This document shows positions 1-64,000 of a DNA stretch of 64,000 nucleotides, piece by piece (position 1 is the stretch's first letter; every line of letters starts with the position of its first letter). The DNA lies in NCBI RefSeq assembly GCF_018977255.1, contig NW_024704742.1, positions 103,108,001 through 103,172,000 on the forward strand. The letters are read 5' to 3'. A program made the position numbers and the translations under genes. Below the pieces are notes generated by a model. The model was not told the origin of the DNA, did not search any database, and saw nothing but the letters and a program-made list of their open reading frames with translations. The stretch comes from Callorhinchus milii (taxonomy: Eukaryota).

Positions 1-2384
1 GAAATCAGATGTCATTAAGGATGCAACAGATAGTTTTGACAATGAGAAATAAATGTGAGTAGAGAGTAGAAGAAAATTAATCGAGGAATGAAATGTTGTA
101 GAGTTAGAGACTGAATGCAGAGAGAGGAAAGCAGAATCAGAGACTGAATGGAGGGAGATGAGAAAGTAGTTTAGAGACTGAATAGAGAGAAAGGTCAGGA
201 AGTAGACAACCAGATTTCGGTTTGTGCTGCACCATTGTTTTTGAAAAGAGAAGTATTAAACCCTATTTCAAATCTAGGGTTTGCATATTTAATGCATCAA
301 AAAGTGACACATCCCCGGGTGTCTTATTATAGTCAGATCTTCCCCTTAGTCTGATTGATGTCAGAACAAACAAGGGGGAACGATGTTTGGAAAAGTGAGG
401 GGATGAATGGAAACCTGCTTGTCCCTGGCACCCATTTCAATGTTCTATGAAGCTGAGATAAACCCAATGAAGCTTTACACACTGTGTCACCTGCCTCAAT
501 ACCTTGATTTGTATGGTTAATGCAATTGTCACATCACCCTACATGTGAACTACTGTAGTCAAGGGATAGCGTGGGAAGGAGGATAGAAGGGGAAATGCAG
601 TGTAATTATCACATCACGTGTTATTCAAACAGATCTTGACTGCAGAATAAAATCATCCTTCATAGCTGGAGCATAGTAGGGAGATCCCAATCCAAATTCA
701 CATTGTTTCATTCCTGCACCATAATTATATACTGGGTGGAAAAAAATTCACAAGGAATCCAAACCCGGTGTCATTCAAGCAAATGTAGTACTCAAAATGA
801 TAGTCAGGTAATTCACCAACTCTGAACACCTCAACGAAATTGGTCACGACATAAAATAACAAAACAACTTCAATTTCTTTGAGAGATCCAAGCGTGTAAG
901 CGTGATAAAAAGAACGTTGCTGTTTAAATATAGAAGGTTGGAGAAAATCCAATAACAAAAGGAAAGGTTTTCAGCATTTTCAGACATTATTCTATATGCT
1001 AAGTAAATATTTTAGGGTCTTTTCAGCAAGTAGTTTATTTAAAAATTCCATAAATCTTTTCAGATAAATTTGTATTGGTGAATGGTGATGATTCTTAAGC
1101 TCACCGAATGTTTGGGAAATTAATTGGAAAGATGTGGGTATCACTGGGAGAGGCAATGGAAGTCAAGGGAGGCAGTAATGGAGACGCCTACTGCTGCCTC
1201 AAAGAGAAGCCGGTTAATGGTGTCCAACAGTAGAAAAGTTGCTAAGTGACTTCTGAAAATTACTCCCCAATGGGAGTAACCATAGCAATGAGACAGACCT
1301 TTGAAAAACTGATAAAGTACAAAGTAAAAGTAAAAATTAGGACAAGACCCAGAAAAAAAATTAAAAGAAGAGAAAGTTATAAATACTGACTGAAGGGAGA
1401 TAGAAATTGCAGGGTTAGAGTTCCATATTTAGAAAATAATCTCGGTGGAAAAATTGAATTAAAGTTACTTTTGTTAACCCTGGAAAAATGTTGAGCCTTG
1501 CCACCGAGGAGGAAATGTCTGCTTTAAACAGATTAAATAAGAATAATCTTTGTATTTGATATAATACCTCTAATGGCAAAAAGCTTCAAACCACTTCAGA
1601 GTTTTATGCAAAGTGTAGTGACTGTGTATATGAGGGCAAACACTGCAAACAATTTACAGAAAGCAATATCTCACAAATAGCCACCAGGTGAATGACCAAC
1701 CATATGTGGAGGATTGTTTGCCAGGACACCCTGAGGATCATAAAGTTGATCCATTGGAGGGTAAGGAGCCAGTGGAGCCAGGTGGGGGTGTAGGATTGGA
1801 GACATGGAGTCTAGTGCAGAAAGCATATAGGACTTCTATTCTGGATGATCTGGAGGTTGTTGACGGTAGAACTGGAAAAAGCAGACAGTGTAGTGACTAT
1901 TTTGTAGGAAAACAGAGAGTTTAAAGAGAGTTGAGGGTTGAACAAAATGTCAAGGTTCCACATAGGCGCCGGGAGTTGGAGTTGGAGTGAACAAGTAAGG
2001 GTTAATATGTAGGTGCTGATGGGAGCTGAGCAGAATACCTTCAGTTTTGTCGACGTTAAGTTGGAAATATTTACATTTCATCCAGGACTTCATGTCTGAC
2101 AGGGTTTTTGTCAGAACAGTAGTGGTTCTGGAGTTAAGGCAGAAATGTAGAGTTGAGTGTTTCTTTCCAAGGCAGAAGAATCCTAATTTATCTATCATTC
2201 CTTATTGTTCATTTCCAGAGAGAGATCGAGGAGGACAAGGAGGTTAGGAAAGTGTTCTATTGTAAAAGGTGCCATCCTTTGGATGAGATGTTAAACCAAG
2301 GTCTCATCTGCATATTCAAGTGAACGTTAAAGATATCATGATAAAAGAAGTAAGTTTCTCCCAGTGTCCTGGCCAACAATCAGA

Positions 2385-3417
2385 TAAATTTGGCCTCCTC
2401 ATCCTCCTTTACCTCTCTGCTGCCTTCGATACCATTGGCCAATCTATCCTCATCCACTGCCTCTCCTCTCACCTCAACCTTCATGGTTCTGTGCTTGACT
2501 GGTTCAGATCGTACCTCTCACACCATCTCCACTTCATTTCCACAAACAATAAAGCTAACTTTCTTCAGTGAATGTCAACAAGACCGAGGCTCTCCTGATT
2601 GGCTCCCTTCAGCACCTCCATACCTCAGGTGCTGACAGCATCACCATCCAATGGTTGCACACTCCACCTTATTAAGCCAGTCCAGAAGCTTGTTTGACCC
2701 TCAATTATCCTTTCTACCCCACATCTGTGCCATGACTCGCTCTGCCTTCCCTCACCTCCGCAAAATCTCCCGGCTCTGCCACTGTCTCACACCGCAGGCC
2801 GTCAAAACCCTCATACACACATTCATAACATCCAGGCTTGACTATGCAAACTCTCTGCTTGTCGGCCTTTCAAACTCCTCCCTCCATAGGCTGCAGATCA
2901 TCCAGAACTCTGCAGCCCGTGTCCTCTCCCGCACCAGGCTCCGTAATCCCATCACCCCCATCCTCGCCCGACTCCACTGGCTTCCCATCACACAGAGGAT
3001 ACAGTTCAAGATCCTGGTCCTCATCTTCAAAGCCCTCCATGGCCTTGCTTCCCCCTACCTCTGCAACTTCCTAACCCCCTACCATCCTGCTTGCTCCCTC
3101 CACTCAGCGGGCTCCGGCCTGCTTCATGTCCCCCACCTCACCCGCCGCACCATTGGTAGGCGAGCTTAGGCTACTCTGCCCCCACTCTCTGGAACTCCAT
3201 CCTACAGTCCTTCTACCTCGCCCCCTCCCTTGCCTCCTTCAAGACCCATCTCAAGACCTTCCTCTTCAAATGTGCTTTCAACCACGCTCCACTACCCTCC
3301 ACCCGCCCCAATTCTAACCCCCAGCTCGGGTCCGAAACACTAACTGTCCAGCGCCTTGGGACATCCTCCTGATATGAAAGGTGCTGTACAAATGTAATTG
3401 TGTTATTGTTGTTGTTG
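2385..3417 (+). mobile_element. L2 LINE 3' fragment (RT C-terminal region and tail)
   Basis: ORF motifs LSAAFDTI, ITSRLDYANSLL, IQNSAARVL, LHWLP; (TTG)n tail. Confidence 0.92.
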
Positions 3418-4542
3418 TATTCACTTCATGGCTGTTTTAGGACACTGCTTTGCACCAATTGGGTGGCGCATTCATCTACAAATACACAGTTGCTGCACTT
3501 TACAGTATATCCTGTGAATTGTTCTGAGCCACATCAACAATGTAAGTCTCTATATCAAATACAAGAATTGTTATCATTATGAAGTAATATCATTATCCCT
3601 TCATGTTCTTGCACCTTCCTACCTCTCCAACCTGCTTACCGCCCACTCCACCAAGCACTGCCTCCACTTGGTTGGTTCCGGCCTCCTGTTTGTGCTTCGT
3701 GCCTTCCGTTCCACCATCGGTGGCAGTGCCTTCAGCCACTGCTCCCTGAAACTCTGGAATTCTCCAGGGATTCCTCCTCCTTGCCCCTTTTTCGCCATCT
3801 TCAAATCCTACCCAAATACCTTCCTTTTTGATCGTGCTTACGGTCACCTCACCCTCTCCCCCTGGCTCGCTGTCAGACTCCGCCACAGTGAAGCGATCTG
3901 GGACGCTATCCCTCGTGAAGGGCTCTATATAAATGCAAGTTGTTGTTGTTGTATTATATCTGATCTGTTCATGCTGAAGTGTTATAAGAATCTTGGAGCG
4001 TATCATCCAGTTGAAAACTAATGTTTCTTTGTTTGTTGTTGGTTATTTTCCGTATTGCTTCCCTCCTCTTCTGCTTGCTTTGCCAATCCTGGCTGGTAAC
4101 ACTTCTAAAGTTTTGCTCCAATCCCGTGTGGCCCTCACACAGCAGGCTCTGCCCTCAGTCTTTGGGGTGGACAGTACCTGAGTTTCCTGGTCTCATCCTG
4201 TTTTTGCGCCAATTAAAATATTTAATGCTGCTCAAGACTCTCAACCAGAAACCATTCGAAAACAGTAGCTGTGCTAGTGGAACAAAACGATTAGCTAATT
4301 CGGCAGAGAGCAGGATTGACCCTGTAACTTTCTGTCATGTGTGGTTTAATCCTTGGTTTAATCCTGCAGTAGGGTGTTACCTTTACCCACTAGGCCTTGG
4401 AGGGAGTTCCACTGGGATTTTCATAAATTTTAAGCAGTGCATCTATCAGTATAACAGTATCAGTATGTCAGACAGATTTTTTTCCAAATAAAGCCTTCCA
4501 GGCAGATATAATGCTGGCTTGATAACAGAAGGCTTAGATGGC

Positions 4543-4550
4543 TATAAATA
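4543..4550 (+). promoter_or_regulatory. TATA-box-like TATAAATA upstream of a leader-like exon
   Basis: Motif seen about 30 nt before the ATG at 4574. Such motifs arise easily by chance in AT-rich DNA. Confidence 0.25.
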
Positions 4551-4573
4551 GGCATTACTCAAGTTGGTCAGCA

Positions 4574-4630
4574 ATGACTCGCTGAGTCCTACATGCATCA
4601 GTGCTGGCACTTCTGTTATACCTACTTTCA
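4574..4630 (+). pseudogene. Decayed signal-peptide exon (MTR*VLHASVLALLLYLLS)
   Basis: ATG, hydrophobic core, gtgaat donor, one in-frame TGA. Confidence 0.35.
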
Positions 4631-5184
4631 GTGAATTACTTTGATGTGGATATATAAGCAGGGTGCATGGTTTGTTGATAACAGATGTGTGGGAAGGCAA
4701 AATGGTCTGTAATGTTCAGAGACTTAACATCAGACAGATGAATGGCTTGTGGCAAATATCATTGTTGTTGTTACTATAAACCAGATAATTTTTGTGGTAG
4801 ATTTAAATTTGCTGTATTTACGTTATATTGATGCATTCCTGACTGTTTGTCACTGTTTAAATAGTGACACAGTTTTAAATAGTGACACAGTTTTAGATAG
4901 TGACCTCTTATCACTGTATAATAGGTAACAACAACAACTTGCATTTATATAGCACTCCTCATGCTGAGTAGCGTCTCAGAGCGCTTGACAGTGATGGAGC
5001 ATGATGCCAAGCCGCAAGTGGTGGTTGTGGGGGAAGGGTACTGTAAGCATGGTCAAAGACGAAGGTCTTCAGCTGTGATCCGAAGATAGGGAAGGAGGGG
5101 GCAAGGCAGAGGGATTGATAGGCAAGGCGGAAGGATTCTGAATCCACTGTCCATAGGTTACAAAATCAATCTTCATTGAAACAG

Positions 5185-5620
5185 GGAGATATGGAGATAT
5201 TCCTGCTTCCAGTTAACAACAATGTCCCTTATTGTCCTGTGGTACAATATTGTGGGAGTAGTTATCTTGTGATATAGTAATGTGGCAACAGTTTGTACTT
5301 TTAAGTGAGAATCAACATTTTGCAACACTATAGAAATCTCCCGAAGACTAAGATGTCTATAAAGTGTGGACTGACTGTGAGGTTCTGTGGAAAGTGAATA
5401 CATCAGCAGTCAAAGACAAAGTGCAGCCGAATTGGACAGAAATGTCTTCTCTGCCACATATTATTTTCTTCAGTTTTGTGGAAAACAACACACAGAAGAG
5501 GTTCTGTCATTTATTTTGTTTGAAGCAAACTATTTTTGTTCTTTCAACAATGTGTTGGAATCTCTATAGAGCCCGAATTTGACCAAACAAGGGCAAGTTC
5601 CATCTCTTTGACAGCTGCAA
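5185..5620 (+). pseudogene. Decayed Ig V-like exon
   Basis: aaacag acceptor. Fragments across frames: WTDCEVLWKVNT, FSFVENNTQKRF, EANYFC, SSISLTA, in V-domain order. Confidence 0.3.
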
Positions 5621-6330
5621 AATCTGTCATTCAAATACAGTCCTCCCGTGAAATGTTGAGCTGCTTTGATGTTCCATTCACTTCCCGCTTCCCTGTGAGC
5701 AGCAGAATATTCTGTGGTTTGCATCTTCTACGAGCGAATCCTTCAGTTTCAGCATAATCATAATATGTTCTGAAATACGTACTATCATGAAATTGCTGTA
5801 AAATCTGGAGAATAAGAAACTTTCATATTCTCCATATTGCACACATTTTGCAAATATGTCTGAATGACACAATGGAATAAGAAGTCTAAAGAAAAATTCA
5901 CAGCCAATGTAATTGTACAGATGGTTTAAGAATGCCAAACAACAACAAGATTACATTTGTACAGCGCCTTTCACGTCAGGAGGACATCCCAAGGCGCTGG
6001 ACAATGTACAGCATTTCAGACCCGAGCTGGGGTCAGGGAGGGAGAAGGGAGGGGACTGGGGGTGACCGATGGCATGATTCATTTAAATTTGCTGTTTACG
6101 TTATATTGATGCATAACTGACTGTCACTGTTTAAATAGTGACACAGTTTTAAGTAGTGACATAGTTTTAGATAGTGAACTCTTATCACTGTATAATAGGT
6201 AACAACAACAACTTGTATTTATATAGCGCCCCTTATGCAGAGAAGCGTCTCAGAGCACTTACAGTGATGGAGCATGATGCCAAGTTAGCAAGTGGTGTGG
6301 GGAGCTGACCATAAGCATGGTTGAAGAGGA

Positions 6331-7210
6331 ACAACAACAACAACAAGATTCCATTTATAAAGCGCCTTTCACGTCAGGAGGACGTCCCAAGGCGCTGCAC
6401 AGTTGGGTCATGACCCGAGCAGGGGGAAATGGTCAGGGTGAGGGGAGGGAAGGGAGGGAGCGAGGAGGGGGGAACTGGTCAGGGTGAGGGGAGGGAAAGG
6501 AGGGAGCGAGGAGGGGGAAGAGAGTCGAGAGGGGAGCTGAAGGCACGGTCAAAGAGAAAGGTTTTGAGACCGGCCTTGAAGGAGGAGAGGGAGGAAGCGG
6601 CGAAGGCACTGGGGGATGGAGTTCCAGAGCCTGGGGGCTTAGAGGCTGAAGGCCCGACCACCGATGGTAGGGCGGTTGGGGCGGGGGACGTGGAGCAGAC
6701 CGGAGCCGGAGGAACGGAGGGTACGGGCAGGTAGGTAGGGGGATAGTAGGTTGGAGAGGTAGGAGGGAGCAAGGCCGTGGATGGCCTTGTAGGTGAGGAT
6801 GAGGATCTTGAAATCAATCCTCTGGGGGATGGGGAGCCAGTGGAGGCGAACGAGGGTGGGAGTGATGTGGTCCCGAAGCCTGGTGCGGGACAGTACACGA
6901 GCTGCAGAGTTCTGAATGACCTGCAGTGTGGAGGGAGGTGCCGGGAAGGCCGGCGAGGAGAGAGTTCCCGTAGTCCAGCCTTGAGGTGACAAAGGCGTGA
7001 ACCAGGGTTTCAGCAGCGTGAGGGGTGAGGTAATGCCGTAGTCTGGCGATGTTCCGGAGGTGATGGAAGGCGGTGCCAGTTGTGGTGCGGATGTGAGGGA
7101 GAAAGGACAGCTCAGGGTCGAACAAAACACCGAGGTTCCTGACTGGCTTTGAGAGGTGGAGAGTGCAGCCTTGGATGCTGAGGTGGAGAGTGCAGCCTTG
7201 GATGCTGAGG
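6331..7210 (-). mobile_element. Young 5'-truncated L2 LINE with a 27-bp tandem duplication at its 5' end
   Basis: TSRLDYGNSLL and LHWLPIPQRIDFKIL motifs; (CAA)n tail at 6331; near-identical to 47897-48428. Confidence 0.93.
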
Positions 7211-9792
7211 TGTTCAGGTGCAACCTGAAGATAGAGAAGGAGGGGGCAAGGCGGAGGGATTGATAGGACAAGGCGGAAGGATCCTGAATCCACTGTCTAA
7301 AAATTGACTGCAAATTTACAATATTCAGGCCTTACTTGATTAAGTATATTCATTAAACAGTGTAATTACGTTATTCTATTGCAATTTACTAATTGATAGA
7401 GGAAAGGTTTTTACAGGCCCCTTGTCTTGTCACCATGTGTTTATTGACAAATTGTTTTTGCTACAAGATTAGTTGATAAAAACAGTACTTTAAACAGGGC
7501 AGTATTGCATCTCTTGTTCTGCTAATGAATTAGATCCCAACTGCCTGTTCAGGTGGATGTTAAAGATATTATGGCACTATTTGAAAAGAGAAAGTAGTTT
7601 CTCCTTGTGTCCTGGCCAACAGTCCTCCAGAGATAATTGGTCATTCACTTGTAGCTGCTTGTGGGACATTGCTTCTTGCAATTTGGTTTCCAGATTCACC
7701 TACAAATGAACAGTCACTTCACTTTACAGAAACTTTCTGAAGCATTTTAAAATGTTCCGCGTTATGGATACTATACCAAACGGAAGGATTATTATTATTA
7801 CATTGGTATGTGTCAGTTTGTGTAGATGATGTCTGCACATCTTTTTTTACGGCTAGCTTCTCATTCTTTATAGACATTTGCATTTCTGACCATCTGCAAT
7901 AGCGGTCTTTTAGAGCTGCTGGCATTTTGAATCACTGAGCCACATTGTGGCCTATTCCTAGCCTTTGCAAAACATTGTTTCCTTTGGTTAGCAGAGTCCT
8001 TGGTCTCTTGTTAAACCAAAATTGAATGGCTGGGAAACACAAAGCTTCTAGTGCAGTCAGCATGTGACCAATTTGTCATAGACAATCATAATACGTGATA
8101 AAGCACTCTATTACACAATAGTGTAATAATAATAAGCCTGGCATTTGATATAGTGCCTTATTTTCAAGATGTCTCAAAGAGTTTCACAGAATATATTGTT
8201 AAGTGAATTGACTGTATGTTTTGTGGGCGAATCGCAGCAGCCAATTGCACACAGCAGTGTTCCACAAACAGTCGTGGATTGAGTCGTGACTATATTATTA
8301 TTTTTTTTTGAAGAATTATTACCCCCAGAAAAGTGATGCACCAATCAACTAAAAACCGGTTCCTACTTATTGCTTGGTAAACAGATGGATGTGTAAGGAA
8401 ACTTGCCTAAGGTTTTGCCCTGCCCGGGAATTGAACCCCGGTCCTCTCACTTGTGAGTTGCGTGCTCTAACCACTAAACTATAGGACTCCACAAAAAGAG
8501 CAGCAACTTCATATTAGGTTAATAAGATTAACCAGGAGCCAGCCTTTCATCTTTCTACATTATGTACTATAGTCATAATTTATATGCATTACAACATGCA
8601 GTACAAGAAAATATGCCATACAATAAATTCTAATAATCTTTAAAAATATTCCCTAAAACAATTTCAGAATACAGCTCAATACTTTGATGGGAGAATGAGA
8701 GGATGGGTATGCTAGATGAGATCCGGTTCATATTATGGGGAATGTAGCAAAGGTTGTTCAGAAATTAAGGCCATTCACTAATATAAGTAAAACTGACTCC
8801 ACCATTTACCATTGCCAAACATGACCTCTGTGCTCCTCGACCAATCCCTCCTCCTCCACAAATGTGATATATCTGCTGAAACAGCTGCACCCGTCCTTTT
8901 GGCCAGAGGGATCCCAGTTTACAATGACCTCGTGCCACTCTGATTGATACTTTGAATAAGAGCTTTCCACATCATTATGGTTTTAAATAGTATCAGTACA
9001 GAATATGACATAAGTCTTGGCTGTAAATCAGTGTCGCTCTCACAGTTTGATCTTCAACCATATGTGCTTTGATCATTATTTATGGAGGTATGAATACAGC
9101 TTTCCATGTGCAGCAGTCAATATTGATGACTGTTTCTACTCTGAGCATTATTTTACAGACGGCAATCTATAATTCTATTTCCTTTTCTCATGTTTTTAGT
9201 CAAACTATCAGCAAGATAATTGCATGTCTATAGCTCAGAACAATAGCCAGAAATGCATATCAGAAATCATAACACAATAAAATGCCAAACTTGCATTGCA
9301 ATACTGTATGGTGAAAGCCAGAATGATACCTTTGCCAATAACCCGTTCTCTATGCATTTTTGAATTGCATTGCTTTTATTATTGTGAAAACTAAGCCATT
9401 TTATGGAACACATATGACTATTTCATTAACTGAAGAATGTAGATGTAGAGAAACTTCTGTCACACAGAATTCTCATCTTATAAACAAACAACTTTTTATT
9501 GTTTGTCCTTAAACATAAACTGCTATTTTAACAATATATAAAAAAAGGAACAGGAAGAGGCCATTCAACACATCGAGCATGTACTGCCAGTTTATTAGAT
9601 TTGGGCAAATCTTTTAATCTCAATCCCTGCATTTTCATATCCCTTAATGCCACTACTACCCAAGTATTTGTCTAGCCCTATTCATTATGTCTTGAGCCTT
9701 GGATAGACAGAATTTATTGTTGTTGTCTCTATAGTTTTCTAGGCAGAGCATTCCACATATTCACATCTTCACCTTCTGTTTGAACAAAATGA

Positions 9793-10801
9793 ATGCTCCC
9801 CCTTGGTGACGTCATCCGCAGACATGGGGTCAACTTCCACATGTATGCAGATGACACCCAACTCTATCTTTCTGCCTCCACCCTCAACTCCAGGACCACT
9901 GCTGTCCTGACAGACTCCCTGTCAGACATCAAGTCCTGGATGAGGGCAACTTTCCTACAGTTGAATGTGAACAAGACTGAGGCCCTCCTGATTGGCTCGC
10001 GCCAGCGCCTCAGCACCTCAGGCTCTGTCAGCATCAACCTCCATGGTTGCACACTACAACTCACCAGCCAGTCAGGAGCCTGGGTGTCTTGTTCAACCCT
10101 CAACTGTCCTTTCTCCCCCACATTCAAGCCATGACCCACCTCTGCCTTCCCTCATCTCCGTAACATCGCCCGACTCCGCCACTACCTCACCCCTCAGGCC
10201 GCTGAAACTCTTGTTCATACCTTCATCACCTCCAGGCTCGACTATGCAAACTCCCTGCTTGTCAGCCTTCCCAACTCCTCCCTCCACAGGCTGCAGATAA
10301 TCCAGAACTCTGCAGCCCGTGTCCTCTCCCGCACCAAACACCGTGACCCCATCTCCCCCATTCTCGCCCGACTCCACTGGCTCCCTATCCTTCAGAGGAT
10401 CCAGTTCAAGATCCTGATCCTCACATACCAAGCCTTGCCCCATCCTACCTCTGCGACCTCCTAACCCCCTACCAACCTGTCCGTTCCCTCCACTCAGCTG
10501 GCTCCGGCCTGTTCCACATCCCCCGATCCACCCGCCCCACTATTGGCAGGAGAGCCTTCAGCCACTCTGCCCCCAACCTCTGGAAAACCATTCCCCAGTC
10601 ACTCCGCTCGCCCCCTCCTAACCTCCTTCAAGTCCTGCCTCAAGACCTTCCTCTTTGACCATGCCATCGGTCACCCCCCCTTCCCTTCCCCTCCCTTCCC
10701 CCCCTCGACCTCAGCTCGGGTCTGAAATGCTGCACTCTGTCCAGCGCCTTGAGACATCCTCCCGACATGAAAGGCTCTATACAAATGTCATCTTGTTGTT
10801 G
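9793..10801 (+). mobile_element. L2 LINE 3' fragment
   Basis: Catalytic YADDTQLY motif and LQLNVNKTE; 3' tail with (TTG)n. Confidence 0.93.
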
Positions 10802-12409
10802 TATTTTTCGCCCATCTATTTGCCCACTATTTGCCTATGTAATGGATCCCTGTACCAAAGAGTAGCGTCATCCATGACAAGATTATTGACAAGATTCCAT
10901 TTGCTTTAGTCTATTCCAAGCACATACCAAATGACACATTAGACCTGAACAATCCCAACCAAAAGAAAGTGTTCAAGTGCAGCACAAGTCAAGTGCTGTC
11001 CCTTCCAATATTGTCAATCCAATTGCTCTGCTGTTGACCGATATGATTCTGTGTTTCTTAAACAGCCAGCACAGATGCAAAGGACCAATTGGCCTTATTC
11101 TGAGCTGTAAATTTCTGTGGTTTTATGGAGAGCCAGTTACTCCCAAGTTTCTTTCTGAATTCAGTAATAGTGGAATCAACATTATGGTACTGTATTCTTA
11201 ATTCTGTTCTTTGTTTGAGGAACAAGGATAAAATGTGTTTCAAAATATCTTTCCCCTGACTTCTGAATAATGTTATGACTGAGCAATCCAAATAAAACAA
11301 AGCTGAACTGGACCAATGTAAAATGTTGTGCGACTCCATTCAACTGAGTTCATCTGAGTTCCCAGTGAATGAGAGTCCACATCACAGGAGTGTTTAATTC
11401 AAGACTATTTCTCTCAGATGACAAATATGGGAAATAGGAAAAATAATCACAATAGTGCAGTCAGATGTCTTCTAAGATTGGGGGTCAAGAATCCAATAGT
11501 CTCATTGGATTCTTGGCTTCCACAATCAGCCATGAAGTGAAACAATCTCACACAAGATTAACAATTATTCAATCCTGAAGGTAAGTGCCTCATGCTAACT
11601 CACGGTTACTCCACTCTGGCCACTCCAGCACAACCTACATCAGATCATGTGCAATTGGCTGCCGCGTTTCGCCCACAATATACAGTCAATTCACTTTACA
11701 GTCTATTCTGAGAAGCGCTTTGAGACGTCGAGAAGACATGAAAAACATTATATCAAATGCAAGGATTATTGTTTATTATTATTATGTGAAATACAATTCC
11801 TTACATTTAGCATGACGCATTGCTGGTTCATGGCAGGTTTCTACATTTGTAAATCCAGTTGCTATTTTTGTATTTTTTAGCTAATTTTGTAGGCCAATGA
11901 ACAGTAGCTTTAGATCATAATAGTCCTTACATTTGATATACCACCTTGTCATGTTGAAAGGTGTGTATTTATAAACATATACAACATCCAATTTGAGCAA
12001 AGCTATGTCCCACAGTCAGCCATGAAGTGAATTACCTCTCAAGCGAGAGAACTTGGGTTTGATTCCCGGGCAGAGATAAACCTTAGACAAGTTTCCTTAC
12101 TCCACATGCCTCTATTTACCTAGCAGTAAGTAGGAACCCAGTGTTTAGTCGATTGGTGGATCGCTTTCTGGGGGTAATAATCCCTTAAAAAAATAAGAAG
12201 AATTTGATCAATTAATCCACAACTGTTTGTGAGCCACTATTGTGCACAATTGCCTGTCATGATTAGCCCACAAAATATACAGTTAATTCACTTTGCAGTA
12301 AATTTTGTGAAGCGCTTTGAGCCGTCTCAACTTTGTGATAAGGTGCTATATAACTCCTTCCAAAAAAATAAAGTGATACTGTTGTGTCCCACAAAAAGTC
12401 AAAGGGATC

Positions 12410-13735
12410 GTTCAGCTGCCTCTGCTCTTCCAATCACTAACCCCTCCCCATCTCCCCCTCAAACCCCGGCCCCTACCCATCCCTCCCTCCATACCTTCGA
12501 ACCTGACTCCCCCTCCTCTCTCATCACCACCATAACTCACATGAAACCAACCATCTGCTCCCTCGACCCCATCCCTACCTTTCTCCTTAACTCCTAGCAC
12601 CACCTCCTTGCCCCCCTACTCACAGACATGATAAACCTGTCCCTGTCCACTGACACCAGTCCCACCCCTCTAAAAATGGCTGTCATCACTCCTATCCTTA
12701 AAAAATCCTCCCTGGACCCATTCCTGCTCTCAAACTACCACCTCATCTCCAACCTCACTTGCCTTTCCAAGGTCCTGGAACAAGTTATTGCTTCCCAGCT
12801 TCACTCCTTCTTCTCCCGCCACTCCCTTCACAAACCCCTCCAATTGGGTTTTCATGCCACCCACAGCACAGAAACAGCTTTGGTCAAAATGACAAATGAC
12901 ATTTTGTCCATCTGCAACCAGGGCTCCCTCTGTCTCCTCGTCCTCCTTGATCTCTCTGCTGCCTTTGATATCGGTGACCACTCTATTGTCCTCCACCGCT
13001 TCTCTCTCACCTCAACCTTCATGGTTCTGTCCTTGAATATTTCAGATCCAACCTCTCGCACAGGCTCCACTTCATCTCCTCAAACAGCTTTTCCTCTAGC
13101 TCCTGCACCATCTTGTGTGGAGTTCCTCAGGGCTCTGTTCTTGGTCCCCTCCTTTTAAATATCTATATGCTCCCACTTAGTGACATCATCCACAGACACG
13201 GGATCAATTTCCATATGCATGCAGATGACACCCAACTCTATCTCTCTGCCTCCACCCTTGACTCCACACTTGACTGTCAGACATCAAGTCCTCGATGAGA
13301 GCTAACTTTCTACAATTGAACATCAACAAGACCGACGCTTTCCTGATTGGCAGTCGTCAGCGCCTCCACACCTCAGGCACTGACAGCATCACCATCCAAG
13401 GATGCACACTCCACCTTACTAAGCCAGTCCTGAACCAGTCTATTCCAAGGTGTAGGTGTAAACCATTGGCCTTCTGCCACTCTGCTCCCAGCTTATGGAA
13501 CTCCATCCCGTAGTCCTTCTGCCTTGCCCCTTCCCTTGCCTCCTTCAAGACCTGTAACAAGAACCCCCCTCTCCTTCTTTGACCGTGCCTTCAGTTACCC
13601 TTGTTCCCCCCCCCAGCCTCCACCCTCCCCGATCCCGATCCCCAGATCGGGTCTGAAACACTGATTGTCCAGCACCTTGGGATGTCCTCCCGATGTGAAA
13701 GGCGCTATACAAATGTAATTTTTTGTTGTTGTTAT
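12410..13735 (+). mobile_element. L2 LINE RT fragment with an internal deletion
   Basis: LDPIPT, HSTETALVK, LLDLSAAFD, GVPQGSVLGPLL and HADDTQLY motifs; tail at about 13735. Confidence 0.93.
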
Positions 13736-14540
13736 TGTGCGCAATTGGTTGCCGCGTTTCGCCCACAAAATATACAGTCAATTCACTTTACAGTATACTC
13801 TATGAAGCGATTTGAGACATCTCAAAGACTTGATAAAACACTATATCAAATGCAAGGATTATTATTATTATATCAGATAAAAGGATTAGTATTATTATTG
13901 TTTTATCTGGTGGATTGTTGGCAGGACAACAGAAGAAACTTTCTTTTCCTTTCAGATTTTGCAATGGGATCTCTAATGTTCACCTGGACAGGCAGATAGG
14001 TTCACGGTTTAATGACTCCAGGTTTTGCTGCAACTTCCACAATGGAGCTTTCTGTCTAATCCCATTCCCTTGCTTTTTCATCTGATCCATTAATGTTATT
14101 TTCCTGAGGTTTTTAATGCCATCATCTATTCCAAGGTGTAGGTGGAAACCATTTGTGGGTGGGTGAACATAAGATCTTTTAAGATCTAAAAATAAATATG
14201 GAAAACAAAGAGTGAATCATTTCTTCTATACAAAACAAACATCAATAAACGGAAATGTAGAACTGGATATAAAATCTAATAACCGCACAAAGTAATAACA
14301 AAAAATCTGCCCACATGTTATGGTCACATTGCTTTGAAAATTAAAATTCATGGTTCTTTCTCACTCCTGTGAAAAAATATCTTTTTATCAACATCCAATA
14401 TTACTGCACGACTGTCAATAGGACATTTGATGGCACCTTTGTTACCTTTCATGCTGTACACAAGCTGGGTTTAAGGATCTCAATAACATTTTCCTCCTAC
14501 ACAGTACTCTTTGTCTTCATATTCCCTCTATTTTGTTCAG

Positions 14541-15014
14541 GCTCAGATAAAACCGACTTGTCAGAAAAGCCTAGGAATTGCAATTTGTATACTGTAACCA
14601 TCTGTGCAAACGCTGTGCTTGGTGATTCTGTTAGATTAAAATAAAAATAGATACCCAGTGGCCCAGCATTGCTGAGGTTGCTAATTTTAGCTCCTATGTC
14701 GAGATATGTATAAAGGAGCAAAATGTCAGCGGGTTGTACTTATAGAAGATAATTCTTCTGATACTCATATGTCTCCAAGCTGATGAGAGATTCATAATGA
14801 AATGAGGAAAACAGGCCAATTTACCCTTTCCTTTAAGGAGGTAGTTGTACATTATGTAGCTGAAAAGGTGCGTGGTCAAGAGATTTATTTATGCCAGATC
14901 AAAGCTGCCGTTAGTGACTACTGATTAGTTTATTGATGGGAAAAAGTGATGTGTCAATAATCTGGTTAACAGTAAATTGCACTCGACACTCCCCCAACCC
15001 CCCGCCACCTGAGA
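14541..15014 (+). pseudogene. Decayed Ig V-like exon, CD300/pIgR-like
   Basis: Strong polypyrimidine acceptor and gtatgg donor; 474 nt, phase 1-1. Motifs NAVLGDSVRL, LCRDMYKGAKCQRVV, KTGQFTLSFKEV, IYLCQI, SIIWLTV. Several stops and compensating frameshifts. Confidence 0.5.
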
Positions 15015-18000
15015 GTATGGATATGCAGGCACCGACTGGTGGTTACATGTAAATCAGGAATGGTTTGCAGACAGATTATTTTCAACGCTTCATTCTTGCA
15101 CTGGATCCTGCAAATTTCAAATTCCTTCAAAAAATTCCCAATTGATGGTAACCTCATTGAATTTCTGCAGAGTAACCTCGGCTGCTTCAGGCACATTTGC
15201 TCCTTATCAATATTCACACGCTTGGCTTTAGTTCAATACATGAAGGGAGCTGCTATTAATATCCAGCATAACCAGGGATTCAGATTAAGAAAAATGTCAG
15301 TCTGACCTCTTAGTCGTCCAGATTGTAATGAGACCACAATTATGAAGTAAGCTAAAAGCCCCACTGAATTTGATTCCTGTTTAAAACAGCATTGCCACAC
15401 AATAACATTCACCCCTCCACTAAACTGCTCACAATTCCTAGAGTTGTTTTTACATATTCGCTACTCTGTGAGCATAAACAAATCTAGTCATTAATCTTGT
15501 TAATTTTATCTTATTTAGTGTAATGTTTTTTAAGTGTCATTATACTAGAGTATAAAATTGTTTCCAATAAAAAGTCTTGATTCAACAACAATAACTTGCG
15601 TTTATATAGCACCCCACATGCATGGTAGCGACCTGGAACGTTTCACTCAAATGTACCTCAATCATTTACGTTGCACATTGTGACAATGCATATACTGAGT
15701 GTCATTTATGTTATGGTACATACATTTACTAAGCATTTAGTTTATCCTTGGGAACACACACTTTACATCGCAATTTAGTATTTCTGCAAAAAATAATGTA
15801 GTAGTGATTGTGGACATTTTCATGTATTTCCGTTCAATGATATTTCAGAATGTCATTTTGAACTAAAAATAACATCCATTAATTGTTTCCCATTGCTCCA
15901 TCCTGAAAGAAACGCTGTTGCTATGTAACCGCTCTTCCTCAACCCAAGCAACAGTCACTGAAATACTGGTACCAGAGCACTCTTTACTGTTCATGAGAGT
16001 TGATTGGGCTACCTTCAACAAAAACAACAATTTACACTTTAAGGTATCCTCCTGTTTCATGTCAGAAGAACACCTCAAAGTGTTTCAGAGAATCGACCGG
16101 AAGCCCAATCATGTGGTGGAGATGGGAGATGGGGGTGCGGGGGAGATGCTGACATGGATGTGGGGAAAGGTGTCCAAATGCACAGTCAAAAAGAAACCTA
16201 CAAGCCAGACCTACCTGACCGAGTTTGTCATGTCCCCCTGGCTCTCTAGTGTCCTGGACCTGATGCTCTAAGTTCCCGCCTGCTGCTCCATTGATCTTGC
16301 TGCACAGCCTGGTTCAGTCAGGTTTACTCATGCAATTTCTTTCCAAATTACAACTTTTGATTAATACAGAATTTAATTAAAAAAACACAGCCAATCTGCC
16401 GCTTCTTTCTTCAGAACAAAATTTTGCTTTAATATAGCGTTTTTCATATCGAGAGGACCACCACAACAACTTGCATTCGCATAATGTCTTTCACACGGGT
16501 AGTGTCTCAGAACGCATAATAATGGCGTATTTTGACACCGAGCCAGGGAGAGAGGGGAGGTGACTGCAGGCATGGTCGAAGACATGCAATCTGAAGACGG
16601 GCAAAAAGGGAGCAAGGCAGAGGGATTGAGGCAGAGGGTTCCAGAGATTCAGGTACAGTGGCTGAAACCACAGCCGTCAAGAGTGAAGCAGAGGAGCTGA
16701 GCTGAGGGGTGGGGTAGAGGAGTGGAATATGAGCAGGTCGGAAATATAGGCAAATGCCAGAACATATCAAAGACTTCACAGAGCCCACTGGGAGCCCAAG
16801 CTGAGGGTGGGAGAAGTTGAGGAATTGTGTGTGGCAGGGGCTTATTCACTGTATTTATAAGTGCAGACCTCGACATAAGGGATATTGGACTTGCTACACA
16901 TGTTATCTTTGCATCAATAAGCTCTCTATAAGCAGTTTGCACTGCACATGATTTATTATTATTGAGCAATCTCTTATAACATTTCATTCAATAATGATGG
17001 GGGAGGGGGTCTCCATCTGTTTTCACTGCAATATGATGCATCGCTGAACTCCAATAAGAGGATAGTCTTTCTTACTCCCATTCCTGACCCAGAGTATTCT
17101 TACATTATTTTTATCTTACTGATTTTTGAGTAAATTAAATCAAAGAAATAATGAGACTGCAGTGACAGGCCATCAATCTGCTCTCCTAACAACATAACAA
17201 ATCTGGCATTTGACGTTAATATAGTTTTGCACCATTAAACAGAGATAATCTAGGACAGGACACAATATCCATTCTTTGCTTTATTTAATTTTTATGTGTT
17301 TCTTGTAATGTGTGCGCAGGGGTTAGCAAAAATGTATTTTCTAGTGCTATCCAACCATTTGTCTATCCAAGAATCTTATTGTGCTAATGCAAAGGTTTAT
17401 CATGCTAACACGCTGATATCTCCCTATTTGTGAGTGGCCCCTTGAGTCTGTCTGTTGCAAACTGGAGCTTTGAGCAGTTTGCAAAGTAGGTTTGTAGAGC
17501 AACAAAGACAAAGCCATCTGAGTTGGAGAGTGAATAGCCTCAGTAACATATTGCTTGTCCGCAACATGACTTACTGACTTACTTGCTCAATTACATACAG
17601 GTGTTTAATTATTGACTTCCTCTTGTCAGATATTGGATTCCTTCCTAAGGAAGCGTCAGAGCCAATCTACAGCAGTGCCCTCAGGGAAATAACTTCTATT
17701 TCCAAACAGACCTGTCTGCTCCCTCCACTCAGCAGACTCTGGGTTACTCCATCTCCCCCGGCCTGCCCTCCCCACCATTGGCGGTCGGACTTTCAGCCTT
17801 TCTGCTCCCACTCTTTGGAACTCTATCCCACAGTCCCTTCACCTCGCCCCTCCCTTGCCTCCGTCAAGGCCCACTTTCAAGACCCTCCTCTTCAACTTTG
17901 CCTTTGGTCACTCCCCTAGCCCTATCTTCCTTGCCTTCCATTGCTCCTAATCCGAATCCCCAGCTCAGGTGCAAATTTTTGACTGTCCAGCGTCTTAGGA

Positions 18001-19694
18001 CGTCGTCATGATGTGAAAGGCGCTTTACAAATGTAATTTGTTGTTGTTGTTGAGTCTCTATTGTATGCTACAACAGAAATGTGGCGATAGTCCACTCTAA
18101 TCAGCTCTAAATATGGGAGGCCAACGGTTCAATCACTATGGAGTCAAACGGAAGAGTCTTATGTCTTCAAATTTGTGTGTTCAAAACCTGCCCACATGAA
18201 ACCCACATGTTTAAAGCAAGGTGTGGAGGCAGAATAAGGCATTATTTTCCTAAATAATTTATGCCAAATACAAGTGTGTGGTGTTCACTATAATTCTTTT
18301 ACAATAGCTATGCCATGTTGGATACGCTCTGCATTGCATCCCCTAAACAGCCATCAATTGAGTTCTGGTGGGTCATGTTAAAATATAGGGACTTCTTTAA
18401 TCATTAATTTCAAGAAACTCTGTTTTATTTTGGGATCCAGTATGCACAGTGGCATTTAGCGATGCCAAAATAAACTCACAACTTTATTACCCATCAAATT
18501 ATAATGCAAAATACATTTAATTATATGATTAACAATCAATCTATCCTTTTAATGAATGGCACCTTTAATTCCCTCATTACACATGCATTAACATATAGTG
18601 TGTAGTACAGCTACTCACTCATAAAAGACCCTCATTATGGCTGTAAAGGGTTGCTCCATTAAAAGCACGCACTGATATACATTCCAAAAGACAGTCACAG
18701 CAGCACTGAGGCCTTGGTAAACTCATACAATCTGAGTTTAACAACAGCTGGGAGGAAAATAACTGTCAGGAGAGTATGAATATTAGCCAGGAGATTATGA
18801 TGGAACGGAAGCTTGCAAGGTTAGTCAGTGTAACGTGCACAGACGCATGCACACCTACTCACCATCCTACACCTACATCTTCACCTTCACCTACACCCAC
18901 ACTTTAATATATTTACACTTTACGTCATCAGTTCCAACACTTAAATAGGAACAAAGCCTGCCATCTTCCAGTGTGCGGTGTGTGCTATCAATCAAGTTCC
19001 ATAACAACACTAGACTCAAACCACTAAACTCACATTGAGAGAAATACTGGAGCTGATTAAAGTCAGTTATGGTCATTCGTTGGATTTTGCTTTACATATG
19101 ATAAATAATTGATGCCATGAAATTGATACTACTGGTGATGCTATATCTTGGAAAGCCAATTTGAAACCTGGTAACATTGGATGGATAACTGAGAACATTG
19201 CTGTACTCTTCCTGACTTTGTCTCTATTCTGATTTAGTTGAGCACCACAGTTAGAGCTGGGAAAATGCTGATTCAAGAACAACAACAAAATTACATTTGA
19301 ATAGTGCCTTTCACGTCAGGAGGACATCCCAAGGTACATTAACGGTTGGGAGTAAGTGTTAATTTTTCCCTCCCTAACCCAAGGCAGAGACCAGCAAACT
19401 CAGCATAGTTGATCGTTATTGGAAATAATAATAATAATAATCGTTGCATTTGATATAGCACCTTATCATGTCTTTGAGACGTCTCAAAGTGTTTCACAGA
19501 ATATACTATAAAGTGAATTGACTGTATATTTTGTGGGCGAAATACAGCAGCCAATTGTGCACAGCAGTATCTCACCAACAGTCGTGGATTGAGTGACCAA
19601 CCCATCACTACTCTTTTTTGTGAAGGAATTAATACTCCAGGAAAAGCTGCAGTGTAAATGGTTCTCTTTATCGAATACCTCCTTACTATTTCAG

Positions 19695-19784
19695 AGCAGG
19701 GGCACTATTTATGCCAATCTGCCCAGTTATGAACTAACCCAGCCACTTGCAAAAAGAGTTGGCCCCAAGCCTCAAAATCACTAA
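19695..19784 (+). CDS. Intact terminal exon, copy 1 ([29 protein letters not shown]), tyrosine-motif cytoplasmic tail of an unidentified receptor
   Basis: ctatttcag acceptor; open to TAA; synonymous-biased divergence from copy 2. Confidence 0.6.
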
Positions 19785-20825
19785 CCTGTTATTATTTGCA
19801 TCTCTGCAATATAACATTTAAAAATAATTGCATAACTTATATTTTATATAAAATGTGAACCAGTGAGCTTCTGGTTCAATTGTTTCTATCTATAACTACA
19901 CCATGGGCTTGCACCGTGCCACATCTTTTTTTTAAAGTCAAGCTTTTTATTAGTTCCACTTGCCAGCTCTTTGTCCATATCCATTAATGCATTTACTAAT
20001 CAGTGTCTATCTAGATAACTTTTGACGGATTCTATTGATCCAGCCTGATTAAAAACACAAACATTTTCCAGTGAGTATATATCTAAGTCAGGGTTAACAC
20101 CAAATATGAAAAGTGAAAGAATATTTCACTGATGAACCACCCAGTCGTCCATAAATAGCATACTTGGTCTTTTGCAATATAGTTCCTTCCTGGCGGGCCA
20201 TTGTCTGTCAGCCTGGCTGATGTATGTCAGCCTGGGTCAGTCGGTAGCACTCTTGCCTCTGAGTCAGAAGATTATGAGTTCAAGCACCACATCAGTGCTG
20301 AGAGTGTGCTGTATTGTCAGATGTGCTGTTTTTTAGATGTCTTAAACCAAGATCCCATCTGTCTGTTCTGGCAGACGTTAAAAATCCCTTGGCACTATTT
20401 GAAAAGAGAAGGGAGTTATTCCTGGCCAACAATCCCCTAAATAAAGCAGTTGGTTATTCAATTAATGCTTTTTGCACAATTGCCTCTTGTGTTTGCCTAC
20501 AGTCATTCAGTATATTCTGTGAAACCTTTGAGTCATCCTGCAGAAGTGAAAGACGCTATGTCCAATGTAAGGATTTACGATTCACAACTGAAGGTTCGCT
20601 AATCATCATATGCAGTCAAGAATGGGTGAGTCGGAAAAAACGTATGGTCACCAATTCAGAATGAATAATCAGAATCAGACAGTTCTTTCAAATTAAAATT
20701 CTTACAATTTAAGATTAGATATTTCTTCTAATTCCTCAATAGCATCTTCTAAATCAGAGAGTAGATCATGGGCTGCTCTTTGCTGGAAATGGTTCTCTTT
20801 ATCCAGCACCCCTTTACTATTTCAG

Positions 20826-20915
20826 AGCAGGGCCACTATCTATGCTAATCTCCCCAGTTACGAACTAACACAACCACATGCAAAAATAGTTGGCTCCAAG
20901 CGTCAAACTCATTAA
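20826..20915 (+). CDS. Intact terminal exon, copy 2 ([29 protein letters not shown])
   Basis: Same acceptor, length and stop position as copy 1; 13 differences in 90 nt, 7 of them synonymous. Confidence 0.6.
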   Translation, partial: SRATIYANLPSYELTQPHAKIVGSKRQTH

Positions 20916-21437
20916 CGTTTTTATTATTTGCCTTTCTGCAATATTAGCATTATTTGCCTCTCTGCACGGTTCTCTTCAATTGTGCCTTCAGCTCCCCTCT
21001 CAACTCTCTACCCCCTCCTCGCTCCCTCCCTTCCCTCCCCTCACCCTGACCATTTCCCCCCTGCTCGGGTCCCGACCCAACTGTCCAGCACCTTGGGACG
21101 TCCTCCCGACGTGAAAGGCGCTCTATAAATGAAATCTTGTTGTTGTTGTTGTATTAGATTTTAAAATAACTGCTAACTGCATGTTTTAATATAAAAAAAG
21201 GTCCAGTGGATCAGAGCAGCCTCAGAACAGGTGAGGTGCAGATTTATGCTCATGGCTATGTGACATTGCTGAGTTTCCAATTTCCCTGAAGAGGTGGTAG
21301 CAAGGGGTTGGCTTGATAGGCTGAAAAGTCCTCCCTCAGAGACAGACAGAGAACAGAGGGTGAGCTGTTTTCTGGCTCGCAGTGCACGTCTCAAGAGGAG
21401 CATTGGCAGGGAGCTAGGATTCATGCACTTTCTTTGT

Positions 21438-21648
21438 CATAGAATTATACAGCACAGAAGGAGGCCATTTGGCCCATCGTGTCTGTGCCGGCTCTTTGAA
21501 AAGAGCTATCCAAATCAATCCCACTCCCCTGCGCTCTCCCCATAGCCCTGCAAACTTGTCCTCCCCAAATAATTATCTACTTCTCTCTTAAAAGCTGTTA
21601 TCGAATTGGCTTCCACCAACCTTTCAGGCAATACATTCCAGATCCGAT
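21438..21648 (-). mobile_element. CR1 LINE 3' end
   Basis: Near-identical to 27110-27320. Confidence 0.88.
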
Positions 21649-21716
21649 GGTTGTGTGATTCAGAAAATTGAGAAAAGAGTAGAGAAAATAATCTGGAAAA
21701 TTAGAAGGGTTCATAC

Positions 21717-21921
21717 CATTGGCAGAGGTTATAGGGGGCAAGGAGTGACTGTACCCCTGGCACCTTTAGCTCCCACTCCAGTTCTCTTCCCACCACTCTC
21801 CATGTTGCCTCATACCTTGTACAACCTCGTGAGAGGCAGCGCAGAGAGCAACGGGAAGGTTGCACCACTAATGAGTCTTAAACCATTGCCCCCGCAGTTA
21901 CAAAACGTAGCTCGCCCACTG
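21717..21921. mobile_element. hAT-like MITE
   Basis: Imperfect TIRs CATTGGCAGAGGTTA / TAGCTCGCCCACTG; 8-bp TSD gttcatac / gttcatat. Confidence 0.65.
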
Positions 21922-22025
21922 GTTCATATCCTCAAAAAATATACAAGAAATGATTGTGGTATTTATTGTTGCCTAACTTCCTGTTTTATTGCTTTATACT
22001 ACTGACTCAGTGATAGTAACAATAG

Positions 22026-22272
22026 TAGGGTGATCACATTTTGTAAACCAAATCTTGGGACACATATAAAAAAATTTAACTCACCACAATTCCTGGCGCT
22101 GGCTGTACAGGAGAAGCTTGTTCGATTAATGTTTGTATTTCTCTGATGAGTGTATCTGTTTTAGAATGGTATTGTCCTTGTTCAGTTTGATCCTGAACTA
22201 AAAACAGGGCAAATTTGGGCACGAACCTCATCCGGGGTCTGCCCCGGAAATCAAGGATGTATGGTCACCCTG
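22026..22272. mobile_element. hAT-Blackjack-like MITE
   Basis: TIRs TAGGGTGATCA / TGGTCACCCTG; degenerate 8-bp TSD aacaatag / cacaataa. Confidence 0.65.
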
Positions 22273-25200
22273 CACAATAAACCCTTGGTTTCAAATTATT
22301 CCAATTAAAATTTATAATCCTATTACAGAGCCAATTGATTTCATCTGACAAAACCAACGTGGTTCAGCATCAAAAAGTTTGCCTGATTGTGGTTTCAGTG
22401 CAGCAAATGGAACGAGATTAAAAAGTGTCTGGTTCAAGATTAATTTTTCAGAATTGAAAATTGCAGGTCAATAATACAAGACTGTCCTAGTTATTTCCCA
22501 TGTTCCTGCTTCTTCATCTGATTCCAGGGCATGCCTGAGGATTTTATCACAAATTGGACAGAAAGTTCTGAAAGTATCACAAAGTATCCAAATGTTATGA
22601 CTCAACCTTATATCCTTCAGACCATTAAGAAGTTTATTAATCCCTTAACAGTGTCTCCTCCGTTTTATAAACTAATACAATTGCTTGGTTCAGAGCAAGT
22701 AACATTTATAAAAATGGATGGACAGGACCAGAGAGCAATGCAGTTACACTTCCAAATAGCTCTGCTGGTGTTTACAGTGCCATCTGATTACCCCGACAGC
22801 TCGATTGAGTCATTCACATTACTGAGCAGCAACATATTTATTTGTTTTTAATATAGATGTACAATTTTGACTTGGATTTCAAAATACCTTGTAAAAGCTT
22901 CAATGGAAAATAGAAAACTGAATCATGGAGGTTAGAAAATCATTCACCAAATGGCCTTGAGCAAGTTTTGAGTAAACTGAAAAACAAAGAAACAGTAACT
23001 TTAGTGAGTTTTTTTCCCTTCATAATAATAATAATAATTTCCAATCATTCAGCATTTCTCTGCTTCTCTGGTGCATTTGATGCTACTGGTCTTTTTTTTT
23101 ACCTAACAATTACTTTTCTGTATGGTTTCCTACAATTCTTTGAGGAGATAATGTCCAGATAAAAAATGGTCATTCACTTCATGGCTGCTTATGAGACATT
23201 ATTATGTGCAGATTGTCTGCCACGCCCGTTTATGAATACAAAGTCACCATAGTTTACAATAAAATCCTTTGGAGTGCCGTGAGACGTTTTGACGACTTGA
23301 TAAGGCCCTATATCAAATGCAAGGATTGTTGTTATAATTAAGTGGATGTTGGGAGAAATCCAATGGAGATAATTTACTTGCCTTTCCAAAGGCGATTGAT
23401 GAGATCTAAATGTGAGACGTTTAAAGATGATTAAAACTCATAGAATCAATGACAAATTCTTGTAGCTAATTGGGTTGAAAACAGGCTTAGCAACTAGCTT
23501 ATAAGCATGAGTAAAGATTCCAAAGATCTGTGTTCCTTACTGTTCCTGAGAAGGAGGCTGAATCTGACATTGGAAGGGAAGAATATTAGGGAGGTTTTGC
23601 TGGATTTACTTTCAGATTAGAGAGTATCTATGCAGAGTTTTCACTAATTGATGCGGTGGAGTCTCTGACATTCCATGATCTATGAATGTATGATCTGTGT
23701 GGGCTATGGAGAGAGTGGGCTTTTTGATGAAATGTCATCAATCACTCCATGCTTTCTTATCCTATTCTTTTATAGGATTCATTTTATATGTTCAAATTCA
23801 AACAATCATGGAAGGTAAAGTGACTTAAGAGTGTTTGCAGAAAAAGTGCTAATTTATAACATGTGAGTTTTTTAGGGCTAATTTGTGTAAATTTCCTACT
23901 TTGTTCTTTAACTATATAATAATATAATAATAACCTTGCATTTGATATAGCACTTTTCACGTCTTCTCGATGTCTCAAAGTGCTTCACAGAATAGACTGT
24001 AAAGTGAATTGACTGCATATTTGTGGGCGAAACGCAGCAGCCAATTTTGCACATCAGTGTCCCACAAACAGTCGTGGATTAAAAATGACCTATTTATTAT
24101 TGTTTTGTTTTGGAGGGATTATTATCAGGCGTGTGGAGTAAGGAAACTTGCCCAAGGTTTCGCATTGCCTGGAATTGAACCCAGGTGTCTCGCTTGCAAG
24201 GCAAGTGCTCTAACCACTGAGCTACAGGACTCCACAACTAAACTCATATTCCACATGTCTGGTGTCTTTAGTAGAGAAGACAAATGCACAACCTTCTCCC
24301 AGAGCAATGCCAATAGCCCCTACAACAGGGAGATTCCAGGAATTGGCATAATTCATAGGGAAAATGCCAGTCTCCAATTGGGGTGAAAACATTTTTTTTT
24401 AGTGATCAGGGAAAGATAGAGTGGAGTGATCATCATTACAGCACAAATAAATACTGTACATGTTCCCAATATTTTGAGGTTATTTAAATTTTAATTTGAG
24501 TAACCTTTACCTTAATTTATCTGCATTTCACAATGTGTCCATATCACATTTAATGGAGCATACACTTTCTTGGTTCTCAGCTATTTTAAAGGGAAAGAGT
24601 ATAAAAGCGTGGGGAAAGAGCATAACATATTTAGAAGAGATAGCACCAGTTGGGAGTTAACTTATCGCATACACAAATGGCTTTCTTCTGCACTGTAATT
24701 TCTATGACATATTTCTGTAGTCTTTCTTCCAGTCTGCCTCTGTAAGATGCTCCCTCTAATGGCCTGGCTGAGAGCTAGCAGAACTAATTCAATTCACCTG
24801 GGATCTTTTACACATTTATTTAATCACAACACATTCAGGCATGAGCAGCATATGATAAATGTGCACAACACAGCTGTTCTGGCATTGGATGTAAAATACT
24901 GTATGCCTGGGAGTTAGCTGGAAAGCAGGGGAGAGGGGAAAATGAAAAAGGAGGATAGAAATCAGAATACTGACGACAAAATAACAACAACAACTTACAT
25001 TTATATAGCACCCTCCACGCAGGGTAGCGTCTCAGATAAGCAATCATCACTTTAATTCAAAATATTCATCTCCCTCTCTCCACACCTTTTCTTCACCACC
25101 CTTCCCCCCAAGCAGCACTCTCATTGCAAAACTGAACTGTTGAATTTATGACAAACCTGAGCTGCAGATAATTCAAGTTTTTCAACTTTCTCTACCACAA

Positions 25201-27100
25201 ATATAAACAGAAGACTCGCAATGCAATGGGACTCATGCAATCTGATCACAACAAACTGCAGGAGTACAATGGGAAGTATGGAACAACAAAAAACTCCATA
25301 CCTTTTTAGGAGCATTGTTCCTTTCCTGCATGTATTTTATATCCCATCAATAAAAACACCCACATCATGGATTTGGGTACAAGTTTTACTTTATCACCAA
25401 GGATTATTATATTATAGTCCAGCCTGATGCTCCAGTAGGGAGTGGCTACATCGACAGAGGTGCCATCCTTTGCTATTAAATTGAGGTCCTCTCTGGTTGA
25501 TCTTCAGTGGAACACCAAACTATTAACAATAATAATTCTTGCAAACTATTCAAAAAAAAGCACTTCTCCTTTTTTCCTCCCCAACCCTGTTTAAAGAAAT
25601 ACTTCCTAGTGTCTGATGAAAATTGTCCTCTATAACCCTAAACCTGCGATCTCTTGCCTTGGCATATCTGAAAGTTTTGATTGTCTTTATTTTCTGAACC
25701 CTATTTAACATTTTACATAACTCAACATGGTCCCCTCTAAGACATCTCTTCATGACTGAAGCGACCCAGTTTATCTGGTCATCCCTCTGGAGATCAGACT
25801 CATTGCTTTCTGTGCATGGAATGCAAAGGAGAATGAGCAATGCAGAATGTCTGCTCCAATAACATCCCACAGCTGAGCAGGCCCCCATACACATTGGTCT
25901 GTCAAGGGCCACAGCTGAAGGGGAAGTGGGTTGTAAATGACCCCTGCAATATATCACAAATACCCTGGTCTTGATTACAGAATTCATTCTATAAACAGGA
26001 ATTCCAATCTGGAAAGGGCAAAGGATTTTGTGAAATGTTAATCCTGGTCCACCTATAAAAAGCAATTAACTTTAGGAAGAACTATGCTCTATGTAAAGCT
26101 TCCTCCTCCCTTTTGGGTGTCCTATGCATCTTCTCAACAGACTGAAAAAAAACTACTGCTAAGGATTACCAATCATACCATACTAAGGAATTTGTTTCAC
26201 TATTGCCAAAAAGGATTCCTATGGGTGGCTTACTTGCAGCATTTTAAATGTTCAGAGTAATTAAAGTGTTTTAAAACATTTTTAAACAGTTTACAGCCAG
26301 TAAAGGTTGCTATAAGCAGAAAACAGAGCACCAGATCAATCTTTAATCACTGAAACTATAAATGGAATCGATAGTGCCAGCAGACACATTCCATGGTGAT
26401 CCCGACACCACTGGGACCCAACCATTGAAAAGATTCCACTACTAACATCCACATGAAGATGCCTGGGCTCAAAGTGATTTTGCCTGAAAAGTACTGTTTA
26501 TATACAGACAGCTGTGCCAGACATATTAATGGGTAGGTGCTTGATATTCTACAAGTTCACTGTGATGTTAAAATGTTGGGAGGCTTTGTGCAATACAATG
26601 CTCTCAAATTGCATAAAAATAGAAAAGTTGTATGTTATTATTGAAAAACAGTCAAAACAGAGGCATGGAGAGCCCTCCTTAATCTAGATTTGTGTGTTAA
26701 AGAAGTGACACGAAGGTTATCTCTCACCAAGGCACCACAATGCTGAATTTAGAGCAGGCTATTTTAAGACCATAAAGCAGATCACCTACAAGAAGCCCAA
26801 CAGAATCACCCACTCCACGTGAGATTCAGCTAATGTCATACTCACAGTAGCAACACAGGACAAAATAATCCCCAAAATTCAGAATCGCACATTTCACGAT
26901 GGGAGGACATGTCTAAGAGCTTCACATAGCTGAATGAGATGCTGAGTGGGAGAGAGAGAAAGAGAAGGTGGCCAAAAGCAATCGAAAAGATAGGCCTCCG
27001 GGTAGATTTTAAGACAGGGAGGGGCACTTTGGAGGACTTCTGGGATCGAGTTCCAGAGAGTGGAGGCAAAATGGCTGGTGAAGCAGATTTGGTGGAGCCT

Positions 27101-27424
27101 TCATAGAATCATAGAATTATACAGCACAGAAGGAGGCTATTTGGCCCATCGTGTCTGTGCCGGCTCTTTTAAAAGAGCTATCCAAATCAATCCCACTCCC
27201 CTGCGCTCTCCCCATAGCCCTGCAAACTTGTCCTCCTCAAATAATTTTCTACTTCTCTCTTAAAAGTTGTTATCGAATTGGCTTCCACCACCCTTACAGG
27301 CAATGCATTCCAGATCCGAACAACTCGCTGAGTGAAAAAAAACTTCTCACCTCTGTCTCTTTTAACAACTATTTTAAATCGGTGTCCTCAGGTTACCAAC
27401 CCACCCACCAGTGGAAATAACTTC
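27101..27424 (-). mobile_element. CR1 LINE 3' end
   Basis: Homologous to 34418-34776; catagaat repeats. Confidence 0.88.
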
Positions 27425-29837
27425 AGAGTTCAGCACATAGTGCACCGGAAGTGATGGTGATGGAAACTTGATGATTCGTTTTTTTTTTAAGTGCTCAGGA
27501 AGCCGCCTGTATGTTCCAGCCAACAGGGTACAGACTTATAGCAAACATAATAATGGGCACCTTATAACAAGGTTCTACTGTACTTATCCAGCCAAGAACT
27601 GTTAAGGATTCACTCCCAGAGTTATTATTAATAATAATGCTTACATCTGAGACTACTCTGCATGAAGGGGCTATATAAATACAAGTAGTTGTAGGCCTTC
27701 ATTGCATTTGATATAGCTCCTTATCACATTGTCAAGAAGTCTCAAAGCACTTTGCAGGTTTTTATTTTCAAATGTAATGATGGTATATTTGTAGGTGAAT
27801 GTTTAGGATATGTCTACAGTTCCAAGTTGCACTGATGAGCCAAACCAACAGAACAACCTTCAAAAATGCTTTAATTACTGCAGATCTATCCGGTCAGTTC
27901 GGCTGCTGAAAGGCAAGGCTTGCTTCCCCAAAAAAGTATAATTTTTACATAGAATATTCCTTTTATCGAACTGGAAAGGTGAAGGGCTGAGTGGGTCTAC
28001 AATGACTGGAAATCAGAGCCCTCTGGTGTTTGGTGTTCAACTTACTGAACAATATTCTCCCTAGAAAATATATTAAACTACCAAAAATGGTACCGCTAAT
28101 AGTCCAAGACAATACATTGCACCCAAATTTAAAACAGAATAAAACAGCCAGTCAAATCAACATTCATAATGCAAAGTGTTTTTGTCTCTGTAAAAAATAC
28201 AGGATGTCATAACATATAGGATCACCCTCAAAGGGTACAATAATAATAATCCTTGCATTGATCCAGCACCTTATCACGTCGTTGAGCGGTCTCAAAGTGC
28301 TTCACAGAATATATTGTAAAGTAGATAGGACTGTGTATTTTGTGGGCGAAATGTGGCAGCCAATTGCACACAGCAGGGTCCCACAAACAATCATAGTGAC
28401 CAATTTTTTTATTGAGGGATTATTACCCCTAGAAAGCGATCCGCCAATCGACTAACACCAGGTTCCTACCTACTGCTAGGTAACGAGAGGTATGTGGAGT
28501 AAAGAAACTTGCCTAAGGTTTCGCCCCACCCGTAAATCGAACCTGGGTCTTCTCGTTTGCAAGGCAAGCACGCTAACCACTACGCTACAGGGCTCCACAA
28601 TAACCATCGCCTAGGATTACAAAATCATTGAGTTTTAATTTCCAAAGGGTTGGAAAACATCCAGTTTGACATTTTACATGAATAATAAATTCAATTACAA
28701 CCCCCCTGAACTATCTGTTGAGTAAGCAGTGTAAACTATTCAAGCCTAGATAGGTGATAATCAAGAGTTGACAACATGTTTCTGTAGTTTCAGCACAGAA
28801 TGATGTGACTGGAGTGATTTCTAACCAATGTGTAAGAAGCTGCTAAGTCTATCTTGGGCTACTTCCACAAACATCAGACAATACAGAAATGAAATGTTTA
28901 GATATTTTCATTATACAATAGAGTGAAGGTGACCCAGGGTGGCAGTAATTGGCAAGCCTTTCAAATGCAAATTGTGTGTTATATCTTCTTTTGTTGCAGA
29001 TTTCATTTTCTAGTACACAGTTTCCAAATTAAAGCATAGCAAATGAAAGCATAATAAAATATTGCCTAGATGATCTGTAAATATATGCAGCCAAACAATG
29101 GAGATTTTAACTATGATTTTCTGCAATGAGGACTGCAAAACAGCACTACAAACTGGACTTATTAAAACTAAGGCAGAACAAGAACTGTTCAACATCAACA
29201 GCGGATTAAATTTTTTTGACTCTTATGGTGAAGACCGGTTTATTCATTCAGGCATCATTTTTATACATTAATTCTTATATTACTCTGCTAGCAACCTCTT
29301 CCTGTTCTTTCTTATGCATAAAATGCATCAGAAATCAATGCGTCAATCAAAACTCCTGGACTTGGATCAGCGATATTAAAAATAAATGTGGAGCTTTTTA
29401 GTCATTTTTTTCTGGAAATTTGCACAGAAGGAATCAAAGAAGAAATCATGTCAACAAATAAGTTCAAATGCTAGCTTTGCAAGAAAGAAAACAGATTAGA
29501 TTAGCTAAAAATATCAAAATTATTAAAGGCAAAAGATAGCAGTGTTAAGGCTTTAAAATTTTAATTGTATTTTTAAGTGTTTATTTTAGTAACTCAAAGA
29601 TAATATTCAGTCACAAAGCAGCAAAATTATGTAGCACCTTCCATGTCAGAAGGTTGTCTCAAAGCATTTCATGTAAAAGTCACTGGGAGACTGAACTAGG
29701 GGGCGAGCTGAGGAGGCGAGAGGAAAAATGGCCGAAAACAAAGTCGAAGAGATAGGTTTTAAGACAGGTCTTAAGGTGGAGAGGAAGAGACAAATGAGAT
29801 GGCATGCTGGAGAACTGGGGTAGAGAACAGGAGTTGG

Positions 29838-29862
29838 NNNNNNNNNNNNNNNNNNNNNNNNN
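29838..29862. other. Assembly gap (25 N) between oppositely oriented L2 tail fragments
   Basis: N run seen directly. Confidence 0.99.
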
Positions 29863-32800
29863 CCGCTTCAACCGTTCCTTTGGCCACCCTCCTAGCCTCT
29901 CTGCCCTCCACTCTTCCTGATCCCAACACTCCCCCTTCCCTCCCCCCACCCATCCCCGCTGCTCTGGTTCTAGTCCCTGACTGTTCAACACCTTGGGACA
30001 TCCTCCCAACATGAAATACACTTTACAAATGTAATTTTGTATTGTATTGTATTTCAGGGCAATCACAATGCCTGCCTTGTGTGGGCTTCGATAAGTTCTC
30101 TCTCACAAATCACTCTTTGGGGTCTCAATTGCTGTCTGAAGGATTTATAAATCTGGAATGTACCTCACCCCAACTCATTCAAACTCTACTCAGATGTCAA
30201 TCCTATCTGATCTCCAACCAGGCATCGGAAGCCTTAGGCTCCATGATATAAAAAAGCAGGAAAAATGGCCAATTTTCTAGTCACCAGGTCACTGTTATAG
30301 TCACTTCCTACATGTTGCAGTGTTCGTGCAGGCTTCCCATGCCCCTATTATTTAATGGAACCCGCCCTAGAATCAGAAGAAGTGGGAGAGGAATGGAACC
30401 ACAGAAGTGGGGTGGGGAAATCACAGAAATGCGTGGAGTATTTGAAAGTTAGAGCAAGGATCTTAGAGTAAATTTGCTGGGGGATAGGAAGCCATTTGAA
30501 TCGGGTTAGGAAGGGGTGATAGGCTCACAAACCTTCTTTTGGGAAAGGATATGGTCTGTAGAGTTTTGGATGATCTGCAGCTTGTAGTGGGTTGAGCTAG
30601 GAAGAACACTGATGAGAAATTGGAGAAGTTAAATCTGGAGATGACAAAGGAGTGGATGAAGATTTTGGCCATATTAATGTTAAGATAACGGTAGAGGTGG
30701 GGGATATTGCGGAGATGGTAGAAAGAGACTTGGTCAAGGTCTAGATGGAAGGCTTAAATATGCACCGGCAAGACATGTACTGAAATATGGATATGAAATA
30801 CAGATGACTTAAACAGGAAGGTCAGATTTTATGTAGCCCGTATACAGTTAAAGGTGTTAGTTTGTGGATTAATAAAGTGCCCTGCAATTCTGTAGAAAAT
30901 ATTTTATTAGGCATATTTGTAGAGCTCAGTTGTGGTTTACTTGTAACACAATTAGCAACGTTTTCAGAGGAAGTAATTGCCTATTATCTGTTCTGTGATT
31001 CAGCCGTGGAAGTCACACTGTAAAACACATTATGCAAAGTTGCCCAGAAATTTTTGTGTCGTGATGCAGCCACTCACTCTAAAGTGGCTTAATTGCCAGC
31101 ATTTCTATTCAGTATGTTCTCCACTCCTCTACAGGCAGTTGTTTGTGTGTCTGATGCATATGGATGTGTACTTACTGATATACAAAGCATGACTGCCTAC
31201 ATATAATGAACCACAGCATTAATCACGGATTGTGTACATTCTTCACAAACATTAAACACAAATTCATTATTCCTTTTCTTTCATAATAATAATAATAATA
31301 ATAATAATCCTTGCATTTGATATAGCGCTTTTCACGTCAGGAGGACGTCCCAAAGCGCTTCACAGAACACACTGTAAAGTGAATTGACTGTATATTTGTG
31401 GGCGAACAATCTCGTTGACAATAATCAGAATCTTAGTTTTGTGTGCTTTATGCAGTACGTTTTTGGATGTATTGTACAATTCTTTGCTATCAATATGCAA
31501 TATACTATCGGTGGCCATGTCTTCAGCCACTACACTCCAAAACTCTGGAACTCTCACTCAATCCCTCAGCCTTGCCTCCTCCCTCCCTACTTTCAAATCC
31601 CACCTAAAGACCTTCCTTTTTTGATTGTGCTTGAGGTCACCTACCCCCTCCCTCTCCCCCTGTCACACTCTACCACTGACACTACCCCACGTGAAGGGAG
31701 CTACATAAATGCAAGTTGTTGTTGTAGGAGGGGTGGAGTACAAATACCAACACAGACTAGTTGAATTGAATGGCCTGTTTCCATACCTTACCACTCTATG
31801 TAACTCTATGTAGGAATAATATCCAACAATTTCATGGGGAAAATGCCCAGGATGTGCTATACCAAATGCAAGGATAATTATTATTTATATTTATCTTACA
31901 CAAAGTAATCCTGGAAGTGGTACTAGTCTTTACTCTGCATTGTTTGGTGCTGTTTCAGAAAGCGCATTGACTGAATAGAAAGGAACATAACTTTCAGGAG
32001 TTTACTGAGATTTAGTGGAGCTCCGTGGTTACTGTTTACCTAGCAGTAAGTTGGAACCTGGGTTGTTCAAATTTTTAAAAAAATATATAGTGATAATTTT
32101 GTCACTCAATGCATGACTGTTTGTGGGACACTGCTGTGTGCAATAGGCTACCGCATTTCACCCACAAAATATACAGTCAATTCACTTTACAGTATATTCA
32201 GTGAAGCGCTTTTAGACGTCTCGAAGACGTGATAATATCACGTCTATATCAAATGCAAGGATTATTATTATTATTCATCCACTCAGACTTCAGTATCCCT
32301 GTGAATTAAGGAGGCTCAATTTCCAGAAAGATGTACCAAAGTATTCCTTAAGGTCTAACATTGAGGTTAGGAATAAAAATTGTACAGCAAGGTACATTCA
32401 AACTACTTCAAACTTAAATTTTCTTCACTGCTGCTGGAGGCTGTTCTTTATACGCCTGAGACGAAAGCTCTGCTCTGACAGGTCTCTTGCTCACATGTTT
32501 AGCATGGCGATGTCCATCAGCAATTCTTGGTGTCCTAGTCTATAATCTACCATCAAAAATAGAATTTATTTGCCCTTCCCACTTCCTTGAATTTAATGTG
32601 TTTTCCAGCAACTGAGATTAAGTGTGGAATTACTCTTCAAATGCTATGAAAGGTGACTAACCTACCCCAGAGCTCTCTATGATAGGGTCCCGCACCAGAC
32701 TGCATGACCCTATCACCCTTATCCTCACCTGGCTCCACTGGCTGCCTGTCACTCAGAGGATACATTTCAAGATCCTGGTCCTAACATTCAAAGCCCTCCA

Positions 32801-34072
32801 CAGCCTTGTTTCTCCCTACCTCTGTGACCTCCATCCCACAGTCCCTCCGCCTCGCCCCCTTCCTTGCCTATTTCAAGACCCATTTAAGGACCCTCCTCAT
32901 TGACCATGCCTTTGGTCACCGTCCTATCCCCACTGTCCCCACCCTCCACCCCTCCTGATCCCAACCACCAGCTCGGGTGCGGATCCCTGACTTTGGGACA
33001 TCCTCTTGAGGTGAAAGGCGCTATACAAGTATAATTTGTTATTATTGTTGTATATTTACCTTGATCTCATTTTAGTTGAGGCAGGATCATCACTAATTCA
33101 GGTTCGATTTGGACATTACCTCAATCCATCTTAGAGGATATTGTGAACAAATTTCTAAAATGTAAACCAAGGCACTAAAAGTCTCCTTTTCAAAATGAAA
33201 GATGTTTTCCACTTCCAGTCCTGTTTTATGATATGGTTGCATTTGTAACTGTAGCTCGTAGGGTTTTCAATATGTTTTAATCACAGATTTGTGGGAAAGC
33301 AAACTTGATCTATCTTGACCCTCCCACTCACCCAACCCCCCCCATCCCCCCCACCCCCCCATCCTGCTAATTGAGATTCAGACAAAGGTGGTGACCCTGA
33401 TTTGAGAAGCAAACCCCATGTATTAATGAAATCCAACTTTGCCCATTCATACACTACATTTAAAAGAGGAGATTGCAATGCACAGAGTTACCAACAGGCA
33501 GAAGATGGAGACAAACTTATAGTTAATAGTCTGTACAGTGGGTTTGGTGCATGCTGAGCTTCACACAATCACGAGAAAAGTTTGAGTGAAGAAGGCGAAG
33601 GAAAGCCTTTCAGCCCATTTAATCTCATCCTTTCAGAATGCCAAATCTACCATCTTCTTGTTACACCAATCTGTTTCTTACATGCATTTTATGTTGTGAC
33701 ATACAAAAGAGACACTCTCTAGGTTCCCTCAGGAACAAATGAAGAACAAGATCAGGACAGAACGCATATCAGGAACTTGAGTACAGAACAGGCTGGACTC
33801 AAATATAATGGTGGGGGAGCGCTGCAATGTTGGAATTGCTGTCCTTCGTATGAGACGTTAAACCGAGGTCCCATCTGCCTGTTCAGGTGGATGTTAAAGA
33901 TCCTGTGACACTATTCAATAAAGGAAGCAAGTGTCTCTTGGCCAACAATCCCCTAAATAAATTCTGTTTGTGGAATATTGCTATGTGCAAACGGGCTGTC
34001 GTAAATGTCTGCAAGTCACTACACTTGTAAAATTCTGTTAAACATGGCAAGGTAAGATGTTTAATTCTGTTT

Positions 34073-34399
34073 GGAGTCCTGTAGCTCAGTGGTTAGAGCA
34101 CTCGCTTTGCAAGCGAGAGACCTGAGTTCAATTCCAGGCAGAGGGCGAAACCTTGGGCAAGTTTCCTTACTCCACACAGAGCCTAATAATAATCCCTCCA
34201 AAACAAAACAATATTAAATTGGTCATTTCAATCTACGACTGTTTGTGGGACATTGCTGTGCGCAATTGGCTGCCGCGTTCGCCCACAAATGTACAGTCAA
34301 TTCACTTTACAGTGTGTTCTGTGAAGCGCTTTGGGACGTCCTCCCGACGTGAAAAGCGCTATATCAAATGCAAGGATTATTATTATTATTATTATTATT
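34073..34399 (+). mobile_element. Full-length tRNA(Ala)-derived SINE with an L2-type tail
   Basis: A-box TAGCTCAGTGG, anticodon arm CTCGC-tttgcaa-GCGAG (TGC), B-box GTTCAATTC, (TTA)n tail. Many further copies, e.g. ~8125-8492(-), 23917-24234(-), 28240-28598(-), 38105-38407(+), 59340-59702(-), 60131-60700(+). Confidence 0.9.
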
Positions 34400-34417
34400 A
34401 CATGAAAGGCTCTATAT

Positions 34418-34776
34418 CATAGAATCATAGAATGTTACGGCACAGAAGGAGGCCATTCAGCCCATCGAGTCTGTGCCGGCCCTTTGACAGAGCAACTGAC
34501 TTTTATTAACCCCACTCACCAGCTTTCTCCCCATAACCCTGCAAACCTGTCTTCTCCAGATACCTATCCAGTTCTCTCTTAAAAGCTGTTATTGAATCGG
34601 ACTTCACTGCCCTTTCAGGCAGATCATTCCAAATTCTAACAACTCGCTGAGTGAAAAAAATTCTTCTAACCTCCCCTCTGCTTCTTTTGGTAGATATTTT
34701 AAGACTGTGACCACGAGTCACAGACACACCTACCAGCGGAAACAGCTTTTCCCTATCTCGCCTGTTGAAACCTTGC
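34418..34776 (-). mobile_element. CR1 LINE 3' end
   Basis: ORF KLFPLVGVSVTRGHSLK...FFTQRVVRIWNDLP, typical of the CR1 ORF2 C-terminus; (ATTCTATG)n tail. Confidence 0.92.
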
Positions 34777-35939
34777 AAATCAAATGCAATGATTATTTTA
34801 TTTATTCTAACATAAATTCACAATACAGGAAGATGTTTAAAGAGAAATTCTTGCCTTTGTGTTGCCTATTTGCTTTTTATCACACAGTGGTCATGTACCA
34901 TTAGAATGTAGATGGAAGTGAAATATTGGAAATTGAATGCTTGACGGTAATTGAAGAAATAATTCATTGCCGTGGAGTATTATTGACATTTTATCTGAGG
35001 AATGAAAAATTTAATTGTAGTGCAGACTCACTTCAGGACATGTACAGAGCTGATATGGAATGGTTGCTCAACAAAGACAAAAATAAAAAAAGAGGGGAGT
35101 TGAAACCAAATATCTCAACAATATATTGCTTTCAACAAGGCTATAAAGCACTCTAACAAATAACAATGACATTGCCAGACTGTGATACTTGGTAAATTTT
35201 AAAATGCTGCCAAACTGCATGCAAAACTAACTCCTTTTGGACAAGTTTTTTGTACCTGAATATCTTATTATTATTTAGTTTTCTACATCTGACAGGATTG
35301 ATTACCTATTTTCATTAATACACACCATAATTAAATGCTATCTTATGTTTTAAAGTTGGTGCCAGACTGCTCTTTTATAATGCTCTAATAATTATAATCC
35401 TAATATTTGGTATAGCACCTTTCAACATTGGCGGACGGCCATCAGCCATTCTGCACCCACCCTCTGGAACTCCATCCCACAGTCCTTCCACCTCACCCCC
35501 TCCCATGACCCATCACAAGACCCTCCTCTTTGACATTGCCTTTGATCACCCTCCTTCCCCCCCTGCCTTTCACGTTCCGTAATCCCGACCCCCGGCTCGG
35601 GTCCGAAACACTGACTGTCCAGCGCCTTGGGACATCCTCCCGACATGAAAGGTGCTATACAAATGTAATTTTGTTGTTGTTGTTTCACATTAGGAAGATG
35701 TTTCAAAGCCTTTCAGGATACTGTAATGTATCTACCATCTTCTTGTTACACCATTGCTAATGTATAGTGACTGTATGTTTTGGAGGAAAATGAGACAAAC
35801 CAATTTGTGCCAGCAATATCCCAGCCCAAAACAGGCATGAACTGAATGACCAATTTTATTTGGGGGATTCTTGGTCAGGACACCGGGAAATGGGAGTTGG
35901 GACTTGTTGGGGATGGACATGGCACTAAAATCTGAATTA

Positions 35940-36574
35940 CAGTCAAACCTGTTTTTAGCAGCCACTCAGAGGACTGGACCAAAGTAGCCTTTTGTAAGGA
36001 TGGTGTAAGATTCTGTAATTAATGTGTTAAATAATATGTCAAATTATATTTGTAATGTTTATATTTTTGAGATATATGATCAATCTCATATGATGGGAGT
36101 TGGTTGTGATTAGCTTTGCAGAAGAAACAAAAGACTGTTTATAAACAACAAACTGTTCTCAGGTCTTATCAGTCATTTTCTCATGGAAAAATGGTCTGCA
36201 GTCGGAGAGAAATCCTATTGTAACTTTTTACAAAGAAACCATCTTGCAAAAGACAATAAGTGAAAGGTCATCTAACGATCTGTATAAATGGAGATCGATT
36301 CGCAAAGAGAATCAGAAGAAAGAATTGAGGAAGAAGAAGAGTGATCAAATTGGACGAGCCAATAATAGAATTGGACATGCTATTAAATTCACTTGGAACC
36401 TGGCAGCTGAAAAAAGAATGCCCACTGGTTGCATTAGACAGATAGTTGCTGAAGAGAAGTAGTTTATTATTATTATTATGAAAAATCAGTCGGGAAAAAT
36501 CAGTCGGGACCAGGGTGGTTGTTGACAGCAGGTGGTCGCTGAATATAGATGGAATCCTTTAACAGGTTTGACTG
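35940..36574. mobile_element. Non-autonomous Tc1/mariner (Tigger/pogo-like) DNA transposon
   Basis: Perfect 14-bp TIRs CAGTCAAACCTGTT / AACAGGTTTGACTG, each flanked by TA. Confidence 0.8.
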
Positions 36575-36935
36575 TATTTGCATTCAGCTCCTGATAATGG
36601 GTAGAGATAATTCAAGTTTGACAAGCAATGAGAATCTAATTAATATCTTCAAATTGATAGGCTACACAGCTTTAACTGGTTACATTCCTGGTTCAGTGGA
36701 TAGTACTCTCGCCTTTGTCCGAAGGCTACAGATTCAAGCTCGCATCAGGACTTTGAACCCATGATCTAGGCTAATACTCTAATACATTGTGGGGGAGCAC
36801 TGCATTGTTCGAAGTGTCGTTCCTTGACTGAGACACTAAACCGAGCTCTTGTGGACTCACCCATAGCCACCTGGGGCATTCCAGGTGTACAACGTTTTCT
36901 GTTAAGTCAAATCCCAAACTATCTTGTTGTAACAC

Positions 36936-37331
36936 CTATGGTTTATAGAGTGTATGTCTTTGGGGTTCAGAGGTCCTGGGCATGCAGCAGAATAGTTTCC
37001 TTTAGCCCATTTGTGAAGTCCAGGATCAAGCTGTGAGGTGGATTTGAGGTAAAAGGGTAAAGTGGCTGCAGGGAGAGAGCTCTGGCCTTCACTGATCTGC
37101 TGCTCAGCACCCTAAAGCAGAATACTCTTCTTGGCAAGCTGCTCGCATCAGAACTCAGAATAGCCAGTTGGTTTTGACCTGGTACATGGCAGTGAAGGAA
37201 CCTGTACAATATCAATGCAGCTGGCATTATTCACCAGTGTGAGCTGGAATAATGCCTCTTTCATTGTCCTTTCCTGTGAAATGTTCCTACTTTCAGTGTC
37301 TACCACTGACAGACATGAAATTTGGAAATTG
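36936..37331 (-). pseudogene. Possible decayed Ig V-like exon
   Basis: ccccttaaacag acceptor and gtgtta donor; 396 nt, phase 1-1; SEGQSSL, LKSTSQLDPGLHKW and ETILLH fragments. Confidence 0.25.
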
Positions 37332-40300
37332 CTGTTTAAGGGGAAATCATGTGTCCTGGGCACTTTGTTCTACTGTACATTAGAGCACTGATGTCATGCA
37401 TCACCATTTTATTTCAGTAGTGCCCTGAAATTGTTCTCTTCCTTTTCTCTCCTGTTCCTCCTTTCCTGAAAATGGCAGCAGTCCTCCACTAACTTGTACA
37501 AGTGGCCATTCATGGGTGAGTCAAGATGGTGAACGTCAGTTGGTTGTTTAATTGTGGGGGTCATTACATCCAAGTCCACCTCTGTCCTTAGCTGGCAGGA
37601 ACATATGGGTATTTTCATAGAGGTGTCTGACAGCTGATCAGCATGAATCTGAACTGTTTCATTTTTGTTTTTCTCCCTGGCCCAGGGATGTTTAAGTCCT
37701 TGTGCAACTTGGCTGAGTTTGTTTTCTTGTGGCTTAGAACGACACCACAAGTTTGGCCTAAGCCTAAGATATCTTGGCAGGTAATGGGTGATTGTGCAAC
37801 AAGAACATTAACATATAGTACATTTTATGTAGGATAGAGAGAGACTTGAAGCACTTACAAAGCACAGTGAATTATATTGGAATTTTCCAGATGTTTGATA
37901 TTTAATGATCATCAAGTCACAACAAGGGCCGAGGTATCAAGTTTAGCGAGGGAATGATAAACAACACGTTTAGATTCATGCAGATAGGTACATCTTGAAG
38001 AATTGATTTTCACTTTTTATTTTCAGAAACAGAATGAATGTGTTGGTGGGAAAGGGAATGTGGAAGGGGATTTACTGGCTTCTGTGAGAATTTTATAAAA
38101 CACTTGAGTTCTGTAGCTCAGTGGTTAGAGCACTCGCCTATAGCACGCAGCAGGGCAAAACCTTGGGCAAGTTTCTTTACTCCACATGCCTGATAGTAAT
38201 CCCTCAAGAAAAAAAAACAATAATAATAAAAAAAATTGGTCACTTCAATCCACGACAGCTTGTCGGACACCGCTGTGCTCAATTGGCTGCCACATTTCAC
38301 ACACAAATGTACAGTCAGTTCACTTTACAGTATATTCTATGAAGGCTTTGAGACATCTCGACGATGTGAAAAACGCTATATCAAATGCAACGATTATTAT
38401 TATTATAACACTTGAATCGTACAGAGCCTTGGGACGTGTAAGGTGCTATATAAATGCAATTTGTTTTTGTTGTTAACAGATAATAGCAATTAAGTGAAGG
38501 AATGCATTGTGCCTTGTGAAATCAAAACTCAACGAACCTTGAATTTTAAGTATGGTTGACCAGACTTTGCCTCATCCTATTGGAACCATTCTTAAATCTC
38601 CTTGCATGTCAATGAAATATAGATTTGGATTTGATAGTCCAAAGGCTCACATAACTTGCATTCCTTGAATGTTGGTTGAATTGCAATGTGACTAGCCTCT
38701 AGAATCTGCATCACTAGGGCAATGGAGCAAGGAGAAATGAGTGGATATGAACTCCATGTCAGGTTGCATTATTGCTTGATCCTTGTGTTCATGGTGCCTG
38801 AATCCTTTATTCTTTTCTGAACACTTCAAGGGAACAGTTAATGATTGGTCTTAAAAGCTGCTTAGAACCTTTGATTTTACTGGTGTCTGAACATACAGGG
38901 TATAATGGAATGAATATCCTTAAGGTTTTTGACAATAAGCTATTCACCTGTTCTCAAAAACTCTGAACTTAAAGATATTCCTGTAACAAATCACTGTGTG
39001 TTTCTGGATCATATTAGGAATGTAATAATGCTTAATTTTATATCTTCAATCGTATGTGGAAACTGATGGACTGTGCTGTGATAGGGAGCTTTGGGTAATA
39101 AGAGTGAAAGCAATTGGCCATTACCTTGTGTTTTTATTTACCTTTTAGTTCCGTTTCCAGCACAAGGCCTTGCATGTTCATATATTCCAACCACATTCAG
39201 TTTAGAGCTGTGTGATGTTACTTGCGTTATATAAACGTCCACTGTCATCACCATCCTTATTTTAGCCTTGCTTCTGTTTAAGGAGAAGAATCTGCACTGG
39301 AAGAAATAGGCCAGCACATCTAGGTAATTATATTCATTGACTAGAGTGATTAAAATCAGCAAGGGAAGAACGGTAATTGGAAAAAATGTGTAACTGACAG
39401 TTTGGCTGACTATGTGTTGAATTTGCAAAATCATAATGAAGCATAAACACCTTAAAAGCCTGTGATAATTGGAAATTATAGTTTTGAAACCTATCAAATA
39501 AATCATTTTTGTTTATGTGAGAATTTCAGCACTGTTTTGGTTAGTTATTTCATCTATGAATCCTACTGTTGATCAGGTGGAAAATCTCTCACTGTTTGGC
39601 CATTTATGCAATTCTACCACTGCTTGTGAAATGTCAGTTACTTACACTGTGAGCAGTAGTTCTGATATTTACTTTGCTATTACGGAAATTACAGTTTAAA
39701 TATTTGCAAATTAAGTACTTTAGGTCCCAGGAAGTGCTTGATGTATCAATGCATGCTTTGTGCTCTTTCCCTCATTTCCCAGTTTTATGAACCAGTTTTA
39801 TGGTATGTTGATTTTGGACTAAATTAGATTTGTTCCACGTCACTGGAATGGGGTTATATCATTTGTGAGTGTTTTGTTGACTGTGTTTGTTGAACTGTGC
39901 AGTCGTACTTGCCTGTAGCAAGCATGTGTGGGCTGCTGGAATGATGCATTTTCAGGTCCGATCACATGCAACATCTGTTCACATGTTGGTGTAATTGAGG
40001 CGTAAGATTTGATCATTTAAAAAGTGAGTAAAGTGCACTCATCATTTAAAATGTAATCAAACACAACAGTAAAGTCAAGTTGACTCAAGCCTCACTACAG
40101 TGCAACTTATCAATCGCTAAAATCGTTACTTGAACTTTTTTTAAAAAATTCAAGTGGAGTAATAAATTAAAATTTCCACAAACAAAGTAGTTATCTTTTA
40201 CATTGTGGGGAGCAAAAATACTTTCCAGATTATATTCCTCTAAACACACTCTCAAAATGCTTGATCACTTTCGCCCACAAAATATACAGTCAATTCACTT

Positions 40301-43300
40301 TACAGTATGTTCTGTGAAGCGCTTTGAGATGTTTCGAACACGTGACAAGATGCTATATCAATTGCAAGGATTATTATTTTTTCTAAACAAACTAAACTAA
40401 AAGATTCATGCTTGAATGGATAGAGAGAGGACCGCAGGTCAGAACCAATTCAGAGAAACCAGCCAGTAATTTTATCAATCCCAGTTTCCGATCCTCCTTC
40501 AAGGCTAATTTGCAGTGATCGATTTTAATTTAATTCAGTTTGCTTTACAGTGACCGGCTATCATTGTGGAACCCCAATAGTGGAGTTTCATTGTAACTTG
40601 GACTTTCAAAGCTGCGAGCCAGAAGTCCAGCATGGCGCAGCTTCATGGACATAGAGTAGTAAATTTATGGAACAGGCTCCTAGGGAGATGGCAGACACAG
40701 AAAGTGTTGATTCTTTCAAAATCGAATTACATTTTTTTGAGGAAATAATATCTTGGGTTATAGCACAAAGTTTGGGACATGAAATGTGCATGAGATTGCC
40801 AGAGTGGTGGATAGCAAACTAGATGGACCTTGGTCTTCTTTCACCTAGCAATTCTTATGTTCTTACGTTATTAAGAATCATATTTGAGAAGCACCGGGTG
40901 AAATTTGGTCTTCAACACAGTCAGGTGGGTTCAGTATGATAAATATTGCATGCATTGCTAAATTGACCCTAAAATGAGCTAGACCCTCCCTTATTTAAAA
41001 AAAAGCAGTGGTGATGTAACACTGTTAAATGTAATGACACTCTCTTGACATACCAGTTTGATTTACAGTTTTTCCAGCACACCCAACGTACACTGACCCG
41101 CAAGGCATCACTGATTCATTCCTTCTCAGTGGCAAATTTAGGTAATCCCACTGCTACTTTTTCTGACATTGACTAATTTGGGGCAGGACAGAGATTAAAC
41201 CTGTGGTTTAGTTGATTTTTACAGCTCAGTCCCAGTCCATGCAATTCCCTACTGAGCCTTGGGGGAAAGTGCATTAAATAGGCCAGTCGGAGCTGCAGAA
41301 TAGATGGCTGGTTGTGGAGGCCAACATGACATGTGAAAGCCCTCAAGTGAATTAACGTCTAAAATTGGCTTTTTTGCTTGAAAAATATCACGATGCAGTT
41401 TAAGTTCAAAATATTATTTTGCACAACTTTTTTGGCACCTCGCAGTGAGTATTAGAATTGCACTTTGTTATGTGTATCAATTGAGAACAAATGCTTTCTT
41501 TGATCCTCTAAAGTAGAATATAGAAGTGAACCATAGTTTTTTTTCCTGCCTTGTTTCACTTTCTACCCTCCTTCCCCAGCCTTCTGCCATTCTCAAGTGA
41601 AAGGGCAGACAGATAATACGCTTCCAAACCACGCCAATACTGTAACTGACAGATGATTAAGTATGTAAGAACAGACTGGCAGGGACGTTTTCCCTTTTCA
41701 GTGGGAAGCCTGTGTCTCCAGGTAGTGTTTTCAGCAGCCGGTCTGAGATTAAAAACTCATCATTTAGGGTTTCACAGGTACAAAACCACATCCTGTCACA
41801 CCATGCTGTAGCTTCTTGAAACATTAGTAATTTCTCCAGCCTGTCATGCTGCTGGCTTTAGGCATGTTTTTCCACAATCTGAATCATATTTTTTCACACA
41901 ACATTAATTCTTAAACCTAACCTTGATTTTTGTTCACAGAGACACAAAATTAGTGCCAGGGGCTGAAGCCATTCGGAATATTGTTTTTTTCGGAACATTG
42001 ACTAAGAACCAAAGGAAGACTGCTGACAGATTGGATGAATGAACCTTGTTCCCAAAATAATGCGGCTCACAGGAATGCCGATTGGCACAATTTCATACAT
42101 TGACACTGAGTTATCAGCAGCCATAAAACTGAAGCCATCCAGTTGGAGGTTGACTAAATGGAATATAAGAATAGCTAGTTTTGCAGTTGTAAGAATGGTA
42201 ATAAATACCACAGTTACATTTCAATATTGTATTCCGCGATTTGTATTGTTCAGATAGTGATCATGAAATAAAACTTTTACTGCACTTTTTGTGGATATAG
42301 CAGGCCAAATTTCAACAACTGTGGTTCCCTTTTACCTGCATGTTACATGTTATCACGCACTGAGCAACAAATAGTACCCTTATCACCCTGTCACTAATAA
42401 TCCGAAGACCTAAACTAATCAACAACAAGTTACATTTATATAGCATCTTTCATATCTGTAGGACATCGCAAAGTCAAAATGGGTCTTGCATCCTAACAGG
42501 AAAGTCGGTGGTGGGTTTGTCTTGTTTGTAAAGATATCCTTGCAGGACTATCACATTAATTGATAGTAATTCAGCTTAATTTTATTTCTATTTATTTGGG
42601 TGTTCTAAGGTACAAGCTGCAAATGCAGAAACATGAGTACACCAGCTGGCAGGCTAAAAATTTGTAAAAAAAAATCTTAAGCAGAATCAAAGACGTTTTA
42701 ATAAAGTTTAAAAAATACGACGTAATATTTTAGAGAACTCCCAAAATAACAAGAGAAGGGAAAAATATATTTACTATGACTTGCTACATTCAAGCCTGCC
42801 ATTTAAAATTCAGATGCTGCTGCACACACTGAGCATGATAAGCTCTTGCTTGATACTAAGATTCATTGCCAGCAATAGAACAGCTTAAAAATAGTTAACG
42901 TGAAGCTCCAGGTTTTAATCCTGGCTGTTCCCACAGCCTCTAACATGGCATGGAGATTTATCTCAGCTTTGTTAGATATGATGAGCTCCACTGTTTAATC
43001 CTACCTAGCCATATATTGGATCTTGTGTATTTGAGGTGTATATGCTGCAACCAGTGACAGCTTCCGCTTTGTTTCTGATTTGTTTCATTACAAAGTCTCA
43101 TTCTGTTTTTGTATTCTCTACCACTTTGCCTATCGGTATCATTTGCAAGCTGATTTGCTCTATACAAATGAAAATACAGAGCATAGGTTTGTAAACATCT
43201 TTTGTTCCAATCCCAACACATGATATTGTTCTTTATATTTTCTAAGTAATGACCAGTGTTGTGAAGGGGAGAGAACACTATTTAAAGGTTTTGAATTAGT

Positions 43301-43479
43301 ATGATTTTTGGTTTTACTAAATGGAAACTCTTGTTTATAAGCAGCAAACACAATGCTGCCTTGCGAAACATAATTGTGGAGCAATTGAAACTGCTGTCTT
43401 AATACCTGTTATGCTTTGTGGGTGAAGTGGATCAAAACAGTTTTGCTTTTAAGTTAGTGTAAAAACTGTTAAAGATCTT

Positions 43480-44170
43480 GAGCTACTCCTTTCCAGGACT
43501 CCTTGGCTCCCGTCAATGTCTTCACTCCCACAAATCTAAACTCCTCAAGCTCCCTGGGCTCTCCCTCAGACTCACCAAACCAGCGCGCAACTTAGGCATC
43601 TGGTTCAGCCCCAGCTGTCCTTCTTCCCCCACGTCCAGTCCCTGAATAGGATTGCCTTCTTCCAACCTCTGCCACATTGCCCGCCTCCGACCGTACTTTA
43701 TCCCAAATGCAGTTGAAACTCTTGTACATGTGTTTGCCACCTCCCGCCTGGATTACTCAAATACATTCCTCACAGGTCTCTCCAGTTCCACTATACAAAA
43801 ACTCCAGCTCATTCAGTTTTGGCTCCCCATCACCGAATGGATCGACACAAGATCCTCACTCTCGTGTTCAAATCCATTCACTCCCTGGCACATCCCTGCC
43901 TTTCTGACCTCCTCACTCCCCAGTTTCCGCTTGATTGGCACTGGCTTCCTGCTCATCCCTTGCACCCTCCGCCCTACCATCAGAGGTCATGCTTTCAGCC
44001 ACTGCACTACACAAAACTCTGGAACCCCTCCAATCCCTCCGCTTTCCCCCCTTCTCTCCCCTCTTTCAAGTCCCGCCTGAAGTCAGGCTGGGAGTCAGGC
44101 TCCGCCACTGTTAAGCGCTCTTGAGACATTACCCTGTGTGGAGGGTGCTATGTAAGTGCAAGTTGTTGTC
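43480..44170 (+). mobile_element. Older L2 3' fragment
   Basis: VETLVHVFATSRLDYSN motif; gcaagttgttg tail. Confidence 0.85.
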
Positions 44171-44719
44171 GTTTATATGATAAGTTACGTTTTTTTTTCA
44201 TCCCCTGATTTAACTCATAAATTATTACAAAAATGTTTCTGCTCCTTGAGTAGTTATGGAAGAGTGTATTGAATATTCTGATAGTTTCAAAAGAAAATCC
44301 AATATTAAATTGCAAGTTGTGTCAGCCTGGCTTAGTTGGTAGCACTATCACCTCTGAGTCAGAAGGGACTTGGGACCTGGAATCACATAGTTCTAAGCTA
44401 TGAGCTATCTCAACGAGGTAATAAGGCTATATCAATTGCAAGGATTATTATTATTATTATTTAGCAATCGCGTAGTCTCCAAAGAATAAGCTATTGAATC
44501 CAGTTATTGATGCTTTTATATTGCAGCACTGTATAAGTGGAGGTGAGCATGAACTGTGCATTACTACAGCTACAGCTTTCTCCCCTGAGTCTGTTTCTTT
44601 CATCCATTTTTACGGTGTCATTGAATAAGTGACATCACACACGATATAATCTTTTGACACTGAAATAACATTAGCAAAGGCCGGGAGATGTACCTGTGTA
44701 CCTGACTATGTGTGTGAGT

Positions 44720-45034
44720 GTCCTCATCCTCACCTACAAGGCCATTACCATCGGTGGCCGGGCCTCTCAGCCCCTAGGCTCTGGAACTCCATCCCCCAGT
44801 GCCTTCGCCGCCTCCTCCCTTTCCTCCTTCAAGGCCGGTCTCGAGACCTTTCTCTTTGACTGTGCCTTCAGCTCCCCTCTCGACTCACTACCCCCTCCTC
44901 GCTCCCTCCCTTCCCTCCCCTCACCCTGACCATTTCCCCTCTGCTCGAGTCCTGACCCAACTGTACAGCGCCTTGGGACGTCCTCCCGACGTGAAAAGCG
45001 CTCTATAAATGGAATCTTGTTGTTGTTGTTGTTG
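44720..45034 (+). mobile_element. Young L2 3' end
   Basis: Near-identical to the reverse complement of 6331-6660; (TTG)n tail. Confidence 0.9.
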
Positions 45035-45840
45035 ACTATGTTTGTTTTAGTTTGTTGGATGCTCGCAACTTTGGAGGCAATGAGAGATCCCCAAAGGGTC
45101 GAGGGCAGCTTGCACTAGGAAATTCTTATTGGTTTCATCATTGCCATAGCAGATAATAGTTCATAAAACAGCCATTGCAGCCTCAGAAGCAATGATTTAT
45201 GTTGGTGTTTTAAGATGTTGCTCCTTTTTTCATCTCACCACATAAATAACGTAATTTGCGTTAAGTCTACGTTCTTTTATGTGGCAGACAAAACACTAAC
45301 TATAGGCAGAAGCCTTCTCTGCTCATGTCGTGTTTGGTCAGGTGTGCCTCTGGTGTAAACATGGTATGCATTGGGGTCTTTGATGTGCATCCTGGATTTC
45401 TGCCTAACTGATTATTATTGAGCCAATAACATTTATACAATAATAATCCTTGCATTTGATATGGCGTCTTATCACATCTTCGAAATGTCCCATAGCGATT
45501 CACAGAGTATACTGTAAAGTGAATTGTCTGTATATTTTGTCTACGAAAGTAACCTTCGAGGCTCCTGCAAGTGGTTTCTACAATTCCATCGCATCCTACC
45601 TCTGTTACAATGCAGGACACAGCCTCATATAAAGAGTGATTGGAAAGGTTTTTTTTAGAAGAGGGAAAGCTCTGCATTATTTTTTGCACGCCTACATGAT
45701 TGTGTCGACAGAACATTTTTAAGCATCCGCTTTTTACAAAAAATAGTGCAATATGCTGTATGGATTTTGTTGTAAAGGTTTTAAATCTCCATGTAAAAGC
45801 TCCTCAAAAGTGTTTTGTTTGCTGTGACTAGCTTAGGTAT

Positions 45841-46130
45841 GTAGACCAGGAAGGTGACCAGTGTGAGTCCTGGTCATTGCTGAATTAGCTGGTTAGGATT
45901 TGAGATCAGCCTGCAGAGACCAGCCAGGGTTGCGGCTCTAATCTCTATTCAACAACCGCTGGGAGATATGAATCTATGGACCTCAGAGTGAGGAGAAGAA
46001 CTATCTGACTGCAAACTCTGAAATAAGCTATCTGACACTCAATATCAATTTGTAAATTCTCACACGTAAAGACGTGAGAAAGTGGAGGTCAACTGGCATC
46101 TGCGGAACAGAACAGCAATGGAGGAAATGT
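45841..46130 (+). mobile_element. Ancient SINE relic, AmnSINE2-like
   Basis: agaccaggaagg...gctgaattagctg...cagccagggtt blocks resemble the recalled consensus. Related relics at ~37450-37640(-), ~41130-41270(-), ~49040, ~56930 and ~62310. Confidence 0.45.
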
Positions 46131-46994
46131 GGAAAATGGAAGCTGAGGGCAAAATCCCTGCAGAAAAACATTGGAGTCGTTTAGTCATTGTTCGTTTGTA
46201 ATACTGTTCTCTGCTTCTCTAATAACTCCATTAGAGGTCAAGAGATGAGTCTGAATATTGGGCAACTCTGCTCCCTATTCATTGGTTCTGCTGAATATTA
46301 TTTCGGTGGAAGAGATTGCTAAAATAATGTCCTAATGTTTTGAACATTCACAGAGGTTTACAATGTTTACATCAGCATAATCGAGTCTGGTTGCTCTGGC
46401 ACCACAACATTATTCTGGAGTCAGATCTTCTGTCTGCAAAAGTAACGGAAGATTGAACTCCAAGTAGGTTTTCCCCAAATTTGGCAGCAGAAAAATCATT
46501 TTACATACCAAGTTACCTCATGAGATGAACACATAATGTTAAAGTAATATAAAATGCTCCTAGTTGTTACTGTCGCTTTTGATTTGAAAATGATAAGAAA
46601 AAACACAATTGAAAAAGGCAGATGACTCTCAGTGGATTAATAAGTTTGTAAATGCAACTCTTGTAAACATATTTCTTAAGACATCATCTTAACAAATTGC
46701 ATTTCAAAATAATTTAAAATGCACCACAATCACTCTTCAAATATAAAAGAAAAAAGAGGTGATAAATGCAATGCGTCTCGTTGTGAGTAGATTTGCCTTA
46801 AATCCATGCGTCATTAATCTGAGTAGATGGAAATGATCTGTAATGACGACTTAGGCCAGTAATTGAACTGGGTCTAGTTTTATATAATCTATCTAAGGCG
46901 GAGAAAGAAGGGGGATTAACTCAAGAAAGCTCAATAGGCAAGATAGAAAAGGATTTTTTTTAAAAAGTTACATTTTCTTTCATCGCTTAGCAAT

Positions 46995-47432
46995 TAATAA
47001 TAAATAGTAATCCTTGTAGTTGATATAGCGCCTTTCACGTGATAAAGCGCTTCACAGGATTTTATTGTAAAGTGTAGTGATTGCTTTTTGTAGGCAAGCA
47101 AGGCAGTCAATTTGTGCACAGCATTGACCCACAAACGACCATGAAGTGAATGACAATTTATATGGGGGATTGTTGGCCAGGACACCGGGAAAAACTTCCT
47201 GCTCTTTTCGAATAGTGCTAAAGGATCTTTTAGGTCCACCCTGAACAGGTAAACAGGGCCTCGGTTTAATGTTTCATCCGAAGCACAGCACTTCCGACAA
47301 TGCAGCACACCCACAGAACTGCATGGAATGTCAGTTTAGACCATGTGAGTTCTAAGTCCTGAACTTGTATAGTCATAGTTTGAAGCCACAACCTTCTGAC
47401 TCAGGTGAAAGTGCTACCAACAGAGCCAGGCT
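46995..47432 (-). mobile_element. Deu-domain-type SINE (AmnSINE1/SacSINE1-like core)
   Basis: Core tcggatgaaacattaaaccgaggcc...aaagatcc...ggtgtcctggccaa resembles the Deu domain as I recall it. Other copies at about 2265, 7530, 20225, 33800, 51240, 52780 and 63060. Confidence 0.7.
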
Positions 47433-47600
47433 GCAATTTTCTCCATCCCCCTCTTCTGAAGACTATCTCACTTCTTTTTCCTTTGTGTTACAGCTCTGTA
47501 TGTGCTGTCTGCCCTCTGGATTTATCAGTAGGTGGCCCATAAGTTATGTTTGTTTACATGGTAAATGCCTTATTAAAGATTTTCCTTTCTGTTTTTTCAG

Positions 47601-47646
47601 TCCTACGACAATGGGCTTGCCCAGGGAGCTGGACTGGAATCACATG
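47601..47646 (+). CDS. PGGT1B: Geranylgeranyltransferase type I subunit beta, exon 6 (SYDNGLAQGAGLESH/G)
   Basis: Acceptor ...ctgttttttcag and donor gtaagc. 46 nt; the peptide matches the human PGGT1B segment as recalled, and its phase joins exon 7. Confidence 0.96.
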
Positions 47647-47896
47647 GTAAGCATGATTTTTGCAATTCAAAAATTCTTAATTGGAAGTGGTTTATATCAG
47701 CACATTTGTTTCTCTGTCATGTTGCAAATGATTGTTGCTCTCACATACACGTATGTAAATCTTATTTCCTGTAAATGGAGTAGGTTTAAAAGCAGTGTCC
47801 TGGTGCAGTGTAGTATCTTACCAATGCACTTGTGCCATGAAATGGCAGTATAGCTTTTAACTCCAGATGCTCTGTTTTCTGGCTGGCAGAAAAGTA

Positions 47897-48428
47897 CAAC
47901 AACAACAAGATTCCATTTATAGAGCGCCTTTCATGTCGGGAGGACGTCCCAAGGCGCTGTACAGTTGGGTCAGGACCCGAGCGGGGGGAAATGGTCAGGG
48001 TGAGGGGAGGGAAGGGAGGGAGCGAGGAGGGGGTAGAGAGTCGAGAGGGGAGCTGAAGACACGGTCAAAGAGAAAGGTCTTGAGACCGGCCTTGAAGGAG
48101 GAAAGGGAGGAAGCGGCGAAGGCACTGGGGGATAGAGTTCCAGAGCCTGGGGCTGAGAGGCTGAAGGCCCGACCACCGATGGTAGGGCGGTTGGGGCGGG
48201 GGATGTGGAGCAGACCGGAGCCAGAGGAACGGAGGGTACGGGCAGGTAGGTAGGGGGATAGTAGGTTGGAGAGGTAGGAGGGAGCAAGGCCGTGAATGGC
48301 CTTGTAGGTGAGGATGAGGATCTTGAAATCAATCCTCTGGGGGATGGGGAGCCAGTGGAGGCGAGCGAGGGTGGGAGTGATGTGGTCCCGAAGCCTGGTG
48401 CGGGACAGTACACGAGCTGCAGAGTTCT
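47897..48428 (-). mobile_element. Young 5'-truncated L2 in PGGT1B intron 6
   Basis: Near-identical to 6331-6915. Confidence 0.92.
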
Positions 48429-50256
48429 AAGTAGGCACTGAATAGATGAAAGATTCTTCTCTGTATGGGTTGATGACTTAACTGATAGTTAGTTAATCGG
48501 CTGCCTGTCTTCTGCTGCAGTGTCAGAGATGGGATGGCTGAGATTAAGAACCTCGCCATGCTGGGAAACCTCCCGCTGAATCCACTGATTTTTTTAAGGA
48601 GGGAGGAAGCATGAAGACGAGGCTGGGCATATGAGACCAATTGATCTGGAAACGCATGTGATACCTAATCATGGAGTACCATTGATGGTGGTCTTGCCTC
48701 CTGTTTTTTTTTAAAGCCCCATAATCTTAGTTTTTTACTCTTGTACCAAAAGTCAAAGATACAGCACAGTGGAAACTCACTGTTAAGGGGCAGTCGTTAT
48801 TTTATTTGAAAATAAAGGGCCTTTTTTGCCCTTAGTGAACTGCCTTGTTTGGTAAATTAGGAATTTTGGCCACAATCAGTTTCAAATTTTAAAAAAAGCA
48901 GGCTATGAAAAGTGGCCTGGTTTGTGATTTACAATGATCACTGAAATGTCCATAGAAGTGAGGTTTAACTATAGCTCATAGTCCATCATAAAGATAGTTA
49001 CATCTCCTAGCTTGTAATGGTCAGATTGTCACAGTGTAAGTGGCTCCTTGATGGCTCAGATATGAAAGCTAATGCTTTGTATGAAACAGCCATAAAGATC
49101 GAATAGATCTCTTGATTCGATCCTGTTGAGGATTTTAAAAGTTTGAGTTTAAAAGCACTACAAGTAGCTTCAAAGTACCTGAATTAGGGGAGAATAGTAA
49201 TCACTGTCCAGTGATCTTAGCTGATAAGAGCATGTTTGTATATTTCAGCTGCAGTTACCTTTCCACCTGCCACACACACTCACACACACATGCACAAATA
49301 GCATTTCAAGTTTCACACTGTATAATAATAATAATCCTTGCATTTGATATAGCGCTTTTCACGTCAGGAGGACATCCCAAAGCGCTTCACAAAACACACA
49401 CTGTAAAGTGAATTGACTGTATATTTGTGGGCAAATTTGTATCCCAAAACATTGAGAGCAGAAGGAGAATGAAAAAGACTATTGTTGAACCTTATTAATA
49501 GGACATAAGGCCCCATTGAAATAAAGTGGGTAACAGAATCCAATGGGTAACAGAATCCATTGGAATACAGGTGGACTAAATTTTTGTAATACTTAAATAA
49601 TATAGTAATAATCCTTGCATTTGATAAAGCGCTTTTCACGTCTTCTAGACATCTCAAAGCGCTTCACAGAATATACTGTAAAGTTATTTGAATGTATTTA
49701 TGGGCGAAACGAGGCAGCCAATTGAGTAACCAAATTATTATTTTTTGTGAACCTTATGTGATATGTGAAAGCCAGCACTTCAAATTAATAAATGAAATAA
49801 TGCCATTCAAAGCATTATTTTCCCTTTGCATTTATCTAGTTTGGCATCAATACTTTTCTGTCATGTGTACACGGGTAAGACCTTGCAGAGCTATTCTAAT
49901 CAATTCATAATCGTATGTAAATAATTTCCCATTGTAGTTCTCCTTTTCCTCAATCAGACTTTGGGATTTGATTTTCAGGTTTTGCAAAAGTGAATGCAGC
50001 AGGTGCCTAGATGGGTCTCAGGCTAGCCACTGGAACTGCTCCTTTCTTATTTCTGACTTCATGAAGTCAGTTTGTGGCCAAAAAGACATCTCAACAGTTT
50101 CAGGTTCCTGAAGGATTTGCAGTTTGTTACTCTCACAAATCATCAGCCTTTCTTAGGATTTTGCCACATATTGGAAGATTTAGTTATGTTGAGAAATTGC
50201 TTATCCTAGTTACAAATAGTTTTTTAATTGTGCCTTGGGACGTGCTCCTGATGTGA

Positions 50257-50610
<354 letters not shown>

Positions 50611-50677
50611 TAATAATTCTTGCATTTGATATAGCGCTTTTCACGTCTTCTCGACATCTCAAAGAGTTTCACAGAAT

Positions 50678-50980
50678 AATAATAATCCTTGCATTTGATA
50701 TAGCGCTTTTCACGTCGGGAGGACGTCCTAAAGCGCTTCACAGAACACACTATAAAGTGAATTGACTGTATATTTGTGGGTGAAATGCGGCAGCCAATTG
50801 CGTACAGCAGTGTCCCACAAACAGTCGTAGATTGAATGACCAATTTATTATTTTTTCTTGAGGGATTATTATCAGGCGTGTGGAGTAAGGAAACTTGCCC
50901 AAGGTTTCGCCCTGCCGGGAATCGAACCCAGGTCTCTCGCTTGCAAGGCGAGTGCTCTAACCACTGAGCTACAGGACTCC
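50678..50980 (-). mobile_element. Full-length tRNA(Ala)-derived SINE
   Basis: Reverse complement of the 34073 family. Confidence 0.9.
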
Positions 50981-51589
50981 GTGTGTTACTATTGACAGAC
51001 TAGAAATGGATGCATTTCTCACAGAAATGCTCTCAATGGCCTATTAATGATTTGATATTTTATTCATTTAAAAGGTAGTTGAGATATGAATGTGGAGGAA
51101 CATATTTTGTTCAGTTCTATTTTTGTCTCCACTAAATGGAGTGAGTGTTTCTCTTCCCCCTCCCCCATTTTGTGGTAGAAAAAATAGAACAAAAAATAAA
51201 ATGGGTAATTGCAGTAATCAATACATACACAGTACTGTCCCATAAAGCAGTCATGAAATATTGGGGATTGTTGGCCAGGACACCAGGAACAACTACCTTT
51301 TCTTTTTGAATAGTATCACCTGAATAGGAAGACAGCACCTCAGTTTTAACGTCTCACCTAAAAGACGTCACCTCTGACATTGCAGCACACCCACATTGGA
51401 GTGTCAGCCTAAATTAAGTTTGAAGTTAAAGTATTTATATATTACGAGCTGTACCCATTGCAGCTTCGCTTGCAACCAAAGGATCCAATATGGAATGCAG
51501 ATTGACACACGGCCAGACATTTTGTCTTTATCTATACTCAGCTGGGAGGACTCAGTGGGAGGACTCCTTCAATATATTTCCTCTCACAG

Positions 51590-51688
51590 TGTCTCTGTCT
51601 CTCTCTCAGTCTCTGTGTCTCTCTCTCAGTCTCTCTCTCAGTCTCTCTCACTATCTCAGTCTCTCTCAGTCTTTCTCTCTGTCTGTCC
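51590..51688 (+). repeat. (CT)n / CTCTCAGT compound microsatellite
   Basis: Seen directly. Confidence 0.9.
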
Positions 51689-54033
51689 CAGATGGGAGGA
51701 TTTTAGTTCCCATGACAACCAGAAAAAAGTGCCATACATTTGCAGCAGAATATAGATGTATTTATCTGATCAGTGTGCGCTTTCCTCTGTCGCTACCTAG
51801 TTCCAGAATATGATGCATAGCTCACACTTTGAGACTTAATAGCTCATCAACGATAGGAGATACCCCCACCCCCCAAAAAACAAATATTCCCAGGACGCTG
51901 CCAGATTTATACTTTCCTATGAAGTATAAATCATGTCTCTACATCAATCGGTTATTGCGTGATTATCAGATACACTGACACACGGACAGACACTTTGTCT
52001 TTATTAGTAAAGATAACAGTTTAACATTTAAATGAGACTGGAGTTTCCTTTCTAAACCCAGTCCTTGAGAGGGAGCAAGGCAGTTTTCTTCAGTTAAAAT
52101 CTAGTGCTTAAAATCTTTTTCTTCTGTGACTTTGATATTAACGCACATTTTTCAGTGATTAACAATTATTGAGAAAATAAATATCCTTGTTTCCTTCAGT
52201 TGTAATTTCATATGATGTAAATCATTTGCTATAAATATGATGTGGATATATGATGGGAAAGATCATGATTTGATCCGAGTCTGATAACATTATGATCCAA
52301 TAATGTTTTGATCCAAAAGCTCAGTGAGTTAAAATGTGGTTTGTAAATACTATACCAACAAAAACAAAATTAAACTTAATTTCAGTTTGGTGAGGGAAGG
52401 GAATATTTGGAATAGCCAAACTATAGCAACTACCAATGATCACTGCACGAGCCCAATACTCGTGGTACTTTCATTGGATTATTGTTTCTTTTGCCCTGAA
52501 TTCTGGTACTTTGGCGTAGCTTAAGAATGCAATGGTGGTTTAATGCTAATCTTAAATGCTATGAGCACCTGAGCGAAAAGGTAGTAAAGCTGATGTTATT
52601 TAGAGTCTAAAGCAATACGTTACCTGTGGGTTCTAACGTATCTTACACATTTGTCCATGATAGAAACATTCCGGACACTAAGCAAAGCCATCAGAGCGCC
52701 AAATGGAATGTGTAGAAATTAGGAAGTTCACAAGGAAGTGTGTATGTATGCCTGGCTAAGTTTTTAACATTCTCCCTCTGCGTAGTAGGTTGTGGGATCA
52801 AGTCCCACATCAAGACTTTGAGCTCATAGTCGAGGCTGAAACTGCATTGCAGTGCTAGGGGGCATTTCATTGTGAAAGATACCCTCTGATGTTAAACTAA
52901 GGTCCTTGATATCATGTCTGCCTGTTCAGGTGGATGTTATAAATCTTCAAAAAAAAGAGAATTTCTCCTGGTGCCTGGCCAACAATCTCCCAGATAAAAA
53001 AAATTGGTTGTTCACTTCATGGCTGTTTGTGGAACGTTGCTGGGCACAAATTGGCTGACGCATATGCCTACAAATACAAAGTCACTACACTTTACAGAAA
53101 GACTGAAGCGCTTTGAGACATTTCAATGCAATAAGGTGCTATCTCAAAATCAACAATGATTATTATAACCCAATGAGATATTCCGGCTACATTGTTGTAA
53201 ATGCAAACGTGATCATTTACTTCCAGCCTATGTGGCAGGTATTTTGGCTTCTGCTTGGAGAATGTCCTGTGAAGTCTCAATCCATGGATAGTTCCTGAAA
53301 GTCAAGATGTTTATTTATTACAATATTAAAATTGTCCAAATAAAATTGGTTACTTACAGCATGGCTGTTTGTGGAACATTGTACGAAATTGGCTGCCACA
53401 GTCACCCACAAAATAGTCATACCATTTGACATTATATCCTGTGAGGTACTTTAAGACATGTTGATGACATGATAAAGTGCTATATCAAATGCAAGGATTA
53501 TTATTCTATTATATTAATGTCCTCTTGGAATTTGATTTTGATTCTGAAACAAACAGGTGTGAGGTCTGTTTGAGTGCAAGGTTTTGTGTGATTTTAAGTT
53601 TCTTATAGATGTTACTTTGTTGCCCTCCTTTTTGTCATTTAACGAATTCTACAAGATACTGAATGACTAGCATCATATTCAGCTTGGCTTGTGGAAAAGG
53701 AAGTTCTTAGATCCAATCCATCATTTGTGTCAAAACCTTTTTCCAGGTTTCACTCGTCTTGGAAAATGTTAGTGCTGAAGTATCATTTACCATCTCATAT
53801 TTCTTTCATGGAAAGAAAGCACCATTTAGTCGTTTATATTAAAGTTTTAGGTTTCTATGTCCAAGAAAGAAATTGCATTTTAATAGTGTCTTATCGGGTC
53901 AAAACATCAAAAGACACTTTATAGGTAATTACTGTTAAGCACAGTGACCATTTTTGTAAGCAAATTCAGCAGGTATTTTGCACAAAGTAAGATCCCACAA
54001 ATGGCTTGAGGTGAATGACTAATTGTATTTGGA

Positions 54034-54034
<1 letters not shown>

Positions 54035-54064
<30 letters not shown>

Positions 54065-54367
54065 CCTTGCATTTGATATAGCGCTTTTCACGTCAGGAGG
54101 ACGTCCCAAAGCGCTTCACAGAACACACTGTAAAGTGAATTGACTGTATATTTGTGGGCGAACGCGGCAGCCAATTGCGCACAGCAATGTCCACAAACAG
54201 TCGTAGATTGAAAATGACCAATTTAATTATTGTTTTTAGTTTTGGAGGGATTATTATTAGGCGTGTGGAGTAAGGAAACTTGGCCAAGGTTTCGCCCTGC
54301 CTGGAATTGAACTCAGGTCTCTCGCTTACAAAGCGAGTGCTCTAACCACTGAGCTACAGGACTCCAC
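54035..54367 (-). mobile_element. Full-length tRNA(Ala)-derived SINE
   Basis: Same family; long (TAA)n tail. Confidence 0.9.
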
Positions 54368-54892
54368 AATTCAGGACTCCACCCTCTACAGGACTCAACA
54401 GAATTGTTGCTCAGGACACTGGGAGAAACTCTTATATTTTTAAATACTGCCATAGGATCTTTTACCTCAAGAACAGGCAATATCCCTGACATTGTAGCAC
54501 TCCCTCACTCAGTAATGCACTGGAGTGTCAGCCAAGACTGTGAGGTTGGAGTTTCAATGTGGAGCTTCAACCCACAACTTCCTGACCCAAGTGAGTCAGA
54601 ATGACACCTAGACAAAAGAATAAATAAAAGTAGAAAATGGAAGAATAAATAATAATAATAATAATCCTTGCATTTGATAATAATAATAATAATAATCCTT
54701 GCATTTGATATAGCGCTTTTCACGTCGGGAGGACGTCCCAAAGCGCTTCACTGAACACACTGTAAAAGACAAAAGTGAAAGAAATCAAATCAATACTTGA
54801 TATAGCCACAACAGATAGATTTACTTGCACTTTTCTAGTCCAGATAAGTGAGATCAAGTAGATCAAGTTAGGCCATGGAAAAAGAACATATG

Positions 54893-55372
<480 letters not shown>

Positions 55373-55565
55373 TAATTGATTATGTATTGAAAAAAAGACT
55401 TGTAATAGGGCCATTATACAAATTCACATCATAATAAAGAACTTATGGCTCACTCAGTAAGTATATTTTCACTGATCCCTATTTCATCCCAGCAACTGTT
55501 TTTCATCCTGTAGCAAATTCTGATGCATGCAATAAATTGATGTATGAGTTGTGGAGCTGAGATTG

Positions 55566-56005
55566 CAACAACAACAAATTAGCAGAAGGAACGGACAGGT
55601 TGGTAGGGGTTAGGAGGTCACAGAGGTAAGGAAGAGTGAGGCCATGAGAGGACCAAGATCTTGAACTATTCTCCAAGTGATGGAGAGCCAGTGGAGTTGG
55701 GGGAGGCTGGGGGTGATAGGGTTATGGAGCCTGGTGTGGGAGAGGACACAGGCTGCAGAGTTCTGGATGATCTGCAGCATGTGGAGGGAGGAGTTGGGGA
55801 GGCTGACAAGCAGGGAATTTTTGTGTAGTCGAGCCTGGATGTGATGAATGCGTGATGAAGGTCTCAGCAGCCTGCGGTTTGAGACATTGGTGGAACCGGG
55901 CAATGTTGCAGAAGGGGGGAAAGGCGGAGCGGGTCATAGTATGGATGTGGGGGACGAAGGACAGTTGAGGGTCAAACAGGATACTGAGGTTCCGTATTGG
56001 CTCCT
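55566..56005 (-). mobile_element. L2 fragment in PGGT1B intron 8
   Basis: LQIIQNSAACVLSHTRLHNPITP...LHWL motif. Confidence 0.85.
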
Positions 56006-56719
56006 TTAGGTGTAGACAAGACCTGGCACTCTTGTCTCAGACTAGCTTTTGACCAATTTCAGATGTTGCTCAATTTTGAACATGCAAGTAAATGGTTAGA
56101 TTTATCCTGTTGACTCTGTCACAGATCTCTTATTTGTAAACCGGAGATGTGAAGCTTCAGAACCGGGTAATAAATAATGCAGTAAGCCAAGGCTTGCGTG
56201 TTGCATGACTTAGAAAAGTAATTTTGTGGTAAAGCTCCATTTTCCTGTAAAGGAAAAAAATGCCTTAATAACAGAGTGAGTAAATGACAAACATTAACAT
56301 TTGCATTGTGGTGTGCTGCAAAGGCAACAACTATGTGGGTTCAGACAAAAAATTTAATTTCACTCAAAGTTCACATCATCATCAAACCATGATGTACTTC
56401 AAAGAATATTGACTCGGGTTCTAAAACTTTTCAATATCTATTCTCGGAAAGTAAAGTCTGCTGAAGTGAGTTATATTTTTGTGTCAGCAATATTGAATTA
56501 GTGATACTCCAATAGTGATACTGAGGGCTGGTTAATTTGTGCTCCTCTCTTGACACATGTCAAGTCGGATTGGTATTATTTTTAGAATATTGGCGCATGA
56601 ACTTTTATTCAATCCTTATTTATTGTTTTGTGCCTTTTGATTACCCCCTGATATTTTGCCATTGTTGGCAAACCTGACTCCTCCACAGTAAATGCATAAC
56701 CCAACATGTTCCTGAGCCA

Positions 56720-56875
56720 AAATTAAAACAGATATTACTGGAAGCACTCAGTGGTCAGGCAGCATCTATAGAGAGAGAAAAGTGAGTTAAAGTTTCAGGT
56801 CAATGACCTTTCAGTTCTGATGAAAGGTCATTGTTTTCATTTATATTTCAGATTTTCAGTAACTAGTATTTTGCC
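56720..56875. repeat. Remnant of a chondrichthyan palindromic repeat with a 13-bp hairpin
   Basis: caatgacctttca-gttctga-tgaaaggtcattg, preceded by ggtcaggcagcatct..gagagagaaa, which I recall as a common shark repeat. Confidence 0.55.
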
Positions 56876-57299
56876 TTGTGTTCCTGAGCCATGCTGATTA
56901 AAGGATTTTAGGTTTGATTTGAAATCACTGAAGATAACTGATCTTAGCTAGGTTGCAATAAGGATGTTACAGGTAACCCTCAGCATGCCATTGCCTGAGG
57001 GAGATAAAACTACACCAGGGTTCCTGTTTCTGTCTGTTATCTAGTGGCTCTCATTTGTGAATCTCAAGTGAAGACAATCTGTCTCTACTGCAATACGCGA
57101 TCAAATAGCTGGGGTTGGCAACTTTAGAAGAGGGGGATAAAAATATTTTCTTTCCATGATAACCGCATTGGGCTACTTCAGAGTATTTGTCAGATTGAAC
57201 AAGACTAGTATTCAGTTTTAAGCCTTTTTTTTCATAAAAATGTATAATCCCTTCCCTCAAAACCTGCTGCTAATTCTGAATGTGATCTGTCTGTTTCAG

Positions 57300-57481
57300 A
57301 TGCTCTACATGCATACTTCGGAGTTTGCGGCCTTTCCTTGATTGGGGAGTCTGGTGTTTGCAAAGTACACCCTGCCTTGAACATGAGTATTAGGGCTTTT
57401 CAACATCTTCAGCACCTGCACCAGACAGCAGAAGCAGACGGATTGGAGCAGCATTCAGAATCTGTGCCTTACTGCACATGA
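57300..57481 (+). CDS. PGGT1B: PGGT1B last coding exon 9 (DALHAYFGVCGLSLIGESGVCKVHPALNMSIRAFQHLQHLHQTAEADGLEQHSESVPYCT*)
   Basis: ctgtttcag acceptor; DALHAY motif with the Zn-ligand His; TGA at 57479-57481; 182 coding nt. Confidence 0.97.
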
Positions 57482-57764
57482 CAAACATAGCAGCAGAAAT
57501 GTAAAACTGAACCTAGGTAAAATACTATAGCCCAAGGAAAAAGCCATGTTATTAGGAAAAGGTCTTGCTTGAATGCTGGAGTTTAATATTAAAAAGACAG
57601 CAGTATAGAATGTTCCTTTTAAAGATTATTGGTCAGTTACTAGACCATTCGCTGTTCGATCTGAATTCTGGTAATACATTGAAGAAGTGTTTTAAGTGAA
57701 TGGATGTTTGTCTATATTCATTAGGAAATAATTTATACTAATTTTCTAACGATTTTGAGCATTT

Positions 57765-57774
57765 AATAAATAAA
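57765..57774 (+). terminator. Candidate PGGT1B polyadenylation signal (two overlapping AATAAA)
   Basis: AATAAATAAA about 285 nt after the stop codon, followed by TG/T-rich sequence. Confidence 0.55.
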
Positions 57775-60700
57775 ACACATCTACCTGTGACTGTCTTATT
57801 ATCTGACATTTCTGACTTTCTTGCAAAGGAAGGAGTAAACATCTGATCAAAATAGTAGATTGTTTTAAAGCCAACCTTTTGCACCGTTTCAGTTTACTTT
57901 AAGCAACATTCTGAAGATACTTTTCGCAGCAACATTGAGTCTCTGAGTTTTTTTAATTCAATTTGGGTAAATTCATACAATGTACATTTCAGCACGGAAA
58001 TAACGTGATTCAAGGAGAGAAGAAATGGAACTCATTTGAGATGATCCAACATCTAATTCATTTCGGGGTGGGAGGGAGGGTTGCTATGTTATACCATATA
58101 GTTATTGTTGCTCCAATTTTAGGAAGCCTTGAACATTTAATTCAATCCAATGTTAACATTTTAAAACACTCATAACTTTCACACAGATTTTTTCTTCTAG
58201 TTTGTCCTACTCCCCGTTGTCAGAAATATCTAATCAGAACTGGTTCAACTGCTAGGAAGACCCCAGAAAACTAGAGACTTTTTGTGCCACCTCCACAGCT
58301 CTACCAACTCAGCAATCTAGGATTTTAGATAATAATAATAATAAACCTTGCATTTGATATAGCGCCTTATAGTATCTTTGAGTCGGCTCAAAGCGCTTCA
58401 CAGAATATACTGTAAAGTGAATTGACTATATTTTGTGGGCAAAGTGCAGGAGCCAATTGCGCACAGCAGTGTTCCACAAATGGTCGTCGATTGAGTGACC
58501 AAATTATTTTTTTATTTAGATGTAGAACAAATTAGGCAAATAGGTATTAACCCATTTGCTTAATTTATGGTCTACACTGGATGAACCACTAATTGTGGTT
58601 CAACAACAAAGGTCAGTATCACATAGCATACTGTGAAAGAAATGTGTTCGCCAAGTTAAACGCTCTGGCCAAGAATACACTTTTCGCTGCCTTCCATGCT
58701 TTTTTGAAATCACAGATTAAAATTAAATTAAAGCAATTATTTAAGGATTGTCTTTCCTCTCCATAGTGCTTGGTTTGATGCATGGCTTCAGCAGAGTTTT
58801 GTTGCCTGTTAAGTGTCGCTGTTGACTGGTTAGCAATCTCCTGTAACAGTCTATTCTAGGGCTCGCACACAATATTTTAGTGACAGATATGATGAGCCGA
58901 ATGGCTTTCTTTTGTGGAATAAATAGTTTGATTTTCCTCTGGTCTCCAACCAGATTCTAATGCTGTCAGATGTTTTTTTTCACTTGTATGGAAATTAGTG
59001 AGTATTACCTACAGTTGGATGAAGCTGGGATCTGCTTCCACAGCAGTTGTTTTCACGTCTGCTCATTATTCATCACAGGGGGAGTCGAGAGATTGGCATT
59101 AAAATTTAATACCACCTTCCTTTGTACAACTATTACAGTTGATTATTAATGTTGCAATAAATATTTCAATTAGAATAGAAATATGAGCGCCAAGCTGGCA
59201 ATGATTAAAATAAATTGAAGGTGTTTTTCTTAAAGGGAAATATTTCAAATGACCCCATCCCTAATGAGGTTTTGCTTCAACTACAAATTAGTTTTTGTGG
59301 ACACTAGAGTTTAGCTATTGGGAGAAGGTTGGGGAGGCAATTTATAATAATAATACTTGCATTTGATATAGCGCCTTATGTCTTAACAAGTCTCGAAGCT
59401 CTTCACGGAATATACTGTAAAGTGAATTGACTAGATTTTGTGGGTGAAATGCAGCAGCCAATTGTGCACAGTAGTGTTCCACAAACAGTCGTGGATTGAA
59501 TGAGCAATTTTTATTTTATTTGAAGCTATTACCCCCGGAAAAGCAATCCGCCAATCGACTAACAACCAGGTTCCTACTTACTGCTAGGTAAACAGGCGTG
59601 TGGAGTAAGGAAACTTGTCCCAACATTTCGCCCAGCCAGGAATCAAATTCTGGTCTCTCGCTTGCGAGGAGAGTGCTCTAACCACTGAGCTACAGGACTC
59701 CATGCTGTGTGATTTGCTGTGTAAATCTTCAAGAGTAAGACCACCTTTTTATAGAACATTTTAATCTGGATGATGCAAATAATGGGGATTGTGACTGTCT
59801 AGTAATCTATTTCCATGTATGTGCATGTTGTGTCTGTGTCCTTGAAACATCTGGTCAAGAAATCGCCCAAACACTTGAAACTAAGTAGGTTTTTCTGTAT
59901 AAAATCTTAAAACATAAGAGTATTACTGTGAAAGAAATAAAATATCTTTAAAATATCATATTTTTAATTGAAAAAAAAGAAAACTTGCCCAAGGTTTCGC
60001 CCTCTGCCTGGAATTGAACTCAGGTCTCTCGCCTGCAAAGCGAGTGCTCTAACCACTGAGCTACAGGACTCCAAATACAGCCTTAACTTGATGCAGATTT
60101 GCAAGTAAAATAATATAACTTTGTTTGGGAGTGGAGTCCTGTAGCGTATTGATCAGAGCACTGCCTCGCAAGCGAGAAGACCTAGGTTCCATTCCCAGGC
60201 AGGGCAGAACCTGAGACAGGTTTCCTTCCTCCACACGCCTCTGCTTACTTAGCAATAAGTAGGAACCTGGTTGTTAGTCGATTTTTGGATCACCGGAGAT
60301 AATAATCTCTTACAAAAATTGGTCACTCAATCCACGACTGTTTGTGGGACACTGTGCGCGCAATTCGCTGCCGCGTTTCATCCACAAAATATACAGTCAA
60401 TTCACTTTACAGTGTATTCTGTAAAGCACTTTGAGACATCTCAACAATGTGATAAGGCAGTATCGTGGGAAGTATCGTGGAGTCCTGTAGCTCAGTGGTT
60501 AGAGCACTCGCTTTGCAAGTGAGAGACCTGAGTTCAATTCCAGGCAGAGGGCGAAACCTTGGGCAAGTTTCCTTACTCCACACAGAGCCTAATAATAATC
60601 CCTCCAAAACCAAAAACAATAATAAATTGGTCATTTTCAATCCACGACTGTCTGTGGGACATTGCTGTGTGCAATTGGCTGCCACGTTCGCCCACAAATA

Positions 60701-63700
60701 ATAATAATAATAATCCTTGCATTTGATATAGCGCTTTTCACGTCGGGTGGACGTCCCAAAGCGCTTCACAGAACACACTGTAAAGTGAATTGACTATATT
60801 TGTGGGCGAACGCAGCAGCCAATTGATATGTGGAGTAGCTGGGTGTTGTTTTGCACAGAAATGTAATTCAGTATGGTTGGCATTGATTTCAAGTCTACAA
60901 TACCTGTCTCCGAGTTGATTGAATTAAATAATTTAGAATCGCCAGTGTTACCAGATATAATTTGGTAATGGAAGTATGGGTGGGAGGCTGAGACAGAATT
61001 ACTTTTTTGAGCAATATATATGTATTTAATTGGACAGTACACAGAAATGTTCAGGACCAGGAAAAAAGCACAAGATTATCAGACCCAATGTAAAACGAAT
61101 AATGCTCCATTCTCTCTCATACCCCTGAATTAACAGTGTGTAATGTAGGCTGAATAGCTACTTTTTAAAAAACGTTTCTTGCCATCCTTTTATGGTGGAT
61201 GATTTCACATGGGTCAAATAATCTGACAATGACCTGATTGAGACATTTGTAGTTAAAGAAGTGTAATAGAATGAATGTGTTTTTTTAAAAAAAAGTATTT
61301 CCCAGTAAATGAAATAGGCTATGAATATAACAATAAGATGGTTACATGACTGGAATTCTATAGCCAGGGTATAAGATGATCTGACGTAGTAAAGTAATAC
61401 AAAAACATTGAAATTAGATCCACAACAGGATTTGATGTAGTTTATTTAAATACAGTCTAAAAGAAAACCCGTTTTGCTTTCTTTTTGGTAAATTGGCTGC
61501 ATTTACTTATCTATTTAAAAGAAGACAAGTGTTTACTTTGAGAAATTCCACAGCATTTACAATAGGCAATTGTACTAACACTAAGTGCTCTGTTGCATGC
61601 TGAACAGTATACTTGATATGTCTGCAAACTAAGGTACGATTAAAATTTGGAAAACTATTATGTTAAAAGGTTTATGTTACATGTGAAGCTAAGTGAACTG
61701 GAGCACCAAAGACATATTTATTTATATGCACAGAGTTGGCTTTATGAGGTTGAGTGATGAGTTTACATCCAGACTTGATTCTAATAAATCTACATTCAGT
61801 ATAATCTCAATCTCAAGAAAACCATTCTGTCTATTGGATGTAATTTTTTAATGCAGTGTAAACATAGTTTTTTAAAAATTAATTTGAAAATGCCTGGTGT
61901 CTCAGATCCCTTATTTATCTTATTAAGGTGTTTTCTATTTAAAAGGCATCTCTGGTTTTATGACTGACATTAACTAGTTATACAACGCTGTGTGCACTTG
62001 GTCATAATTGAGAGCTTCCTGTAGAAGCAGCTTGTCCATTCACCCTCTTGGATGCAGGCAACATAATATAATACTAGAAAGAGAATGGGAAGAAAATAGA
62101 AATACTTTTAAAAAAAAGGCCTTCATATCCTTGAGCCATTCAAAATAAGATCCCTCTGAATAATTTACATTATGTTTAACAATTATTCTAGCTCTAACAC
62201 CGATACATTTTATAGATTCATGTATGCACTTTAAAATAACTTAAAATCTTAATGAAGATGAATTGTGAACGATCCTGGAAAGGCATTATTTGGTAGACAT
62301 TTGGTCATGAAGACCAAAAGGTTGCAAGCCTAAATGCCATTTGTTCTGAGTTAGCTTCACTCACACGGGTACTCTATCTTTGAAAGGCATTCAGCAATAT
62401 CCAGGCTTAATTTCCAAGGGAAGGGGAGTTCCAGACTACACTTATCTACTCTTCAGTGGCTGGTTTGATGTGGATTAGAAAATGCCTCAGATCAGTAACC
62501 CTGGCATAGGAACAACGCCTGGAAGAGAAGAAAATATTTCACTCTAACCCCAAAACAATGCATGTGCCTAACAATTTAGCGCTACCGAAAATGAATGAGA
62601 ATTCTGCAAAGTATGGAGTAAATGTTTTTAAACCTATCAATCAGAAGAGTAAGGAATGGGTGGAGACTTATGTGGAATATAAACAGCAGCACAAATTGGT
62701 TTGGCCGAATGACCTGTTTGCATGCTGTACAGTCTATATAAATCAATCAGAAGGGATTAATTGGATACTGGGCTTTATAAGAGGCAGTGCTAACAATGGC
62801 AAGCTGTGCGGTTTTAGATAGTTAGCCTCCAGCAGTACCCCAACGCATACTCACAGGTCCCCAAACCGTGGATCTTACCAAACTGTGCCTAATACACTCT
62901 GGAATTAGGTAAGCAGGATGGGAGTATGCATTCCATTCCAATAAGTATCTCTGGAACATAACAAGAAGAAAGTTCTGCTACAATTGTGCACAGTGGTCAT
63001 CAGATTACATTGTTAGGGTTAAGTGCTATATTTTAGGAAAGATGTAATAGTGTAACTTTAAGCTCATAGTCTAAGATGACCCTTCAATGCAGTGCTGGGT
63101 GTGCTGCATTTGGATGAGACGTTAAACTGAGGTCCTGTCTGCCTGTTCTGTTGGATGTGAAAGACTTCATGGAGCAATTTGAAAAGAGAAGGGAATTCTC
63201 TGTGGGTCCTGACCAATATCCCACAGAGAAAACAAAATCCTGTAATTTCCCTCATGGGTGTTTGTGGGACAGTCCAGCATGTAAATTGACTCTGGTGTTC
63301 ACCAACAAACACAGTCACTACACTTTACAGAAAAAAATGTGAACCACTGGAACTCTCCATCTCACCTCTCTATCTGTCTTTAAATCCCACTAACAACCTT
63401 ACCTCTTTAATCATGCCATGGTCACCCCCACCCTCAAATACCTGAATTAAAGGGGCAAATACCTGAATCAAAGGGGCAATCTATATAGAAAAACTGCAAA
63501 CAAATAAGGAGAGAGTTCCCAAATACAATGGGATGACATAAGTAAATTTGTGGTTTGAATTTCAGGGTAATAATAATGTCACCAAGCACTTTTTTATGAA
63601 GACAGTGCCCCTTTAAAATGATTGTAGTGTCCAGATAGGTACCAGCCACAGCAGATCTGTGATCCTTCAGACAAAATGCCCGAATTGCTGCTGCTAGTCA

Positions 63701-64000
63701 GCAACTTGGATTGTTATTGAATGGGTGACGTGCTAATGGTTGTACAGTGCATGTCTGAGTAAGTTTTGACAGGTGACTAAGGGACTTTGAACATATTAAA
63801 GTGTGAGACAATAGCTTAGAGCTTTAATAAGCTCAAAGTCCTTACTTGAGACTGAAGCCAGTCTGGATACCAATTACACGCTGCCTGATCCTGGACAGAT
63901 ACTGGATTTGTTACTCGGGCCAAGAAGGCAGCATTTATCATTTAAAGATTTACACTTTTTGGGTCAGCCAGGTGTCTAACACATGTATAAACCCAACACC

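Follow-up and report, generated by a model that had tools for sequence, protein, structure and literature searches.

Anatomy of the duplicated cassette

Two copies of a short direct repeat in the genome of the elephant shark, Callorhinchus milii, each resemble the last exon of a protein-coding gene. The question is whether they are such exons, in use or as relics, or whether the resemblance is a coincidence of locally copied DNA. The window, meaning the whole 64,000-nucleotide stretch that was analysed (C1:103108001-103172000), contains the cassette as one two-copy direct repeat, which a repeat search of positions 19400-21200 placed at 19653-19790 and 20784-20921, with 85% identity. The copies have the same orientation and a start-to-start spacing of 1131 bp. 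In both, a pyrimidine-rich lead runs into a ctatttcag acceptor, followed by 29 codons and a TAA at the matching position. The two exon frames, 90 nt each, are in frame with one another, and the acceptors are identical. The cassette and its duplication are thus direct observations, and the description in an earlier reading made from the sequence alone (the sequence-only reading), of two repeats 1.13 kb apart with this acceptor, 29 codons and TAA, is borne out with correct coordinates. Its estimate of repeat length, ~165 bp, was too short, although the repeats themselves are real: the full homologous unit is ~214 bp, comprising 19653-19865 in copy 1 and 20784-20947 plus 21152-21208 in copy 2, which is interrupted by a LINE.

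The continuation beyond the LINE was recognized by alignment of 19810-19865 with 21152-21208, which scores 51 against a mean of 25.4 and a maximum of 36 for 100 shuffles. Identity between the copies is 77/90 in the frame, 36/42 in the lead, and 27/30 and 44/55 in the two parts of the trailer. No homology was found outside these limits, to the left of 19653/20784 or to the right of 19865/21208, where local alignment scores of 31, 31, 16 and 29 lie in the shuffle range. The homology therefore extends from ~42 nt ahead of the acceptor AG to ~13 nt beyond a common TATAAA and ends abruptly on both sides, at CCAGTG on the right. The TATAAA lies ~62 nt 3′ of the stop in both copies (LINE not counted). 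Neither AATAAA nor ATTAAA occurs within the block; its sole conserved polyadenylation hexamer is this weak variant, in A+T-rich DNA, which counts against a terminal coding exon.

Table 1. Features of the duplicated cassette and adjoining repeats (window positions)
Feature	Position	Strand	Basis or remark
SINE upstream of copy 1, outside the cassette	19400..19620	-	up to 63 similar matches per 50-nt bin in 144 kb; strand taken from reverse-oriented local matches
Copy 1, intron-like lead, pyrimidine-rich tract and ctatttcag acceptor	19653..19694	+	36/42 identical to 20784-20825; sharp start
Copy 1, 29 codons and stop	19695..19784	+	translation, substitution counts, permutation test
Copy 1, trailer, 3′ UTR-like, TATAAA at 19847-19852, ends CCAGTG	19785..19865	+	alignment, hexamers
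SINE-like repeat between the copies	20190..20590	+	comparison with 144 kb
Copy 2, conserved lead, identical acceptor	20784..20825	+	alignment to copy 1
Copy 2, 29 codons and stop	20826..20915	+	translation, substitution counts
Copy 2, trailer, first part, to the LINE insertion	20916..20947	+	alignment to copy 1
LINE 3′-tail fragment, 204 bp, within copy 2	20948..21151	+	multi-copy in 144 kb; TATTAG on both sides
Copy 2, trailer, second part, TATAAA at 21190-21195, ends CCAGTG	21152..21208	+	alignment, hexamers

The LINE 3′ fragment accounts for the apparent end of copy 2 at 20944. It is flanked by TATTAG at 20942-20947 and 21152-21157, a target-site duplication, and this hexamer occurs once in copy 1, so the fragment is an ordinary insertion into copy 2 made after the cassette had been duplicated. 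Relatives of the LINE tail in 144 kb of local sequence include five copies (at least 141 nt) that are 91.7-94.3% identical and one at 77%; judged from these identities the insertion appears fairly young, again younger than the duplication. Its age does not discriminate between an old constrained and a young neutral copy. That it splits the copy 2 trailer is a point against a terminal coding exon. When positions 17500-22500 were compared with the same 144 kb, LINE tails were located at about 17700-18050, 19250-19350 and 20950-21160.

At the 5′ junction of the LINE, 20948-20966 opens with a 17-20-nt near-repeat of the trailer ~25 nt upstream (TTATTTGCC..CTGCA), which a profile search with the cassette also picked up (E = 5). 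It may be a microhomology or a template-switch scar.

Substitutions follow the reading frame

The 13 differences between the exon frames fall 1/5/7 on codon positions 1/2/3. The seven at third positions are all synonymous, and the other six are replacements. Within a 14-codon core the copies differ by six synonymous and no replacement changes, and over the last 12 codons by one silent and five replacement changes. A recount thus reproduced exactly the 13 exonic differences, seven of them synonymous, and the core contrast of six to none that the sequence-only reading had reported. With Nei-Gojobori site counts, the 29 codons carry 7 silent changes in 20.5 sites versus 6 replacements in 66.5 sites, and the core 6 silent changes in 10.2 sites versus none in 31.8 replacement sites. 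The dN/dS test that had been put forward as a check accordingly gives dS 0.46 against dN 0.10 over all codons, a silent excess with Fisher P = 0.0095.

A permutation test was applied to the 138-nt ungapped block: its 21 differences were shuffled, with the number of transitions kept, and each placement was scored by its longest silent run in whichever of the six frames gave the highest value. A run of at least six synonymous differences arose in 0.38% of 20,000 random placements (P = 0.0038). The frame favoured in the real pair begins at the acceptor and ends with the common TAA; on the minus strand, as read from the sequence, the sole open frame of the block places the variable sites at second codon positions. 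Local direct repeats of at least 100 nt form five families in the window, four of them two-copy, and the same test on the other three two-copy pairs (D2, D4 and D5) gave P = 0.95, 0.44 and 0.98. Multiplied over the at most four such pairs, the per-pair value becomes about 0.015, so that for this window the silent-run signal is real at a level of about 1-2%; the cassette was chosen out of a very large scan, in which a P of ~0.004 is expected somewhere by chance. The codon-periodic placement of the substitutions is itself a direct observation, and the past coding constraint proposed in the sequence-only reading gains statistical support from the Nei-Gojobori counts, the six-frame permutation and the control pairs; the anatomy of the cassette also fits it.

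The main alternative is that a neutral non-coding piece of ~214 bp gave rise to a nearby copy, through repair or template switching for instance, and that drift followed, with frame, acceptor and silent run arising by coincidence. This is a serious rival, though somewhat less probable than a terminal coding exon. Total divergence of the core (6/42) equals that of the non-coding lead (6/42), so that the core is no slower overall and is unusual only in where its changes are placed, a point that favours neutral drift and counts against a terminal coding exon. Silent-site divergence is higher in the core (0.59) than in the tail (0.12). The abrupt ends of the homology would also fit plain duplication breakpoints. 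Against coincidence, the per-pair P value already allows for frames and positions and stays at about 0.015 over the pairs of the window, and the frame that it favours coincides with the acceptor and the common stop. Moreover, tandem duplication is a commoner event than the appearance, at a distance of 0.9 kb, of a dispersed 214-bp copy whose flanks lack homology.

Copy number and nature of the block

The 991-Mb assembly holds the block in at least two places by DNA and at least two by protein. A profile of the two copies found no third cassette in 144 kb of local sequence. This low copy number is directly observed, and the possibility, raised in the sequence-only reading, that the repeat is a transposon fragment is rejected, since two copies in such an assembly are not a dispersed family.

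A duplicated functional element that is not translated, such as a lncRNA exon or a regulatory module, is distinctly unlikely. It would suit the roughly even conservation of lead, frame and trailer (78-90%), but third-position periodicity is not expected of it. The block has no match in Rfam, and its predicted RNA fold is ordinary, no better than those of shuffles (z = -0.93).

Quite improbable, too, is a captured mRNA end, that is, a 5′-truncated retro-copy of a 3′ end, or a rare low-copy mobile element present twice. The homology does stop near a polyadenylation-type hexamer, and a SINE adjoins copy 1 and a LINE copy 2. Yet no A-tail follows either copy, the 42-nt intron-like lead with its acceptor is unexpected in a processed copy, and no parent copy was found elsewhere in the assembly by DNA or protein. 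The LINE within copy 2, with a target-site duplication of its own, arrived later than the cassette duplication. A processed mRNA fragment was rejected on the first three of these grounds: the block has no A-run, includes the intron-like lead and has no parent copy.

Genomic setting

The cassette has a FEM1-like gene on one side and the 3′ half of PGGT1B on the other; PGGT1B encodes the beta subunit of geranylgeranyl transferase type 1. Upstream, the closest gene in the same orientation is a 470-residue open frame ~97 kb away (local coordinates L012:2611-4020) with ankyrin-TPR-ankyrin repeats, which we take to be FEM1-like. Downstream, PGGT1B exons lie on the plus strand, with Pfam Prenyltrans in four frames (2 of 73 frames, containing an N run, had been removed beforehand). 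A tblastn search with a shark protein mapped PGGT1B residues 198-218, 213-276, 267-310 and 311-367 to 47601-57469 (+), and the best exon matches several shark proteins at 94% identity. Only about residues 198-370 are present; searches of the window, of the 80 kb upstream and of the assembly as a whole found no exon for residues 1-197. A 25-N gap at 29838-29862, inside a LINE tail, may hide the 5′ exons of PGGT1B or mark a mis-join. Because these exons are missing and the gap is present, the assembly is incomplete in the region of the cassette, and this makes missing exons upstream of the cassette plausible.

The human order at 5q22 is presumably FEM1C, CCDC112, PGGT1B, all on one strand, which would put the cassette at a possible site of the CCDC112 3′ end. 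A role for the cassette as last exon of a CCDC112 orthologue is nevertheless unlikely: between 80 kb upstream and window position 47000, the open frames rich in E, K, R or Q were all antisense frames of transposons.

The region is a transposon-rich intergenic gap, with repeats covering 39% of window positions -40000 to 19650 as measured against 144 kb alone, and this favours the drift of neutral DNA. The strongest flagged CpG-rich stretch, ~30.2 kb before the window start, was considered as a promoter and rejected; it consists of about nine GGTGGTCGGCCTGGGCGGCGG-like units of 21 nt, a minisatellite with the look of a CpG island. The scans found no host gene or homologue, and no promoter at this strongest CpG-rich stretch, which again fits neutral DNA.

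Search for a host gene, transcripts and relatives

Profile searches of the surroundings were dominated by transposons. On the plus strand of window positions 1-23000, 118 frames of at least 45 residues contained LINE domains only and no Ig or other non-transposon Pfam domain. In the 80 kb upstream, the 108 plus-strand frames of at least 75 residues matched only LINE reverse transcriptase or endonuclease, apart from the FEM1-like frame. On the minus strand of the window, 131 frames had no Pfam match (3 of 134, with an N run, having been removed). A search for the cysteine-tryptophan-cysteine pattern of V-type Ig domains gave one match, which is not credible, and hydrophobic 21-mers in non-repeat DNA gave three matches that are unconvincing. 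No donor exon, transmembrane exon or Ig exon was thus found upstream of the cassette in these plus-strand scans, which counts against a terminal coding exon; small exons escape scans of this kind.

The peptide was compared with two very large protein libraries. Region 24-63 of the 63-residue open frame that contains it had no relative, among longer or near-length proteins, in a library of 5.8 billion clusters that includes shark proteomes; this library is clustered at 90% identity with representatives shown, so that a tail unique to a non-representative member would escape. Among 1.84 billion representatives in the other library, a profile of the two peptides matched two repeat-rich proteins, spuriously in both cases (6 and 3 stretches). 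The lack of a relative in either library is a further point against a terminal coding exon. In the full-text literature, the strings TIYANL, IYANLP and YANLPSY returned unrelated foreign-language words only.

For positions 19640-21000 no RNA run is listed; four runs of unstated kind, all from one study, contain this sequence, and eight 'RNA?' runs under the same species label carry almost none of the sampled words. On positions 2000-21999, contigs of the runs X5-X8 number 10,422 to 43,004 per run and are mostly transposon-derived, and the junctions at 19695 and 20826 are unreadable in them. Among the 15 of 1172 joints listed for these contigs, all lie between repeats and have no GT..AG ends. 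The sequence-only reading had been staked on a homologous protein or a spliced read in some relative; neither appeared within the reach of these searches, and that reach is short, given a 29-residue peptide and RNA contigs swamped by repeats.

Some low-depth contigs (3-6) of X5 and X6 match unique stretches of the window exactly, at 3991-4440, 8746-9041 and 14733-15413. They could be intronic pre-mRNA, DNA carry-over or a novel transcript. Positions 4015-4491 form a 158-residue open frame, with no Pfam match, in which a hydrophobic, signal-peptide-like stretch begins at a methionine three residues in.

The conserved tyrosine motif

Both copies have T at -2 and L at +3 of the tyrosine in TIYANL. 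As given in PMC8631942, the ITIM consensus is S/I/V/L-x-Y-x-x-I/V/L and the ITSM consensus is T-x-Y-x-x-V/I. TIYANL agrees with the ITIM at +3 (L) but not at -2 (T), and with the ITSM at -2 (T) but not at +3 (L), and is on these residues a hybrid of the two and strictly neither. The resemblance of TxYxxL to ITSM and ITIM motifs noted in the sequence-only reading therefore stands, and its fit to either strict consensus does not. The Y-A-N of the motif is invariant in both copies and matches pY-x-N, the docking consensus of the Grb2 SH2 domain, as in transmembrane adaptors. Patterns of six and three residues, such as these, have low information content.

Comparison with known signalling tails gives a mixed picture. 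In SLAM-family and PD-1-type receptors, small exons encode the cytoplasmic tails. The cassette shares with the ITSM of these receptors the T at -2, the Y at 0 and a short tail, but has L rather than V/I at +3, and neither a transmembrane or Ig exon nor a sequence relative was found for it in the searches above. With the ITIM it shares Y-x-x-L, with L at +3, and it differs in its T at -2, outside the consensus, and in that no receptor body was found in the frames scanned. Its likeness to a Grb2-SH2 site would be the Y-A-N of both copies.

The sequence-only reading had proposed that the copies are alternative last exons or the tails of two paralogous immune receptors. Alternative last exons are possible. 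The tails of two neighbouring immune-receptor genes, suggested by the motif resemblance alone (T-x-Y-x-x-L and Y-x-N), are highly improbable: the 1131-bp spacing, taken up by a SINE and unique filler DNA whose open frames match no family, leaves no room for a second gene, the plus-strand frames scanned over 100 kb upstream contain no Ig-type domain, the 131 minus-strand frames of the window match no Pfam family, and TIYANL falls outside both strict consensuses. Nor does the immune-receptor reading as such find support, with no Ig-type domain in the plus-strand frames scanned, no protein relative in the libraries and neither strict consensus fitting.

A candidate terminal exon

The explanation that we tentatively favour is duplication of a terminal coding exon, either still in use or a relic, on which constraint acted during at least some of its history. 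Such an exon would explain the silent-site pattern, the frame bounded by the acceptor and the common stop, and a homology that reaches from the branch-point region through to the cleavage region; the span is what an old duplication with only its functional part conserved would leave. The cassette would consist of a 3′ splice site, 29 codons, a stop and a trailer of ~80 nt ending after TATAAA, and would belong, now or formerly, to a protein-coding gene. After the duplication, the 14-residue core would have been kept in both copies, with silent sites free to change, while the last 12 residues would have diverged. If the gene is in use, splicing from an upstream donor to either acceptor would yield two alternative C-terminal tails with one tyrosine motif, and the phosphorylated tyrosine of Y-A-N-L could serve as a docking site for an SH2 protein. 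The splicing, translation and phosphorylation of the cassette, and its role in a receptor or adaptor, are in this scheme what we infer.

The copies are adjacent and homologous, have equal length and frame and each have an acceptor, as tandemly duplicated exons do. Tandem exon duplication yields homologous alternative exons (reviewed in PMC9013439, PMC9741552 and PMC8373072). Known examples concern internal exons, mutually exclusive, in identified and mostly ancient genes. Compared with these, the cassette is alike in its adjacent homologous 90-nt exons, in one frame, with their own acceptors and partly purifying-type divergence, and unlike in that each copy has a stop and a trailer, and is thus terminal, and in that the flanks between the copies lack homology.

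A more specific form of the terminal-exon explanation is rather unlikely: a lineage-restricted elephant shark gene, with small or unassembled upstream exons, that encodes a small membrane adaptor or inhibitory receptor with two alternative tails. Both tails would carry the hybrid ITIM/ITSM/Grb2-type TIYANL and then differ in their last 12 residues. If this were true, the locus would use splicing to switch between SH2 partners, at the root of jawed-vertebrate immunity.

The implications depend on which explanation is correct. Real alternative last exons would reveal a gene that annotation had overlooked in a genome of key reference value for early jawed vertebrates, and a rare duplicated terminal exon where the known cases are internal. 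Relics would testify to the loss of a gene from the FEM1C-PGGT1B interval. If the pattern is due to chance, it warns that six silent differences in a row (P about 0.004) are on their own too little in a scan this large. The missing 5′ half of PGGT1B is a separate sign of assembly incompleteness here.

An exon-like stretch on another contig

A degenerate pattern of the core, with up to three mismatches allowed, matched three extra places genome-wide, versus one for the reversed control. Among these, only that at C5:11402127, which is also the best extra match, with two mismatches, is exon-like. At about C5:11402118-11402162 (+; local coordinates L015:1490-1536), a pyrimidine tract and tcctttcag are followed by ATIYANVPTSEF and TGA. 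The stretch is unique DNA, fits the strict ITSM and has 7 of 10 third positions identical to copy 1. In 135 frames of the 40 kb upstream there is no receptor body or Ig domain. By its sequence the stretch may be a paralogous ITSM-type terminal exon, or a chance match; were the cassette part of a lineage-restricted gene, ATIYANVPTSEF* could be a paralogous tail. A DUF4628 gene lies ~25 kb upstream of the stretch, as two open frames on the plus strand (L020:2447-2836 and 4383-4964; E = 1e-30 and 3e-48). The second closes with its own stop, and this gene is separate from the exon-like stretch.
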